Origin: Candidatus Limnocylindrales bacterium
GTDB lineage: Bacteria; Patescibacteriota; Microgenomatia; Levybacterales; UBA12049
Assembly (NCBI GenBank): GCA_035526025.1
Contig: DATLDE010000011.1
Coordinates: 49,374-113,373 of the forward strand
Reading direction: 5' to 3'
DNA: 64,000 nt
Positions 1-64,000 of this stretch are shown here, piece by piece. Position numbers and translations under genes: made by a program. The notes under the pieces are model-generated. The model was not told the DNA's origin and made no database searches. It saw nothing but the letters and a program-made list of their open reading frames with translations. Every line of letters begins with the position of its first letter. Within the stretch, counting starts at the first letter, position 1.

Positions 1-679
1 ACTGTGTAAATATACTTGATCTAGCAACAAGTCTCTGTACAGCAGCTTTTTGTACCTCAAGAGGGGCTAAATCAGCACGCGCATATCCTGTCCCCATACT
101 GTTCCATGTACCAGCTGAGAACTGAAATGCGCCATAGTAGCCGTTTCCTGTATTCTTGGCAGGATCCATACCTGCTTCACAGCTTCCAAGATAATTAAGT
201 TGTCCCTCAGTCAACGATTGTGCTGATGCAACAGCCGCTACTGGTGCTGCAGGAGCCTGAGAAACAACAGGAACTTGCGTAACTGCTGCAGACGCACCAG
301 CAGATGGTGTATTCAAGGATGTTGCTACATAAGTATATTCAGGTGTTTCATCTGCTATTCGCTCTTCAAGTTCTGGGTTAAGTAACTCAGGAAGAATTGT
401 TTTGGTGTTTCTAATCTTTAATACCATTCCTGATTCAAGTTTAGCTGCATCTTCAAGCTCTGAATTATCATTCCAGATATTTGTCCAGTAGTCCTCACTG
501 CCATAATAAGCATTGGCAATCATAGAAAGATAATCACCATCTTGAACGATATATGATGAAAATTTCTCATTATTAACTACCTGGCTAAATGAATAGCTGG
601 GTGTCGGGTTGGGAGTTGCTGGCAATGACGTAGTTAATATTGATGATGCCATTACCCCGGCAATTAATGTAGTAATCAT
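1..679 (-). CDS. LysM domain + transglycosylase-like (Rpf/SLT-like) cell-wall protein, C-terminus truncated by window edge
   Basis: Minus-strand translation from the ATG at 677-679 gives MITTLIAGVMASS (signal/TM). A LysM-like block follows (DGDYLSMIANAYYGSEDYW...GMVLKI). The C-terminal region reads GYYGAFQFSAGTWNSMG...APLEVQKAAVQRL, as in transglycosylase-like domains. The frame is open to position 1. It is absent from the ORF track because there is no stop. Confidence 0.5.
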   Translation of the reverse strand, partial: MITTLIAGVMASSILTTSLPATPNPTPSYSFSQVVNNEKFSSYIVQDGDYLSMIANAYYGSEDYWTNIWNDNSELEDAAKLESGMVLKIRNTKTILPELLNPELEERIADETPEYTYVATSLNTPSAGASAAVTQVPVVSQAPAAPVAAVASAQSLTEGQLNYLGSCEAGMDPAKNTGNGYYGAFQFSAGTWNSMGTGYARADLAPLEVQKAAVQRLVARSSIFTQ

Positions 680-882
680 ATTTAAAACAAAAACCAAATG
701 GCTAATTTAGTCACTTGGCTATGTTTAGGAGTTATTATATACTAATTATTCTTATTTGTCAAGTAGTATAATAATTAAATTTGAGGCTCTAATATAATTT
801 ATATATATCCTATAATATTTTAATCGACTATTTTACGATTCCTTAATACCTTCCATGTAGAAGAGAATTAATTGAGAATTTA

Positions 883-1701
883 TTAATTACCTGACTTCAA
901 ATTAAGTGCGTCAAACTGTTGTAGGGCATGTCTGAAAGGATCTTGACTGACGCGGACATTTCCTGTGAATGGATAATTGATACTGAAAATAAGAAAGAGA
1001 ACACCAGCGATTATTGTTGCCAAAATACCAGTCAATATATAATGAGCTGAAACGCTTTTCATTGTAAAAAAGTACGAGGATATTACTGTAATCAAGCCGC
1101 CACCGATCAATAATGGCCAAAATATAGTTGGTAGACTTGCTTCACCAGCCAAATGCCTGAAGTGCCTCTGCGATTCAAGATTGCCAAGGCTTGACTCTGC
1201 GCTACTGAGTCCCGCTTCTTCTGAGGCATCTTGGGGAACCATATCCCGGTATAACTCCCAAGTACTATTTAAAGGGTCAGGGCTTGTATGTTTCATGACA
1301 GATCCATGTGATTTCCATTCTTTCACCATAACGTACTGAATATAATTCCTGTATTCTGCCTGAGCTTTGGATCTTACAGGTTCAGGAAGCCTCTGAGTAT
1401 CACGGAACGCAACTACAACAGCTGCAGCTTCACTTGTTACTACTGCACGTGTCGTAGTATAACGATCCCAGACCGCAAATACTACGAAGGCCAGGACGAC
1501 TGCATATACCAACGCAGTGGCGCTAAATATATACCCGACAATAGCTTCATCGTTTTTTAAGCTATGGGGTTTTATATAAGGTCTGAGGATCCAGAATAAA
1601 AATAGCGCAATGGAGACTGCTGACCCAATAAAAATAAGTGCATTAATAAAAAGTGACATAAAACTAATATCAATAAGTATTAGCTTGCCCTGAGCGAGCA
1701 A
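883..1701 (-). CDS. multi-pass membrane protein (DUF4239-like)
   Basis: 272-aa ORF with several hydrophobic helices at both ends and a charged central region. Family assignment is from memory only. Confidence 0.4.
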   Translation of the reverse strand: MLAQGKLILIDISFMSLFINALIFIGSAVSIALFLFWILRPYIKPHSLKNDEAIVGYIFSATALVYAVVLAFVVFAVWDRYTTTRAVVTSEAAAVVVAFRDTQRLPEPVRSKAQAEYRNYIQYVMVKEWKSHGSVMKHTSPDPLNSTWELYRDMVPQDASEEAGLSSAESSLGNLESQRHFRHLAGEASLPTIFWPLLIGGGLITVISSYFFTMKSVSAHYILTGILATIIAGVLFLIFSINYPFTGNVRVSQDPFRHALQQFDALNLKSGN

Positions 1702-1827
1702 AGCGAGCCGAACGGGTGCTGAGGGTCAGAGTCGAACTGACATAGCCTGTTCTTCAGACAGGTGCCTTGACCACCTTGGCTACCTCAGCAAAAAGCGGTA
1801 ACTGATATTGTATCAAAAAAACCTCGA

Positions 1828-3387
1828 TTAGTCAGCAGTTGTTGTAGTTACTTTATTTACAGGATTTCTTTTTTGTCCGGGACTATCACACTCTCCACTG
1901 CAATTTATAGGAGTACGGGTTACCTGAAGATCAAGCTTGCCATTGGGCTGCAGGCCAGACAATACAAATCTGTCAACTGAAGCTGGTCTGTTTTTGGCAT
2001 CAAAGTAGAGTATTGAGAATGTCTGGGGTTGGCCTGTATCACCCCCCGAAGCTTGGGTACATTTGTCATTCATCGTCCTGAGATTGGCACCACCCGTAGT
2101 ACCAACATTAAAGTTAATAGTTCCTGAATCGAGCTTGACATGCTCAGACATGCACCGATGTGAGTGTCCTGATATAACAATTCGTGTATTATTCACAACT
2201 TCTTTTGCAGCATCAGGCTTATGTACAACTACAAGATCCGGTATTTCTTGATCAACTATCTTCTTAAGTTTCTGTCCAGTTTCCAAATCAGTTTTCACAC
2301 GATCGCTTTGGCCAAATAATTGATCATCCGGTGAATAATCTTTGTCAGCAACTCCTGTAATTTTTATACCCTTAACCTCAACCATTTGACCGTCAAGAAC
2401 AGTTACATTTGGGATGTTGCTGAGAGCGGTCATTGTTTGCTCAGAATCATGATTCCCTCTTACCACATAATAATTAACACCAAGATTTCCCAAATCAGCA
2501 AGAGGTTCATTCTCAAAAGAAGCGCCCCATTCAGTCAAGTCCCCGGCATCAACAACAGCATCAACACAACTTGTCGATATAATAGAACGTAGAAGCGGGG
2601 CAACATTTCTGGAATGTATATCTGATACAACCATAATGCACGTTGATGGATCCTCAGTTGTATTATTTTGCTTTTGTAGAGCATTTGAAAGACGAAGATA
2701 ATTTCTGACTGTTAATGCAATTAAATCGTCATGTTCATCAAATTTTTCTAGTAAACCAAGTTGTTCTTTGGCATAGGCTATACCTCCTGTATATTTAGCT
2801 TTCTCAACGCTTTTACTATCATATGTTGAGGCGGAGTAAGCACTAACAGAACCGGCAAGTACAGCACCAGCCAAAACTCCACGCATAACCATGTGGGCCT
2901 TTTCCTTCCCAGAAGTCTTTTCTTTTCGCGTTATAGCCTCAGCAGATACCCATCCGACACTTCCTCCGAGTGCAAAAATTACCAAATCCCTTGCAAGATC
3001 TTTTTGGATTTCCTTTTTTATTGTTTTGAGGTTATTTCCAAATGATTCGGCAAAACTACTTACACCTTCACCTTCCTGGAGCGTATTCAAAGTTTTCTCA
3101 ACCGGAATAGATCTGACTCTCACATTTTGCCCAAATGGCCCTGAGTGAGTTGGAAGAATAATATCTCCCAAAGGTGTTTCTACTGTGACCCCATGTGTTC
3201 CCAATACAGTTTCCGACTCCCAGACTATACCTTGAGGTTTACTGGTATGCTCTACTGCATCAGGTGCGAGTACTGCCAGAGAGCCCATGCCAACTGCGGC
3301 AACACCCTTGAAAAGCCTACGTCCTGCCCTACGTGTTCTTCTGAATCTATCTTTTCCTTGACTTGAATCCTGTTCAATATTACTCAT
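1828..3387 (-). CDS. Tat-secreted calcineurin-like metallophosphoesterase
   Basis: N-terminal RRAGRRLFKGVAAVGMGSLAV matches a twin-arginine signal. The C-terminal half carries GDLTEWG, VVRGNHDS and ISGHSHR metallophosphoesterase motifs. Confidence 0.6.
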   Translation of the reverse strand: MSNIEQDSSQGKDRFRRTRRAGRRLFKGVAAVGMGSLAVLAPDAVEHTSKPQGIVWESETVLGTHGVTVETPLGDIILPTHSGPFGQNVRVRSIPVEKTLNTLQEGEGVSSFAESFGNNLKTIKKEIQKDLARDLVIFALGGSVGWVSAEAITRKEKTSGKEKAHMVMRGVLAGAVLAGSVSAYSASTYDSKSVEKAKYTGGIAYAKEQLGLLEKFDEHDDLIALTVRNYLRLSNALQKQNNTTEDPSTCIMVVSDIHSRNVAPLLRSIISTSCVDAVVDAGDLTEWGASFENEPLADLGNLGVNYYVVRGNHDSEQTMTALSNIPNVTVLDGQMVEVKGIKITGVADKDYSPDDQLFGQSDRVKTDLETGQKLKKIVDQEIPDLVVVHKPDAAKEVVNNTRIVISGHSHRCMSEHVKLDSGTINFNVGTTGGANLRTMNDKCTQASGGDTGQPQTFSILYFDAKNRPASVDRFVLSGLQPNGKLDLQVTRTPINCSGECDSPGQKRNPVNKVTTTTAD

Positions 3388-3464
3388 AGCTGTTGAGAGG
3401 ACTTATTATACAAGATGCGCTACCTAATTAGTATGGAAGAATAATTTCAGAGGAGCGAGATTGT

Positions 3465-3537
3465 GGACGCTGAGGGATTCGAACCCCCGACATCTTCAGT
3501 GTAAATGAAGCGCTCTACCAGCTGAGCTAAGCGTCCT
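3465..3537 (-). tRNA. tRNA-Val (anticodon TAC)
   Basis: Reverse complement is GGACGCTTAGCTCAGCTGGTAGAGCGCTTCATTTACACTGAAGATGTCGGGGGTTCGAATCCCTCAGCGTCCA. It has the canonical cloverleaf, GTTCGAATC T-loop, and anticodon loop TTTACAC. Confidence 0.8.
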
Positions 3538-3646
3538 AAGTAGAATAGATTATAGAATAAATTAAATTTTCAAGCAATGGTTATTTGAGATGACAAAAAG
3601 ACAGTTCATGAAATAATTCCAAAATAATTTCTGATACAATAATAAT

Positions 3647-4102
3647 ATGGATACCCTGCCAGACATGGAAGCATACAGATTCGTTGCGATTCTAAATAAA
3701 AAAATTGAGATTGGTAAGCTGATGAATGCTCTTGGGCATATGGCTGCAGGATTGGGTGGAGGATCAAAAAAAGCCGGTCTTATGTATTTTCTGGAATATT
3801 TTGATAAGGATGGTGGCCTGCACCCAAATATATCAAACTATCCATTTATTGTTCTAGCAGCTGATAACTCCAGTCAGATAAGAACCGCCAGAATTGGAGC
3901 AATAGAAAGAGGAATTTCTTTTACTGACTTTACAAGTTCCATGACTGTCGGATCAACCCAGGAACAGCTAGATAATACCGCAAATACAATTGAGACGGAT
4001 CTTGAATATTATGGTTTATGTATGTTCGGCGCAACACAGGAGCTTCAGGACATCACAAAGAAATTTCACTTTTCAAATAACACTTTGCCCAATCATGAAT
4101 GA
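3647..4102 (+). CDS. hypothetical protein (DUF2000-like)
   Basis: 151-aa ORF. Glycine-rich AAGLGGGSKKAG segment. Overlaps the next gene by 8 nt. Confidence 0.4.
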   Translation: MDTLPDMEAYRFVAILNKKIEIGKLMNALGHMAAGLGGGSKKAGLMYFLEYFDKDGGLHPNISNYPFIVLAADNSSQIRTARIGAIERGISFTDFTSSMTVGSTQEQLDNTANTIETDLEYYGLCMFGATQELQDITKKFHFSNNTLPNHE

Positions 4103-4673
4103 AACAAGATCTGAAACAGAAAGAGTATACGCCGTTCCTAGCATGGCATTACTTGAAAGCTTTACTCTCCCTCCCGATAGCTGGTCACCAACCCAGGAAC
4201 CATCTTCAGTTATTGAAGCAGGTGAACAATACAAATTTAAAACAGCATTAGTCATCGGTCGATTTCAGCCTTTGCACTGGGGGCATATTTACTTAATACA
4301 CAAAGCACTGGAGATGTCAAAATCTGTAGTAATAGGAATCGGAAGCTCAAACACAGCTGATGAAAAAAACCCATTTCCAGCCTTACAACGTCACCTTTTA
4401 TTAGAAAGAACTCTCAATAGGGAGGGGATTAGATCAAGAATAAATAATATTGTCCATCTCACAGATCATGATGATGATAATCAATGGTTACAAAGAACAG
4501 TTTACAGGACAGGTGAAGTTGAGGCGGTAGTAGGCAATAATCAATGGGTAAATGGGATTTTTGAAAACGCTGGGTTTCAGACAGTAGAAATCCCCATGTA
4601 TAAAAGACAGATTTATAAAGGTGAGGAGATCAGGAGAAATTTGCGCAGTGCAGGTCTCCTAAGACCCCATTAA
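4095..4673 (+). CDS. cytidylyltransferase-fold nucleotidyltransferase, NadM-like NMN adenylyltransferase
   Basis: ALVIGRFQPLHWGHIYLIHKAL is the (H/T)xGH nucleotidyltransferase motif in the archaeal NMNAT context GRFQP.HxGH. Start chosen at the internal ATG at 4095 (MNETR...). Track ORF is 3990..4673. Confidence 0.55.
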   Translation: MNETRSETERVYAVPSMALLESFTLPPDSWSPTQEPSSVIEAGEQYKFKTALVIGRFQPLHWGHIYLIHKALEMSKSVVIGIGSSNTADEKNPFPALQRHLLLERTLNREGIRSRINNIVHLTDHDDDNQWLQRTVYRTGEVEAVVGNNQWVNGIFENAGFQTVEIPMYKRQIYKGEEIRRNLRSAGLLRPH

Positions 4674-4710
4674 CTAATATCATTTATCAAAAACATAGAA
4701 GTCTTTTTTT

Positions 4711-6183
4711 TTAATTGAAATTCCCAACATCTTTTGAAATCCAGTATTTTATTTTATTTTCCGGCAAAAGCATAATCCTACTCGGACTTAGTCCCTCAAC
4801 AAATTCCTCCGTGTGGCTTACAAAAAGCATTGCCCCTTTATAAGTTTTTAACGCTTCAAGTATTGTTCTTTGCGATACCATATCAAGATACGTTGTGGGT
4901 TCATCAAGTATAAGCAAATTATAATTTTGAAGCATCAGCATCGCAATCGATAGTCTGGTCTTCTCGCCCCCTGAAAGTGTACCGATTTTTTGATAAAGTT
5001 GAGGTCTTGGGAAATTAAATGAACCGAAAATTGGCAATATTTGCTGAAGAGCCAGACTGCATTGCTCCTCAATCATTTCCATTATCGTCTGTTCAAAATT
5101 AAATGTTTCAAATTCTTGTGAGTAATACCCGATATGAAGCTCAGGATCTTTTATAATATCACCAGTTGTAGGCTGCAGTCTTCCCATGAGGATTTTGATA
5201 AATGTACTTTTTCCAGCACCGTTTGGACCATACAGTGCGATGCGCTCTCCACGTTTTATAGCAAGTGATACATCATTTAAGATTTTTTTTCCTTCAAAAC
5301 TTATTGAGATATCTTTCACCCGTAGAGGGATTTCACTGGTTCGCTTTGGCTCAGGGAGCGTAAATTTAATACCACGAACTTCTTTGGGCAATTCTGGCAA
5401 TTTGTCTTTGATACGATCAATACGTGTCTGTACGCTTGCACGCGCTCTCGCACCCTTTTCTGTAAATCCACTTGCCATTTTCAAAAGACTTTTTTTCATA
5501 CGATTTATTTCTTTTTGATCATTCTCAAATTTTTTCGCAAGCATCGCGTCATTGTTTCCTTTTAACTTAACGTATTTTGTATAATTTCCTTTATATTCCT
5601 CAATTTTCTTTGTTGTAGGGTTAATTGCCAGGATTTTATCGATATGATTATCAAGAAGACTGATATCATGAGAAATTATTAGTAGGGTATTTGGATAATC
5701 ACTCAAAAATTCCATTATCCATCTCTTGCCCTCTGTATCCAGAAAATTGGTTGGTTCATCAAGCAAGAGAATCTCTGGCTCCTGAATTATTGCACGAAGC
5801 AAGGCGAGCTTTGTGCGCTGTCCACCACTTAGAATTTTGGGCATTGTGTCCAGATCTGCATTCACTTCAAGAGACTCAAGCATTACCATAAGCTCCCACA
5901 TTTCTTTTTTCATTTCAGGGTCTATATAGCTTTTGATATCTACTGCAGCAACGAGTAGGGGATCATGTTTTACTTCTTGAGGTACATATCCGATACTTCC
6001 TTGAATTTGTAGGGATCCAGTCGAAGCCTGATCTTCACCTCTTAAGAGCTTAAATAAAGTTGATTTACCAGCCCCATTTGGACCGACCAACCCAATCAGC
6101 TCACCCTTTATGACAGAAAAGCTGGAGTCAGTATAGACAACTTGACGGGAATAACCATAAGAAATATTTTTGGCGATAATCAT
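4711..6183 (-). CDS. ABC-F family ATPase (tandem ABC domains, no membrane domain)
   Basis: Two Walker A sites (GPNGAGKST twice), two ABC signatures (LSGGQRTKLALL, LSGGEKTRLSIA), two Walker B sites (LLLDEPTN, LILDEPTT). 490 aa. Confidence 0.75.
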   Translation of the reverse strand: MIIAKNISYGYSRQVVYTDSSFSVIKGELIGLVGPNGAGKSTLFKLLRGEDQASTGSLQIQGSIGYVPQEVKHDPLLVAAVDIKSYIDPEMKKEMWELMVMLESLEVNADLDTMPKILSGGQRTKLALLRAIIQEPEILLLDEPTNFLDTEGKRWIMEFLSDYPNTLLIISHDISLLDNHIDKILAINPTTKKIEEYKGNYTKYVKLKGNNDAMLAKKFENDQKEINRMKKSLLKMASGFTEKGARARASVQTRIDRIKDKLPELPKEVRGIKFTLPEPKRTSEIPLRVKDISISFEGKKILNDVSLAIKRGERIALYGPNGAGKSTFIKILMGRLQPTTGDIIKDPELHIGYYSQEFETFNFEQTIMEMIEEQCSLALQQILPIFGSFNFPRPQLYQKIGTLSGGEKTRLSIAMLMLQNYNLLILDEPTTYLDMVSQRTILEALKTYKGAMLFVSHTEEFVEGLSPSRIMLLPENKIKYWISKDVGNFN

Positions 6184-6286
6184 AATTATTTTTGAGGAAA
6201 AGAATTAAACTAATTAGTTCTTGTGAGGGTCGCAAAGCGCAAAACACAATCTCTTCTTACATTTCTATTTATTATACCAGATCTAG

Positions 6287-6369
6287 TGCGGACGAAAGGA
6301 GTTGAACCTTCACACCCTTTCGGGCACTACCACCTCAAGGTAGCGTGTATACCATTTCACCACGTCCGC
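6287..6369 (-). tRNA. tRNA-Leu (anticodon GAG)
   Basis: Reverse complement is GCGGACGTGGTGAAATGGTATACACGCTACCTTGAGGTGGTAGTGCCCGAAAGGGTGTGAAGGTTCAACTCCTTTCGTCCGCA. The long variable arm is typical of Leu. No encoded CCA. Confidence 0.8.
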
Positions 6370-6559
6370 GTATTTTTGTGCCCCTGAGGGACTTTCTTTT
6401 GAACACTTCTTGCCTTGGATTCAGAAAATAATAAATGTTTATCAAAACCTTGAAGATGCTCAAGACGGTCAGCTTATACCTCAGGACATTACAACCTCTA
6501 AAGCATATTATACGAAAAAATTGAATTAAAAGAAAGTTAAATGATTAATAGAGAATTGG

Positions 6560-6832
6560 TTACTTTCCGTAGACTTCATCATGTGTTCCAATATCGACAA
6601 AGTATGCTGTACTATCATCAAGTAAATGATAAATCATTCTTATATTCATTGTAATTGAGATACTCCACATGTTTGTTAAGTTCCCAGTTAATTTATGGAG
6701 TCGCAATGAAGGATGCCTCGGATTAGTTTTTAATAGCTGTAATTGTTTAATGATTTTCTTTTCTAGTTTTTGATCTGTTTTTTTAATTCTTGATAATTCT
6801 TTTACGACAAGCGGAGAGAGTTTAAAATTCAT
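6560..6832 (-). CDS. type II toxin, RelE/ParE superfamily
   Basis: 90 aa. HPSLRLHKLTGNLTNMWSISIT...YFVDIGTHDEVY fits the RelE/YafQ-like core. Start overlaps the upstream antitoxin stop (ATGA). Confidence 0.65.
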   Translation of the reverse strand: MNFKLSPLVVKELSRIKKTDQKLEKKIIKQLQLLKTNPRHPSLRLHKLTGNLTNMWSISITMNIRMIYHLLDDSTAYFVDIGTHDEVYGK

Positions 6833-7086
6833 TACAATTCTTCAAAAAACTTAGTGACATCGTTAACTGAAACTGCATTATTAATCTGCTCCATTGCTTC
6901 CTTGGCTCTTTTTTCAGTCCTTTCAGACATTTTAAATGTAGGATATTCTTCAGTCTCTACCTCTTTGATTATGAGATGTTTTACAAATTGAGTTACAGGA
7001 ATACCTAAGCGCGAAGCTTTAGACTGCAATAAATCATTCAGTTGGTCCGAAAGGCTAATTTTGAGTTGTATTTGTTGTGTATTCAT
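6832..7086 (-). CDS. cognate antitoxin (RHH/ParD-DinJ-like)
   Basis: 84-aa acidic protein immediately upstream of, and overlapping, the toxin. PVTQFVKHLII is ribbon-helix-helix-like. Confidence 0.5.
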   Translation of the reverse strand: MNTQQIQLKISLSDQLNDLLQSKASRLGIPVTQFVKHLIIKEVETEEYPTFKMSERTEKRAKEAMEQINNAVSVNDVTKFFEEL

Positions 7087-7227
7087 AAAATTACTTAATT
7101 AATACCTAAATTATACCTATAAACTGTAGCTATGTCAAGATATAAAAAAATAAAGTGTTCAACTCTCCTTTAGGTGGTCATAAAAAATAGGCTAAAAATA
7201 CAAAAACTATTAAGTTATAAAATCGCC

Positions 7228-7255
7228 ATTTAGCCCGATATATCAATCTATTCGT
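7228..7255. repeat. 27-bp direct repeat, copy 1 (ATTTAGCCCGATATATCAATCTATTCGT)
   Basis: Matches 8581..8607 in 26 of 27 positions. The two copies bracket the Fic gene. Confidence 0.7.
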
Positions 7256-7391
7256 ATGTTTGAGACCGACCATGTCTCCTCTGGTGCACAAGAGAACTCT
7301 TATTTTGAACTCTTGCTGACATATTGTAACAAGTTGATGGAGGCTTATCAAGATAAAGCTGAAGACAAAATTGATAAAAATGAATAATTCC

Positions 7392-8426
7392 TTATTTCTC
7401 ACTCAAAACATAATAAGTGGCTCTTCCTTGTCCTTTTTTCTGAATAAGTCCTGCATCGATAAGTTTTTGAAAATCTAAAACTCTCGTGGGCTTGGCTCTT
7501 GACACTAGCTTTGCATATTCTCGATGGGTAATTGAACCATTTTCTTTTATAAAATTGAGTATTTTAATATGATAATCTTCTAATCTCGTGACTGATTTAA
7601 TAAAGGTTTCTGGCAGTAATTTTTGAACCCGGAGAAGCTCATCAATAATTCCTTCTGTAAAATACTCAAGCCATCTGGTGAAATCCATTTTCTCAGCTAA
7701 ATCATAATAATTTCCAAATTCTCCAACTGTTTGAAAGTATTTTGTAACATTTTTGTTATAATAATTTTCAAAACTAAAGAGACTGAATGTATTTAAACCC
7801 ATTTTTGCTAACAACACTTTTGTCATGAGTCGAGTTGTTCTTCCATTGCCATCCATAAATGGATGTATAATCACCATTTGTTTATGAAAAATACCAGCTA
7901 AAATAAGTGGATCAATACCTATGTTGTTAACATTGACATACCTTGTAAGCTCTTGAAGCATAGGTATTACATCTTGTACATCAGGAGGTAAATAAACCAT
8001 TTTGCCGGTTCGTGGATCATTAACAACTACCGGCTTTTGTCTAAGACCAATTTCGAACTTAGGAAGTAATCCTTCCATGACTTGTTTTTGAATTTTTAAG
8101 ATGAGGTCAAGTGAAAATTCCACTTTTCCCTCAGAAAGTTGTTGATTTAATTCTTGAAGCGCTCGGTTATAATTAAGTACTTCTTTTTCGCTGTCTCTAA
8201 TATGAGAAGGTGTGGTCTTAAGAATTTTTTTAACTTCGGTAAGAGGTAGTGGATTGCCCTCAATACTTGTGGAAGAGTAAGCTGATACTTCGCGGGCCGT
8301 CTTTTCAAATTCAAGAAGTATAATATTTGGGAAATGTCTGTTATTTAGCTCCGCCACAAGAGAAGTGATTTGCTTAATATTGGCGAGTAAACGTTCTGTA
8401 ATAGTGTACCTAGGATTAAATGACAT
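7392..8426 (-). CDS. Fic/DOC family protein (AMPylator-type) with C-terminal winged HTH
   Basis: HPFMDGNGRTTRLMTKVLL matches the Fic motif HPFx(D/E)GNGR. An N-terminal TSIEGN inhibitory-helix motif (S/T)xxxE(G/N) is present. 344 aa. Confidence 0.8.
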   Translation of the reverse strand: MSFNPRYTITERLLANIKQITSLVAELNNRHFPNIILLEFEKTAREVSAYSSTSIEGNPLPLTEVKKILKTTPSHIRDSEKEVLNYNRALQELNQQLSEGKVEFSLDLILKIQKQVMEGLLPKFEIGLRQKPVVVNDPRTGKMVYLPPDVQDVIPMLQELTRYVNVNNIGIDPLILAGIFHKQMVIIHPFMDGNGRTTRLMTKVLLAKMGLNTFSLFSFENYYNKNVTKYFQTVGEFGNYYDLAEKMDFTRWLEYFTEGIIDELLRVQKLLPETFIKSVTRLEDYHIKILNFIKENGSITHREYAKLVSRAKPTRVLDFQKLIDAGLIQKKGQGRATYYVLSEK

Positions 8427-8580
8427 TAGACGTATTATAGACGATTACTAGACGATTGTCAAGTATGTCTCACAATATTTGATTTAAATTAAAGAATACG
8501 AAGAGAAGAGTTGAACTTTTTTGAAGCTAAATTTATAGATTTGCTTACCACAAATAACTGTATGTTCTTATCAAGACAAA

Positions 8581-8607
8581 ATTAGCCCGATATATCAAGC
8601 TATTCGT
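8581..8607. repeat. 27-bp direct repeat, copy 2 (ATTAGCCCGATATATCAAGCTATTCGT)
   Basis: Second copy lies about 30 bp from the 3' end of tRNA-Leu(CAG). Confidence 0.7.
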
Positions 8608-8636
8608 CGCTTTGACAATACTACTATCTTCTCATG

Positions 8637-8719
8637 TGCCCAGGAGAGGAGTTGAACCTCCACGCCCTTGCGAGCACTGGCACCTGAAGCCAGCGTGTAT
8701 ACCATTTCACCACCTGGGC
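8637..8719 (-). tRNA. tRNA-Leu (anticodon CAG)
   Basis: Reverse complement is GCCCAGGTGGTGAAATGGTATACACGCTGGCTTCAGGTGCCAGTGCTCGCAAGGGCGTGGAGGTTCAACTCCTCTCCTGGGCA. Long variable arm. Confidence 0.8.
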
Positions 8720-8809
8720 ATGACAGGCTTATTCTAACGCCAAGCATAATTTTAACAGAAGATGATACAGTTGACAACGGAGGTGAATTTTGCAAATATA
8801 TAGTAGCCC

Positions 8810-9376
8810 ATGAGAAAGTTATTACTTGCCTCAATCCTCCTGGCAATCACTCCGCTTGCCATGATCCTTGGCCTCGTCGTCTTCTTAAATAGCTATAGCC
8901 AGACAGCCCAACCAATCACATACCGCGAAACCGTCGCGTACGCAGCGCTCCCATCTGATCAAAACATTATTTCAGGGAATATAATTGAAAGTCAGAACGG
9001 CAAAGCTGAAAAAATCAGACAATTTTTAGCTCGATACAATTCACCACTTGAGCCTTATTCAGTTGACATTGTAAATGCAGCAGAAGAGTATGGCCTTGAT
9101 CATAGGTTAATTCCGGCAATTGCCATGCAGGAGTCTACACTTTGTAAAAAAATACCCGTAAATTCTTTTAATTGTTGGGGATTTGGGATTTATGGAACCA
9201 AGGTAACAAGATTTGCTGACTTTAAAGAGGGTATTTATACCGTAACAAGGGCACTTGCTACAAGATATAAGAAAAGAGGACTTGTAACAGCCGATCAAAT
9301 AATGACTATGTACACCCCAAGTAGTAATGGTAGTTGGGCAAGAGGTGTAAATACAGTCCTCAATCAGCTTCAGTAA
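8810..9376 (+). CDS. secreted/membrane-anchored GH73-like glucosaminidase-domain protein (FlgJ-like), paralog 1
   Basis: N-terminal TM/signal. FLARYNSPLEPYSVDIVNAAEEYGLDHRLIPAIAMQES...NCWGFGIYG resembles the FlgJ glucosaminidase core (FLARL..P...A.QES.WG...NLFGIK). Confidence 0.45.
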   Translation: MRKLLLASILLAITPLAMILGLVVFLNSYSQTAQPITYRETVAYAALPSDQNIISGNIIESQNGKAEKIRQFLARYNSPLEPYSVDIVNAAEEYGLDHRLIPAIAMQESTLCKKIPVNSFNCWGFGIYGTKVTRFADFKEGIYTVTRALATRYKKRGLVTADQIMTMYTPSSNGSWARGVNTVLNQLQ

Positions 9377-9551
9377 ATCGATCACATCTTATAGTTTGGT
9401 ACTTGACAAACCTATAGTTATATGATATTATCCCTTCCAGATCCTAAGGCAAGTGCCCAAAACACTTGCGTTAGGATTTTTTTTAATAAAAATTAAATAG
9501 CATCTCTATTCTCACCAATACCAATCTTACAAGATTTTTCCAATACTTATT

Positions 9552-10100
9552 ATGAAAAAAATTTTATTTTTAATACTTTGCGCTTTATTTTTTCAGAATG
9601 CAGACCCTACTTTTGCCAAAACACCTATTGCACGATCATCTGCAAAATTAGTTGTATCTAATAGCTTACCTAAGAAGGATAGGCGTGCTGAAATACTTGA
9701 ACAATTCCTTATTGAGCGAGGGTCTCCACTTGCGCCGCATGCTCAGACATTTATAGACGAGGCTGATAAAAATAAGATTGACTGGAAGCTAGTCGTTGCC
9801 ATTTCAGGCAACGAATCTCAATTTGGTCTTCTGATCCCACCATATTCCAATAATGGATGGGGTTATGGAGTTTATGGGAACAATGTCAGAAATTTTGCGT
9901 CATGGGATGAGGGAATTGTAGTTGTATCAAAAGCATTGAGAAAAGACTATTTGGATATGTGGGGCGCAACAAATATTTATGAAATAGGAGCTATTTACGC
10001 AGAAGATCCGTTATGGGCAAATAAAGTAAGCTACTATTTAACACTCATTGAAGAATACGATTCGGAACCTTCGAACACTTCTATTTCAATTTCTCTATAA
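9552..10100 (+). CDS. secreted GH73-like glucosaminidase-domain protein, paralog 2
   Basis: Signal peptide. Same motif layout as 8810..9376 (QFLIERGSPLAPHAQTFIDEADKNKIDWKLVVAISGNES...NGWGYGVYG). Confidence 0.45.
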   Translation: MKKILFLILCALFFQNADPTFAKTPIARSSAKLVVSNSLPKKDRRAEILEQFLIERGSPLAPHAQTFIDEADKNKIDWKLVVAISGNESQFGLLIPPYSNNGWGYGVYGNNVRNFASWDEGIVVVSKALRKDYLDMWGATNIYEIGAIYAEDPLWANKVSYYLTLIEEYDSEPSNTSISISL

Positions 10101-10105
10101 ATATT

Positions 10106-11827
10106 CTATAATAATATTGTCTTTTCGTGGTTCCAGTCAAAATGCGTAGCATTTTGATAGAGGAGCAACCGACGAAAAGCCGCAATCCGAATGCAATGAG
10201 GATAAAGGCTGCAGTCGAGTTGTGACGAGCGGACGTGGTGAAATGGTAGACACGCAAGTTTTAGGAACTTGTGCTCAAAAGGCTTGGAGGTTCGAGTCCT
10301 CTCGTCCGCACACAACAGTACAGTCTCATCCTTAAACCCTCGAATAGCCTGATATAACGGGCTAATCTTATGATTCAATGTACCATTATAGCTCCAAGCT
10401 AATCCTTCAGGGAACATTGAACCAAGCAGTACCTTAGCCTGACTTTGATTTGATCTTTTGTAAGCTTCCCCAAGATCTGCTAAGAGTGTCTTTATAAAAG
10501 ACGTAACTTTATCAATATTGTAATTCTCCATCGTTGCGTCATCTTTACTGATCAAAACTTGAGTAATTTGGTTTTCAATAGTTGCGTTTTGCTCCTTAAA
10601 GATTTCATCAGAATATACACCTGAAAGGTTTTTCTCAACTAACTGTTTTCTAAGAGCTTTAAGCCTCACTATCTCATCATCAGCATTATTTTTAATCTTA
10701 AGTAGCCTTGAATATCTTGCATGGTATGTCTTGTAAAGACAGGTTATGAAAAGATTAAGGCATTCTGTTTTGGGAGTAACTTCTTTGAGTAAATTTATCA
10801 GGACATTATCAAGATCATTTGTTTTAATTGATTTACTATTGCAGGGTTTACCACAGCGGTAATATTGATATTTAATGTGTCGCCCCTTACTCCATGCACC
10901 AGTTAAGCCAAATCCGCATTTTGAACACTTTATAATCCGTCTTAGCGGAAAATCAGGGTTAATGTGATTCCTTTTGGCTAAAGCCACTTTATTTGGGTTC
11001 CGACCGTCCAGAATGGCCTGTACCTTATAGAATTGCTCCTCTGTGATCATTGGTACATATTGTCCTTTTACTTCCTCATTGTATGTGTTTGAGGACAGAA
11101 TTCCCATATAAAACTTATTTCTAAAAAGTTCATTTACTCTCTGGCGAAGCAGGGGATACTCTTTTTGTTTACGCATATGCCTCAAGCCCCAGTCATTCAT
11201 AATTTCAGCCATCTCAGAAAGGCTCTTAGTGCCTGTCGCCATAAGATCCCATGCTTTTCTCATACTATCCCAAGCTTTTGGATCTTTTACCGCATAACCT
11301 GTCTGAACCATATAACCAAGAGGCACAGAGCCTGTAACGATCATTCCTGACAAAAACCGTGCTCTAAGCCCATTTCGTGACCTTTCTGAGCGGATATCAT
11401 TATCAAGTTGTGCAAAGCCAGCAAGAATTGTCTCAACCAGCTTTTCTGTTGGACTTTCTCCAGTTGGCTCGGAAATTGAAACAACATTTGCTCCGTATTC
11501 AGCAAGTTTTTTCCTTATACTTAAATAATCAGCAGTTATTCTTGAAATCCTATCTATTCTATAGACAAATACAGCTTGAACCCTATTCTTGTTTTTCCGG
11601 CAATACTCAAGTAGATTAATCAGAACAGGTCTTCCGGTTATGTTTTTAGCAGAACGCCCCTCTTCTCTAAATATTTCAATCACGTCATAGCCTCTTTTCT
11701 CCGCTTCTTTTCTGCACATACCCTCTTGGGTATCCAGGGAGAAGTTATCAACCTGCTCCTCAGTTGATACCCGAATGTAGATTACTGCTCTTTTCCCATC
11801 AGCATAAATTGCTTTTTGCGGTCTCAT
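10106..11827 (-). CDS. large serine recombinase (resolvase/invertase N-domain + recombinase domain + zinc ribbon)
   Basis: N-terminus AVIYIRVSTEEQ carries the catalytic Ser. Zinc ribbon: CSKCGFGLTGAWSKGRHIKYQYYRCGKPC. 573 aa. The last roughly 70 codons run antisense through tRNA-Leu(TAG) and beyond. The true C-terminus is uncertain. Confidence 0.8.
   Translation of the reverse strand: MRPQKAIYADGKRAVIYIRVSTEEQVDNFSLDTQEGMCRKEAEKRGYDVIEIFREEGRSAKNITGRPVLINLLEYCRKNKNRVQAVFVYRIDRISRITADYLSIRKKLAEYGANVVSISEPTGESPTEKLVETILAGFAQLDNDIRSERSRNGLRARFLSGMIVTGSVPLGYMVQTGYAVKDPKAWDSMRKAWDLMATGTKSLSEMAEIMNDWGLRHMRKQKEYPLLRQRVNELFRNKFYMGILSSNTYNEEVKGQYVPMITEEQFYKVQAILDGRNPNKVALAKRNHINPDFPLRRIIKCSKCGFGLTGAWSKGRHIKYQYYRCGKPCNSKSIKTNDLDNVLINLLKEVTPKTECLNLFITCLYKTYHARYSRLLKIKNNADDEIVRLKALRKQLVEKNLSGVYSDEIFKEQNATIENQITQVLISKDDATMENYNIDKVTSFIKTLLADLGEAYKRSNQSQAKVLLGSMFPEGLAWSYNGTLNHKISPLYQAIRGFKDETVLLCADERTRTSKPFEHKFLKLACLPFHHVRSSQLDCSLYPHCIRIAAFRRLLLYQNATHFDWNHEKTILL
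10229..10310 (+). tRNA. tRNA-Leu (anticodon TAG)
   Basis: GCGGACGTGGTGAAATGGTAGACACGCAAGTTTTAGGAACTTGTGCTCAAAAGGCTTGGAGGTTCGAGTCCTCTCGTCCGCA. Long variable arm. Confidence 0.8.
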
Positions 11828-12213
11828 AGGCCTCCTTTCTCATGAAGCAACTCATTTAAAGTTTTTCCTTCAAATATTTCTCGCTCAAAATCATCAAGCC
11901 AACTTTCAGCTAGGAATTGGACTTTTGTTACCGTATCTTTTAACTCATTTTCGCTAAATTGAGTAGCCATAGGACCTAACGCCTTTTTTGCCTCTTGAAT
12001 AATTTTTCCGTCATATTCTTGCTCCGGGAATAAATCATCCAAGGATTGTTTAAGTGATTGAGAAATTGGCTTGGGCGCAGAGACAGGTAGGGATTCATCT
12101 AAAACTTGTGCTAAAGGAGTAATTATCTTTTCTTGAGAAAGTGGCAACTGTTGAACTGCTGCATTCATATTTGGTCTATCAACATTGTCAATTTTCAAAG
12201 CTAAACTAGTCAT
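11824..12213 (-). CDS. hypothetical acidic protein, overlaps the recombinase start (ATGA)
   Basis: 129-aa ORF translationally coupled to the recombinase. Confidence 0.45.
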   Translation of the reverse strand: MTSLALKIDNVDRPNMNAAVQQLPLSQEKIITPLAQVLDESLPVSAPKPISQSLKQSLDDLFPEQEYDGKIIQEAKKALGPMATQFSENELKDTVTKVQFLAESWLDDFEREIFEGKTLNELLHEKGGL

Positions 12214-12454
12214 ATATGATTAGTATATAACTATATATGCCTAGTTGTCAATCGCCAAATTATTTGCTCTTATTAAGAGCTTTTAAGTGCTTTTACAATG
12301 CTTCTTTTAGGGGTCTTACCCCTCTAATGCAAGGGTAAAATGCACTCCTCATTCTTCGTCGCCCTTGCATTATTCACCCTGCTTATGACTTTCAGTCAGG
12401 TAGTCGGGCATGGGCATGCCCGACAAAAACAATTATGAGAAAGGAGGTGAGAAT

Positions 12455-12790
12455 ATGGAATTATTAACAGTAGAGCTTAAAGAGAAACTTCCAGCTCTTT
12501 ATGCTCAAGAGAAAGAGAGAGATCCATTGGTGTATATTAAATTCTTTGATCCAACCGGATCATGGACATGGTATGCAACTGAAGGTGAGGAGGCAGATGA
12601 TGACTTTCTTTTCTTTGGGTATGTTGTAGGACACGATTCAGAGCTTGGGTATTTTACTCTTAGCCAGCTGAGGAGTGCTAAAAAAGGCGTGAGCGGTATT
12701 TTGAGCTTACCAATAGAACGTGATCTATATTTCAAGCCATGCAGGCTTTCTGAGGTAAAAGGATTAAATCAGTCCATGTGTAAGTTTTAG
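12455..12790 (+). CDS. DUF2958 family protein (plasmid/ICE-associated)
   Basis: KFFDPTGSWTWYATEGEE...FGYVVGHDSELGYFTLSQL...ERDLYF matches my memory of the DUF2958 signature. Start taken at the ATG preceded by GAAAGGAGGTGAG. Track ORF is 12410..12790. Confidence 0.6.
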   Translation: MELLTVELKEKLPALYAQEKERDPLVYIKFFDPTGSWTWYATEGEEADDDFLFFGYVVGHDSELGYFTLSQLRSAKKGVSGILSLPIERDLYFKPCRLSEVKGLNQSMCKF

Positions 12791-12837
12791 TGATAGTGGG
12801 GTGCTGACAAAGTGCCCCACTATTCTAATATGCTAGA

Positions 12838-13629
12838 TTATTTTATACTTTCCCAAATACTTCCAGTTACGCCATTTGCTATTACATCCTCAGCTGTTGC
12901 GAACATGATTGATAACTCATCAGTGTTATCTTCCTCAAGTATTCTTTTAGTATAGCGTTTTGCATAAATCATCCTTTCCTTTGTTCCTCCGACAAAAAAT
13001 ATCATGGGAAAAGGTGAATTTATGTGGTTTTCCCACTCATTACTGTAGTAAAAATCTTTGTATGCGCGTATTCGTTTTCGTATTCTGTAATATGGAAGTT
13101 TCTCATCAAAAATAGTCAGTAGGAAGTATTGTATTTTTTTGCCCTTTTCTTTTTTAGAAAAACATATATCAACCGACAGATCAGAGTTTTTTAAAAATTT
13201 AAAGTCACTATCTTCATTACAGATATCGCTTTCGGTTGAATATGTGCGAGTTACGGTATCATTGTTTTTCCTCTCAAGCTCGCAGCAAATTCTAGAGATA
13301 AGTAAACAGTGTTGAATAAAGCTATCAGAGCGGGTCTTATCCCAGTAGAGTTTATGAATAAAATTTGTGTCATATTTTCCTTTTGCTTTTATATATCTTA
13401 TCCCGTTATTATCCAATGTATAGATTGCCGATATTCTGTTTTTCCCAATGATCGTATTGTCATATATTCTTTTGATGTATTTCTTCTCTGTTAGGTCTTT
13501 TAACCAGTTATTTATTCTTGCCTCGTCTTTGTGATTGAGGAGGGATTGGATATGTTGTCTGTTGAGGAATCTGTATCGTGGAATTAGTGTTGTTATTTCT
13601 TGTTGTTTGTTAGTTATGTTAGGTATCAT
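12838..13629 (-). CDS. replication-relaxation (Replic_Relax) family-like protein
   Basis: 263 aa. N-terminal wHTH-like region (LIPRYRFLNRQHIQSLL...WLKDLTEKKYIKRIY). Family call is tentative. Confidence 0.4.
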   Translation of the reverse strand: MIPNITNKQQEITTLIPRYRFLNRQHIQSLLNHKDEARINNWLKDLTEKKYIKRIYDNTIIGKNRISAIYTLDNNGIRYIKAKGKYDTNFIHKLYWDKTRSDSFIQHCLLISRICCELERKNNDTVTRTYSTESDICNEDSDFKFLKNSDLSVDICFSKKEKGKKIQYFLLTIFDEKLPYYRIRKRIRAYKDFYYSNEWENHINSPFPMIFFVGGTKERMIYAKRYTKRILEEDNTDELSIMFATAEDVIANGVTGSIWESIK

Positions 13630-13788
13630 TATGTTTGTTTTTTTTGTATATATTTATTTTTTACTTTTATTATTTATGCCATGCCCAACCGTATTAATAT
13701 ACTCCGTTATTTTTAAGGGTAGGTGTCACAATTCTATTGCATATTAGCTTCAAATTAGCTTAAAAATTGTCGTTAACATCAACGACAA

Positions 13789-16548
13789 TTAAATATATTG
13801 TTGTTTTATAGTTTTTATTCCTTTTTTAACCCCGTTTGTTTTTACTGTGAGCTTACTTGCTTCTAGCAATTGCTTATCTTTTTTTTCAGAGTCTGTTTTC
13901 TTTGTGTTTCCTTTTGTAGGTACTGCTTTGAACAATTTTTCCAGTTGCTTTTCAACATCTGCTTTTGGAGTCGCATAGTGTGCCCTTGAATTCTCAATAA
14001 TCTTTTTTGCTGTTTTGTCACTCCCTTGTTCTGTTACGGGTAACGTAACGCCTGAAAATGCATCTTCTGAATGCTCATTGGTCACTTTCATATAGAAGTG
14101 GTGTGGCGCAAGATTAACTATTGCCCCTTTTTCTACTTCCGGCTCAAGGAAGGGTAGAAGGATTTTTTCATCATCAGGTCCGTTTTTAAGAGCAATTAAG
14201 TTTCCACTATTACTTAAAACTATCTTTGATAATTTTGGATCTTCAATTTGGGCAATATTTTGATGAGACGGCGTGAAGTAAACATGATACTTTCTTGCTT
14301 CTGAAAAAAGATCAGTAAAATGCGCACTTGCAAAGTTTTGAAATTCATCGATATAAACATAGAAATGAGATCTATCTTTTTCCGGTATTGCGGCTCTGGC
14401 ATATACAGCCAGTTGGATAAGGGAAAGTATTAGCGTGCCAAAGAACGCACTCCGCTCTTCTCCAAGCTTCCCTTTTGAGAGATTTACCAGAAGAATTTTA
14501 CCCTTATCCATTATTGCTGAAATGTTAATTGTTGTATTTTTCTGAAGTAAGATATTTCTTGACAATTTATCTGTCATAAATTCACCCAGTTTGTTGGTCA
14601 AGGGGGAGGCAGCATCTGCCTGCTGAATTTTGCCATATGAGCTATACTCTTTTTCCCAGAATTGCTTTAATACAGGATCAGTAAGAGTTTGAGTAACAGT
14701 TCTTCTATAGTCCTTATCAGTTAACAGTTTTTGAATTGCCATTAAAGAAATGTATGGAGTCTCAGGAGTCGGAGTATGTACCTGGAGTGCAGTAAGCGTG
14801 GCATTTCTGAGGATATGCTCCATTTTCTGACCCCAATGCTTCTCTGGTGTTATTTTCATAAATACAGCCATTAATGACCTGGCAATGAAACCATGCTCCT
14901 CATCAATATCTGAGAATTTTATATCTGGGGAGAGTATATTAAGTCCCAATGGAAAATCTTTATCAGAAGGATTAATTAGGACTACATCTTTCAATCTGTG
15001 TTTGGGGATAAGAGTCAGTAAATGCTCAATCAAATCCCCATGAGGATCAAGAATTGCAATCCCTTTCCCATTTTGAATGTCTTGTAGTGCCATACCTTCA
15101 ATAATGGTTGTTTTACCCATACCTGTTTTACCGACAATGTACGTGTGCTCCTTTTTATTCTTATCAGTTAACCCTACTTCAGTTTTTTCTCCACCATAAT
15201 TATTTGTACCAACTACAACGTCAAACTGCGTTGCTGTTTTTTTAAATGAATGAGGAGCAGGTAGTTCCTTACTTTTGCTTTTAACCATATCCTCAGTTTT
15301 GGTTGTTTGAGTGTAAGGCAAGTGATAGATGCTTGAGAGTTCTGTAACTGATAAGAAAATTGTATGGGAAAAAGAAAGGAGCCTGTTACCAAGTTGGTAG
15401 ACAGAAAAGAGTAAAATATATTGTTTTATTCTTTTAGGAATGAATGATGAAAAAACTGTGTGACGCGGAATAATTGCCTGATACTGGGCATTATCAAATG
15501 TTGAAAGTGTTGCCTGGAACCCCCTTATCCTCTCCCTAACAATATTCGAGTTATTTCCAATAACAAGAAGTCGCATGCTTGTTTCAAACACAGGAAGTTG
15601 TAACTTATCCTGTACCTGCTGAAACAATACTTGTTGAGTAGCTGTTGGGGTAAAGACTTTCTTGGGCTTTGCCTCATAATTATTACGTGGAGCTGGTTGG
15701 TTACTGCTACTTCTCAGTGCAATATCAGCAAAAAAACCAATAATTCCAACTAATAACCCAAGAGTCCAATAAATTAATTTACTAATTACATTAATTGGAA
15801 AAACAATGACTGAAAGCAATCTATTCTTTTGAATAATTGGTGAAATATCCTTATTGTGCCAGAGGTGATTTAGTAGCTTATCTGCCTCCTGTGTTTTTGC
15901 CCTATTACTTGCCTTGTCCATAGGAGAAAGGATTAATTGCAGGGAAATAAGCTCCTGTGGTGCAAGCTTTGTCATATTGCCTGTTAGGTATGCAATTGGA
16001 TCATGCTCTCTTAGTTTTGTTTGATCTGTTAGAGGGATAGCGAAGTGGTTTACTAAACGGAATGTTATTAACCGTATAGCTTTACTTGCTGTGAGAAAAT
16101 TTCTTATGCCTTCAAATGATCGCGGAAGATAATCAGCTACCTCCTCTATCTCAACACTTGGTAAGTATGAAAGAAGTGTTTTTCGTATAACTGGGGCATC
16201 AGATTTAGCTGTGTGAATAAGATAACGGATTCCTTCTTCTTTGGTTGCAACAAGCTCAACACTGATTGTTGTTTTGTCATGTATAAATCTTTGCCAGAAT
16301 GTTTTTCCTTTGATTAGCGAATGGAGTTGGGTAAATAACTGCTCTGTAGCATAGGAACTCTGGAGTGTTTGCTTGATTGGTTTAATTGAAAGAACAACAT
16401 GTGGGGTATTGAGTTTCCTTTTTAGCAGTAAATACCTGGAGAGGAGATAAACTATGAGCAAAGTAAATGCTACGCATGAGAGTAATATTAAGTACGCTGG
16501 AAGAACTGCCAGAAATGATATATATTGTGTTGGCATATGCAATATCAA
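13789..16548 (-). CDS. conjugative-transfer-type P-loop ATPase (TraG/TraD/VirD4 coupling-protein-like, or VirB4-like), membrane anchored
   Basis: N-terminal TM helices. Walker A YIVGKTGMGKTTIIEG near residue 480, followed by IAILDPHGDL. Walker B YVYIDEFQNF. Lys-rich C-terminal tail. Confidence 0.6.
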   Translation of the reverse strand: MILHMPTQYISFLAVLPAYLILLSCVAFTLLIVYLLSRYLLLKRKLNTPHVVLSIKPIKQTLQSSYATEQLFTQLHSLIKGKTFWQRFIHDKTTISVELVATKEEGIRYLIHTAKSDAPVIRKTLLSYLPSVEIEEVADYLPRSFEGIRNFLTASKAIRLITFRLVNHFAIPLTDQTKLREHDPIAYLTGNMTKLAPQELISLQLILSPMDKASNRAKTQEADKLLNHLWHNKDISPIIQKNRLLSVIVFPINVISKLIYWTLGLLVGIIGFFADIALRSSSNQPAPRNNYEAKPKKVFTPTATQQVLFQQVQDKLQLPVFETSMRLLVIGNNSNIVRERIRGFQATLSTFDNAQYQAIIPRHTVFSSFIPKRIKQYILLFSVYQLGNRLLSFSHTIFLSVTELSSIYHLPYTQTTKTEDMVKSKSKELPAPHSFKKTATQFDVVVGTNNYGGEKTEVGLTDKNKKEHTYIVGKTGMGKTTIIEGMALQDIQNGKGIAILDPHGDLIEHLLTLIPKHRLKDVVLINPSDKDFPLGLNILSPDIKFSDIDEEHGFIARSLMAVFMKITPEKHWGQKMEHILRNATLTALQVHTPTPETPYISLMAIQKLLTDKDYRRTVTQTLTDPVLKQFWEKEYSSYGKIQQADAASPLTNKLGEFMTDKLSRNILLQKNTTINISAIMDKGKILLVNLSKGKLGEERSAFFGTLILSLIQLAVYARAAIPEKDRSHFYVYIDEFQNFASAHFTDLFSEARKYHVYFTPSHQNIAQIEDPKLSKIVLSNSGNLIALKNGPDDEKILLPFLEPEVEKGAIVNLAPHHFYMKVTNEHSEDAFSGVTLPVTEQGSDKTAKKIIENSRAHYATPKADVEKQLEKLFKAVPTKGNTKKTDSEKKDKQLLEASKLTVKTNGVKKGIKTIKQQYI

Positions 16549-16719
16549 TAATTTTGAGGCAGTAGTCTAAAGCGGACAGAGGTTTTAGATGAAGCTGATG
16601 ATATCAGAAAAGGTTATTTAAGTACAGATGTCATACAATACCCAATAACCTGCTAAGAGACTTTTTTAATACTTGAAGTTTTAGAGCATGATGGGAAAAA
16701 AGACCAAAGCATCTTGGTT

Positions 16720-17655
16720 TTAAGCAGCAATCTTGTCATAGTAAAATAACTTTCCTCTTACGTCGTCAAAGCAGCGTTTCGAAGTTAGAGCTGATGGTAT
16801 ACCATTTGCATGCCCAGCTTGTTGATAAGCTTGCCATTCTTCAGGATCAAATCTGTCAACATATTCACTGGCATCTCTAGCAATAAAATAAACTGGTATC
16901 CCCGCAGCTAAAGCTGTAGTTCCTTTTAAAAATTCACGCCTATCCTTTAATGGTTCTTCTTTCTTGTTTATATAAGACACTGCAGCAATTTCAGCTGCTG
17001 CAGCTGCTGCTACGTATGGAGCTGTAGCTAAAGTTAATTTTTTCATACCGTATAATGCGGTTACAGCATTTCTAGTGTTTTCACCTCGTCTCCCACCTTG
17101 CACTACGTGATATAGCTCATGAAAAACTACTCCATTTAGTGCAGAATTCCAATGCGGAAGAATGTCTGGGGCTATTTCTAAAACTATTGGATCTTCAGGA
17201 TACATAGGGTGACGTACTGTGCCTGAAAATCCGCTATGTCCATCTCCGTTACCCCTATCTTCTTTACGCATTTGATTTATTTCTAGTCCGTATTTTTTAA
17301 CGTATGCAGATACTCTGTCTACCTCAGAGACTCCTCCGTCAAGATAGGATAAGTAAGTTAGGGCACGAGACATAGTATCCAAATTGACTGCGGGTTGGCT
17401 TGGACTTCCATCTGATCCTCCACCTATTACTATAACAGTGTCAAACTTTCCAGCTTTCATGTATTTTTTTATTTCCTCTGCCTTGGGCTTTAGAAGTTCA
17501 GCAGTTTGTGGAGATATATCATAATCAGGACCAAATGTTCGGTTTTCATAGGCTTTACTTCCCAGGACCCCCCCCAATACAGTAGCAACTCCCGCTTTTG
17601 CACCTAAACGTAAGAATCTTCTTCTGCCTATGCTTACAGGATCTCTTTCCGCCAT
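16720..17655 (-). CDS. Tat-signal secreted protein with HExxH zinc-peptidase-like motif
   Basis: N-terminal RRRFLRLGAKAGVATVLGG. FHELYHV is an HExxH motif. A second internal Tat-like motif, DRREFLKGTTALAAGIP, is also present. Confidence 0.45.
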   Translation of the reverse strand: MAERDPVSIGRRRFLRLGAKAGVATVLGGVLGSKAYENRTFGPDYDISPQTAELLKPKAEEIKKYMKAGKFDTVIVIGGGSDGSPSQPAVNLDTMSRALTYLSYLDGGVSEVDRVSAYVKKYGLEINQMRKEDRGNGDGHSGFSGTVRHPMYPEDPIVLEIAPDILPHWNSALNGVVFHELYHVVQGGRRGENTRNAVTALYGMKKLTLATAPYVAAAAAAEIAAVSYINKKEEPLKDRREFLKGTTALAAGIPVYFIARDASEYVDRFDPEEWQAYQQAGHANGIPSALTSKRCFDDVRGKLFYYDKIAA

Positions 17656-17870
17656 AATGCGGATTATATACCGTTCTAGGATAAATTTCTACACTATTTT
17701 GAGCAGGTTAATTCCCCACTAGAGAAAAAATATATCTAAGTCCATTTCTACAAAACTTAAAAATTTTTACATTAAACACTGTCATATTCAAAAATACATG
17801 AAAAAGTAAATAATTTTATTTTCCTATAGTACTTGTTTTTGCCATTTCAGGCTGCTAAAATAGGCAAATC

Positions 17871-18767
17871 ATGATGCAAGCCGAAAGAAGACCGAGCCGA
17901 TATGAGTTTGGTGATCTAAATAGAAGTCTTTTAAAGGATCTTCGCATTGTCCATTTGCCAGAAACCACCAGCACAATGGATTTAGTTGATGGATTAGCCA
18001 GATCATGGGCAAAAACAAAACGCGAATTCATACCCCCAGTTGTAATAATTGCGGATCATCAAACTGCAGGAATCGGCAGAGGAGATTTGGGAGAAGAAAA
18101 AAAGTGGCATGACATACCCGAGCTATCTATGCTTTTTAGCATTTTTATTCCAAAAGACAGAATAGAAGAAGAAAATCTACCCGAGTTATCAGATTTGGTT
18201 GCATTAAGAACATGCATGGCACTTAGAAAAGCAGGAGGAAATTTTCTTATAAAAGCCCCCAATGACATTGTTGACGCAGATACTGGTAAAAAGGTTAGCG
18301 GACTTCTTGTTAGATCGATTTATTCAGATGAAGGAGAATATTTGGGAGCAAATGTTGGAGTAGGTACAAATGTTCATTATAGAGATAATCAATTAGCTAA
18401 TTTTCCTGTGGAACCTGAATATGGAGCAATCTCAGTAGATAGCGCAACTGGTCAATTCAATAGTAGACAAGATTTATTGGTTGATATCTTAACTGGTATT
18501 TCCACAGTTGTTCCGGAAGCCGCCACTATCAATAAGGGAAGTGTTCATAACCCAACATCTGTTCATGCTATACAAAATGCCGAATGGAGAAGGCATTCAT
18601 ATTTACTAAATGAAAGGGTAGTAGTTAGAGAAGGTGAACAAGTCGTAGCCGAGGGAACAGTTGTTGACACAGAAATTGGTAACGGATTTATATTGAGATC
18701 AAATGATGGAATTGAGCATGCGGTACCGGTTTTTGGAACAGATACGAAGGTGAGGTTAGCTTCATGA
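17871..18767 (+). CDS. biotin--protein ligase (BirA-like; BPL catalytic domain + BPL_C-like C-terminus), paralog 1
   Basis: TSTMDLV...VVIIADHQTAGIGRGDLGEEKKWHD is a divergent BirA GRGRxGRxW block. The C-terminus VVVREGEQVVAEGTVVDTEIGNGFILRSNDGIEHAVPVFGTD is SH3-like as in BirA. Confidence 0.6.
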   Translation: MMQAERRPSRYEFGDLNRSLLKDLRIVHLPETTSTMDLVDGLARSWAKTKREFIPPVVIIADHQTAGIGRGDLGEEKKWHDIPELSMLFSIFIPKDRIEEENLPELSDLVALRTCMALRKAGGNFLIKAPNDIVDADTGKKVSGLLVRSIYSDEGEYLGANVGVGTNVHYRDNQLANFPVEPEYGAISVDSATGQFNSRQDLLVDILTGISTVVPEAATINKGSVHNPTSVHAIQNAEWRRHSYLLNERVVVREGEQVVAEGTVVDTEIGNGFILRSNDGIEHAVPVFGTDTKVRLAS

Positions 18768-19186
18768 TTGGTGAAGGATTTAGGAGATTACCCAGACCCG
18801 AAGGAGATGGCCATCCAACTAGAGAAGTACGGGGAAATGTTACTAGAAGTATCGAGCGTTTAAGGCCAGATTCCATAGCAGTTGAGTTAGTGCCACCTCA
18901 TGAGCTTATGCCATTTATTCTTCCTCCAAGTGCCGAAGGGGTAGTGCAAGCAATAGCGGCATTCGCAATCAGTGGAGAAACCCGTACTGCAGTTTGCGAA
19001 TTTGAAGATCGCAGAAACGATACGGTAACAAGAATTACTCTTGAAAATCCAACTGGTGATCCTTTCAACATGAGAATTACCCTTTCCAGTCCAGACAGAG
19101 AAGAAGGAGAAAAAGTACCACCCGGTATTGGCATTAAGGTTGTTGATAAAGAAGGAGCAACTCAAAAAGAGTTAGATAAAAAGTAA
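18764..19186 (+). CDS. hypothetical protein
   Basis: 140-aa ORF overlapping the ligase stop. No recognisable motif. Confidence 0.35.
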   Translation: MIGEGFRRLPRPEGDGHPTREVRGNVTRSIERLRPDSIAVELVPPHELMPFILPPSAEGVVQAIAAFAISGETRTAVCEFEDRRNDTVTRITLENPTGDPFNMRITLSSPDREEGEKVPPGIGIKVVDKEGATQKELDKK

Positions 19187-19263
19187 GACTTTGGAGACGG
19201 CTGAATCCTCGAGAAGATCCTCTTATTCAAGTTGGACAGACAGTTGAGCCTGGAGCTACTCTT

Positions 19264-19446
19264 ATGCTTGCAACAAGAGGCAAAAGTATCAAAAGAAGAA
19301 TAAAACTTCCAAGAGATAAATTTCCCAAGGGAGGTAAAGTTACTGCTATTTACGTTGACCCAGAGGACAACAATGAAGAACTCCGAAAAAAGGGTAAATT
19401 AGTTAATGGTGAATTTGTTCTTGCAGTTATAGATCCAGTTAAATAG
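19264..19446 (+). CDS. small ORF of uncertain status (possible fragment)
   Basis: 60-aa ORF. The frame is open about 78 nt upstream of the ATG without another start codon. KGGKVTAIYVD is KOW/hybrid-barrel-like. Confidence 0.25.
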   Translation: MLATRGKSIKRRIKLPRDKFPKGGKVTAIYVDPEDNNEELRKKGKLVNGEFVLAVIDPVK

Positions 19447-19449
19447 CCT

Positions 19450-22400
19450 ATGCCTGTATCCGTTAAAGAAAGATCAAGAACTCCAGAAGAAGGTGTCCGT
19501 CCGATTCGTAAAATGTTTATTGCAAACCGCGGTGAAATTGCTGTGCGTGCTGCAAAGGCATGTGAGAGAAGAGGGATTGCTGCTGTAATCCCATATTCTG
19601 ATCTTGAGTCCGAAAGAAATTCTTACGCAACTCGTTTTGTGGATAAGAACGCTAACAAAGGCTGGGAATTAGCAGCTATAGAGGGATATAGTGGCGACGA
19701 AACGTATGGAGATCCTAACGCAATACTACAAGAAGCAATTATACATAATTGTGACGCTATTTTTCTTGGATATGGATTTTTAGCAGAAAACGCTGATTTT
19801 GTTAAGCAAGTTGAGGATCATAATGAGGCAAGAAGAAGCCGAGGGGATGAACCTATTCGTTTACTTGCTCCTGATTCACGTGCCATGAGGCTTTTGGGAA
19901 ATAAAGCAAATGCTCGGGAGTTTGTAAACACTGTTAAAGTTGGCCTTGGAAGAAACAGAAGAACAGTGCCCATTGTTGAAGGATCTGATAAGCCTCGAAC
20001 CCAAATTGAAGAACTAATAAGGGATGTTGAGGGGGACGGAAAGAGCAAAGAAGGTATTGGATATCCTGTTATGGTAAAAGCTCCTGATGGAGGTGGTGGA
20101 ATGGGTAATATTGTAGCACGTACTCATGCTGAGCTTGATGCAGCATATAGGGATCTTCGCGGAACAGGAGAAGATCAAGGATTAATTGTTGAGCACTATA
20201 TAGAAAACGCAATTCATGTTGAGATGCAAGTTATTGCTGATCAACACGGTAACGTTGTGATTTTGGGTGAGCGTGATTGCACTCTTCAGAGAAGAAGTCA
20301 AAAACTGGTTGAAGAGTCCCCATCTCCACATATAAATGAACGGCAAAGGAAGAAAATAACTGAAGAATCTGCTGCAATTGTAAAAAAAGCAAAATATTCA
20401 GGACCGGTAACAATTGAAATGATCTTTGATAAAGACAGAGTTGATGAAGACGGGGATATGTGGCATGGTTTCATGGAAGCAAATACACGCTTGCAGGTAG
20501 AGCATGTTGTAACTGAAATTCAGACAGGAATAGATATTGTTGACACAATGATAGATGTTGCAGAAGGTCGTGAGTTAAAATTTAAACAAAAAGACATTAA
20601 GCCTCAAGGACATACTATGGAGCTTCGTGTTTACGCAGAAGATCCTGACCGTAATTTTGAACAACAAGAAGGAATTTTAAATGTATTAAGTCTTCCTGAA
20701 GATGTGGAGGGAGTAAGGATTGATAAAGGATATGAAGAAGGTGATGAAGTATCAGTAGAATACGACGGAACGATATTTAAAATAAATATACATGGCGTAA
20801 CAAGAGCTGACATGCTTGAGCGGACAAGTCAAGTAATTGCAATGTGTGAAATTGCTGGAGTTAAAAATAATCTTGCCTTTCTTGATGAGCTTATTAATAC
20901 ACCAGAATTTCAACGAGGAACAGTGAAAACGAAATTTGTCGAGGAATGGGTAGACCGTAGGCGAAAAGAGGCAAGAGACCAAATAATGAATGAGTTATTG
21001 GGCGAAAATGGAACATTTACTCCATTTCCCCCATCAAAACTTCGTGATAATTTTCCTGTAAATCCAACTTTTAAAACTTCTAACTCTGCTGAATCCACAA
21101 CGCTAGAGGAAAGCCTTGCGCGACAGAAAGAAAAAACAGGATTAGAAAGAGCGTCAGAATATGGAATTGTTGAAAGAGATGGAGTTAGGTACGTATTATA
21201 TCTATTAAATTCCAAATTTAATGCAGGAACATTTGGAAAAGAAGAAGGGTGGATGTTGACCGATGCAATTAAACTTGCACATAAGTACAATCTCCCATTA
21301 ATAACAGATACTTCAACAGCGGGTGTCAGAAACACTGAAGGATCATACGGAATAGATATGATGATGAACTCTACCAGCGATCTAAGTGAATATCCTCCAC
21401 TTTTTCATATTGACATACGGCATGGATACGTATTGGGTGGAGTTCCAGCCTCATATTCTGGAAGAGCCAATTTGTTTATGGCGGTTAATGATGACGCTAC
21501 CAAAATAGGAATAACTGGAGCAAATGCATTGGCTGCTGGAGAGGATTTGCATCCTACTGACTTAGAAGGTAAGTCAAGCACAAAAGCTGCTGACGCATAT
21601 AGAGCATTGAATGAAAACCAAGAAGACGAAGGCGCTCCAGTGCATACTCCCACCCGTCATCACGAGGAAAGAACTGGTGCTGATATGCTGCCAGCAAGTT
21701 TAACAGAAGCTGGGGCAAAGATTAGCCATATATTACAAATTCTAAAATTCACTCATCCCCACATCAGATCAGATCTAGATACACATGTCTTTAGTCCACA
21801 TGAGCAAATAGGATACGGACATATGCCTCACGCTGTTACTCTTTACGATTCAGGTGAACAACGACCCGGTTTTGTGCCCCCAACAATCAGCCGATTATGG
21901 GAAAGGTTTGCGAGTAATAGAGGAAAAGAAAAAATTATTTTTGCACCTGAAACTCCAGAAATCACAATCGGAGAGAGAAGAAGAATAGTAAAGCACCCCG
22001 ATAGACCTACAGGTCTTGACCTTGTTGATACTGGTTCCGAACTTTTTGATGATGCTGTATTTCTTGATCATGTAACTTTTGTCGATAATGTACACCAAGT
22101 TCTTCCCATTACCTCGGCCTTAGTTCGCTTTGGTGATCACCCAATTTTAGTGGTTACTCAAAATCGTCAAGAGAGAATCAATGACGCTGGAGAAAGAGAA
22201 ATATATTACAAACCAATTCGTCCTACTGATTGGGAAGCCACAAAACGTCATCTTCAATGGGCAGAAAATGTAGGTATCACAGTTATGCTAATGGGCGACA
22301 CTTCAGGAGCAGATTCAAGTAGGCAGGCTGAAGACCGGGGACAAGAAATTAAGCTCGCCGAAATATCGCAATTTGTTCAACAGCTAAAAGTGCCAGTAAT

Positions 22401-22875
22401 TACTAATCAATCTGGACTAGGGGGAAGTGGTAGTGTTCTTCCCTTTAGTTGGTATGGAGATTATGCAGCCATGTGGGAGAATGCCACAAGGTGGCCAGCC
22501 GATGCCCCAGCAATGAGAAGCTTTATTGAAGGAGTCTCTCTTCTTAAAGAATCAGACGCAACAGCAGAGGAGATAGCAGCACTTGATTTATTTGCAGCTC
22601 AATTTATCGATGTTACTGCTGAAGCGCATCTAGCAAAAGGTAGGATTGATAAAATACTTCTAGAAGGACCCGGAGGTGCGCATATAAACCCAAGAATAAT
22701 TGTTGATAGTAACAGGGAGATGTTGAGAGACGTGTTACCAAAATTACGACAAAGATATCTTGACGGCACTTTACTTGAAGAAAGAAGGAGAAGAAAAGAG
22801 CATGTTGCATTGATTGGCTCCAGACCAAATCCAGACTATGCAGCACAAGTTGCTGAATTAGAAGAAAGACTTTAA
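19450..22875 (+). CDS. biotin carboxylase - carboxyltransferase fusion protein (acyl-CoA carboxylase-like BC + PccB/AccD-like CT), no BCCP domain
   Basis: BC motifs MFIANRGEIAVRAAKACERRGI, GYPVMVKAPDGGGGMGNIVA, ERDCTLQRRSQKLVEESPSP, FMEANTRLQVEHVVTE. First CT subdomain PLITDTSTAGVRNTEG...GGVPASYSG. Second CT subdomain VPVITNQSGLGGSGSV. No (A/V)MKM biotinyl motif anywhere in the 1141 aa. Confidence 0.7.
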   Translation: MPVSVKERSRTPEEGVRPIRKMFIANRGEIAVRAAKACERRGIAAVIPYSDLESERNSYATRFVDKNANKGWELAAIEGYSGDETYGDPNAILQEAIIHNCDAIFLGYGFLAENADFVKQVEDHNEARRSRGDEPIRLLAPDSRAMRLLGNKANAREFVNTVKVGLGRNRRTVPIVEGSDKPRTQIEELIRDVEGDGKSKEGIGYPVMVKAPDGGGGMGNIVARTHAELDAAYRDLRGTGEDQGLIVEHYIENAIHVEMQVIADQHGNVVILGERDCTLQRRSQKLVEESPSPHINERQRKKITEESAAIVKKAKYSGPVTIEMIFDKDRVDEDGDMWHGFMEANTRLQVEHVVTEIQTGIDIVDTMIDVAEGRELKFKQKDIKPQGHTMELRVYAEDPDRNFEQQEGILNVLSLPEDVEGVRIDKGYEEGDEVSVEYDGTIFKINIHGVTRADMLERTSQVIAMCEIAGVKNNLAFLDELINTPEFQRGTVKTKFVEEWVDRRRKEARDQIMNELLGENGTFTPFPPSKLRDNFPVNPTFKTSNSAESTTLEESLARQKEKTGLERASEYGIVERDGVRYVLYLLNSKFNAGTFGKEEGWMLTDAIKLAHKYNLPLITDTSTAGVRNTEGSYGIDMMMNSTSDLSEYPPLFHIDIRHGYVLGGVPASYSGRANLFMAVNDDATKIGITGANALAAGEDLHPTDLEGKSSTKAADAYRALNENQEDEGAPVHTPTRHHEERTGADMLPASLTEAGAKISHILQILKFTHPHIRSDLDTHVFSPHEQIGYGHMPHAVTLYDSGEQRPGFVPPTISRLWERFASNRGKEKIIFAPETPEITIGERRRIVKHPDRPTGLDLVDTGSELFDDAVFLDHVTFVDNVHQVLPITSALVRFGDHPILVVTQNRQERINDAGEREIYYKPIRPTDWEATKRHLQWAENVGITVMLMGDTSGADSSRQAEDRGQEIKLAEISQFVQQLKVPVITNQSGLGGSGSVLPFSWYGDYAAMWENATRWPADAPAMRSFIEGVSLLKESDATAEEIAALDLFAAQFIDVTAEAHLAKGRIDKILLEGPGGAHINPRIIVDSNREMLRDVLPKLRQRYLDGTLLEERRRRKEHVALIGSRPNPDYAAQVAELEERL

Positions 22876-22877
22876 AT

Positions 22878-23726
22878 ATGAAAACAGAAGCTGCAATTAG
22901 TGTTCGACCTTATACCGAATATGATCAGAATAGAGTCAGATCTGCAGTGGGAGCATTGGGATACGATTTTCAATACCGTCAGATCACTGGAACCACCATG
23001 GATGATGCTCTGTCTTCGGAAAGACCTACTGTTTGGGTTGCTGATAGTCAAAGAAATGGCCGAGGAAGAACAGGAAATAGATGGGAAGACACATCAAAAG
23101 CAAATGTTCTGGTAACAGTTGCCGTCGACCGGATAAAACTTTCAAATCCTTTACTGCTTCCTCAGCTTGGTGCATTGGCTGCCTGCAGGGCTGCCAGAAC
23201 AGTTACAAAAAGTGATGCTCCTCAGATACGTTGGCCCTATGACCTAGAAATTGATGGTAAAAAGTTCGGGGGAGTATTGGTCGAACAAAAGGTTTCTGCA
23301 ACCGGAAAACCGTTAACCTTAATTGGCGTTGGAATGGATGTACATGATCAGTCTTTTCCTCAATTTCCTTGGGAAGCAGTAGCTCTTGAACAAGTACAAG
23401 GCATTGAATCAATAGATAGGAACGCACTATTAATTGAATTTACAAAAGAGTTAACTAGCCTGCTAGATATAATCGATATTGTTGATACTGATCCGCAAGC
23501 ATACGCAACATGGAACAACATTTGGATAGCTCATCAAAGCTTAGGAGGAAAACATGTTATAGCAGAGAATATCGGTCCAGATAAATTTGGGGACGTGGAG
23601 GGAATTGCAAGGGTACCTATGCTAGGAAGAGGGCTTGATTTAGTCACAACAGGTTTCGATGGATTGGAAAAAACTGTTACGGTTTCAAGCTGGAATCCCC
23701 TCTCTTTAATTAGAAACTTGGAATAA
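22878..23726 (+). CDS. biotin--protein ligase (BirA-like), paralog 2
   Basis: QRNGRGRTGNRWEDTSKANVLVTVAV matches the BirA signature GRGRxGRxW..G.xL. It has a C-terminal SH3-like domain. Its start lies 3 nt after the BC-CT stop. Confidence 0.65.
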   Translation: MKTEAAISVRPYTEYDQNRVRSAVGALGYDFQYRQITGTTMDDALSSERPTVWVADSQRNGRGRTGNRWEDTSKANVLVTVAVDRIKLSNPLLLPQLGALAACRAARTVTKSDAPQIRWPYDLEIDGKKFGGVLVEQKVSATGKPLTLIGVGMDVHDQSFPQFPWEAVALEQVQGIESIDRNALLIEFTKELTSLLDIIDIVDTDPQAYATWNNIWIAHQSLGGKHVIAENIGPDKFGDVEGIARVPMLGRGLDLVTTGFDGLEKTVTVSSWNPLSLIRNLE

Positions 23727-23730
23727 AAAT

Positions 23731-24360
23731 ATGCCAGTTGAACAAGCAAGGAACGTTTTCGTACTCGACATCGGTCAAGTCCTTGCCGACGGTGGACGGG
23801 AATATTTCACAAGAAGAAAAGGACAATTTAGTTTTAGAGATAGAGCCTCTCTTGCTATTGTTTATGATGATTTTGTTCCCCTACCAGGTTCGATAGAGGG
23901 AGTAGGTGCGCTTTCCAAAGTTGCTACATTTGGCGGATATTATACGGTAAGACCTCCAGAGTTAAAACAACAAGGAACCAACTGGTTGACCCGTTATAAT
24001 TTCCCTGATGCAGAAAATATCCATACCTGTGTAAATCACGAAGATAAAGTAAGACAAATTATCAATGATTTACTCTTGAATGAAGATGGCCAAAATAACA
24101 GAAGCGTTGTACTGATTGATGATAACTTGGACCCTTTACTATCCGCAGCTGAAAAACTGGTAGACCAAGACCCCCCCCTCAAGCAAGCAACTGAAAAATT
24201 AATTCTTGTAGGATTTGGAAAAAAACATCAAGATATGCCTCAAGGAGGAGTACATCTTGCAACAGGCATTAGAACATTCTCGCTTTCTTCCTGGGAAAAC
24301 CAGAATAGAGATGATCTTATTGGAGACTTGCAAATGTTATATCAGAGCCATTCAGGTTGA
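23731..24360 (+). CDS. hypothetical protein (degenerate HAD-like motifs)
   Basis: VFVLDIGQVL and VVLIDDNLDPL resemble HAD motifs I and IV, but motif I lacks the second Asp. Confidence 0.35.
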   Translation: MPVEQARNVFVLDIGQVLADGGREYFTRRKGQFSFRDRASLAIVYDDFVPLPGSIEGVGALSKVATFGGYYTVRPPELKQQGTNWLTRYNFPDAENIHTCVNHEDKVRQIINDLLLNEDGQNNRSVVLIDDNLDPLLSAAEKLVDQDPPLKQATEKLILVGFGKKHQDMPQGGVHLATGIRTFSLSSWENQNRDDLIGDLQMLYQSHSG

Positions 24361-24418
24361 TATGGCAATAAATTTACATTTGCAGTAATAATTAAGACTA
24401 TGTTATAATGCAAATCTT

Positions 24419-24781
24419 ATGGGAGCTCCACAAGAAAGAAATTGCGAAGCGCTGATTACTTACACTACGGTTAGGAGAGGTCAAGCAAGGTATGAAATTC
24501 TTAAACCACCTGAGGGCATGGAATTAAATTCTACAGGAATGGTTGCGAACAGAGAAGTAATTAGTGGCATAGAAGAGGTTTGCATAAATTGTGGGAGATG
24601 TGGAATTGATAATGTAAAGCGCAGGTCATCAGATAATAAACATCCATGGTCTGCTGCTGTTGGCGCAGAAAGACTAGCGGCCCAAGTACTTGAAGACCAA
24701 TGTCAGCCTTTTCAACCCCTGAAGGAATTGGGATTAAAGCCAAATAAAGATTTCCATCCAATGCTTACTCATATAAAATAG
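24419..24781 (+). CDS. hypothetical protein with CxxCxxC cluster
   Basis: 120 aa. CINCGRCG. Confidence 0.3.
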   Translation: MGAPQERNCEALITYTTVRRGQARYEILKPPEGMELNSTGMVANREVISGIEEVCINCGRCGIDNVKRRSSDNKHPWSAAVGAERLAAQVLEDQCQPFQPLKELGLKPNKDFHPMLTHIK

Positions 24782-24834
24782 GCCTACCGCGCGGTTATTT
24801 GAAGTCTTAGGGTTTGACATTTTATATTAAAAAT

Positions 24835-25548
24835 TTAATTTGTGGGCATTATCAAATCTCTTTCCATATCTATATTATCCAATAACAAATTCAACTCCAA
24901 TAATCTTACTCTACTTTCTTCAACTTCTTTAGGAGTCCTACTTCTTAATGGACCCAATATGAGTTCATCCCAGTGCTTGTATATGGCTGCATTTATTTGA
25001 GCGTTGATTAATTCGTCATCTAAAAATCCCGCAGCTGATCTTGGATCCTCATCTGAATCATTGGATCCAACAACTAACGGACGTGGTTCATCGGTAGCAG
25101 CCATTACTAAATCAGTACTTGGTCTCTCAGGATATTCAATATCATAATCTCTTTCGTAATCTTGCGCTCCTTCCGGCAAAAAAAGTGTTTTTTGTTTCCC
25201 GTCGCCAAACCAAATAAATCTCTTGCCTGCACCACCTCTGATATATTTATCGTCTACAAATGGGTCAGGAATTACAGGGGTAAAAACAATGTGCCCGTCA
25301 TATAAGCTTGGCCCCACAGGCTCATTGCAAACTGCAGATACGACAACCCCCCCCTCAGTATTTCTATAAAGAGAGATTCGCTCTTTAGATACGTGCGAAG
25401 GAATTGCGAGTCCGTTCGGATCTATTACAAAAGTGAATCCGCTCCGCTTTGCAAGCCTGCTTAAACGAGTTGTTGTTTGTTTTGCAAGTTCTTGTTCCGG
25501 AATTGGTACAGCAGCTTCATGTCTTTGCATGGGGCGATTATAGCACAA
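24835..25548 (-). CDS. hypothetical protein
   Basis: 237-aa ORF. Acidic. No motif recognised. Confidence 0.4.
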   Translation of the reverse strand: MCYNRPMQRHEAAVPIPEQELAKQTTTRLSRLAKRSGFTFVIDPNGLAIPSHVSKERISLYRNTEGGVVVSAVCNEPVGPSLYDGHIVFTPVIPDPFVDDKYIRGGAGKRFIWFGDGKQKTLFLPEGAQDYERDYDIEYPERPSTDLVMAATDEPRPLVVGSNDSDEDPRSAAGFLDDELINAQINAAIYKHWDELILGPLRSRTPKEVEESRVRLLELNLLLDNIDMERDLIMPTN

Positions 25549-25623
25549 ATTATGCCTATAATTAGTTTCTTACTGCGACCTTTTTATAAAAAGTGTATAA
25601 TCTAAAATAGAGGTAAATTATTT

Positions 25624-25827
25624 ATGGGAGCCAAACAACTAGGAAAAAATGTTAAGAAAGCCAGGGAAAAAGCAGGTTTGACCCAAGAGGAGCTTGCCGA
25701 AAAAATAGGCTTGCATGCTAGTTCTATTTCCCGCATTGAAAGAGGTGCTGCCAACCCTACGCATTCTATTTTGGATAATATCCGTAAACTCTTGAAAATG
25801 GATCCTTCGGAAATATTCCCCAACTAA
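25624..25827 (+). CDS. XRE-family HTH transcriptional regulator
   Basis: KAREKAGLTQEELAEKIGLHASSISRIERG is a canonical Cro/C1-type HTH. Confidence 0.75.
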   Translation: MGAKQLGKNVKKAREKAGLTQEELAEKIGLHASSISRIERGAANPTHSILDNIRKLLKMDPSEIFPN

Positions 25828-25830
25828 TAT

Positions 25831-26148
25831 TTATTCTGTTTTTTCATTTTCTTCGAAAACTTTCTTAGCAAACACCTGCATCAAATCAGCAAGAACGGTA
25901 GCTTGTTCATAAGTTGCGTTGGGATCTGTTTTCTTCAAGCTTTTTAGAGCTGATTTTATCAAAGCTTTGCGGTTTTTACTCTCAGCAGCAAACTGGAAAC
26001 TAGATTTTGGAATTCTCTTAAATACCTCCTTAAATAAACCTTTTTGGCTAATTTCTTTTATATCTTCCCAAGGCAAATCATCAATATTTGAAGTACTCAT
26101 GTTGTGAGTATAAATTTTTTGGAGGTATTTAACAAGAGATGTGATCAA
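25831..26148 (-). CDS. hypothetical protein
   Basis: 105-aa ORF. Confidence 0.35.
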   Translation of the reverse strand: MITSLVKYLQKIYTHNMSTSNIDDLPWEDIKEISQKGLFKEVFKRIPKSSFQFAAESKNRKALIKSALKSLKKTDPNATYEQATVLADLMQVFAKKVFEENEKTE

Positions 26149-26186
26149 CTTCTATTTTCACACTATTATTCGGGCCCGAACGTAAG

Positions 26187-27212
26187 CTATTTATTATCTT
26201 CTTCCCGCAATACTTTTTTTATCTCTTCAATTGTTAAACGTTTTTCAAGTTGCAATTGCCGAATACGCTTGACTACATCAATCGCTGAATGCTCATACAA
26301 TTGGTATCCACTTGGAGTATGATCTTTTGCGTTTAGTAATCCCTCTTTGGTCCAGAAGCGTAATGTGTGAATTGTCTCTCCTGTTTTCTTGGCAAGGCTT
26401 CCTATTTTTAAAAGTTCTTCTTGTGGTTGAGTCTCAAACTCTTTAAATACGGCGTTCTTTTTACTAAGTGCGTTTAGGTATATATCAAGTGATCTTTCAA
26501 CAGAGGTAAAGATAATTGTATAAAAGGGCTGCATGTCTTTTTTATTTTGTGCTGATTCAAATGAGTTAAGATATGCAGTTCTTTCTTCATTTCGTATAAT
26601 ACCCATTGGGTACCCATTCAGCAAAAGAATTAAGTTCATTAATAGTCTAGTTGTACGCCCATTTCCGTCAATAAATGGATGAATACTGACAAACTTCATA
26701 TGAGCATCCGCTGCGATTTTAACAGGATGATCATCTTGTTGTGCCTGAAGCCAACTGATGAAATTGCGCATTTCGATATGTAGAGAATTGGGCATGGGAA
26801 ATTCTGCATTTGAGCCACGAATAAAAACCTCAGTCAACCTGTATTTACCTGCCCAGTTATCGTCAATACCGGTCAAAATAATTTTATGAATGTCCAAGAT
26901 GTCTTTTTCAGTAATAAATTGATGGCTTTTTCGTGTCCGCGCTAACTGATTTATGAAATCAAGCGCTTTTGCGTGATTAATTGCTTCTATTTGATCTTTT
27001 AGAGGTTTACCATTTATAACAGCTGTTATGCCCCTCTCGATCACCTCTGCAGTTTCAATACGTGTTAAGGTGTTGCCTTCAATAGCGTTTGAGGAATATG
27101 TAAGCTCAACTTTTAGCCATTCTTCAATATTCTTTCGTAATTCCGGGGGAATTGGCTGATGAGAGTCCAGCTGCTTTTTTTTCTTAGTTAGCCTTAGAAG
27201 TAGATTATCCAT
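26187..27212 (-). CDS. Fic/DOC family protein fused to a C-terminal MerR-type HTH
   Basis: HPFIDGNGRTTRLLMNLILL is the Fic motif. An AIEGN inhibitory motif is present. The C-terminus LLKIGSLAKKTGETIHTLRFWTKEGLL is MerR-like HTH. Confidence 0.75.
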   Translation of the reverse strand: MDNLLLRLTKKKKQLDSHQPIPPELRKNIEEWLKVELTYSSNAIEGNTLTRIETAEVIERGITAVINGKPLKDQIEAINHAKALDFINQLARTRKSHQFITEKDILDIHKIILTGIDDNWAGKYRLTEVFIRGSNAEFPMPNSLHIEMRNFISWLQAQQDDHPVKIAADAHMKFVSIHPFIDGNGRTTRLLMNLILLLNGYPMGIIRNEERTAYLNSFESAQNKKDMQPFYTIIFTSVERSLDIYLNALSKKNAVFKEFETQPQEELLKIGSLAKKTGETIHTLRFWTKEGLLNAKDHTPSGYQLYEHSAIDVVKRIRQLQLEKRLTIEEIKKVLREEDNK

Positions 27213-27263
27213 TCATAAAGTATAAAGCATCACTTCATGCTTTGTCAAGTGGACAAGTTAAAA

Positions 27264-27461
27264 TTAATCACGCCTGACCCAAAACTCTAGAACACGTCTT
27301 TTCTGGGGATCAATAGTGATTTTGTCCCAATATTTCTTAAGATGTTTTGTATCAATTTTCTCTCCCTCTAAACCATAATTTATCAATTGCTCAAGCTTCC
27401 AAATAACATGTTTTTCAGAATTTTTCTCAAGTATTGCTGTGTCCGTACTCCAATTATGCAT
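27264..27461 (-). CDS. small hypothetical protein upstream of the Fic-MerR gene
   Basis: 65-aa Lys/Glu-rich ORF in the same orientation as the Fic gene. Uncertain. Confidence 0.3.
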   Translation of the reverse strand: MHNWSTDTAILEKNSEKHVIWKLEQLINYGLEGEKIDTKHLKKYWDKITIDPQKRRVLEFWVRRD

Positions 27462-27572
27462 AAGTCTATTCTACCAGATCCTAAGCGAATATTCAGCATA
27501 AACGGATGGCCTCAATTTAGCCTCAAAACAGCACTTGACAGAAATGGGCCACATTATGTATACTTCTTGTAT

Positions 27573-27845
27573 ATGAATACAACATCTATACATATAAAAA
27601 TAGAAGCTGATATTAAAGCACAAGCTCAAAAAACAGCAGAAGAACTAGGTCTTTCTTTGAGCGCTGTTATGAAAGCATTGCTCAAACAATTCATTCGCAC
27701 AAAACATTTATCCGTAGGATTAAGCGAAGAGCCTTCTTCCTACATGCTTGAAGCATTAAAAAAATCAGATAAAGAATATAAAGAAGGCAAAACTTCCCCA
27801 AGTTTTACCGCAGTTGAAGACTCTTTCAAATGGCTCGATCAATAA
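27573..27845 (+). CDS. RelB/DinJ-family antitoxin
   Basis: MNTTSIHIKIEADIKAQAQKTAEELGLSLSAVMKALL is an RHH DinJ-like N-terminus. Start at the internal ATG of track ORF 27387..27845. The stop overlaps the toxin start. Confidence 0.6.
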   Translation: MNTTSIHIKIEADIKAQAQKTAEELGLSLSAVMKALLKQFIRTKHLSVGLSEEPSSYMLEALKKSDKEYKEGKTSPSFTAVEDSFKWLDQ

Positions 27846-28124
27846 ATGAGCATGTCTATCAAGTATTCAACCACATTCAAAAAACAATATAAGAAAGCTC
27901 CAAAAAAGATACAAGAAAAAGTAAAAGAACGAATCAGTATTTTCGTTCAAGATCCTACAAATCAACAACTGAATAATCATGGTCTCACAGGAAAATTTCA
28001 GGGAATACGCAGTATAAACATCACAGGAGATTGGAGAGCAGTTTATTCAATACGCTTAAATTCACAATCACAAAAGGAGTATTATTTCGAGCTAGTGGGA
28101 ACACATAGCCAACTATATAAATAA
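27846..28124 (+). CDS. YafQ/RelE-family toxin
   Basis: HGLTGKFQGIRSINITGDWRAVYSI...FELVGTHSQLY matches the YafQ/RelE core. Confidence 0.7.
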   Translation: MSMSIKYSTTFKKQYKKAPKKIQEKVKERISIFVQDPTNQQLNNHGLTGKFQGIRSINITGDWRAVYSIRLNSQSQKEYYFELVGTHSQLYK

Positions 28125-28258
28125 CATAATCAGCTCACTTTTCCGGCTCTTCCGCTGCTTGATAAGCCTCCATCAAACTGCTAAAATGGACTATGAACTG
28201 GAGGAAAAGCGGTTCAAAATAAATACTATCCTCCGCACACCAGCGGAAAAATATAAAT

Positions 28259-29089
28259 ATGGAAAAATCACAAATTGAACGTCTCAAAGACGGTACAATC
28301 AAATTGACTATTACAATACCAAAAGAAAAGGTCAGTAAAGCCCGAGAGGACGCCATCGTGCATATTGCCAAACAGGCCAATCTCCCTGGATTCAGAAAAG
28401 GAAAAGCCCCAGAAAAACTTGTTGAGGAAAAACTAGATAAAGCCGAGATCCAAGAAGACGTGCTAAAAAATCTACTACCTGCAGCATATCAGGAAGCTGT
28501 ACTTCAGCATCAATTACGTCCAATTATGAGTCCCAAAATTCATATAGAAAAGCTTGAGGAAGACATGGATTGGACTCTTGATGCCATAACTTGTGAAGCA
28601 CCCGTTGTAGAAGCGGGGGATTATAAGACAAGTGTCAAAAACGTGACTGCAAAGAGTAAAATTATAATACCAGGCAAGGAAGAAAAAAAACCTACATTTG
28701 AAGAAATAGCAAAAGCTCTTTTGGAAAAAGCAGAAGTCGCTATTCCGGATGTCCTACTTGAGCAGGAAACAGATAGATTACTGTCTCAACTTCTGGCAGA
28801 CATTAAAAAATTGGGTCTCAATCTTGAACAGTATCTAGCCTCCACTAAAAGAACTCCTGATGACTTAAGGGCTGAGTACGCAAATAGAGCCAGAGATGAC
28901 ATGAAGCTTGAATTTATTCTCCAAAAAATTGCAGAAAATGAGAAAATAACAGTTGAGGACAGAGAAATTGAGGAGGCTATTCAAAAAGCTAAATCTGATG
29001 AAGAAAGAAAACATCTTGAGGGAAATAGATATATGCTGGCTGCAATACTCAGGCAACAAAAAACACTTGATTTTCTTATGGGACTGTGA
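28259..29089 (+). CDS. tig: trigger factor (N- and C-domains only, no PPIase domain)
   Basis: GFRKGKAPEKLVEE is the TF ribosome-binding signature GFRxGxxP. 276 aa with no FKBP-like segment. Confidence 0.65.
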   Translation: MEKSQIERLKDGTIKLTITIPKEKVSKAREDAIVHIAKQANLPGFRKGKAPEKLVEEKLDKAEIQEDVLKNLLPAAYQEAVLQHQLRPIMSPKIHIEKLEEDMDWTLDAITCEAPVVEAGDYKTSVKNVTAKSKIIIPGKEEKKPTFEEIAKALLEKAEVAIPDVLLEQETDRLLSQLLADIKKLGLNLEQYLASTKRTPDDLRAEYANRARDDMKLEFILQKIAENEKITVEDREIEEAIQKAKSDEERKHLEGNRYMLAAILRQQKTLDFLMGL

Positions 29090-29104
29090 TAGAATCGGGC
29101 TGTT

Positions 29105-29746
29105 ATGGCTAGCAAATTCAAGAAGCTTACAGGCATCAAGAACCCTCTTGAGTCACTAAGTGATTTTACAGGGATAGGCCACGCCACTGCAAAATCCGCA
29201 AAAGACGATATTTTAAAAGGTTCAGCAAATGATTTCATGGAAATGCTCGGACTTGGTCTGGAATCAACAGACAAAAAAGGATCCAAACATTCAGAGCCAA
29301 CTGACATTGTTGATTTTACCAAATCAAAGGATTCTCAAAAATCCAAACCTGAGTCCCGCATCGAGGCAGCAATTGATTACCACCGCGATATAGTCAGGTC
29401 AAGTGAAAATATATCAAGGACTGAGCTTCAGACAATGAATAGTAAAGTCCAGCAGATAAAAATGGAGCTACAAGCGCTTGTTGCATCATCAAAAGACCTG
29501 CAAATGACTTTTGCATCAGTAACAGTTGAGCAGACTACGACAAATATAGGTACATATCATGAAAATTTCTTTGACTGGATGATTAATATGATACGGGATG
29601 CAAGAAAGAAAGTTGAAGACTCAGGATCATGGATGAATGCAGCAAAAGGAAAAGGAAATAAAAAAGGCTACTGGGGAATGTTCAAAAAACATGGCACAAG
29701 CTTTGGTCTTTCAAATGAGCGAAGTGTTGCAACTCAAGTCGGGTAA
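29105..29746 (+). CDS. hypothetical protein
   Basis: 213-aa ORF. Confidence 0.4.
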   Translation: MASKFKKLTGIKNPLESLSDFTGIGHATAKSAKDDILKGSANDFMEMLGLGLESTDKKGSKHSEPTDIVDFTKSKDSQKSKPESRIEAAIDYHRDIVRSSENISRTELQTMNSKVQQIKMELQALVASSKDLQMTFASVTVEQTTTNIGTYHENFFDWMINMIRDARKKVEDSGSWMNAAKGKGNKKGYWGMFKKHGTSFGLSNERSVATQVG

Positions 29747-29750
29747 GCTC

Positions 29751-29887
29751 TTGACCATTTGAAAAAAGTTTGCTATTATCAATTTATGAAATCACAAAAA
29801 TTTGTAACATTATCACTCCTTCTTAACCCGTAAGGGCGGGGAAGAATGTTGTGAATTGAATACCCGCCAACTGAGCGGGTTTTTTTG
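29751..29887 (+). promoter_or_regulatory. promoter + 15-codon Leu-rich leader ORF + intrinsic terminator (putative attenuator)
   Basis: Promoter: TTGACC 29751-56, 17-nt spacer, TATTAT 29774-79. Leader ATG at 29786 encodes MKSQKFVTLSLLLNP* (29786..29833). Terminator hairpin CCCGCCAACTGAGCGGG plus a T-run (29864..29887). The upstream GGGCGGGG (29834-41) could form an antiterminator. Confidence 0.5.
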
Positions 29888-29912
29888 TGGTTTGAAAGGA
29901 GGTGGGAAAAAT

Positions 29913-30233
29913 ATGAGAAATGAGCAAGTACCATTAGAGGTATTAAGAGTAGCAACTGATACAAGATGGCATGATCAGGTTGCAGAAGTAATGAATAAAA
30001 GAAGACCGGGGGCTGTTACGGTCTTTGAGGCAACAGATGATCAACCTAAAGGATATTCATATCCTGTTGAAAGTCCGTTTAGAGCATTAACTAGAGCTGC
30101 ACAAAATTTTGACACAGCTTTAGAAGCTATTACACCTGACGCAGATGCCAGAGCAATAGAAGTCAGAAAAGCAATTAAAAAAGTTTATAAAGATCAAACC
30201 AAAAAAAGATTTGGTAGACGCAGGGGAAAATAA
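29913..30233 (+). CDS. hypothetical basic protein
   Basis: Start at the ATG after the RBS AAAGGAGGTGGG. Track ORF is 29856..30233. Arg-rich tail. Confidence 0.45.
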   Translation: MRNEQVPLEVLRVATDTRWHDQVAEVMNKRRPGAVTVFEATDDQPKGYSYPVESPFRALTRAAQNFDTALEAITPDADARAIEVRKAIKKVYKDQTKKRFGRRRGK

Positions 30234-30292
30234 CTTATCCTTATAATCAAAACTGTTTGGAGGCATATTGAAACAAAGGAGGTGAGTAAATT

Positions 30293-30700
30293 ATGAATAG
30301 AAACATAGAAGGAGATACAAGAGAAAGAATGGTAACTGGTGAAAATTTAGCCATGCAGTTAGCAGGTAAGGTTACAGCAACTCTTGATACAATGTCAGAA
30401 AAAGGTATACCAGATGGTGCTACTGTTGGGCGGTTAAAAGGTGTATTCCCACAAATCAGAGATAGGGATATTGATCGCATCTTGGGTAAATCGTCAAAAA
30501 GAATGGGAACCATAGTGGTACCACGCGATAGTGTTGTTAAATTGGTTGTAAGCGTTGGATATCCAAGTCAAGTTGGAAATAAACCCTTTGATAAAGCACT
30601 GGAAAGTGCAATTCGTGATGAAAATAGAAAGAGGGCCGAAGCGCAACGCCTTAAAAGAAATGGAGGAAGTGTTCAGTCTAGATCTTCCGGAGGAAAATGA
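30293..30700 (+). CDS. hypothetical basic protein
   Basis: RBS AAGGAGGTGAG precedes the ATG. 135 aa. Confidence 0.45.
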   Translation: MNRNIEGDTRERMVTGENLAMQLAGKVTATLDTMSEKGIPDGATVGRLKGVFPQIRDRDIDRILGKSSKRMGTIVVPRDSVVKLVVSVGYPSQVGNKPFDKALESAIRDENRKRAEAQRLKRNGGSVQSRSSGGK

Positions 30701-30724
30701 TAAGCATTACATATTTCAAATAGC

Positions 30725-30855
30725 TTGACGAAAAAATATACTCGTGGTATTATAGCTTAGATGAAGGCGAAATTATTTTTAAATGAAATTAGTATTAACT
30801 CCTAGAGAGAGGTTCTATCGCGTTTGCAATGGACCTCCCGAACGGGAGTTTTTTT
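30725..30855 (+). promoter_or_regulatory. promoter + short leader ORF + hairpin/T-tract upstream of ilvA (putative attenuator)
   Basis: Promoter: TTGACG 30725-30, 17-nt spacer, TATTAT 30748-53. Leader ATG at 30761 encodes MKAKLFLNEISINS* (to 30805). Hairpin CTCCCGAACGGGAG plus 7 T (30835..30855) lies immediately before the ilvA ATG. Confidence 0.45.
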
Positions 30856-32106
30856 ATGCTTATGGAAGTTACTGTTAAAACAATTGATGACGCCGCGAAA
30901 ACACTGGAAAGTGTTGTGAAAAAGACACCTCTTCAGCACAATAAAAGATTATCTGATCAATTTGGTGCAAATATTTATTTTAAACGTGAAGACTTACAAG
31001 ACGTAAGGTCATATAAGATACGCGGTGCATATACTCTGATGAGCACTCTTAGTACGGAGGAGAAAAGTAAAGGGGTAGTTGCAGCGAGTGCCGGAAATCA
31101 TGCACAAGGCGTTGCGATGAGCGCAAGCCTTCTTAAGATAAAAGCGACCATTTTCATGCCGGTTATCACACCGCGTCAGAAAATAAACAAGGTAAAGCAT
31201 TTTGGAAAAGATTTTATAGAAATAAAACTTGTCGGGCAGGTATATGACGAAGCTTCCGCTGCAGCGTACGCATATTGTAAGGCACAAAAAATGGTATATG
31301 TTCACCCATTTAATGATCCACGAACAATGTCAGGGCAGGGAACAGTAGGTAAGGAGATATTGGAACAACTTGAATCATCACCTGATTATATTTTCTGCCC
31401 GATTGGCGGAGGAGGGCTTATATCAGGACTTGGTACTTACGTAAAAGAAAAGTATAAAGATACAAAAATAATTGGTGTTGAACCCAAAGGCGCTCCGGCG
31501 ATGTATGAATCCTTCAAACAAAAAAAAGTTATCACGCTAAACGATATAGATACATTTGTTGATGGTGCGGCAGTAACGACAGTCGGGGACCTGAGCTATA
31601 AGATCGCAAGCCTTGTAACAGACAAAATCGTTGTCAGTGATGAAGGGAAAATATGTACAACTATGATTGAGGTATATCAGAATGAGGGCATCATAGCAGA
31701 GCCAGCTGGTGCCTTATCAATTTCAGCAATAGATGATTTTGCAAAAGAAATAAAAGGCAAAACTGTAGTCTGCATTCTAAGTGGTGGGAATAACGATATT
31801 CTGCGCTATCCAGAAGTTATGGAAAAAAGCCTGGTGTATAGAGGGCTCAAACACTATTTTCTGATAGAATTTGCACAAAAACCAGGCCAGTTAAAACAAT
31901 TTTTAAATCACGCCCTCGGTCCAAATGATGACATTGTACTTTTCGAATACATAAAAAGAAATTCAAGAGAAAAAGGACCTGCATTAATTGGGGTTGAGTT
32001 AACAAAGAAAGAAGATTTATCAACACTTTTGGAAAGAATGAAAAAAATGCAGTTGCGTTATACTAAAATAACAAGTGATGATCCACTTTATGGATTTATA
32101 TTATGA
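30856..32106 (+). CDS. ilvA: threonine dehydratase (threonine ammonia-lyase) with C-terminal ACT-like regulatory domain
   Basis: TPLQHNKRLSDQFGANIYFKREDLQDVRSYKIRGAY and SAGNHAQGVA place it in the PLP fold-II family. Track ORF begins at 30829, but that ATG lies inside the hairpin. 30856 or 30862 is the more likely start. Confidence 0.75.
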   Translation: MLMEVTVKTIDDAAKTLESVVKKTPLQHNKRLSDQFGANIYFKREDLQDVRSYKIRGAYTLMSTLSTEEKSKGVVAASAGNHAQGVAMSASLLKIKATIFMPVITPRQKINKVKHFGKDFIEIKLVGQVYDEASAAAYAYCKAQKMVYVHPFNDPRTMSGQGTVGKEILEQLESSPDYIFCPIGGGGLISGLGTYVKEKYKDTKIIGVEPKGAPAMYESFKQKKVITLNDIDTFVDGAAVTTVGDLSYKIASLVTDKIVVSDEGKICTTMIEVYQNEGIIAEPAGALSISAIDDFAKEIKGKTVVCILSGGNNDILRYPEVMEKSLVYRGLKHYFLIEFAQKPGQLKQFLNHALGPNDDIVLFEYIKRNSREKGPALIGVELTKKEDLSTLLERMKKMQLRYTKITSDDPLYGFIL

Positions 32107-32189
32107 CCCTTCGACTATGCTCAGGTCATTCGACTCTGAGGGAGCCCTCAGGCTCAGACTCGAAGAGATCATGTTGAGTTTATCGAAAT

Positions 32190-32561
32190 ATGAAAAAAAT
32201 TTACACTGATAAAGCACCCAGGCCTGTCGGCCCATATTCTCAGGCAATTATAAGCAATGGAATGGTATTTACAGCGGGACAAATTGGCCTGGATCCAATA
32301 TCAGGTAATCTGGTAGGAGTGGATATTGCAGAACAAACAACGCAAGTCATCAAAAATCTGAATGAAGTACTTACGGAAGCGGGTAGTTCCCTTCAAAAAG
32401 TTATTAAAACCACGTGTTACTTAAAAAATATGGATGATTATACTGTTTTCAATGAAATTTATGCAAAGCACTTTACAAATAATCCAGCGCGCTCAACTGT
32501 GGAAGTCTCCAAACTTCCTAAAGACGCGCTAATTGAAATAGAAGTAATCGCTGAGATTTGA
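32190..32561 (+). CDS. ridA: RidA/YjgF-family reactive-intermediate deaminase
   Basis: YSQAIISNGMVFTAGQIGLDP. 123 aa. Confidence 0.75.
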   Translation: MKKIYTDKAPRPVGPYSQAIISNGMVFTAGQIGLDPISGNLVGVDIAEQTTQVIKNLNEVLTEAGSSLQKVIKTTCYLKNMDDYTVFNEIYAKHFTNNPARSTVEVSKLPKDALIEIEVIAEI

Positions 32562-32571
32562 CTCTTCATTT

Positions 32572-33651
32572 ATGATTAATAAAAACCGCCTGATTAATAC
32601 ATTCCTGGAACTCGTGAAAATTGATAGCCCTTCTGGTGAGGAAAAAGCCATCAGTAAATTCATCGCTTTAAAGCTTTCTGATTTAGGTGGTGAAGTATCA
32701 TTTGACAGTTATGGAAATCTTCTTGGAAAGTTCAAAGGAACAGGGGACGCAATAATGCTAAACGCACATCTCGATACAGTTGAACCCGGACGTGGAATTT
32801 CACCTTTAGTTAAAAATGATCGTATTACAAGTGACGGCCGTACTGTTCTAGGCGCTGATGCAAAATCGGGAATTGCCATGATTTTGGAAGCTATCACTTC
32901 TCTTGTTGAGGATAAAATTTCTCACCTACCACTTGATGTATTGTTCACTGTTGAGGAGGAAACAGGCCTACATGGAGCTTCCAATCTTGACTATACGATG
33001 CTTGAAGCAAAATATGGAATAACTTTTGATGGACAAAGCTCGGTCAATAACATCACAAGTTCTGCTCCCGGGTTTATCCGGGTTGATGCAGCAGTTATAG
33101 GGCGGGGTGCCCATGCTGGCTATGAACCAGAAAAAGGATTATCTGCTATCAAAATAGCTGCAGAAATAATTACCAAACTTGATGTTGGAAGGATTGATTC
33201 TGAAACAACGGCAAATATAGGTACAATTCACGGAGGAAGTGTCAGAAATGCTGTCCCTGAGACTGTACATATTGAAGCTGAGATTAGAAGCAGAAATTTA
33301 GAAAAACTAAATGCTCACAAGACACACTTTGAAAAAGTCTTTAAAGATGCCTCCAAAAAATATACTGATGCAAAAATAGATCTAAATCTTTTTAAAGAAT
33401 TTGATCCTTATCTATTTGATGAAACACAACCACTCAAAAAAATGGCTCTTCAAGCAATTAAAAAAATAGGCCTTGTGCCAAGTCTTAAGCCTTCAGGGGG
33501 CGCAACTGATGTGAACATTTTTCATACAAAAGGATTGAAGGCTTTATGCGTAGGCGCTGGGTATTATAATGCTCACACAACACGTGAATACGCTGTTATT
33601 TCCAAAATGGTTCAAGGAGCCAAGTTTTGTGAAGAAATTGTAAAGATATAA
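32572..33651 (+). CDS. M20-family metallopeptidase (PepT/ArgE/DapE-like)
   Basis: NAHLDTVEPG carries the metal-binding His. Dimerisation-domain layout. 359 aa. Confidence 0.6.
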   Translation: MINKNRLINTFLELVKIDSPSGEEKAISKFIALKLSDLGGEVSFDSYGNLLGKFKGTGDAIMLNAHLDTVEPGRGISPLVKNDRITSDGRTVLGADAKSGIAMILEAITSLVEDKISHLPLDVLFTVEEETGLHGASNLDYTMLEAKYGITFDGQSSVNNITSSAPGFIRVDAAVIGRGAHAGYEPEKGLSAIKIAAEIITKLDVGRIDSETTANIGTIHGGSVRNAVPETVHIEAEIRSRNLEKLNAHKTHFEKVFKDASKKYTDAKIDLNLFKEFDPYLFDETQPLKKMALQAIKKIGLVPSLKPSGGATDVNIFHTKGLKALCVGAGYYNAHTTREYAVISKMVQGAKFCEEIVKI

Positions 33652-33657
33652 ATAATG

Positions 33658-33731
33658 TGGATCTAAGTGGATTCGAACCGCTGACCTCTTCAATGTCAAT
33701 GAAGCGCTCTAACCAACTGAGCTATAGATCC
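33658..33731 (-). tRNA. tRNA-Val (anticodon GAC)
   Basis: Reverse complement is GGATCTATAGCTCAGTTGGTTAGAGCGCTTCATTGACATTGAAGAGGTCAGCGGTTCGAATCCACTTAGATCCA. One C-A mismatch in the T-stem. Confidence 0.7.
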
Positions 33732-33836
33732 TTTTATCTCCTCATTCTAACAAAACCGTAGCTTTTAGACAAACTAAATTTCATAAATTATGAAGGTAAC
33801 CTTGACAGTTCAAAGCATTGATGGTGTAATTGCATT

Positions 33837-34073
33837 ATGCCTAGAGATATTCAACCATATGAAAAAGCTGGTGCACGCTTAAAACTTCGGGAAATAGTAG
33901 CCAATAACTTCATAGGCGGAGTATTTTGGGCTGTTGGAGCAACAGTAGGGCTTGCTATTGTATTCTCTGTACTTACAATTGTCTCAAATAACATTGACCT
34001 TATTCCTGTTATCGGATCATTTGTTTCTGAAATAATTGATTTTGTCATAACCAAGAATCCAAATCTCAGGTAA
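33837..34073 (+). CDS. small membrane protein
   Basis: 78 aa with one long hydrophobic helix. Confidence 0.35.
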   Translation: MPRDIQPYEKAGARLKLREIVANNFIGGVFWAVGATVGLAIVFSVLTIVSNNIDLIPVIGSFVSEIIDFVITKNPNLR

Positions 34074-34112
34074 CATCTTTATAAACTCCTAAAATTCAGC
34101 TATAATCCGTTT

Positions 34113-35861
34113 ATGGATAAAGAAAAATTGGAACACCTCAGACATTCTACAGCTCATCTTCTGGCAGCTGCTGTAATGGAAATCTGGCCAAATACCAAAA
34201 GAGCTATTGGTCCGGCAATAGATAATGGATTTTATTTTGATTTTGAGTTTGAAAATCCAATCTCAGAAGAAAATTTCCCACAAATTGAGAAAAAAATGAA
34301 TGAAATTCTAAAATCCTGGAATAACTTTGAAAAACATTTGTTAACTCCCGATGATGCAAAAAAAGAATTCCCAAACAATCCATATAAACATGAATTAATT
34401 GATGAATTCTCAAAAAATGATGAGAAACTGAGCTTTTATAAATCCGGTACGTATTGGGATCTTTGTAAAGGCGGGCATGTCGAAAATCCATCAAAAGAAA
34501 TCGGAGCTTTTAAATTACTATCAGTTGCAGGAGCATACTGGAGGGGCAGTGAAAAAAATAAAATGCTGACCAGGATTTATGGAACTGCATTTTCATCTAA
34601 AAAAGAGCTTGACGAACATTTAAATATGCTTGAGGAAGCAAAACTACGGGATCATAAAAAATTAGGAAAAGAATTAGATCTTTTTGTATTTTCAGATATT
34701 GTAGGTAAAGGCTTACCCTTATGGACTCCTAAGGGCTCGATTATTCGTCGTGAACTGGAGAGATTTATAACAGATGAAGAAATTAAAAGAGACTATTTAC
34801 ACGTTTATACACCAGATTTAGCAAATGTAGCATTATATGAAAAGTCTGGCCACTATCCCTATTACAAAGAATCAATGTATGCACCGATTAAAGTAGATGG
34901 CGAAGAGTTTATGCTTAGACCAATGTCTTGCCCGCATCATTTTGAACTATATCTTAGCAAGCCGCATAGTTATAAAGAATTGCCAATAAGATATGCTGAA
35001 CTTGCCAAGCTTTATCGTTATGAACAATCAGGCGAGCTAGCAGGACTGCAAAGAGTACGCTCTTTCACTCTAGCTGATGCACATATAGTTGTAAGTGTTG
35101 AACAGGCAACAGATGAAATAACAAAAGTTCTTGATTTAATTGATGATTCGGTAAAATTATTGGGGCTTAAGTTGGGAAAGGACTATTGGTACAGATTGTC
35201 ACTGGGGGACCGAGAAGACGAAAAAAAATATTTCAAAGATGACCTATCATGGGACAATGCAGAAAAAGCTTTACGAGATGCTCTGAAAAAAAGAAAAGCG
35301 GATTTTGAGGAAGCAGCTGGTGAGGCTGCTTTTTATGGTCCCAAGATAGATATACAAATGAAAAATGTAAATGGCAAAGAAGACACAGCTTTCACTGTAC
35401 AGTATGATTTTGTAATGCCAAAACGGTTTAATCTTACATATATAAATGACCTGGGAGAAGACGTAATGCCTGTTGTAATTCATAGATCATCAATTGGTGC
35501 TATTGAAAGACTTATGGCATTCCTAATTGAGCATACTGCTGGTGCATTTCCTACATGGCTTGCGCCTGTTCAGATTTCTTTACTTCCAATTGCGGATAGA
35601 CACATAGAATTCGCAGAAAAAGCCAAAAAAGAATTGAAAAATGCAGGTATACGCGTTGAGATTGATTCCAGATCAGAAAGACTTCAGGCCAAAATTCGAG
35701 ATGCTGCTTTACAAAAAGTACCATTTATGGGTATAATAGGGGATAAGGAATTAGAGGGAAGTACCGTCTCTGTTAGAATGCGGGGAGGAGAAGACTTAGG
35801 ATCTCTATCTGTAACGACACTTAAAGATAAATTAAAAGAAAACATTGATAAGAAAATTTAA
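34113..35861 (+). CDS. thrS: threonyl-tRNA synthetase (lacking the N-terminal TGS/N1 domain)
   Basis: Begins at the HSTAHLLAAAV editing-domain motif, followed by the class II core and the anticodon-binding domain. 582 aa. Confidence 0.85.
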   Translation: MDKEKLEHLRHSTAHLLAAAVMEIWPNTKRAIGPAIDNGFYFDFEFENPISEENFPQIEKKMNEILKSWNNFEKHLLTPDDAKKEFPNNPYKHELIDEFSKNDEKLSFYKSGTYWDLCKGGHVENPSKEIGAFKLLSVAGAYWRGSEKNKMLTRIYGTAFSSKKELDEHLNMLEEAKLRDHKKLGKELDLFVFSDIVGKGLPLWTPKGSIIRRELERFITDEEIKRDYLHVYTPDLANVALYEKSGHYPYYKESMYAPIKVDGEEFMLRPMSCPHHFELYLSKPHSYKELPIRYAELAKLYRYEQSGELAGLQRVRSFTLADAHIVVSVEQATDEITKVLDLIDDSVKLLGLKLGKDYWYRLSLGDREDEKKYFKDDLSWDNAEKALRDALKKRKADFEEAAGEAAFYGPKIDIQMKNVNGKEDTAFTVQYDFVMPKRFNLTYINDLGEDVMPVVIHRSSIGAIERLMAFLIEHTAGAFPTWLAPVQISLLPIADRHIEFAEKAKKELKNAGIRVEIDSRSERLQAKIRDAALQKVPFMGIIGDKELEGSTVSVRMRGGEDLGSLSVTTLKDKLKENIDKKI

Positions 35862-36435
35862 GCCAAATCAAAAGAAAATTTATAGGCTCAATCAAAGAAT
35901 TTTTGCATCCCCTCTAAGAGTTCTAGATGCAGAAGGAACATTAATTGGAGTCCTAACAAAATTTGAAGCACTAAAGCTTGCCCAGGAACAGGAGCTAGAT
36001 CTAGTTGAGATAGCACCAAAAGCAAACCCACCTGTTGCAAAGATAGTTGATTTTAATAAATTTCTTTATCAACAGGAGAAAAAGAAAAAAGAAGAAAAGA
36101 AAAAAGCAAAAACAAGTGAGACCAAGGAAGTTAGACTTGGCCCATTTATGTCTGAGAACGACCTCCAAGTTGTTATCAGAAGGGCCCGGGATTTTCTCGA
36201 AGAAGGACATAAATTAAGGCTTGTTTTGAAATTCAGGGGAAGACAAATAGTCCATCCCGAATTTGGACACAAAATCATAAATAAATTTGTTGAGTCTCTA
36301 AAAGACTTATCAAAAGTTGATAGAGAAGCGCATTTTGAAGGAAAACAACTGGTAGCACTCCTATCAGCTGATAAAGGGGCGCAGGTCAAAAAACCGAGCC
36401 CGCCTGCGAGCGCAAGCGAGACAGGGGAGGAGTAA
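35845..36435 (+). CDS. infC: translation initiation factor IF-3
   Basis: RVLDAEGTLIGVLTKFEALKLAQEQELDLVEI. The true start may be a downstream non-ATG codon (ATT/ATA), as is usual for infC. Confidence 0.8.
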   Translation: MIRKFKPNQKKIYRLNQRIFASPLRVLDAEGTLIGVLTKFEALKLAQEQELDLVEIAPKANPPVAKIVDFNKFLYQQEKKKKEEKKKAKTSETKEVRLGPFMSENDLQVVIRRARDFLEEGHKLRLVLKFRGRQIVHPEFGHKIINKFVESLKDLSKVDREAHFEGKQLVALLSADKGAQVKKPSPPASASETGEE

Positions 36436-36438
36436 AGC

Positions 36439-36651
36439 ATGAAGAAAACGACGAAGACAAAACAAAAAGTTAGAGGATCTGTAAGTAAACGCTTTAAGGT
36501 TACAAAAACCGGCAAAGTGCAATTTGCGCATCAAATGGGAAGTCATAAAAAACTTCACAAGTCAAAAAGCCGCATCAGACGTCAAAAAGAGCCAGGAGAA
36601 CTAACAGGCGCATTTGCAAAAAAAGTAAAACAAATGCTGGGAGTCGCATAA
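36439..36651 (+). CDS. rpmI: 50S ribosomal protein L35
   Basis: MKKTTKTKQKVRGSVSKRFKVTKTGKV. Confidence 0.85.
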   Translation: MKKTTKTKQKVRGSVSKRFKVTKTGKVQFAHQMGSHKKLHKSKSRIRRQKEPGELTGAFAKKVKQMLGVA

Positions 36652-36661
36652 AGGAGATATT

Positions 36662-37012
36662 ATGGCAAGAGTAAAAAGAGGAACTATATCACGAAGAAAA
36701 CACGTTAAATTACTTTCCCTTACAAAAGGGTTTAAGGGTACGAAAAGTACACTTATAAAAGAAGCTAAATCAGCTAGTCTTCATGCTGGGCAATACGCAT
36801 ATCACGGAAGAAAAATCAAAAAAGGAGACTTCAGGACACTTTGGATCACAAGAATTGGTGAAGCTGTAAAATTACAAGGCCTTTCATACAGTGTATTTAT
36901 AGATAAACTTAAAAAAGCAAATATTGAACTTGATCGAAAAATATTAAGCAATCTATTGGTTGAGGACCCGGCAGCATTCAAGCACGTTGTTGACTCAGTC
37001 AACAAATCTTAG
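36662..37012 (+). CDS. rplT: 50S ribosomal protein L20
   Basis: MARVKRGTISRRKHVKLLSLTKGFKG. Confidence 0.9.
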   Translation: MARVKRGTISRRKHVKLLSLTKGFKGTKSTLIKEAKSASLHAGQYAYHGRKIKKGDFRTLWITRIGEAVKLQGLSYSVFIDKLKKANIELDRKILSNLLVEDPAAFKHVVDSVNKS

Positions 37013-37120
37013 TACGATAAACATATGATTAACAAGCAAATTTCTTGGAACTTCTATTATTTTACCACCCTTACCGGGATGGTTAAGTAATGGTAAATTA
37101 ACAAAATACCAAAACATAAA

Positions 37121-37143
37121 CCTCCCAGTTGGAGGTTTTTTTT
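37121..37143 (+). terminator. intrinsic terminator after rplT
   Basis: CCTCCCAGTTGGAGG followed by an 8-T run. Confidence 0.6.
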
Positions 37144-37161
37144 ATTGAGAATATAAAACAT

Positions 37162-37536
37162 ATGATAAGAAATGAATTAAAACGAGACACTGTTGAGATA
37201 TGGCAACGAAGAAATTCAGGAACACCTGGGGGCGGAGATGTTATCACAGCTACATTATTTCCGTTGCCTCATGGCGCTGGTGTCCATAAATTTGATACTC
37301 CAACAGGTACTGTAACTGTTGATATGAGATTTGAAAATATAAATCCTGCAAACGAAACACAGCACGCTGTCGTAAAAGGTCCTCACACTGGTGGAAAAAT
37401 CGAGGTAGAGCTTAAAAATGGACGGGGGAGGTCAACGCCCACTCCAGATGTAGAAGTAGTTTGTGATGTATTCAAACTCACAAATGCATTAAAGGCAATG
37501 CACGCGCATGATAGTCGCCCTAGAAAGGGCTGGTAG
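37162..37536 (+). CDS. hypothetical protein (Gly/Thr/Pro-rich)
   Basis: Start at the internal ATG (MIRNELKR...) after the terminator. Track ORF is 37129..37536. Confidence 0.4.
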   Translation: MIRNELKRDTVEIWQRRNSGTPGGGDVITATLFPLPHGAGVHKFDTPTGTVTVDMRFENINPANETQHAVVKGPHTGGKIEVELKNGRGRSTPTPDVEVVCDVFKLTNALKAMHAHDSRPRKGW

Positions 37537-37549
37537 CCTAGTAATATAT

Positions 37550-37694
37550 TTGACTAAATTCAAATAGTTTGATATACTATATTCAGATGAAGAACCTAAC
37601 AAAAATAAATGCATTCTTTTTTGCCTTTGCGTAAGCGGAGGTAGTTTTTGCGTTAAAAAAACTAACTAACCTCCGAAAAGCGGAGGTTTTTTTA
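37550..37694 (+). promoter_or_regulatory. Phe-leader transcription attenuator (pheM/pheL-like) upstream of pheA-pheS-pheT
   Basis: Promoter: TTGACT 37550-55, 17-nt spacer, TATACT 37573-78. Leader ORF 37587..37634 encodes MKNLTKINAFFFAFA*. GCGGAGG (37635-41) can pair with CCTCCG (37670-75) as an antiterminator. The terminator CCTCCGAAAAGCGGAGG plus 7 T spans 37670..37693. Confidence 0.7.
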
Positions 37695-37707
37695 TGGAGA
37701 AAATTAT

Positions 37708-38931
37708 ATGACAAGAGCTGAAACAGCAACACAACCACCGAGTGATGTTTTGAGAAAAACTGAGGGTAGTCCTCTGCGTACTTATGCATATCTTAAGCCA
37801 AATGGTAACTTTACTCACTTGGCAGCTTTAGAATTGATAAAGCGACCTCAGCATGAATCTGCTATTCTAATTGGTGAAAGCGGAATCGATAATCTATTTG
37901 GATCAATTATATCTGGGCGTACATCACACGCGCTTATTCCCATTGAAAACTCCACTGAAGGACCTGTACCAAAGTCTCACGCTAATCTTTTTGAACATGA
38001 TGTTACCATAGTAGGCGAAATGAATATGCCTATAATTCCGTCTATTTATTATCAAGATAAAACCACGGTTAAAAAAGTCGCATCAAAAGACTCAGCTCTA
38101 GGACAGTGCAAGCAACACATCAGAAAGCATTTTGGAAGCGATGTAGAATTAATTGAAATGGAAAGCACAGGGGATGCTGTTGCGCTTGCAGCAAAAGATC
38201 CAACCGTAGCAGCTATAGGAAGTTCGATATCAGCCAGGGAACAAGGTATAGATAATTTGCATCAAATAGATAACTTTAATGACAAAGACTTAAACGCGAC
38301 AACATTCGCATTAGTTCAAAAGGGTGGCGAGCTTCCTTCACCCACAGGAGATGATAAAACAACTTTTATAATGACGATTGAGGACTCAAAAGGAAAATTG
38401 GTAGATGCTCTAGATGTGCTCGCAAAAAAAGGAGTAGATCTGAATAAAATTAAATCAATAAATAAAACTCTTGATACCGTAAGCTTCTTAGTTTCGGCAG
38501 ATGGACATGTTGATGATGAAGGCCCGACTGGCGCAGCGCTAATGGCTCTTGCCGAATCAGGTGTTATTGTAAAAAAACTTGGATCTTATCCAAAAGATGA
38601 TTACGCACCTCCTGAAAATAATGAAGATTATGATTTTGACGCAGCTATTGAGCGAATACAAAATGAAGCCAAAAACGGTGATGAAATGGATAAGAATAAA
38701 ACAATTGTTGTATTCACCCTACAAGATAAGCCAGGAGCACTTTTGGGTGCTTTAAAACCATTTGCTGACGAAGGAGTGAATTTAACCAAAATTGACTCAC
38801 AACCAAGCGGTATTCCAAATGAACATATTTTTTATCTTGCGTTTGATAATCAAACACCTCGTGCCGATGAGCTTATTACAGAATTAGGCAAACACTGTCA
38901 TCATGTTGCAAAATTGCAGCGTGCAGCATAA
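37708..38931 (+). CDS. pheA: prephenate dehydratase with two C-terminal ACT domains
   Basis: IPIENSTEGPV is the PDT ENS.EG motif. ACT-like segments TTFIMTIEDSKGKLVDALDVLAKKGVDLNKIKS and IVVFTLQDKPGALLGALKPFADEGVNLTKIDSQPS. Confidence 0.75.
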   Translation: MTRAETATQPPSDVLRKTEGSPLRTYAYLKPNGNFTHLAALELIKRPQHESAILIGESGIDNLFGSIISGRTSHALIPIENSTEGPVPKSHANLFEHDVTIVGEMNMPIIPSIYYQDKTTVKKVASKDSALGQCKQHIRKHFGSDVELIEMESTGDAVALAAKDPTVAAIGSSISAREQGIDNLHQIDNFNDKDLNATTFALVQKGGELPSPTGDDKTTFIMTIEDSKGKLVDALDVLAKKGVDLNKIKSINKTLDTVSFLVSADGHVDDEGPTGAALMALAESGVIVKKLGSYPKDDYAPPENNEDYDFDAAIERIQNEAKNGDEMDKNKTIVVFTLQDKPGALLGALKPFADEGVNLTKIDSQPSGIPNEHIFYLAFDNQTPRADELITELGKHCHHVAKLQRAA

Positions 38932-38961
38932 AAATAATACCTTCTATGATACAATTAATTT

Positions 38962-39993
38962 ATGGAATATGAACTTCTTACAATCAAGAATAACGCTATC
39001 TCACTTATTCTTGACGCAAAAGAAAGAAAAGAACTTGAAGAAATAAAACTGCAGTTCCTTGGACGAAGCGGAGAACTCACCCAAGCCTTAAAAGGGTTAA
39101 AAAATCTATCAGTAGATGACAAGCCAAAAGTAGGCAAGATTGCGAATGAAGTAAAAAATATAATTGAGGATGCTATAAAACAGAAGCAAACTGAGCTCGT
39201 ACATCCAAAAAAAGCCACCCAAAAAATTGATACATCAGAGCCTGGAATTACTCCGGAAATAGGACACCTACATCCAATGACTCTTACTCTTTTTGAAATG
39301 GTCGAGATATTTAAAAAAATTGGTTTTCAGGCAGCTGATGGACCTGATATAGAAACAGATCATTATAATTTCGAAATCTTAAACATTCCCAAAAATCACC
39401 CGGCCCGTGATACCCAACAATCACTTTACCTCGATACAAGAAATTCAAAGACAAATCCTGGTGAAATTTTACTTCGTACACACGGCTCAAACATGCAGGG
39501 AAGAATTATGGAAAAAACAAAACCACCTATAAGAGCAATTTATCCAGGAAAAGCATTTCGATATGAACAAGTTGATGCATCACACGGATTTGAATTTTGG
39601 CAACTGGAGGGACTTGCAATCGGAACTGATATCACCATGACAAATTTATTTGGAACAATGTCATACATTGTCAAAGAGTTTTTTGGGAAAGATACAAAAG
39701 TAAAATTTGTATGCCACAATTTTCCATTTGTTGAACCGGGAGCAGAAGCTTACATGAGTTGCACTGTTTGCAAAGGCAAAGGATGTAGTTTTTGCAAACA
39801 TTCAGGCTGGGTTGAAATTCTAGGGTGCGGGATGATACATCCAAAAGTTTTAAAAGCTGTTGGATATGATTCTCAAAAATATTCAGGCTTTGCATGGGGT
39901 ATGGGACTATCACGTATGGTAACACTTCGCTACATGATGGATGATCTTAGGCTCTTGACCAATCCTGATATGCGAATATTGGAACAATTTTAA
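38962..39993 (+). CDS. pheS: phenylalanyl-tRNA synthetase alpha subunit
   Basis: Class II core (FRYEQVDASHGFEFWQLEG, GWVEILGCGMIHPKVL). Confidence 0.9.
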   Translation: MEYELLTIKNNAISLILDAKERKELEEIKLQFLGRSGELTQALKGLKNLSVDDKPKVGKIANEVKNIIEDAIKQKQTELVHPKKATQKIDTSEPGITPEIGHLHPMTLTLFEMVEIFKKIGFQAADGPDIETDHYNFEILNIPKNHPARDTQQSLYLDTRNSKTNPGEILLRTHGSNMQGRIMEKTKPPIRAIYPGKAFRYEQVDASHGFEFWQLEGLAIGTDITMTNLFGTMSYIVKEFFGKDTKVKFVCHNFPFVEPGAEAYMSCTVCKGKGCSFCKHSGWVEILGCGMIHPKVLKAVGYDSQKYSGFAWGMGLSRMVTLRYMMDDLRLLTNPDMRILEQF

Positions 39994-39995
39994 TT

Positions 39996-41885
39996 ATGCT
40001 TGCACCATTATCCTGGCTTAAAGATTACGTAAATATAAAAAGTAATATAAAATCACTTACTGAGCGATTGGGTGAGGTAGGACTTGGTACTGAAGAAATG
40101 ACCAAAACCTCAGATGGCGACACAATTCTTGATCTTGAGATCACTCCAAACAGACCTGATTTGCTTTCAATTATCGGAATTGCCAGAGAAGTTGCAGCTG
40201 TTGAAAATACAAAGATAAAGTATCCGGACTTGAAGACTGATCTTAACCCCAAAAAAAATGCAGATATTCTACCTCTTAAAATACATCCTAACTACGAAGT
40301 TACACCCAGACTTACTGGAATAGTTATAAATAACGTAACTGTTAAAGAATCACCTGATTGGTTAAAAGAAAAACTTAAAAAACTTGGACAACGCCCTATT
40401 AATAATATAGTTGACATCACAAATTTTGTGATGTATGAGCTGGGTAATCCTATTCATTCTTTTGATTACCATAAAATTGCAGGTCATGAAATTTACGTAC
40501 AACAGTCAAAAGGTGGTGAAAAATTTGAAAGTGTTGATGAAATTGTATATCACCTACCCAAAGACGCGATAATTTTTGAGGACACAGAAAAAATATTTGA
40601 TTTAGTCGGCATAAAAGGAGGGAAAAATAGCGGAACTTACAATGACACAAAAGCTGTATTTATAGCAGTCGAAGTCGATGATCCTGTCCTTATTAGAAAA
40701 GCATCCCAAGCACTGAGCCTCCGATCTGATGCAAGCGCTATATTTGAGCGAAACGTAAACAGAGGCGGAACAATTGATGCGCTAAAAAGAACTGTTGATT
40801 TAATTTTAGAATGCGCTGGTGGTGAAATCGCGAGCGAATTATATGATCTTAAAAAAGACAATTTTGAACCCTGGAAACTATCCTTACGAATTGAGAGATT
40901 AAATAAGTTATTAGGAATTGAAATTTCAGAAAAGAATGTACTGGAAATACTCGAATCACTCAATTTATCTCCAAAGCTTAGTAGTGAAAAAGTAGAATGT
41001 ATAATACCTACTTACAGAAATGATTTACAGATTGAGGAAGATCTAATTGAGGAGGTTGCACGTATTTACGGGTATAGTAAATTCCCGCAAATTCTACCAA
41101 GTGGTGAGATTCCAATAGATGAAGTCCCATATTTTAAAGATTACAAAATCGATGAAAAGGTAAAAGGACTTCTGGCTGCTGCAGGATTTTCTGAAATATA
41201 TACATATGGTTTAGTTAGTGAAAAAGATCTACATAATCACGGAGTAAGTTCTGAAAAAACACTTAGAGTAGATACTCCAGTCAGTCGGGAATATGAATAT
41301 CTTAGGCCAAATCTTTTGATCAATTTAAAAAAAGCGCTTTATCAGAACAGACTTATATCTGCAAAAATAAATTTGTTTGAGCTGGGAAAGGTTTATAATG
41401 GTAAAAAAATAGATGAAGCCTCTGAGAAATACAGTCTTGCCGGGATAACCAATAGCAAAAGTTTCCTAGAGGTAAAAGGAATATTGGAAAGAGTCTATAA
41501 AAATTTGAACATCAACGAGGATCCAACTGAGTATATCGAGTTCATCGATGAGGGAGTATACTTTGAACTTGATTATTCATCTTTACTGGAAAAAACCAAT
41601 CAAACAAAATTATTTATTCCTGTCCCCAAATTTCCACCAATATTTGAAGATATGTCATTTATCGCATCAGAAAACGTGTTAATCGGGGACATAATTAAGA
41701 CTATGAAGTCTCAAAGCACTCTTATTTCAGAAGTCACAGTGCTGGATAAATATAGAGATACCAGAACATTTCATATAATTTATCAAAGTCGCGAAAGGAA
41801 TTTAAAAACAGAAGAAATCATTGAGATTAGAAATAAAATCATAAAAGCCCTAAATGAAAAGCATAACGCTAGACTAAAAGAATAA
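39996..41885 (+). CDS. pheT: phenylalanyl-tRNA synthetase beta subunit (short form)
   Basis: MLAPLSWLKDYVNIK N-terminus and B3/4 and B5 region motifs. 629 aa. Confidence 0.85.
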   Translation: MLAPLSWLKDYVNIKSNIKSLTERLGEVGLGTEEMTKTSDGDTILDLEITPNRPDLLSIIGIAREVAAVENTKIKYPDLKTDLNPKKNADILPLKIHPNYEVTPRLTGIVINNVTVKESPDWLKEKLKKLGQRPINNIVDITNFVMYELGNPIHSFDYHKIAGHEIYVQQSKGGEKFESVDEIVYHLPKDAIIFEDTEKIFDLVGIKGGKNSGTYNDTKAVFIAVEVDDPVLIRKASQALSLRSDASAIFERNVNRGGTIDALKRTVDLILECAGGEIASELYDLKKDNFEPWKLSLRIERLNKLLGIEISEKNVLEILESLNLSPKLSSEKVECIIPTYRNDLQIEEDLIEEVARIYGYSKFPQILPSGEIPIDEVPYFKDYKIDEKVKGLLAAAGFSEIYTYGLVSEKDLHNHGVSSEKTLRVDTPVSREYEYLRPNLLINLKKALYQNRLISAKINLFELGKVYNGKKIDEASEKYSLAGITNSKSFLEVKGILERVYKNLNINEDPTEYIEFIDEGVYFELDYSSLLEKTNQTKLFIPVPKFPPIFEDMSFIASENVLIGDIIKTMKSQSTLISEVTVLDKYRDTRTFHIIYQSRERNLKTEEIIEIRNKIIKALNEKHNARLKE

Positions 41886-42155
41886 ATGAATAAGGTAGAC
41901 ACTCTTAATGCTGAGATTGATAAATTAAGAGAACGAAATAAGAAAGTTGATAGAAATAAGGCTTGGGAAATAAGTTCTACAAGAAAACTCCTAATAATAA
42001 TTCTAACTTACATAGTCGCGGTCATCACTCTAATTACCATAGATAATCCCTCACCCTTTGAAAATGCTATTATTCCTTCCATCGGATTCTTTCTATCAAC
42101 ATTGACTCTTCCGCTCGCTCGAAAACTTTGGGAGAAAAAAATTTATAAAAAATAG
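41886..42155 (+). CDS. small membrane protein
   Basis: 89 aa with hydrophobic helices. Confidence 0.35.
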   Translation: MNKVDTLNAEIDKLRERNKKVDRNKAWEISSTRKLLIIILTYIVAVITLITIDNPSPFENAIIPSIGFFLSTLTLPLARKLWEKKIYKK

Positions 42156-42157
42156 AC

Positions 42158-44476
42158 TTATGGAGCGGTGGACGGAGTCGGGGATGTGTCTGCTCCACTT
42201 ACCGCGGGGACAGCAGTTGGCGCGGGTTCATCTTTCTTTTCCTCTTGATTTGGATTTTTCACCTCATCTGGGGGATTGTACATCTTATCATCCTTTTTAA
42301 ACTGCGCTATCCACTCGTCAATTCCTTTTTGCCATCTATTTTGACCATCACTTGATACGGGATCATCTTCTTTAAATACAAAGTACTCTTGTCCATCTTT
42401 GCTTTTATATATTGGTGATTCGCCTGTTGGCTCAGTACCTTTTACAAAATATTCAGATCGCGTTGGAATACTTCCATGGGGAAGACCGCCTCCCAAACTA
42501 TCGATTTGAAGCGCTATGACGTTATCCGGCTTTTGTGGGATTTCATCTGCTTTGTCCTTAAGAACTTCTTTCATGATTTTGTTCCAGATTGGACTTGCTC
42601 CAGTAATACCACTGGCGATTGCTTGATTCATCGGAGTGTTATCATTATTTCCTACCCAGACACCAACAACAAAAGACGGAGTATATCCAATAGTCCAGTT
42701 GTCGCGTTTGTCATCAGTAGTTCCTGTTTTTACAGAAACTGTCTTCCCGGGAATATTAAGTGTTGAATTTGGGCCAAAAGCCTGTTTCCTTGCATTATTA
42801 TCCAGAAGAATATGAGAAATAATAAAAGATACTTCCTCTGACAACGCTTTTTTCCCTTCGGTTTTTTGACGCTCATATAGAACTTTTCCTTTGATATCTG
42901 TGACTTTGAGAATGGTCACAGGGTCATGTTTTATACCTTTATTGGCGAAAACACCGTAAGCTGTTACTTCGTCAATGAGAGAGGTCTCACGCCCTCCGAG
43001 AACTAGAGATAGTCCAACACCTGCTCGATTTTTGGCCGTTGGTTCCCAGTTATTTATTCCCATCTCATAAGCTTTTCGCAGGACTGGAGTTATCCCAACT
43101 TTAGCCAACATTTTAACAGCCGGAATATTGTATGAATTTCCTAAAGCAAATCTTACTTGAGTTGGTCCTCTAAATACTCCGTCATAATTCACTGGAGTAT
43201 ATATGGGGGGATTTCCACTTGAGGGGAATTCGGTTCTGGTATCCATTAAAAGAGTTGAGGCAGTATATCCACTTTCTAGTGCCGCTGCATATACGATTGG
43301 CTTCATCGAAGATCCGGGCTGTCTGGTATTATGAACTGCAACATTATAATTTCCTTCATTTTCACGATCAAAATAATCTTTGCTTCCGACCATTGCGAGC
43401 ACTTCACCAGTTTTCGGGTCTGACACAATAGCAGCGCCATTTCCAACTTTATAAGTTTTAAGTTCATCAACTTCATCTTTAACTATTTTCTCAGCTTTTT
43501 CCTGCAATGCATAATCCAGGGACGTGGTCACCTGAAGTCCGCCGGTTGTGACAGCTTGTTCCCCAAATTGTGCTGCCAACTTTTCTCTTACATACATAAC
43601 AAAATGCGCTGCTTTTATAGCCTCATCGCGTTCTGAGAATTTATAATTTTTAATTTCAGCAAGTGCTTTGACTGATTCCTTCTTTGTTATATATTTATTT
43701 GAAACCATTTGCTTCAGAACAGCTTCTGTTCTCCCAATGTAGGATTTTCCACCATTAAAAGGCGCATACCGGCTTGGGCTCTGTGGTAATCCCGCTAGAA
43801 AAGCCGACTCTGCAAGATTCATTTCATTTGCTTTTTTACCAAAATATTGTTGACTTGCAGCCTCCACACCGACCGCTGTCCCTCCATATGGAATGTTATT
43901 TAAATACATCTCCAGGATTTCAGGTTTCTTATATTTTCTATTTACCTGAATTGCAAGTATCAGCTCTTTTATTTTTCTGGGAAGACTTCTTTCGTTTGAT
44001 AACAATACATTTTTTACAAGTTGCTGGGTAATCGTTGACCCCCCGGCAAGTCCTTTCCCACGCGCAGCATTCCAGGCAACTCTCACATACGCAATCGGTG
44101 AGAATCCGTTATTTTTATAAAAATCCTTGTCTTCAATCGAAATAGTTGCTTCCTGAAGCTTGATAGGTATCTTGGATAATGATACATAGGATCTATTTTC
44201 ATCCTGATACACAGAGTACAGTAATTCACCTTTTCTGTCAGTTATGCGGGTCGCATCTTTATATTTGGATGTGACCAATTTTCCAGGAGTAGGCAAATCC
44301 CTGGAGAACCATAAAAACATAAGCGGAATCGCTACTATAAAGGCAATCAACCCATAAAGCGCTATTCTCAGTAGCTTGTTATAAGTTAATAGCTTTGAAG
44401 TATTTACTGTTCTTAATGTTCTTCTTCGGGCGAGTCTGCTACGACGATTTCGATAATCCATAGAGGGTTGATACAT
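42158..44476 (-). CDS. class A penicillin-binding protein (PBP1A: GT51 transglycosylase + transpeptidase)
   Basis: GT51 motif GGSTITQQLVKN. Transpeptidase motifs SSMKPIVYAAAL (SxxK), SYN and KTGTT. Pro/Thr-rich C-terminal tail. Confidence 0.85.
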   Translation of the reverse strand: MYQPSMDYRNRRSRLARRRTLRTVNTSKLLTYNKLLRIALYGLIAFIVAIPLMFLWFSRDLPTPGKLVTSKYKDATRITDRKGELLYSVYQDENRSYVSLSKIPIKLQEATISIEDKDFYKNNGFSPIAYVRVAWNAARGKGLAGGSTITQQLVKNVLLSNERSLPRKIKELILAIQVNRKYKKPEILEMYLNNIPYGGTAVGVEAASQQYFGKKANEMNLAESAFLAGLPQSPSRYAPFNGGKSYIGRTEAVLKQMVSNKYITKKESVKALAEIKNYKFSERDEAIKAAHFVMYVREKLAAQFGEQAVTTGGLQVTTSLDYALQEKAEKIVKDEVDELKTYKVGNGAAIVSDPKTGEVLAMVGSKDYFDRENEGNYNVAVHNTRQPGSSMKPIVYAAALESGYTASTLLMDTRTEFPSSGNPPIYTPVNYDGVFRGPTQVRFALGNSYNIPAVKMLAKVGITPVLRKAYEMGINNWEPTAKNRAGVGLSLVLGGRETSLIDEVTAYGVFANKGIKHDPVTILKVTDIKGKVLYERQKTEGKKALSEEVSFIISHILLDNNARKQAFGPNSTLNIPGKTVSVKTGTTDDKRDNWTIGYTPSFVVGVWVGNNDNTPMNQAIASGITGASPIWNKIMKEVLKDKADEIPQKPDNVIALQIDSLGGGLPHGSIPTRSEYFVKGTEPTGESPIYKSKDGQEYFVFKEDDPVSSDGQNRWQKGIDEWIAQFKKDDKMYNPPDEVKNPNQEEKKDEPAPTAVPAVSGADTSPTPSTAP

Positions 44477-44557
44477 TATAGCAAATTATCGACAAGTATG
44501 TGGGGCTGCACACCTGGCCTTAATATTGGTAAAACCATATGTTATACTGTAAATAAC

Positions 44558-45763
44558 ATGGACAAAATTGAAGAATTACTTACACGAGGAGTGGATAAAA
44601 TATATCCCTCAAAAGTTGAACTTGAAAAAGTACTGAAAAGTGGCAAAAAATTACGTCTCTATCAAGGGTTTGACCCAACTGGAACGCAGCTTCACATAGG
44701 ACATATGGTTGGATTTAGAAAACTTAGACAGTGGCAAGATCTGGGCCATCATGTTATATTTTTGATAGGAGACGGCACAGGACAAGCAGGTGACCCCTCA
44801 GGCAAAACAAAATCACGAGATAAGTTCATGAACCGCGATGAACTACGATCAAATGCAAGAAATTATGTTATGCAGGCCAAAAAAATTGTTAGATTTGACG
44901 GAGATAATCCCGTAGAGATTCTCTATAACGGTGACTGGCTCAACAAACTAGCTCTGGTAGATATTTTAAACATAGCAGGCAATTTTTCACTCCAACAACT
45001 TTCAGAACGGGACCTTTTTCAGGAAAGAATGAAAAAAGGAGAAACTGTAAATATGCGTGAATTTCTTTACCCATTACTTCAGGGATATGACTCTGTTGCC
45101 ATGAAGGTTGATCTTGAACTGGGAGGATCTGACCAGACTTTTAATATGCTTTGTGGAAGAACTCTTGTAAAATCTATGCTTGATAAAGAAAAATTTGTCA
45201 TGACCACGCCGCTCCTAACTGATTCAGACGGACGAAAAATCGGAAAAACAGAGGGAAATGTCATAGGGATAACAGATGAACCAAATGAGTTATTCGGAAA
45301 AATAATGGGCTTATCTGATGATGTTATCGTTAAAGCATTTGAGTACCTAACAGACCTTCCAATTGAGGAAATCAGTATTATCAACAAAAAAATTACTGAC
45401 GGAGAAAATCCTATGCAATTCAAAAAACAGCTGGCTTTTGAACTGGTGAAACAATTAAATGATAAAGATGAAGCAATAAAATCTCAAGAAAATTTTGAAA
45501 AGACAGTACAAGACAAAGAGACTCCCTCAGAAATATCTACTGTCTCAGTACAAAAAGCCCAAAGTATTTTAGACGTTTTAATTCATACTGGACTAGCGCT
45601 TAGTAAATCCGATGCGAAAAGACTTGTGGAACAGGGAGCTGTTGAGATTAATAATAAACGGATTACGGATGGATATATACTAATTGAAAAACTTGCAAAA
45701 AGCGATGAGACACTAATTCAGGTAGGAAAAAGAAGATTTATTAAGGTGAAGATTGAAAAATAA
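44558..45763 (+). CDS. tyrS: tyrosyl-tRNA synthetase (C-terminal S4 domain)
   Basis: GFDPTGTQLHIGHMVG is the HIGH motif. KIGKTEGN is KMSKS-like. S4 domain AKRLVEQGAVEINNKRI. Start at the internal ATG of track ORF 44468..45763. Confidence 0.8.
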   Translation: MDKIEELLTRGVDKIYPSKVELEKVLKSGKKLRLYQGFDPTGTQLHIGHMVGFRKLRQWQDLGHHVIFLIGDGTGQAGDPSGKTKSRDKFMNRDELRSNARNYVMQAKKIVRFDGDNPVEILYNGDWLNKLALVDILNIAGNFSLQQLSERDLFQERMKKGETVNMREFLYPLLQGYDSVAMKVDLELGGSDQTFNMLCGRTLVKSMLDKEKFVMTTPLLTDSDGRKIGKTEGNVIGITDEPNELFGKIMGLSDDVIVKAFEYLTDLPIEEISIINKKITDGENPMQFKKQLAFELVKQLNDKDEAIKSQENFEKTVQDKETPSEISTVSVQKAQSILDVLIHTGLALSKSDAKRLVEQGAVEINNKRITDGYILIEKLAKSDETLIQVGKRRFIKVKIEK

Positions 45764-45904
45764 TTTGCTATAATAAATATATGGAAACTTTTGGAAAACA
45801 CAAAACAATTTGGAAAGTAATAATGATAGTAGCCTCACTTTCATTAATAGCTGCAACATTTCTTCCATACCTGACCCTTCTAAATCAATAGCTTTTAATA
45901 ACTT

Positions 45905-47932
45905 ATGAATTTACAATCTCCGATCACAATGGGCGGAAGACCTCTGAAGATGTTTTCAACAAGGCTTGAAAAACTTGAAATATTTACTTTTGAAGATTTT
46001 CTTTTGCACCTACCTTCGCGTTATGAAGACTTTTCACTGATTTCAAAAATCGGCAGACTTCAAGCGGGTGAGACAGTAACCATAAAAGGAAAAGTGCAGG
46101 AATCAAAAAATCAATACCTAAGAGGAAATCGCATCAAAACTATCCAAAAAGCAGTTCTGTCAGACGAGACTGGCTCAATAGAGCTTACATGGTTTAATCA
46201 ACCATTCATAGTCAAAGCAATTCCTGTAGGATCAGACATCTCAGTATCTGGAAAAGTTGAGCTTTCCAAAAAAGGACTATCGATAAGTTCTCCAGATTAT
46301 GAAATAATTTTTAATGAAAAATCTGATTCTCTCCATACGGGAAGACTTGTACCTATTTATCCTGAGACAAAAGGAATATCATCCAAATGGCTTAGGCGCC
46401 AAATTCACAATATTTTAGTCCAGTACGGAGCAAACATCAAAGACTATCTACCTGTTGAAGTTATAAAACGGAATAATTTCTTAGATTTGCATGACGCATT
46501 GCAAGAAGTTCATTTTCCCAAATCACTTGTTTCAGCGACAAATGCAAGAAACAGGATAGCATTTGATGAGCTTTTTCTTTTACAACTGGCAAGTATTAAA
46601 AAACGCAGTGATTGGAAGATAAAGAAAAAAGGGCATAAGTTTGAAATTACTAAATATCAAAAAAAAATTGATAACTTAATTTCGTCTTTACCATTTATAC
46701 TTACTGATTCACAGCAGATTGCTGTTAATGAGATTCTCACAAACTTATCAACTGATCAGCCGATGAATAGGCTTCTACAGGGAGATGTGGGATCTGGTAA
46801 AACAGTAGTTGGTGCAATAGCAATGTATTTAGCTTATCTTAACGGTTTTCAATCAGTACTTATGGCTCCAACTGAAATCTTAGCTGAGCAACATTTTGAA
46901 ACTATCAAAAACCTACTTGAGCCAATTGGTGTGAGAGTTAAGATTGTTACCGGATCAAAAAAATTAACCGATGAGTTTGATATCTTGATAGGAACACACG
47001 CGATACTAAATGAAAAAGTTTTGTTTTCCAAATTAGGACTTGTAATCATAGATGAGCAACAACGATTTGGAGTAAACCAAAGAGGTATTATCCGAGACAA
47101 AGGAGAAAATCCACACTTACTTACTATGACCGCGACTCCGATACCAAGAACGGTTGCGCTCACAATGTACGGAAATCTTGATCTTTCTTATCTTAAAGAA
47201 TTGCCCAAAAACAGAAAGCTCATAAAGACTTGGCTCGTTCCACCTGTTAAAAGAGATCCTGGATATTTATGGATAAAAAAAGAAATTATAGAAAATAAAT
47301 CTCAAGCATTTATAATATGTCCGTTTATTGAAGAATCGGAAAGCATGCAAACGATTAAAGCGGCTGCAAAAGAATATGAAAAACTGTCAAAAGATATTTT
47401 CCCGGACCTCAAACTGGGTCTTCTGCACGGTAAGTTAAAAGGTAAGGAAAAAAACGAAATTCTTAATAAATTCCGTTCAGGCGATTTTGACATATTGGTT
47501 TCTACTCCAGTTGTAGAGGTAGGAATTGATATACCAAATGCAACTATAATAATGATTGAGGCAGCAGAACGCTTTGGTCTCGCCCAACTACACCAGCTCA
47601 GAGGAAGAGTAGGAAGGGGAGATAAGCAATCATATTGCCTCCTTTTCACTGATAATCCTAATTCACTCCATTCCCCTAGATTAAAAGGAATGGAGACACT
47701 GTATTCCGGCGCAGAACTGGCAGAGTTAGATCTCAAACTTAGGGGACCTGGAAATCTATATGGAATCGCCCAACATGGAGTACCAAAATTAAAAGCTGCG
47801 TCATTTTCCGATACACATACACTCCATATAGCAAAGAGGGAAGCAGATAAAATTTTTTCTGAACTTAATAAACATATTTTATTATCGGAAAAGATTGAGA
47901 ATACTGCATATTCCCATGTTTCCCCAGACTAA
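45905..47932 (+). CDS. recG: ATP-dependent DNA helicase RecG
   Basis: DVGSGKTVVGAIAM (motif I), IIDEQQRFGV (motif II), TATPIPRT. N-terminal wedge-domain region. Confidence 0.85.
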   Translation: MNLQSPITMGGRPLKMFSTRLEKLEIFTFEDFLLHLPSRYEDFSLISKIGRLQAGETVTIKGKVQESKNQYLRGNRIKTIQKAVLSDETGSIELTWFNQPFIVKAIPVGSDISVSGKVELSKKGLSISSPDYEIIFNEKSDSLHTGRLVPIYPETKGISSKWLRRQIHNILVQYGANIKDYLPVEVIKRNNFLDLHDALQEVHFPKSLVSATNARNRIAFDELFLLQLASIKKRSDWKIKKKGHKFEITKYQKKIDNLISSLPFILTDSQQIAVNEILTNLSTDQPMNRLLQGDVGSGKTVVGAIAMYLAYLNGFQSVLMAPTEILAEQHFETIKNLLEPIGVRVKIVTGSKKLTDEFDILIGTHAILNEKVLFSKLGLVIIDEQQRFGVNQRGIIRDKGENPHLLTMTATPIPRTVALTMYGNLDLSYLKELPKNRKLIKTWLVPPVKRDPGYLWIKKEIIENKSQAFIICPFIEESESMQTIKAAAKEYEKLSKDIFPDLKLGLLHGKLKGKEKNEILNKFRSGDFDILVSTPVVEVGIDIPNATIIMIEAAERFGLAQLHQLRGRVGRGDKQSYCLLFTDNPNSLHSPRLKGMETLYSGAELAELDLKLRGPGNLYGIAQHGVPKLKAASFSDTHTLHIAKREADKIFSELNKHILLSEKIENTAYSHVSPD

Positions 47933-47981
47933 TTTAATCCTGCACTTGACAATCAATCAATTTGTTATTACGCTAGATCTA

Positions 47982-48728
47982 ATGACTAAAAAGATAATCA
48001 TTGCATCAGCCATTGCATTTGCGACATTTACACCTTTTGCTTTTGCTGAATCTCATCCAATTAATGACTCCACAAATCCACCAACCCGTAAAGAGAAATT
48101 TGTTCAAAGAATGGAAGATAAAAAATTTGTAACTACGGAACATAAGGAAAATGGAGAAGAGCTAAAAAGCCTTCAACAAGATAAATTAAAAGCATTGCAC
48201 GAAGAGTTTAATGCCAAACATGATGAATTTAAGAAAAAAATCCTTGACTTAAAAGATCAACACAAAAAAATCATAGTTGATCGAGTAGATAGTCGACTTG
48301 TAACAATAAATCAAAATTGGGTTCAAAGAATGAATGCATCTATTCTTAGACTTGAGAGATTACTTGATAAATTCTCAGGTAGAGCTGAGAGGTTAAAAGC
48401 AGAGGGTAAAAATACAACTGAGGTAGAGACGGCGATTGTAGCTGCTGAAAGAGCAATACAGACTGCCAAAGACGCTGTAGCGGTTCAGGGAGCAAAGGAA
48501 TATGTAGCAGACCTCTCTAACGAAGAAAATCTTAAATCAACAGTGGGGGATGCAATATCAGAGCTTCGAAAAGATTTAAAAATAGCACATGATATCGTTA
48601 AAGTTGCAAAACAAAAAGTTATAGATGTTGCAAGAGCACTTGCAAAAATTAATAAAACAAGTGATATTCCAAGCATAGAACCAACTCAGACAAGCACACC
48701 TAGCCCAACTGAAGTACCTGAAATATAA
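47982..48728 (+). CDS. secreted coiled-coil protein
   Basis: Signal peptide MTKKIIIASAIAFATFTPFAFA. Lys/Glu-rich heptad-like sequence. Confidence 0.45.
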   Translation: MTKKIIIASAIAFATFTPFAFAESHPINDSTNPPTRKEKFVQRMEDKKFVTTEHKENGEELKSLQQDKLKALHEEFNAKHDEFKKKILDLKDQHKKIIVDRVDSRLVTINQNWVQRMNASILRLERLLDKFSGRAERLKAEGKNTTEVETAIVAAERAIQTAKDAVAVQGAKEYVADLSNEENLKSTVGDAISELRKDLKIAHDIVKVAKQKVIDVARALAKINKTSDIPSIEPTQTSTPSPTEVPEI

Positions 48729-48732
48729 TAAT

Positions 48733-49173
48733 ATGGATAATAATAACAATAATAATACACAAAATAATAATCCGACTGGTCAAGTTTCCCAGCCAGAACA
48801 ACAGCAAGTACTTCAACCAGAGGCTCAACACGCACCTCCTGAACCAGCACAGACCCCAACTCAACCAACAGAACAAACTCCGCCAGTTATTCAAAATCCT
48901 ACTGCTGCTCAGCCAAAAAAAGGAAATAAAACATTTTTGATAGTGTTTCTAATTATCTTAGTTCTAATAACCGGGGTCATGTTATATTTTATGAAAAATA
49001 ATCAAAATTCCACCAAATCCGTTACCCCCTTAGTAAGCTCACCGACCCAAGCTCCACTCACAACTCCTACTGCTTCTGGATCCGCTGAAGAACAAGAGGT
49101 TAAAAATGTAGACATAAATGACACAAGTCCTACAGAATTCCCCGCAGTAGAATCCGACATTAAGAGATTATAA
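48733..49173 (+). CDS. low-complexity (Asn/Gln/Pro/Thr-rich) single-pass membrane protein
   Basis: Begins MDNNNNNNTQNNN. TM helix FLIVFLIILVLITGVMLYF. Confidence 0.4.
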   Translation: MDNNNNNNTQNNNPTGQVSQPEQQQVLQPEAQHAPPEPAQTPTQPTEQTPPVIQNPTAAQPKKGNKTFLIVFLIILVLITGVMLYFMKNNQNSTKSVTPLVSSPTQAPLTTPTASGSAEEQEVKNVDINDTSPTEFPAVESDIKRL

Positions 49174-49193
49174 AGTCGAACTTTATTATTATC

Positions 49194-49856
49194 CTAGGCT
49201 GCTTTGGGTATAACTACTTTATATGAAACAACTGTGGGGTCACCTGTTGATCTATCCCTTGATGAAACGGACATAATATATTCTTCCCCGACTTTCAGTT
49301 GAGTAACTGCTTCCCAACGTGGGGATTTCTCTGGTTCACCATCAACTCGCATCTGTACTGTTCTGTGAAGAGGAACGGTTTTTAAAATGCGATCAGGCGT
49401 TCTAATGGATCTAATTTGTGCTTTTACATCTTCTAGTTCCCTTGAAATTTCTGGATTTTCCATATTGCGTGCATTAACAAAGCTTAAAACCAGGCTTCCA
49501 GGGGATGTGACTACATTTCTCTGCTGCTTTATAGTATTTCTCTGCTGCTCTACAGTAAAAGTACAATGATTTTCTGTATACGCATTTTCAGTCATTACAT
49601 GCCCGCTAAACAATTCTATCCTGGCAGAAGGTTGGGAAGTTTTATCAGAGTCCAACGGGGAAATTTGTATTCCAGTTTCACTTACTGTAGCAGGATTTTT
49701 TCTTTGTGAATCTACCAATGCAGCTCTGCCTCCGCCAACACCAAGCGCCAAACCAGCGCTCATTAATAAAATAGGCAATCTTTTCCTAGGCTCCCTCTCT
49801 CCTCTCATATGCACATAATTATAGCAACAACCGCTCCGCTTGTCGAATGCTTGCAA
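49194..49856 (-). CDS. secreted hypothetical protein
   Basis: Signal-like RKRLPILLMSAGLALGVGGG. The true start is probably the internal ATG (MRGEREP...). Confidence 0.4.
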   Translation of the reverse strand: MQAFDKRSGCCYNYVHMRGEREPRKRLPILLMSAGLALGVGGGRAALVDSQRKNPATVSETGIQISPLDSDKTSQPSARIELFSGHVMTENAYTENHCTFTVEQQRNTIKQQRNVVTSPGSLVLSFVNARNMENPEISRELEDVKAQIRSIRTPDRILKTVPLHRTVQMRVDGEPEKSPRWEAVTQLKVGEEYIMSVSSRDRSTGDPTVVSYKVVIPKAA

Positions 49857-49886
49857 GAACCGATTAAATAAAGTAAAATAGAGAGC

Positions 49887-50114
49887 ATGTCACAAGAACC
49901 AAAAAGAAGACATTCAATTGCTCGGAAAGGGAAAAGAAGAGCCGCAATTAAACTTGCTGTAAATAGATCTGTAATTTGTAAAAATTGCCAAAATCTTTAT
50001 TTGCCACATACTGTTTGTGCCAATTGCGGTTATTATAAAGGGAAACAAATTGTTGCAACGAAACTGAGTAAAAAGTTATCCGGGGAAACACCGGCTCAAG
50101 TACCTCAATCCTGA
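49887..50114 (+). CDS. rpmF: 50S ribosomal protein L32
   Basis: KRRHSIARKGKRRAA...CKNCQNLYLPHTVCANCGYYKGKQI. Confidence 0.85.
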   Translation: MSQEPKRRHSIARKGKRRAAIKLAVNRSVICKNCQNLYLPHTVCANCGYYKGKQIVATKLSKKLSGETPAQVPQS

Positions 50115-50124
50115 TAATTAACTG

Positions 50125-50484
50125 ATGAAAACCTCTCAAGACCCCAGACATCAAAGAAGACAGGCAATTGTTCAAGAGTTATTTGGTTTTGATTTTCATA
50201 CTCAGAGAATTGGACTTGAGACAAAGAATGTAATTGATAATAAAGCAATAATAGACAAAAACATACAAAAAGCTGCGCCTGATTTTCCAGTGGAAAAAAT
50301 AAATAGAATTGATCTAGCAGTATTAAGACTAGCGTCCTATGAATTACTAATTGATAAAAAAGAACCGCCAAATGTTATAATTGATGAGGCAGTTGAACTG
50401 GCTAAAGAATTCGGAAATGAAACCAGTCCTGGTTTTATTAATGGAGTACTAGGTCAAATTTTATCTTATGCACGCACTACCTGA
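50125..50484 (+). CDS. nusB: NusB-family antitermination protein
   Basis: RHQRRQAIVQELFGFDF...DLAVLRLASYELL...VIIDEAVELAKEFG. Confidence 0.7.
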   Translation: MKTSQDPRHQRRQAIVQELFGFDFHTQRIGLETKNVIDNKAIIDKNIQKAAPDFPVEKINRIDLAVLRLASYELLIDKKEPPNVIIDEAVELAKEFGNETSPGFINGVLGQILSYARTT

Positions 50485-51133
50485 ATTCAAAAATCCAAAA
50501 TTATTACGCCTTGCATTTATTCATAGGTCGTATTTGAATGAATCAAAAACTGACGCTGAGTCTAACGAAAGACTTGAATTCTTAGGAGATAGCATTATTT
50601 CATTTGTAATTTCAGATCATCTTTATAAAACATACCCTGGATTTGATGAGGGCATTCTGACAAATCTTCGATCATTAGTTGTTAATACCAAGAGCCTTGC
50701 AAAAGCAGGAAAAGCTTTAAAATTTGGTGATCAGCTTTTACTATCCCGGGGAGAAGAAGAATCAGGTGGACGTTTAAATGATTCACTTCTGGCTAATACA
50801 TTTGAGGCATTTACCGGTGCGTTATATATAGACCAGGGCATTGTTACTGTATCCAAATTTTTGCACGAAATTCTTGTTCCATCTATCTCAGAACACGTAC
50901 AAAAAAAAGTTTTTAAAGATCCAAAAAGCTTATTACAAGAACAGGTGCAAGCCAAAAAACAAAACTCACCTGTGTACAAAGTACTTACGGAGGTCGGTCC
51001 AGCACATGCAAAGCAATTTACAATTGGGGTATACATTCAAAATGAGTTACTGGGAGAAGGAAGTGGGAAATCCAAACAGATTGCTGAAGAAATTGCAGCT
51101 GGAGTAGCACTTGAGAAGATCAGCAAACTCTGA
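50468..51133 (+). CDS. rnc: ribonuclease III
   Basis: ERLEFLGDSII is the RNase III signature. C-terminal dsRBD. Confidence 0.85.
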   Translation: MHALPEFKNPKLLRLAFIHRSYLNESKTDAESNERLEFLGDSIISFVISDHLYKTYPGFDEGILTNLRSLVVNTKSLAKAGKALKFGDQLLLSRGEEESGGRLNDSLLANTFEAFTGALYIDQGIVTVSKFLHEILVPSISEHVQKKVFKDPKSLLQEQVQAKKQNSPVYKVLTEVGPAHAKQFTIGVYIQNELLGEGSGKSKQIAEEIAAGVALEKISKL

Positions 51134-51146
51134 TACAATATACACT

Positions 51147-51374
51147 ATGTCACTTGTGATTAGACTTACCAGAACAGGAAAAAAAGGAGAGCGAAAATTC
51201 CGTGTTGTCGTGAAAGAAAAGCGAAGCAAGCGGGATGGGGGATATATCGATCTTTTAGGTTGGTATGAAAAATCAAAGGATATGAAAAATAAAAAAATTG
51301 ATATGGAAAAATATAAATACTGGATATCAAATGGTGCACAACCAAGCAGCACCGTACAAGAACTAGTAAAATAA
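51147..51374 (+). CDS. rpsP: 30S ribosomal protein S16
   Basis: MSLVIRLTRTGKKGERKFRVVV. Start at the internal ATG of track ORF 51111..51374. Confidence 0.8.
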   Translation: MSLVIRLTRTGKKGERKFRVVVKEKRSKRDGGYIDLLGWYEKSKDMKNKKIDMEKYKYWISNGAQPSSTVQELVK

Positions 51375-51619
51375 TGAAAGACACCCTGCACTATATAATC
51401 TCTTCGATTGTTGACAGTCCTGACTCCGTTGTAATTGACGAGAATGAAGTTGATGGAATTATAAATTTCGTAGTCACAGTAGCAAAAGAAGATATGGGTA
51501 AAATAATTGGAAAAGAAGGAAAAGTTATAAGAAGCATTAGAAATATAATGAAAATTAAGGCCATGAAAACCGATGTACGTATAAATATCACACTTGCTGA
51601 CATTCCTCAGGATTCTTAA
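51374..51619 (+). CDS. KH-domain RNA-binding protein (YlqC-like)
   Basis: GKIIGKEGKVIRSIRNIMKIKA is a KH GxxG motif. It sits in the conserved position after rpsP. Confidence 0.7.
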   Translation: MKDTLHYIISSIVDSPDSVVIDENEVDGIINFVVTVAKEDMGKIIGKEGKVIRSIRNIMKIKAMKTDVRINITLADIPQDS

Positions 51620-51714
51620 TTTCTCTTCTATTTAGAATTAACTTTTTGCAAGTATAGGGAAGTGAAATATAAAAGTTATATCAATATCAAACTACTATTT
51701 GATAAAATATATTT

Positions 51715-52407
51715 ATGAAAATAACCATACTCACATTATTCCCGGAAATGTTTAAAGGTCCGTTTGAGCAATCGATTATAAAAAATGCAATTGACAAGAA
51801 ACTTGTCGAAATTACATATGTAAATATTCGAGATTCTGGAATTGGCAAACACAAAATTATTGATGACACGGAATATGGGGGAGGAATTGGAATGGTAATG
51901 AAAGTTGATGTATTACATAATGCAATAGAAAGTGTACGAACCGGTGAGAATAACGAAGAAGTTGTACTCCTAAGCGCAACGGGGGAGACATATAATCAAA
52001 AGATAGCTAAAAGTTTCTCAAAATTAAATCATCTGATTTTAATTTGCGGCCATTATGAGGGGGTGGATGAAAGGATAAAAAAATATATTAATATGGAAGT
52101 TTCGATCGGAGACTTTGTATTAACGGGTGGAGAGATACCGGTAATGTTGATTACCGACAGTGTTTCCAGGTTAATCACAGGTGTACTTCCCAAAGGCGCA
52201 ACTGAAGATGAATCATTCTCTGAAATTAATAATAAAATATTGCTTGAATATCCACACTATACAAAACCTCGCATTTTTAAAAACAAACATGTACCAGATA
52301 TTCTACTATCAGGAAATCACCCTGAAATTAAAAAGTGGAGGGAAAAAAAAGCTATAGAAGTAACAAATTCCCTACGTCCTGATTTATTAAAAAAGAGGAA
52401 CGGCTGA
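51715..52407 (+). CDS. trmD: tRNA (guanine37-N1)-methyltransferase
   Basis: MKITILTLFPEMFKGPF and YGGGIGMVMKVD. Confidence 0.85.
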   Translation: MKITILTLFPEMFKGPFEQSIIKNAIDKKLVEITYVNIRDSGIGKHKIIDDTEYGGGIGMVMKVDVLHNAIESVRTGENNEEVVLLSATGETYNQKIAKSFSKLNHLILICGHYEGVDERIKKYINMEVSIGDFVLTGGEIPVMLITDSVSRLITGVLPKGATEDESFSEINNKILLEYPHYTKPRIFKNKHVPDILLSGNHPEIKKWREKKAIEVTNSLRPDLLKKRNG

Positions 52408-53130
52408 TGATGATGAGGTCGGCAAGTCTTCTACATTAAAAATTGGTGTTGATTTCCATTTAGATAATTTTTCTATAACTTCTCTTTTTTTTGGTGAGAC
52501 TGCAGCAATCGCTTCATCAGCTTTAATTGTAATCACAGGGTAAGGCTTGTAATGAAATTTTAATTTTACTAAAGTGTACTCTGAACTCCCATCAATCTCA
52601 AAAACTTCAACCAGGGGTGATTTCTCACTCAACTCTTTTAAAAAATTTCTCACTTTAAGAGTATTACCCTCTAAGGAAATTGTCATATCAATCGTCTGAG
52701 AAACAGTTTTCTTTTCTCCAACCTTTCTGGCACTTCCTGAAGCAATTTCGCCTATAACGAATTTATAATCATTTACTGATGCACCCGACTTAGCTGATGA
52801 ATCTGATAGTGCATCGATAATTCCCCCAAAGTCTTTTTGTGCAGGAACAGCGCTTGTAACTATTGCTAATTGGTCTTCTAATTCATCTTTATTTAGGTTT
52901 TTCATAAATTCTATATTTTCGTTTACCACTCTTATTTGTTCTCTTTTCGCGATCACTTCACTTCTTAAAGAAAAATAATTATTTGCCAATGGTATAATTA
53001 TTGACGCTATTAGCATAAAGCAAATCGTAATTGTAGCAAGTATAATAGAAATTGAATAAAGACTTGAATCTTTAAATCGGAAATATAAATATCTTAAATC
53101 GTTTTTTCCAAAAAATAATTTATTATTCAT
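52387..53130 (-). CDS. type IV pilus assembly protein PilO-like
   Basis: Single N-terminal TM helix followed by a coiled-coil region. Positioned immediately after pilM-pilN. Confidence 0.5.
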   Translation of the reverse strand: MNNKLFFGKNDLRYLYFRFKDSSLYSISIILATITICFMLIASIIIPLANNYFSLRSEVIAKREQIRVVNENIEFMKNLNKDELEDQLAIVTSAVPAQKDFGGIIDALSDSSAKSGASVNDYKFVIGEIASGSARKVGEKKTVSQTIDMTISLEGNTLKVRNFLKELSEKSPLVEVFEIDGSSEYTLVKLKFHYKPYPVITIKADEAIAAVSPKKREVIEKLSKWKSTPIFNVEDLPTSSSSAVPLF

Positions 53131-53660
53131 TATATTGAAATCATCAAAGTCACACTAAAGCTATTGTCACTTTTATCAATTTTTAAATTTGAAAGCAAAA
53201 TATTTGAAAAACCATTTTGAGATTTATCTGCATTTTGGATTGTGTCAAGGAACTGATTAATATTGAATAATGACATACTGCTAACAGTTACGTTTAAAAT
53301 ATCTCCTTCTACTTTAAACGAGTCAATTGCAACGCCTGATGGTAGCAAGCTTTGTAAATTATTTAAAAACTGATCATATTGTGGGCGATTTTTTAATATA
53401 TTATTTATTATTTGAATCCTATCATTAACTAAGCCCAGCTTGACTATTTCACTAGATGAAAGTGATAAATTGAATTCGGCAGCTTTTTTTTGCTTTGACA
53501 ATTCCGGAAGAGGAGAAAGCGATATAAGGATAAAAAGCACAATTGATGCTGCTGATACCAAAAACAATAAACCAACAGCAATAATCCTTAAAGAGCTATT
53601 ATTTCTATGCTTTGAAACATTTATTTTGGATTTATAATCGAGTAAATTTATGTTATTCAT
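53130..53660 (-). CDS. type IV pilus assembly protein PilN-like
   Basis: N-terminal NINLL..K followed by a TM helix, the typical PilN layout. Start overlaps the pilM stop. Confidence 0.55.
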   Translation of the reverse strand: MNNINLLDYKSKINVSKHRNNSSLRIIAVGLLFLVSAASIVLFILISLSPLPELSKQKKAAEFNLSLSSSEIVKLGLVNDRIQIINNILKNRPQYDQFLNNLQSLLPSGVAIDSFKVEGDILNVTVSSMSLFNINQFLDTIQNADKSQNGFSNILLSNLKIDKSDNSFSVTLMISI

Positions 53661-54687
53661 ACTCTTTTAAAGCGAGTCCGCATGCAACAGCATATTCGGG
53701 GCCTTGTCGCTGCAATGATTCAGGTACTCCTTGGACATTCATCATTTTCCATGGGTTTGCTATAACTGTTTCAATTCCTATGTTTTTTACAAAATATATA
53801 TCAATTCCAGGCATTTTGGCTGAACCACCTGATAACACAATTTGAGAAATAGGAGATTCATTTTTATATTTCTCATTATAAAATGCAATTGCTTTTCTAA
53901 GTTCGGTTAGTAAATTTGAAAAAATTGGATCAATTGCTATTCCTATTTTTCCTCCTAAATTTTTATCTGATAAACCGTATGTTTTTTTATATTCTTCTGC
54001 TTGCGCAATACTCAGTCCAAAATCTGAAGCAATAGCGCGTGTCATTGCAGTACCACCAAGAGGTATTGAATATGTAAATACAATTACCCCTCCTTGCACA
54101 ATCGCAATAGAAGTACTAAGTGATCCGATATTCATAATAATAGATGTGGGAGAACTTGGACCTTTGAATAATCCCCTAATTATTGATAAAAGTTCGGTTT
54201 CAACCGCAACAACAGAAAGACCCGCTAAGTCCAGAATGGTCTGGTATCTCTTAATTAGCTGAATCGGAGCAGCTACCAAAAGCACCTGCATCATTTGACC
54301 ATTACCGCTAGTTTTTGGCCTATTAACCACATTCCAGGCAAGAGACATGGTTTCGATTGGTGCCGGAATATGCTCCTCTGCCTCCCAGTAAATAGCAGTT
54401 GATAGCTCCTTTTCAGAAATGGCCGGCATATCAATCATTTTGGTGAAAATATGACTCTCAGGAAGCGCAATTACAACTTTTGTTGACGTAATTTTCGCGT
54501 CATTTATCAATTTGTTAATTGCCTGCGCTAAATCCTGATGATCAAAAGGAGATTCTGATTGTAATCCTGGGGTAGGAGTGGGCGTGGATAAAGCACTATT
54601 ATAGGTTATAATTTCTTTTTCACGATTAAACCAAACTGCTTTTATAGTAGAAATGCCTATATCAAGGCCGAATGTATTGCTTTTCAT
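53653..54687 (-). CDS. pilM: type IV pilus assembly protein PilM (actin-like ATPase fold)
   Basis: FGLDIGISTIKAV N-terminus. 344 aa. Confidence 0.75.
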   Translation of the reverse strand: MKSNTFGLDIGISTIKAVWFNREKEIITYNSALSTPTPTPGLQSESPFDHQDLAQAINKLINDAKITSTKVVIALPESHIFTKMIDMPAISEKELSTAIYWEAEEHIPAPIETMSLAWNVVNRPKTSGNGQMMQVLLVAAPIQLIKRYQTILDLAGLSVVAVETELLSIIRGLFKGPSSPTSIIMNIGSLSTSIAIVQGGVIVFTYSIPLGGTAMTRAIASDFGLSIAQAEEYKKTYGLSDKNLGGKIGIAIDPIFSNLLTELRKAIAFYNEKYKNESPISQIVLSGGSAKMPGIDIYFVKNIGIETVIANPWKMMNVQGVPESLQRQGPEYAVACGLALKEYE

Positions 54688-55547
54688 TATTTGGGTGAGA
54701 AGAGTACGAACGGAAATAGCTCGACCGGTAATTTCGGGAATCCCTTATAACTTAATATCTTTCTCTTAGTTTCATTTGAAGTCCCAGTTGCAGTGATTAT
54801 AGTTCCCTGCGAAGGCAAGTCAGGATCACCTGCTGCTTTCTGTACGCCTATCACTGTTGATGAATACAATGGAATCACACGCACGATTAATCCTGAAGTT
54901 ATAGGAATAGACTTTTTTCTAAAATAGGTAGTTCCATTGATATTATCCCCAGCAGTAGAAATTTGCTCTGCGTTGCTACTACTTGCCCGGGAGCTACATG
55001 GATCCAGTAAATAAGTAGTGGTCTTAGGAGTAGTTAAGCTTCCCGAGATCACTACTACCTCAAGAGCTGACTGTGTATTATTGGATTCAATTGGGTCACA
55101 TGTATCTGTTGCACTGCCCCAATTTATATCTAGTGTACCTGTCCAAGGGCTTGAATATGTGGGATATGTAGCTAACCAAATATCAACAGGCTCATCCTTG
55201 AGAACAATTGTACCATTGTTTAAATTTAATGAATTTCCAGACAAAATCGTAACAGTGGTCGCATAAGTGGTGTTATTTGGAAGACTGGATGAATTTGGCA
55301 AATTTGATGTTGAAGATAATTCTATCCCAGCTTCTGCGGCGGAAAAAGCGCGTTCGGAATTTTCCCCGTCGCTTGAGGTACGCAAATTGCTTGTTGTCCG
55401 AACGGCAACTGAAAGTCCAACTGTCAAAGCAATAACCATAACCAAAATTACAATTAATAATCCTTGTCCAGACTGTAAGTTTTTTTTATTATATAAAGGT
55501 ATTTTAAAGTTCATAATTTTATATAGTAGATACATATATCGTAACAA
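54687..55547 (-). CDS. pilus-associated protein (PilX-like minor pilin candidate)
   Basis: Hydrophobic N-terminal segment GQGLLIVILVMVIALTVGLSVAV without Glu at +5. Confidence 0.4.
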   Translation of the reverse strand: MLRYMYLLYKIMNFKIPLYNKKNLQSGQGLLIVILVMVIALTVGLSVAVRTTSNLRTSSDGENSERAFSAAEAGIELSSTSNLPNSSSLPNNTTYATTVTILSGNSLNLNNGTIVLKDEPVDIWLATYPTYSSPWTGTLDINWGSATDTCDPIESNNTQSALEVVVISGSLTTPKTTTYLLDPCSSRASSSNAEQISTAGDNINGTTYFRKKSIPITSGLIVRVIPLYSSTVIGVQKAAGDPDLPSQGTIITATGTSNETKRKILSYKGFPKLPVELFPFVLFSPK

Positions 55548-55588
55548 TCGCCCGTACTAGTGTCAACCTTATTTAAATAGAATTAAGC

Positions 55589-56146
55589 CTACTGACTGTA
55601 GTTCCTTAATGTCACTGAAGTATCAAAAGGAATAGAAACTCTTTGCTCCCAAATATTACTTGGATTTTTTGAATTGAGTACAAAACTAAATTTGATGGTA
55701 GGTGGATCATTTAGAGTGTTTTGCGTACAAGTAAATGAGCAATTTGTTGCAACTGCCGAATTTGTGTCTATTAATGATAATCCATTTGACTCTATAGTTG
55801 CTGAACTTCCACCTGTACATACGAATGTCGTTGACTCATTTTCAAGAGATGTTACCGTAATACTAGTTGTTCTTACAGGACTGATGCATGATGATGGTGA
55901 GTTCAATTTTTTTGTATACCTTATTGCTTTAGATACTTGAGAAATTGCACTGTTTCCATTATATTTCAGAACTACAATCAAATCTGTTCTCTTACTAACT
56001 CTGAGGGTTGTAAAGAGAATTGATATTATAATCGCTCCAACAAATCCGGAAATCCCAAGTGACATTAAAAGCTCAATCAAAGTAAATCCATGAAGCGCAA
56101 ATTTTAAATTTTTATTCTTTTTTCTAAACTTAATTATATTATTCAT
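55589..56146 (-). CDS. prepilin-type pseudopilin
   Basis: HGFTLIELLMSLGISGFVGAII is a prepilin cleavage/methylation motif. Confidence 0.7.
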   Translation of the reverse strand: MNNIIKFRKKNKNLKFALHGFTLIELLMSLGISGFVGAIIISILFTTLRVSKRTDLIVVLKYNGNSAISQVSKAIRYTKKLNSPSSCISPVRTTSITVTSLENESTTFVCTGGSSATIESNGLSLIDTNSAVATNCSFTCTQNTLNDPPTIKFSFVLNSKNPSNIWEQRVSIPFDTSVTLRNYSQ

Positions 56147-56176
56147 TTAACTTTAGGAAATCTATATAATTCTAGA

Positions 56177-57022
56177 TTAATTCACTGTAAAATTAATAAC
56201 TGCAGAATCTCTTCCAGGACATGTAGTTCCACCAGGAACATATCTTCCAAATACCGTATGGCTGCCAGCGCCAATTGCATTTGCTGGATATCCTGCGGTA
56301 GCAACTCCCGGATTGCTATTACCTGTACTCGCGGCGGTAAAATAAGATGGCTGTCCATCTCTATAAAAATAAACAGCTCCTGTTGGCGTGCAGCCTGAAC
56401 CTGTTACCGTAGCGGTAAATGTTATGCTCTGACTGACAGATACTGGATTGGGGGATACTGTCATGGAAATACTTCCACCTCCTGCAGGAGGTGCTGACGT
56501 GGGAGTTGCTGTAGGAATAGTTGTAGGTGCTCCTGGACCTGCTACAGGAGAATCACCAAATTCTGAGAACTGAGAAGGTTTTATTTTCGATAGACAAGAT
56601 ACGAGACTGCTCTTATGACAGAATACGCCGCTTGAACACTTGCTATCACTCCACGCCACATTCACAGTAGCTTTTGCAACATTTTCAGCACATCCTGGTG
56701 ACTGTTCAATCGTTACCGATCTTATGAAATTATCATAATTCATAGCTGTACAGGATGAGGGAACACTAATTGATGTTGCATTTTTGTCCAGACAATAAGT
56801 ACCATTGTATGACTGGAATTCGCTATAATTACTATTTCTAATTTTTTGTAATATCTCTATTCCTTCTTGAGCTGACTGTGTAGCCGAAACCTGTCTTTTT
56901 CCATAATCAACATTTTTTAATGATGATGTTACTATGACAGAGATTCCTGACACAATTATTCCAATTACGCTTATTGCCAATAGTGCTTCAATTAATGACT
57001 GGCCTTTCATATCATTGAACAA
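56177..57022 (-). CDS. prepilin-type protein with C-terminal Ig-like domain
   Basis: GQSLIEALLAISVIGIIV. C-terminal SVSQSITFTATVTGSGCTPTGAVYFYRDGQ is Ig-like. Confidence 0.65.
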   Translation of the reverse strand: MFNDMKGQSLIEALLAISVIGIIVSGISVIVTSSLKNVDYGKRQVSATQSAQEGIEILQKIRNSNYSEFQSYNGTYCLDKNATSISVPSSCTAMNYDNFIRSVTIEQSPGCAENVAKATVNVAWSDSKCSSGVFCHKSSLVSCLSKIKPSQFSEFGDSPVAGPGAPTTIPTATPTSAPPAGGGSISMTVSPNPVSVSQSITFTATVTGSGCTPTGAVYFYRDGQPSYFTAASTGNSNPGVATAGYPANAIGAGSHTVFGRYVPGGTTCPGRDSAVINFTVN

Positions 57023-58142
57023 CTAGATTAACTGTTGAGGATACAGCTGCTGGACAAGCACCGTTGGAGACATACCTCGCATATAATGGATGAGTCCCAA
57101 CTCCAATCACCGATGCAGGGTAACTTGAATATGTGGCAACCCCGGGATTTGAACTTCCTGTTGTAGCGGCCACAAATCTTGTGGATTGATTATCCCGGTA
57201 AAAATCAACATATCCAGTTGGAGTACAATTTATTCCTGTAACTGTAGCAGTAAGCGAAATGCTTTGACTTGAAGATACTGGATTGGGAGATACCGAAAAA
57301 GATATAGTTGTATTAACACCAGCTGGTGCAGTTGTAGCAGTAGGAGCAGTAGTTGCAACGGGAGCAGTTCCTACCCGACCACCACATGTTTCCTCACAGT
57401 CACTACCGGCAAATGCTCCTGCACCTAAGTCATAACATATAGCGGGTGAGACACTGTTATAATAGTAATATCTCTTGTTACAGGAAGGAGTCACATTTGG
57501 TTGACCACATGTAGCATCACAATACGTTCCAGTCCCTGGATCACCTTCTACACAGTTGTATGGTGCTGGATACAATCGGTATTTCGCAGTAGATGCATTA
57601 CAACTGGCTGATACCGCTGGAGTGGCGGTAGGATCAGTTGAAGCAGAAGGTACAAAGGCTCCTGACGATAGGATGATCGTACCAGTCCTGTCAATTGATA
57701 ACGTACTTGTTTTACCCAGTCCTGTGACCATAATAATTCCAGGTGTTGTCATCGTACCGGTTGAAACATTAAACATAACTACCGATGTAGATCCCGTTGC
57801 AAATGTTAAGGATGATGCCAATTTCCTTCTTTCTATAACAGTACGCACTCCTCCACATACTACAGATTGCTCATAATCGGTTCCAGAAACAGTTATTTTC
57901 ACCTCATAACCATCTAATGTGCCTGCACCGCAATTTGCTGGCTTTACCTGAGAAATGGCTCTTGAACGGGCAACATTCAGTGTATTTTGCACTTCAGACA
58001 CACTCCCATTAAAAACTTGAGAATTATTCAATATGCTAGAGGATGTTACGCCAGCGCTGATAATAATTCCACTTATAGCGAAAACTAACAAAAGCTCAAC
58101 CAATGTAAAACCTTTAATATTTTTATAGTATTTTTTAAACAT
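57012..58142 (-). CDS. prepilin-type protein with C-terminal Ig-like domain (paralog of 56177..57022 C-terminus)
   Basis: KGFTLVELLLVFAISGIII. C-terminal SSSQSISLTATVTGINCTPTGYVDFYRDNQ is Ig-like. Confidence 0.65.
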   Translation of the reverse strand: MFKKYYKNIKGFTLVELLLVFAISGIIISAGVTSSSILNNSQVFNGSVSEVQNTLNVARSRAISQVKPANCGAGTLDGYEVKITVSGTDYEQSVVCGGVRTVIERRKLASSLTFATGSTSVVMFNVSTGTMTTPGIIMVTGLGKTSTLSIDRTGTIILSSGAFVPSASTDPTATPAVSASCNASTAKYRLYPAPYNCVEGDPGTGTYCDATCGQPNVTPSCNKRYYYYNSVSPAICYDLGAGAFAGSDCEETCGGRVGTAPVATTAPTATTAPAGVNTTISFSVSPNPVSSSQSISLTATVTGINCTPTGYVDFYRDNQSTRFVAATTGSSNPGVATYSSYPASVIGVGTHPLYARYVSNGACPAAVSSTVNLVVQ

Positions 58143-58152
58143 CTTTCAGAAG

Positions 58153-58665
58153 TCATGGGCTACTTACCGTATACAATCCCGGGTAAGCACCCCCCCAATC
58201 GCAAGATCCATACCGAATAATATTATTAATTTCACTATCAGTTGTATTTTCAAGTCGGGTAGTTAAAATATATGATGTACCAGGAGCTACACCGCAAAAA
58301 GAACTGCTGTAATATGAATATGTATAGCCGCTTGAGAAAGGAACAGGCGACCCGCTATTTTTTGGGTCTTTAGGAACCGTTTTTAAAAAATTCGGAGTTA
58401 AGCCCGCGATCCATGAATCTCCTTGTTGGCTATTTACCCAATCACTAACAGGATACGAATCGTTATCTGACCTATAAAGCTCTAATGCTGCGCGGATTTG
58501 CTGAAGATCGGCTTTTCTTTTGGAGTCTCTTGATTTTTGTAATTGCCCTGAGGGATTTAACAATGCCATACTTGTCGTAGCTAAAACACCCAAAATCCCA
58601 ATTACTACCAATAATTCAATTAGTGTGAATCCTTTTCTCATATATTTATTATCTATCACATCCAC
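58153..58665 (-). CDS. type IV pilin
   Basis: RKGFTLIELLVVIGILGVLA. Confidence 0.75.
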   Translation of the reverse strand: MDVIDNKYMRKGFTLIELLVVIGILGVLATTSMALLNPSGQLQKSRDSKRKADLQQIRAALELYRSDNDSYPVSDWVNSQQGDSWIAGLTPNFLKTVPKDPKNSGSPVPFSSGYTYSYYSSSFCGVAPGTSYILTTRLENTTDSEINNIIRYGSCDWGGAYPGLYTVSSP

Positions 58666-59453
58666 TATATAAGTAAATATCCAGTTATTTTACTAATTAA
58701 AATATCTCCCCAAAACATCGAGATAATTGTACCGCTTACCAAAAAAGGGCCAAATGGGATAGTACTGCCTTTGATTTTTTTCTTTTTTGCCATCACCAGT
58801 ATCAAAGATATAATTGCACCACTTATAAAAGCTATATACATACCGAGGATTATTTTTGGATAACCTAACAAAAAGCCCATTAAAAATACATAGATAACAT
58901 CTCCAAATCCCATCCCGCGACCTTTTGTAACTAAAAATATAAACAAAAATGCCAAAAAAGAACATAAAGCAGAAATAAAGCTTAATCTTAAATCCGAAGA
59001 AAAATATATAGATTTAAAAATAAGAGCAACAACAAATGCCATGACAGTCACGTTAAATGGTATCAGCCCATACTTGATGTCTGTAAGAAAAATCACGATA
59101 AGCGATGATAATATAACTAAAGAATAAGCAATAGTTAACCAAAAATGAATATTAAATTCTCCGATATTTGTAGAAAATATATATGCAGAAGCAAATAATA
59201 TCCCTGTTATCAGCTCTGAAAGAGGATAATAGAATGAAAGCTTTTTTTTACAATATCTACATTTCCCACCTGTTGAGATATATGAAAATAACGGAATTAG
59301 ATCAAATGGGGAAAGAATTTTCTTGCAATATTCACAGTGTGATCTTCCCTTAAATGGATTTTCACCATTTGGTAATCGATCCGCCAAAACATTTAAAAAA
59401 CTGCCCACAAATATACCCAGTATAAAAAGTACAATTACAAATAATTCAGGCAT
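58665..59453 (-). CDS. pilD: prepilin peptidase (A24 family)
   Basis: Zinc-binding CEYC...CRYC pairs. Multi-TM. GMGFGDV. Confidence 0.8.
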   Translation of the reverse strand: MPELFVIVLFILGIFVGSFLNVLADRLPNGENPFKGRSHCEYCKKILSPFDLIPLFSYISTGGKCRYCKKKLSFYYPLSELITGILFASAYIFSTNIGEFNIHFWLTIAYSLVILSSLIVIFLTDIKYGLIPFNVTVMAFVVALIFKSIYFSSDLRLSFISALCSFLAFLFIFLVTKGRGMGFGDVIYVFLMGFLLGYPKIILGMYIAFISGAIISLILVMAKKKKIKGSTIPFGPFLVSGTIISMFWGDILISKITGYLLI

Positions 59454-59507
59454 GTCTAGAGCGTATCTAAAATGAATATTATATGCAAGAAGAAATATGA
59501 AGTTGCT

Positions 59508-59975
59508 TTATGGACAGCCAGTACCAACTGCAGCGACTATGCACTGCTTTCCGGTAACAGAATCATATTTTGCAAATGCAGTTGCTCCACCTGATGCTGC
59601 TAATGATTTTTTGGAAAAAAGGGTAGCTGTCATTGAAAATGCAGTTGCACTATACGTTGGGTTATAAGTCCACTTAGTTCCAGCCCCATCCGGATCTATG
59701 GGAGCTGATTTTAAATTTCCCGATGAAATCAATATAGCTTCAGTTGTCGGATAAGCCCCATTATTTGATGCTGCATAATTCTCAGCAGCTCTTGCCACAA
59801 GTCCTACATCATTCAATACTTTTGTATCATTAGATGCGTTTATTTTGTCAACTGGATCAATTGTCGAGATAAGACCAACAGCTAAAATACCTAGAACTGA
59901 AATAACTACCAAAAGCTCAATCAGAGTAAATCCTTTGGGAATAAAAGTGGATTTGGAATTATTTATTTTATTCAT
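59508..59975 (-). CDS. type IV pilin (major pilin candidate)
   Basis: PKGFTLIELLVVISVLGILAVG. C-terminal Cys pair. 155 aa. Confidence 0.75.
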   Translation of the reverse strand: MNKINNSKSTFIPKGFTLIELLVVISVLGILAVGLISTIDPVDKINASNDTKVLNDVGLVARAAENYAASNNGAYPTTEAILISSGNLKSAPIDPDGAGTKWTYNPTYSATAFSMTATLFSKKSLAASGGATAFAKYDSVTGKQCIVAAVGTGCP

Positions 59976-60049
59976 TTTCTATCTGTATTTAGTAGACCAC
60001 ATTTCTAGATAACGTGTCAAGAGGTTAAAAAGCGAAAAAAACGCGAATT

Positions 60050-61540
60050 TTATAACTTAGTGTGAACTATACCTACTTTATTTTCAGAGTCATTATTTGA
60101 AATTTCGCTATCTTTTGATAGATCTTCACCTTTAAAAACTTTCAGCGAAAAGCAAAATTGAGCACCTTTGCCCAATCCCTCAGAATTCGCCCAGATTTTT
60201 CCTTTATGCAATTCTATAATTGATCTGGAAATATACAGCCCAAGCCCACTTCCTGACGCACTTTTATTATTTGCATAAGAGTCTGGCAACATACTGAATT
60301 TCTGAAAAAGTTTATCTATATTTTCTTTTGATATTCCGGCACCAGTATCACTTATGCTTGTCTCAATCATGTCATTATTCTGGAAAAAAGAAATAGAAAT
60401 ATTTCCATTTTTAGGTGTAAATTTCAGAGAATTACCGATAAGGTTAAACAAGACCTCTTTAATTTTGTCAGCATCAGCCAAAACTTCGGGAAGTCCAGCT
60501 GCCGAATTAACTATCACATGCACTCCTAGTTCGGTTGCCCTCGGTTGGATCTCACCAACAATTTCTTGAGTTATTTTATACAAATCAACTTTCTGCAGCT
60601 CAACGGTTATCCTACCAGATTCTATCCTTGAGATATTTAACATATCATTTACAAGTTTTATCAATCTCTCAACAGAGCTATATGCACGGTCCAAGTATAA
60701 TTTCTGGGTATCATTCAAAATTCCGGCATCACCTTGCAACGTCATCCATAAGTATGACTTTATTGCAGTCATAGGTGTCCTCAACTCGTGAGACGCGAGA
60801 TATACAAATTCATCTTTAAGCTTATCCAAAACTTTTAATTTTTCGTTTGCATCCTGAAGATTATTGTACAAAGAAGCATTATCAATAGCGATTCCTATTA
60901 CCTGAGCCAGACGAGCCAATAAGTCTTTTGTGTATTCAGATATGTTTTGCTCTTCATCTGTTAGAGCAACCGCAATGACACCTGTTAATTGATCTCTTAC
61001 GATAAATGGGTAGGCGTGTACGGACTTCACTCCATTGAAATCCTTCAAACTAATTAACTTTGTTGATCCTTCTTTTGAAACAAACGAATTTTGCAGGGTA
61101 TTTGAGGATGTAGCAGTCTTATTTATTATGGCTTGTGGTATGATATTGTCTTTTTCAGAAAGAGATAATTCTGTTAAATAATATCTTTCAAAGTCATTTT
61201 TGAAGTTTTTGCTATACATGGATTCAGTTTCATATAGGGATAATCTCTTAAGAACCTCCTTTGACTCATCATATTCAAATATTGCAGCAATCTGAAAATC
61301 TGTTTCTGTAACAAGTAACTGAGTAACTCTTCTGGCAATTTCGTGATGATCTGTAACTGAACTAAGTATTATTTCATCGATTTTGCGAAGAAGTAGTAAT
61401 GTTTTGTTGCGCTCTGAAAGCTCTACGCTTTTTTTGTACATTTCCTGATTTATGTGAACAAGCTCTTGGGGAAGGTCGGATTTTCCACTGGTGTCATCGG
61501 ATGTTTTTTTGAGAAAAGGCAGCATAGGATTGATTACCAT
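60050..61540 (-). CDS. sensor histidine kinase (GAF-like N-terminus, HisKA + HATPase_c)
   Basis: LASHELRTPMTAIKSY is the H-box. N, G1 and G2 boxes are present (GNSLKF, DTGAGI, GSGLGL). Confidence 0.8.
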   Translation of the reverse strand: MVINPMLPFLKKTSDDTSGKSDLPQELVHINQEMYKKSVELSERNKTLLLLRKIDEIILSSVTDHHEIARRVTQLLVTETDFQIAAIFEYDESKEVLKRLSLYETESMYSKNFKNDFERYYLTELSLSEKDNIIPQAIINKTATSSNTLQNSFVSKEGSTKLISLKDFNGVKSVHAYPFIVRDQLTGVIAVALTDEEQNISEYTKDLLARLAQVIGIAIDNASLYNNLQDANEKLKVLDKLKDEFVYLASHELRTPMTAIKSYLWMTLQGDAGILNDTQKLYLDRAYSSVERLIKLVNDMLNISRIESGRITVELQKVDLYKITQEIVGEIQPRATELGVHVIVNSAAGLPEVLADADKIKEVLFNLIGNSLKFTPKNGNISISFFQNNDMIETSISDTGAGISKENIDKLFQKFSMLPDSYANNKSASGSGLGLYISRSIIELHKGKIWANSEGLGKGAQFCFSLKVFKGEDLSKDSEISNNDSENKVGIVHTKL

Positions 61541-61566
61541 TTTATCTTAACTGCTTTTTAGGAATA

Positions 61567-61845
61567 TTACAAAAGCAATTGTGGAATTTGATCTTTTGGA
61601 GCCTGTGAAATTATACTTTTAACCGCATCACGGCAAACTTCAATTGATGCAGGGCCAAAAAGCTTTTCGTATTGTCTAACCAAATTTTCTAAAATTATTT
61701 TCTTATCACCAGATATAATTAGTTCATTTTTTGCTTCATCAACTTTAATCCCGGTAACTTTCTGAGCCTGCTCCAGCGCAATAGGACCAATGATTGTTTC
61801 CTGCTCTTTTATTATTTTATCAACTATTTGGGCAAAAATATCCAT
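61567..61845 (-). CDS. hypothetical protein
   Basis: 92-aa ORF. Confidence 0.35.
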   Translation of the reverse strand: MDIFAQIVDKIIKEQETIIGPIALEQAQKVTGIKVDEAKNELIISGDKKIILENLVRQYEKLFGPASIEVCRDAVKSIISQAPKDQIPQLLL

Positions 61846-61848
61846 AGC

Positions 61849-62673
61849 TTATGCTCTATTACCTTGCTCTTTTGTGTCAAAGCAGTTAATTCCAAAAACG
61901 ATAAGCATCCAGGCAGTAGGCAAAATGATATCTACCCAATGTCCGTTATAATAAGTCCCAACCGTCGTTGTATATGAAAAAGAAAAATCACCAAAAAAGA
62001 GAACAAGCAATCCTAAAATTATGCTCAAAATAGGATATTTATATCTGCCCCCAAGATAATTAAAAGATAATCCATAAATAAGTAATGCGAAAAGTAAAAT
62101 TACTAAGTCACCAAGAGGATATGCAAGATCAAAGAAAAGCTTCAAACCTCCTTCTTCAAAATCAATAACTCCACCGCGAGCCACAACAATAAGCAAATAA
62201 TATGCTACAAATGTAGCAATAATTGTAATGACAGCAGCAAGTATTTTCCCGCCAACATGTTTTAATGAAATACGAGCTCCACTTGCTTTTGATAAACTAA
62301 CCAGTCCGATTGCTAAAAAGGGGAAAGATAAACTGTAACCTACATCGGCCAGAGAAGGGTATGGTACATCTATCTTCTGAAGAATATTATAGTATATAGA
62401 CCAAAACATTTGACCTATTCCCCAGGAAAATGCACCCAGAGACATAAAAAACATAGCTCTTCCGACCTTACTTTTAAGCATTCCCCATTGTTTTGCTTTG
62501 GTCATTCCCCAAATTCCACCAATGAGTGGGATAAGTCCAAATGCAAACTGATACCAATAATTGGCAGCAGTTTCTTTAATTCCGAGGAAATAAAAAGTCG
62601 AGCCCCATACAATAATTAGGCAGTAATAAATGAAGATAATCTTTGAATCTTTACTAATATTCCTTAATTGCAT
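61849..62673 (-). CDS. polytopic membrane protein
   Basis: 274 aa with about 7 hydrophobic helices. Confidence 0.45.
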   Translation of the reverse strand: MQLRNISKDSKIIFIYYCLIIVWGSTFYFLGIKETAANYWYQFAFGLIPLIGGIWGMTKAKQWGMLKSKVGRAMFFMSLGAFSWGIGQMFWSIYYNILQKIDVPYPSLADVGYSLSFPFLAIGLVSLSKASGARISLKHVGGKILAAVITIIATFVAYYLLIVVARGGVIDFEEGGLKLFFDLAYPLGDLVILLFALLIYGLSFNYLGGRYKYPILSIILGLLVLFFGDFSFSYTTTVGTYYNGHWVDIILPTAWMLIVFGINCFDTKEQGNRA

Positions 62674-62773
62674 AAATTATTACTACTATTGTTAGTATGC
62701 ACCCTCCAAAATAAATGTCAAGAGCATAGCATCTTTCAAATGCTTGGCATGCAAAAAGTAAAATAATTCTAAA

Positions 62774-64000
62774 TTATTTCACAACCCATACAGTCTCCAT
62801 TGACTTATCTCTCGCTGCAATATGTACATTGGGATAATTTCTTAGCTTTAAGTAATACTCAACAATCTCCTGCGTAAATTCTTCACCTTTTATTGTCAAT
62901 GGAATGCCAGGTGGGAATGGGGTTATGTATTCTGCAGCAATTCTTCCAATAGCCTTCGCTAATGGCACCATTTCAATTTGACTCCATAACAGCTTTGAAA
63001 CGTCGCTCAACTCTAAAATTCTGGGAATGTTTGTAGGAATATTTAGGTCAAACTTCGCACGTATTTTCCCTCGTTTTGGTAATTGTACTATTTGCTTAAG
63101 TGCACTTACTGTAATTTTTACATCGCTCAATGTGGCGCGGAAAGGAACCAAAAAAAGAATTGTACCTATATTATATTCCTCTACAATAACTTTGTATTTT
63201 TTTTCAAGAAGTTTTGCTATTTCATATCCATTAAATCCTGCTTTAGATACATTTACAATTACCTTTGTTTCATCACGATTATGCACAGAGATATGTCTAC
63301 TCTTCAACAGGTTAGTGGTTACAACTTCAAGTCCATCAATATGACTAATTTGCTGGGAAAGGGATTCTGCAATCATTAGAATATGATCTATTTTACTTTT
63401 ACCTCTTTTTTCCATCATTTCTCTTGCTGCATCCAATGACGCAAGAAGTAAAAACGATGGACTGCTTGTTACTAAACTCCGATAAGAATCCATTAATAAA
63501 TCAATATTAATTCTTCCATCGTTCCAATGAATCATTCCTGACTGCTGAAGAGAACCACCTTGCTTATGTGTGCTTTGCACGCATATATCAGCACCCGCTT
63601 CCATGGAAGAAGTTGGCAGCCTATTTGAAAAATGTAAATGTGCTCCCCATGCTTCATCTACAAAGACTACTAATTCTGGATATTTACGGCGTATCGTTGT
63701 AATTATCTTTTTTAAATTTATAGATATTCCCTCATAGGTAGGATTTACAAGAAGCAAAACTTGAGGTTTTGTTTTTTCAATCGTTTCATATATCTCTTTT
63801 TCCGTGTTTGGAAGAAATAATTGAAGTTCTTGGTCAATATTCGTAGGAAGAAAAATAAGATTTATGCCATAATCCTCACATGCTGCCACTATTGATTTGT
63901 GAACGTTTCTTCCAGAGAGTATCCTTAAGTTTGGAATCTGCTTGCTTAGTGCCCTAAGAACTACAAAATTGCTACCGGTTGTTCCGTTTACAGAAAAAAG
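62774..64000 (-). CDS. Orn/Lys/Arg decarboxylase family (PLP-dependent), N-terminus beyond window
   Basis: The frame is open upstream of the track start to the window edge (..FSVNGTTGSNFVVLRAL..). QSTHKQGGSLQQS carries the PLP lysine. Confidence 0.65.
   Translation of the reverse strand, partial: LFSVNGTTGSNFVVLRALSKQIPNLRILSGRNVHKSIVAACEDYGINLIFLPTNIDQELQLFLPNTEKEIYETIEKTKPQVLLLVNPTYEGISINLKKIITTIRRKYPELVVFVDEAWGAHLHFSNRLPTSSMEAGADICVQSTHKQGGSLQQSGMIHWNDGRINIDLLMDSYRSLVTSSPSFLLLASLDAAREMMEKRGKSKIDHILMIAESLSQQISHIDGLEVVTTNLLKSRHISVHNRDETKVIVNVSKAGFNGYEIAKLLEKKYKVIVEEYNIGTILFLVPFRATLSDVKITVSALKQIVQLPKRGKIRAKFDLNIPTNIPRILELSDVSKLLWSQIEMVPLAKAIGRIAAEYITPFPPGIPLTIKGEEFTQEIVEYYLKLRNYPNVHIAARDKSMETVWVVK

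Follow-up and report, generated by a model that had tools for sequence, protein, structure and literature searches.

The pheL genes catalogued so far number 53 unique examples and come from the Gammaproteobacteria (PMC3082878). In Corynebacterium glutamicum, ribosome stalling on a leader with mixed aromatic codons (Phe-Tyr-Phe), aroR-aroF, controls a DAHP synthase operon (PMC11802643 and PMC4046766, which cite Neshat et al. 2014), and in mycobacteria a leaderless poly-Cys short ORF is the first cistron of its transcript, senses its cognate amino acid and controls the genes downstream (bioRxiv 10.1101/834739). Here we analyse a candidate attenuator, unit D, within a stretch of DNA of 64,000 nucleotides (the window). 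The preliminary description of this DNA had suspected a reduced genome, and relatives indeed lie on contigs of 1.0-1.14 Mb, with pheS relatives named Patescibacteria or Levybacteria; the host is a Patescibacteria/Microgenomates-like bacterium. Its NCBI label is Chloroflexota. The usual description of candidate-phyla-radiation (CPR) bacteria is of cells that lack amino-acid biosynthesis and have few recognisable regulators. Our literature searches found no paper that combines leader peptides, attenuation and Patescibacteria, and no relevant paper linking prephenate dehydratase with CPR bacteria.

Unit D, its sister unit and the genes associated with them all lie on the forward strand. The promoter of unit D (37550-37578) consists of TTGACT at 37550-37555, a 17-nt spacer and TATACT at 37573-37578; a preceding TG makes this an extended -10 element, (TG)ATATACT, and the promoter matches the consensus at 10/12 positions. 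Eight nucleotides after the -10 element, the ATG at 37587 opens an ORF of 15 codons, MKNLTKINAFFFAFA (37587-37634), which ends in TAA at 37632-37634. Promoter, gap and Phe-containing ORF were each found where the preliminary description had placed them. The Phe codons are TTC 37614, TTT 37617, TTT 37620 and TTT 37626; the FFF triplet formed by codons 10-12 (TTC TTT TTT, 37614-37622) is the putative regulatory site, where masked folding predicts that a stall would be productive, and with F14 in addition the leader contains the internal run of Phe codons that marks the Rfam Phe_leader family. The 8 nt ahead of this ORF are too short for a Shine-Dalgarno sequence, so it is probably translated leaderless, as had been suggested at the outset; at all 12 orthologous loci considered below the start codon lies 6-11 nt downstream of the -10 element, with no Shine-Dalgarno sequence. 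In the host genome leaderless starts appear to be common: genome-wide, extended -10 elements lie 5-9 nt before 9/137 candidate 5' starts, compared with 1/381 internal in-frame codons.

Three alternative helices can be drawn for the leader RNA. Segment R1 (TGCCTTTGC, 37622-37630) lies across leader codons 12-15 and forms a 10-bp hairpin with R2 (37621-37644). R2 (GCGGAGGTAGTT, 37635-37646; core GCGGAGG at 37635-37641) directly follows the stop codon and can pair either with R1 or, as the antiterminator, with R3 (AACTAACCTCCG, 37664-37675; core CCTCCG at 37670-37675). The other partner of R3 is R4, GCGGAGGTT with its T7 run (37680-37693; core GCGGAGG at 37680-37686, T7 at 37687-37693), which provides the 3' arm and U-tract of a predicted intrinsic terminator. 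This terminator, an 8-bp stem at 37668-37688 plus the T run, follows the leader ORF and precedes the first structural gene, and its T run ends 14 nt before the gene for the prephenate dehydratase (PDT) domain. The competition between a GCGGAGG/CCTCCG antiterminator and a terminator with seven T residues, which had been read from the letters alone, was borne out in both sequence and folding. Computationally, unit D has the intrinsic terminator and the mutually exclusive antiterminator of the ribosome-mediated attenuators of the trpL, pheL and hisL class. The fourth segment, R1, was absent from the earlier account; together with the first GCGGAGG it completes the classical 1:2 / 2:3 / 3:4 layout. 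Hairpins of the form CCTCC...GGAGG followed by a T run occur only three times in the 64-kb window, all after short ORFs predicted to be leaderless, and on this count we ruled out that they are a generic intergenic feature of the genome.

In the computed folds, the behaviour of these segments depends on where the ribosome stands. With codons 10-12 masked, R2 stays available and joins R3 in the 2:3 helix, while masking codon 14 or the stop codon covers R2; the RNA folding proposed earlier as a check thus gave the antiterminator with the triplet masked and the terminator with the stop codon masked. TTT 37626, the last of the four Phe codons, falls within R1, and a ribosome held up at it would block R2 and promote termination. 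As soon as R4 has been transcribed, a stalled ribosome no longer keeps the terminator from being the minimum-energy structure (-18.4 kcal/mol), and read-through would rely on the usual kinetic argument.

We propose, with a probability of roughly 0.8, that unit D works as a pheL-type transcription attenuator in which a ribosome senses Phe-tRNA, and that it controls the prephenate dehydratase gene. The transcription start site, stalling, termination and response to Phe that we infer would combine as follows. Transcription would start 0-2 nt before the ATG at 37587 and a 70S ribosome would load on the leaderless message. With charged tRNA-Phe plentiful, the ribosome would reach the TAA and cover R2, which begins 1 nt past the stop codon; R3 would then pair with R4, and the 8-bp hairpin plus U7 would end transcription about 15 nt ahead of the dehydratase gene. 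With charged tRNA-Phe scarce, the ribosome would stall at the FFF triplet, covering R1 and leaving R2 free to pair with R3 before R4 is made, so that no terminator forms and RNA polymerase enters the dehydratase gene. In an RNA that carries no ribosome at all, 1:2 and 3:4 would both form, making termination the default state.

The whole arrangement was compared across 12 orthologous loci, whose dehydratases are 33-59% identical at the protein level. At 11/12 of them the promoter takes the form TTGAC[ACT]-N17-TAnAnT with the TG extension, L092 having only TGCTATTAT. The orthologous leader ORFs have 14-26 codons with 3-7 Phe codons; R2 lies at or just past the stop codon, followed by the hairpin and T6-8, at 12/12 loci. 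Conservation of the Phe codons in relatives had been named as a check on the attenuator, and an aromatic triplet (FFF or FYF) and the alternative helices are kept at 12/12 loci. Since a MAFFT alignment of whole leaders misplaced R3 across the variable loops, pairs were counted in hand-registered 9-mers, a choice of registers that biases the counts towards pairing: helix 3:4 has 88.9% of cells paired with 4 pairs changed on both sides, and helices 2:3 and 1:2 each have 86.1% of cells paired with 5 pairs changed on both sides; all three helices show covariation. On most measures each helix scored above almost all of the 500 column shuffles, and it also surpassed all slid registers. In folding free of any register, with terminators assigned by a local terminator call, a terminator was predicted at 12/12 loci (-8.7 to -29.6 kcal/mol). 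A ribosome placed on the aromatic triplet lets 6-11 nt of R3 pair with the region surrounding the stop codon at 12/12 loci (-12 to -28 kcal/mol), while one placed on the stop codon reduces the upstream pairing of R3 to 0-4 nt. Shuffled spacers reproduce this behaviour in 0-2 of 200 trials. At L096, L100 and L102, R1 differs little from R3, and there the global fold pairs R1 with R4. For one member of the subfamily, L099, no hairpin was found within the 69 nt available upstream of the gene, and a profile search of genome contigs with a 20-sequence dehydratase alignment returned, among the matches listed, only generic dehydratases of other phyla at 27-36% identity.

These comparisons bear on whether the parts could have come together by coincidence, the hairpin being a plain terminator or structural element, the promoter unrelated and the ORF untranslated or without a sensing role, or whether the locus could instead hold a small RNA or small protein gene. 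The region is AT-rich and its promoter-like matches (38 compared with 35.2 in shuffles) and terminator-like matches (11 compared with 7.8) show no excess, while T-rich sequence makes Phe codons common; single elements of unit D would be compatible with chance on these counts. The leader RNA nevertheless folds better than its own shuffles (z = -3.40), and aromatic-rich short ORFs with perfect terminators are almost confined to these lineages in the ~1.6 Mb of DNA examined. The frame, the aromatic triplet, the distance to R2 and the three helices, with compensatory changes in the helices, are kept over 12 otherwise diverged loci. The retention of the whole arrangement at 11 other loci is the decisive evidence, and we regard coincidence as very improbable.

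The lineage is on the fringe of the Rfam Phe_leader family (RF01859). Unit D aligns with the model from end to end (positions 1-125) at 32.9 bits (E 0.02), under the gathering score of 55; the orthologue L093, at 55.9 bits, is just above it and the other orthologues score 29.6-45.9. T-box leaders control pheS in many Gram-positive bacteria, which would be the precedent for sensing by a tRNA or a protein (T-box, TRAP-like or PyrR-like) in place of a ribosome. At about 100 nt, however, the leader is too short for a T-box; the window holds no T-box or other riboswitch match at gathering score, nor does 29.6-39.1 kb at E <= 10, and a short ORF kept with its cognate codons is what typifies sensing by a ribosome. 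Protein- or tRNA-mediated attenuation is accordingly the most far-fetched of the alternatives considered here.

The gene that the attenuator would regulate encodes a prephenate dehydratase homologue of 407 aa (37708-38931; Pfam PDT 8.8e-32, ACT), made up of the PDT domain, a canonical ACT domain and an extra C-terminal ACT domain. Residues 24-302 match PDB 3mwb (E 1.9e-24), the score against NCBIfam NF008865 is 193.7 bits, under the cut-off of 219, and for residues 326-403 there is similarity (E 7e-13) to the ACT domain that regulates phenylalanine hydroxylase. In this protein TTF stands in place of the TRF motif. Pfam, NCBIfam and PDB comparisons found no chorismate mutase domain; the name 'pheA' used in the preliminary description is therefore only loosely right, the gene being PDT-ACT-ACT and not an E. 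coli-type pheA. We found no other aromatic-pathway genes in the 64-kb window.

Between the terminator and this gene, a mini-ORF of five codons (ATG GAG AAA ATT ATA TGA, 37694-37711) can be read directly from the sequence, its stop overlapping the dehydratase start (ATGA), and may act as a translational coupling device. Because the GGAGG within R4 (37682-37686) sits 7 nt before the mini-ORF ATG, the R3:R4 hairpin would also hide a ribosome-binding site, giving a second, less certain layer of control. At most of the 12 loci R4 is followed, at a distance of 6-8 nt, by an ORF of 1-5 codons whose end coincides with the PDT start or lies close to it. The genome makes weak use of Shine-Dalgarno sequences (12/72 genes compared with 46/628 internal in-frame start codons), so that a role for R4 as ribosome-binding site is tentative.

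The same features could be taken to mean that control is mainly translational, with leader translation setting the exposure of the GGAGG site, little or no termination, and the T run merely a spacer between ribosome-binding site and start codon. This would fit the GGAGG that precedes a possible start codon (ATG, GTG or TTG) by 6-8 nt at almost all of the 12 loci, as well as the many loci in which the short ORF ends on the dehydratase start, the start codon after R4 in L092, which is in frame with PDT, and unit B, in which the threonine dehydratase ATG at 30856 comes directly after GGGAG plus T7. A GC-rich stem of 6-9 bp followed by an invariant run of T6-8 is, however, a canonical intrinsic terminator, and a spacer need not be pure T at every locus; the weak use of Shine-Dalgarno sequences also speaks against control at this step. 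Although the two mechanisms are compatible and not mutually exclusive, we consider mainly translational control unlikely, and transcription attenuation remains our preferred reading.

The genes thrS-infC-rpmI-rplT lie upstream of the unit D region, and pheS (38962-39993) and pheT (39996-41885; 629 aa), both identified by Pfam, follow the dehydratase gene. The preliminary description had supposed that an insertion had placed pheA between pheS and a leader of the pheM type, so that one attenuator could control pheA-pheS-pheT as a unit. In map order the arrangement is indeed like E. coli pheM-pheST, where a Phe-rich leader with a terminator stands between rplT and pheST; nine loci share the order rplT - leader - PDT - pheS - pheT, and the gap between PDT and pheS in the window has no terminator-like site, so read-through transcripts probably reach pheS and pheT. 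But pheM lies immediately upstream of pheS, whereas here a dehydratase gene of 1.2 kb separates leader and pheS. The leader also stays with the dehydratase where pheST is absent (L092, L100 and L102), which speaks against the supposed insertion; the unit occurs in three different gene neighbourhoods, each time immediately upstream of the dehydratase gene, and the gene upstream of the leader in L102 is divergent. In L093, a second attenuator and a 76-aa gene lie between PDT and pheS.

The start of pheS carries an element of its own. An extended -10 element, TGATACAAT (38947-38955), precedes the pheS ATG by 6 nt, and a TGnTACAAT or TGGTATTCT element is found at 6-7 nt in 9/9 loci having pheS, with no Shine-Dalgarno sequence before the ATG in any of the nine; pheST is thus very likely on its own leaderless transcript. 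Joint control of the three genes by one attenuator is doubtful in the light of this conserved element, and a single pheM-like attenuator descended from a pheST leader is distinctly unlikely. The leader belongs to the dehydratase gene, as in pheL-pheA, with pheST probably driven by its own promoter and at most topped up by read-through.

A sister unit, unit C (36990-37145), lies 560 nt upstream of unit D. It comprises a promoter, TTGACT-17-TACGAT (36990-37018), an apparently leaderless ORF of 21 codons, MINKQISWNFYYFTTLTGMVK, of the Trp/Tyr/Phe type (37025-37090) and a terminator, AAACCTCCCAGTTGGAGGTTT plus T8 (37118-37145); it folds better than its shuffles (z = -2.62) and scores 38.7 bits against Rfam Phe_leader. 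Unit C is kept in L081, L084, L088 and L093, where the leader peptides contain W and four or five F/Y residues, and in L081 it precedes a distant DAHP-synthase-like gene. In the window it is followed by a gene for an orphan protein of 124 aa (37162-37536), which is without matches in Pfam, NCBIfam and PDB. Searches of 5.8 billion proteins and of 1.8 billion representatives each yielded just 3 homologues, and the AlphaFold model of the protein has a pLDDT of 35. Paralogy among the small proteins at 29856-30233, 30293-30700 and 37129-37536 was rejected on comparison. Two further candidate units, for Leu and Ile, lie 7-8 kb upstream of unit D and precede genes of unknown kind and ilvA. A search of metagenome contigs with the ilvA-like protein returned mostly unrelated low-GC lineages; the only informative match, L103 (66% identity), has an Ile-rich short ORF before ilvA.

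It is conceivable, though we hold it only tentatively, that these lineages run a small regulon built from one family of homologous leaderless attenuators, in which the 3' arm of the terminator is also the ribosome-binding site and the likeness to pheL reflects shared ancestry or horizontal transfer; its members would be the Phe unit, the Trp/Tyr/Phe unit with its orphan or DAHP-synthase-like gene, and the candidate Leu and Ile units. If so, one hairpin would gate both transcription and translation in each unit, the AFFFTF-stop-GGGAGG...CCTCCC likeness to enterobacterial pheL would mean that the leader moved or was inherited with its gene and did not arise by convergence, and symbionts regarded as 'auxotrophic' would keep under active control a last step of Phe synthesis that they have retained. 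Unit D itself would attach a textbook amino-acid sensor, conserved across a CPR clade, to an isolated prephenate dehydratase whose two ACT domains are of the Phe type; through charged tRNA-Phe, it would also give a testable way into what is made and sensed by these uncultured cells. Such short ORFs, and the probable internal promoter of pheS, are missed by annotation in these genomes.

The aroR-aroF attenuator is the best parallel for unit C, although it belongs to a different phylum, the unit C leaders carry Trp too, and aroR-aroF controls a DAHP synthase operon whereas unit C of the window precedes the orphan gene. The mycobacterial poly-Cys attenuators sense Cys, in Actinobacteria, while unit D would sense Phe, and the canonical intrinsic terminator and four-segment layout of unit D set it apart from them; these lineages would be a second bacterial group, after Actinobacteria, with leader peptides apparently translated from leaderless transcripts. 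The closest likeness is to E. coli pheL-pheA. The preliminary description had invoked the architecture of pheL and pheM together, and of this the pheL-type leader, terminator and antiterminator stand, while the pheM part does not, the leader going with the dehydratase. Like unit D, E. coli pheL has a leader of 15 codons with a Phe run ending ...AFFFTF(P/A), an R1 that overlaps the last codons, an R2 directly after the stop, and a hairpin with a T run just upstream of a prephenate dehydratase gene, and the two are collinear in alignment, with GGGAGG (TGGGAGG) in E. coli for the GCGGAGG of R2 and CCTCCC (GGCCTCCC) for the CCTCCG of R3. Unlike pheL, which has a normal 5' leader with GGAAACAAAC before its ATG, unit D probably starts leaderless, 8 nt after the -10 element; its R4 contains GGAGG and is followed by a possibly coupled mini-ORF, its enzyme has a second ACT domain and no chorismate mutase domain, and its host is Patescibacteria-like. 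Read in this way, unit D would extend pheL-type attenuation well beyond the Gammaproteobacteria.

The region comprises thrS, infC, rpmI, rplT, a gene for a 124-aa orphan protein, the leader, a gene for a 407-aa protein, pheS, pheT (629 aa) and an 89-aa ORF, followed by a PBP1A-type gene on the opposite strand. By its sequence the 407-aa protein is assigned as a prephenate dehydratase homologue: it matches the Pfam prephenate dehydratase (PDT) domain at 8.8e-32, and residues 24-302, spanning PDT and the usual ACT domain, align with PDB 3mwb (E 1.9e-24). An extra C-terminal ACT domain (residues 326-403) is similar to the regulatory ACT domain found in phenylalanine hydroxylase (E 7e-13). The protein scores 193.7 bits against the NCBI equivalog, just under the cut-off of 219; its conserved TRF motif reads TTF, and domain searches found no chorismate mutase domain in it. 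The window pheT (39996-41885) is short, and a Pfam scan shows it without the N-terminal tRNA-binding domain; in L084, a related locus, pheT is called as two ORFs (6330-8281), and in L086 a NUDIX gene (6302-6748) lies between pheS and pheT.

The leader unit, unit D, starts with a plus-strand promoter read from the sequence as TTGACT (37550-37555), 17 nt and TATACT (37573-37578); TG precedes the -10, making it an extended -10, with 10/12 consensus matches. Eight nucleotides past the -10, the ATG at 37587 opens a 15-codon ORF, MKNLTKINAFFFAFA, on the same strand, with Phe at codons 10, 11, 12 and 14 and TAA at 37632-37634. Pairing segment R1 (TGCCTTTGC, 37622-37630) lies within the ORF, R2 (GCGGAGGTAGTT, 37635-37646) begins 1 nt past the stop codon, and R3 (AACTAACCTCCG, 37664-37675) is followed by R4 (GCGGAGGTT, 37680-37688), which continues into T7 (37687-37693). 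The preliminary description had reported the promoter, ORF, hairpins and T-run exactly as they stand in the sequence; it had recognized R2, R3 and R4 and overlooked R1. RNA folding of the free transcript gives a 1:2 hairpin and the 3:4 terminator at -30.1 kcal/mol, with a z-score of -3.40 against shuffles. When a ribosome is simulated as a mask on the window leader, codons 10-12 are the only productive stall positions; placed over the fourth Phe codon or the stop, the mask hides R2. The region is AT-rich, and single promoter-like or terminator-like matches in it show no enrichment against shuffles, so the case for unit D stands on conservation instead.

The two-ACT dehydratase subfamily comprises about 20 proteins, and we retrieved the DNA around 12 of these. 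One contig, L099, begins only 69 nt before its dehydratase gene; the others and the window make up 12 informative loci, with dehydratase identities to the window protein of 33-59%. The whole unit lies directly upstream of the dehydratase gene in 12/12. The promoter TTGAC[ACT]-N17-(TG)nTAnAnT is kept throughout except in L092, which has the extended -10 only, and the start codon falls 6-11 nt past the -10 at every locus. The leader ORFs have 14-26 codons, including 3-7 Phe codons, and all 12 contain FFF or FYF: MNKQIVNSAFFFTFA (L081), MKNLIKTNAFYFTFAKRG (L084), MQKTLNNGSFFFTFA (L086), MKNLVKVNAFFFTS (L088), MKKQILVNTFFFTS (L090), (GTG)INVNNQVNFFFTFA (L091), MIKGLNFGFYFTYPTGR (L092), MKSNQIKFYFFYFTSQTGRLVGALKA (L093), MKQYSNVTIFGFFFTLHQFGAGFTFA (L096), MQKPERKAFGFFFTFA (L100) and MQNQRGNFNFFFTFA (L102). 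In all 12, R2 lies on or near the stop codon, and R3 and then R4 with T6-8 come after it. In L084, L092 and L093 the stop is shifted downstream and the ORF crosses R2, which has the same effect for a non-stalled ribosome. No hairpin occurs in the 69 nt available upstream of the L099 dehydratase, the most divergent; elsewhere on that 3.6-kb contig (1294-3537) are three successive GACCTCCC(G/A)AAATGGGAGG-T7 hairpins, each after a short ORF and before an unknown gene, one of the ORFs being aromatic-rich (MSFANTSFYYFTYTIFQKGGSF).

The four segments vary in concert across loci. The commonest R1/R2/R3/R4 set is CCTTCGC / GCGGAGG / CCTCCG / CGGAGG; L092 and L093 have CTTCCC / GGGAGG / CCTCC[CT] / GGGAGG, L090 has CCTCC / CGGGGG / CCCCG / CGGGG, and R3 of L100 is CCTTCGC. 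Pairs were counted on in-register 9-mers, with 500 shuffles and slid registers as controls. Helix 3:4 has 88.9% of cells paired and four pairs changed on both sides; helices 2:3 and 1:2 each have 86.1% and five such pairs. All three exceed nearly all 500 shuffles on most measures and every slid register (31-64% paired). Because the 9-mer registers were picked by the analyst, we added a register-free folding test, in which local folding beside the T-run finds the terminator in 12/12 loci (-8.7 to -29.6 kcal/mol). For the antiterminator, the RNA was cut after R3, with a mask reaching 13 nt beyond the A site at the aromatic triplet; the stretch around the stop codon then pairs with 6-11 nt of R3 in 12/12 (-12.0 to -28.2 kcal/mol). 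When the mask is moved to the stop codon, just 0-4 nt of R3 pair upstream; of 200 spacer shuffles per locus, 0-2 match the antiterminator result. These comparisons argue for selection on the alternative helices. The core of the preliminary description, a Phe leader-peptide attenuator, is upheld by the 12-locus conservation, the helices and the folding. Two of the checks it had proposed are borne out: the Phe codons are conserved in relatives (as FFF or FYF), and the leader folds as 1:2 and 3:4 when free and as 2:3 when cut after R3 and masked at the aromatic triplet.

That description had placed pheA as an insertion between a pheM-type leader and pheS, so that one attenuator could control pheA-pheS-pheT; neither reading is supported. 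The leader is present in L092, where greA-N and a gene for a phosphoribosyltransferase come before the dehydratase gene and small unknown genes after it; in L100, where an AlaX-like gene comes next; and in L102, which has a divergent gene upstream and no following pheS. Its retention at these loci argues that the leader belongs to the dehydratase gene. In addition, TGnTACAAT or TGGTATTCT precedes the pheS ATG at 6-7 nt in 9/9 loci with pheS (TGATACAAT, 38947-38955, in the window), and no Shine-Dalgarno sequence was found before pheS in these nine. Because of this conserved extended -10 element, pheST is predicted with reasonable likelihood to have its own leaderless transcript from a separate promoter, which speaks against the single unit. 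No terminator-like site was found between PDT and pheS in the window, so read-through from PDT may add to pheST. With the leader tied to the dehydratase and pheS having its own element, the correct analogue is pheL-pheA, not pheM-pheST.

Leaderless initiation is likewise a likely prediction for unit D, the leader ORF having space for a Shine-Dalgarno sequence at none of the loci. The layout agrees with the genome at large: an extended -10 lies 5-9 nt before the start codon in nine of 72 genes (9/137 candidate 5' starts), including trmD, rpsP, tyrS and pheS, and at the same spacing before 1/381 internal in-frame ATG or GTG codons; in thrS the ATG comes 6 nt after a TATAAT. Shine-Dalgarno-like motifs occur in just 12/72 genes. 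Since many genes, thrS among them, have a near-start TGnTAnnnT without a Shine-Dalgarno sequence, leaderless mRNAs seem common in this genome. Such starts, with TGnTAnnnT 5-9 nt before ATG, are at 38947-38962, 3647, 17871, 24419, 25530 (minus strand) and 29105, and further at 34113, 44558, 49808 (minus strand), 51147 and 51715; that of tyrS is probably 44558, not TTG 44468.

A second layer of control is conceivable. R4 contains GGAGG (37682-37686), and exactly 7 nt beyond it lies an ATG at 37694. The mini-ORF opened there, ATG GAG AAA ATT ATA TGA, runs into the dehydratase start, stop and start codon overlapping as ATGA. At most of the 12 loci, comparable mini-ORFs of 1-5 codons (among them MEKI, MEKIW, MGKIW, MPKL and MEKNI) start 6-8 nt past R4 and end at or near the gene start; the L092 start codon downstream of R4 shares the reading frame of the dehydratase gene. 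The terminator hairpin might thus also mask a ribosome-binding site, with coupling through the mini-ORF, a tentative reading against which the weak Shine-Dalgarno use in this genome counts.

The window has a second attenuator and two further candidate units. Unit C (36990-37536), between rplT and the 124-aa orphan gene, has the promoter TTGACT-17-TACGAT, a leaderless ORF with Trp, Tyr and Phe codons (MINKQISWNFYYFTTLTGMVK) and the terminator AAACCTCCCAGTTGGAGGTTT plus T8. It is kept in L081 (leader MNKFAAKWFYFYYTS, before a distant DAHP-synthase-like gene), L084 (KNLQLNWYYFYFTS...), L088 (MEKQTFWNYYYFTS...) and L093 (MKKYQQSFWFYFYF...); the orphan protein is almost without homologues. Candidate unit A (29751-29913; promoter TTGACC-17-TGCTATTAT) has a leaderless 15-codon ORF with Leu codons (MKSQKFVTLSLLLNP, ATG 29786) and segments GGGCGGGG / ACCCGCC / GCGGGT plus T7 (fold z = -3.13), and the two unknown genes that it precedes lie at 29913-30233 and 30293-30700. 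A similar unit occupies the same place after the DUF5660 gene in L096, with unit A's terminator and the leader MKIRSLSIRSILLITR, before a 2-hydroxyacid dehydrogenase gene. Candidate unit B (30725-30858; promoter TTGACG-17-TGGTATTAT) has a leaderless 14-codon ORF (MKAKLFLNEISINS, ATG 30761) and the hairpin CTCCCGAACGGGAG plus T7, directly before the ATG (30856) of a biosynthetic-type threonine ammonia-lyase (IlvA, NCBIfam 622 bits). As a putative attenuator unit B is weak: its ORF has just two Ile codons, and the fold z-score is -1.28; in L103 an ilvA 66% identical follows an Ile-rich ORF (MQTIISPIISII) and a hairpin without a T-run. In L115 (13937-14738), which belongs to another low-GC lineage, one finds that a near-leaderless ORF (MVNNKANQNYYFFFFFYPTLGGVVF), R1-R4-like segments and the terminator CCCCGCC...GGCGGGG-T7 precede a transaldolase/FSA-family gene, an arrangement by which aromatic amino acids could control the supply of erythrose-4-phosphate.

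The host is probably a Microgenomates-like member of the Patescibacteria (CPR), and the NCBI label 'Candidatus Limnocylindrales' (Chloroflexota) of the 212-kb contig that encodes this exact dehydratase looks wrong, the contig probably being mislabelled or mis-binned, because several features point to CPR: the G+C content of 37%; the type IV pilus parts, DUF5660 and DUF5665; the named relatives of pheS at 64-67% identity ('Patescibacteria group' and Levybacteria); and the occurrence of dehydratase relatives on 1.0-1.14 Mb contigs and in 0.1-um-filtered groundwater samples. The window also carries a probable integrated mobile element (10106-17655) adjoining a tRNA gene (10229-10310), with a large serine recombinase (10106-11827), a replication-relaxation protein (12838-13629) and a 919-aa TrwB/HerA-like coupling ATPase (13789-16548). 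A 1141-aa fusion of biotin carboxylase and an acetyl-CoA carboxylase carboxyltransferase-like domain (19450-22875) is bracketed by two biotin/lipoate ligase family genes (17871-18767 and 22878-23726), an arrangement (17871-23726) unusual for a small genome. Two Fic/DOC-domain proteins, one a MerR helix-turn-helix fusion, and a RelB/YafQ toxin-antitoxin pair are encoded at 7392-8426 (minus strand), 26187-27212 (minus strand) and 27387-28124.

Rfam Phe_leader is the sole regulatory family matching, in end-to-end alignment; units D and C score 32.9 and 38.7 bits, both under the gathering score of 55, and the relatives score 29.6-55.9 bits, L093 alone passing. E. coli pheL (MG1655; downstream segments ...GGCCTCCC...GGGGGGCC-T6) aligns collinearly with the CPR units and shares ORF length, the AFFFTF ending, the R2 and R3 cores and segment order. 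The 53 unique catalogued pheL genes are from Gammaproteobacteria (PMC3082878), and our literature search found no paper tying leader-peptide attenuation to Patescibacteria. A mixed aromatic leader has been described for C. glutamicum aroR-aroF (PMC11802643, PMC4046766), and leaderless sensing ORFs are known in mycobacteria (10.1101/834739). The attenuation mechanism itself is textbook; the presence, conservation and multiplicity of attenuators in CPR genomes are unexpected and offer a testable entry to CPR physiology. Unit D appears to be a taxonomically distant new example of classical attenuation by a Phe leader peptide, probably translated from a leaderless start and perhaps gating both transcription and translation.
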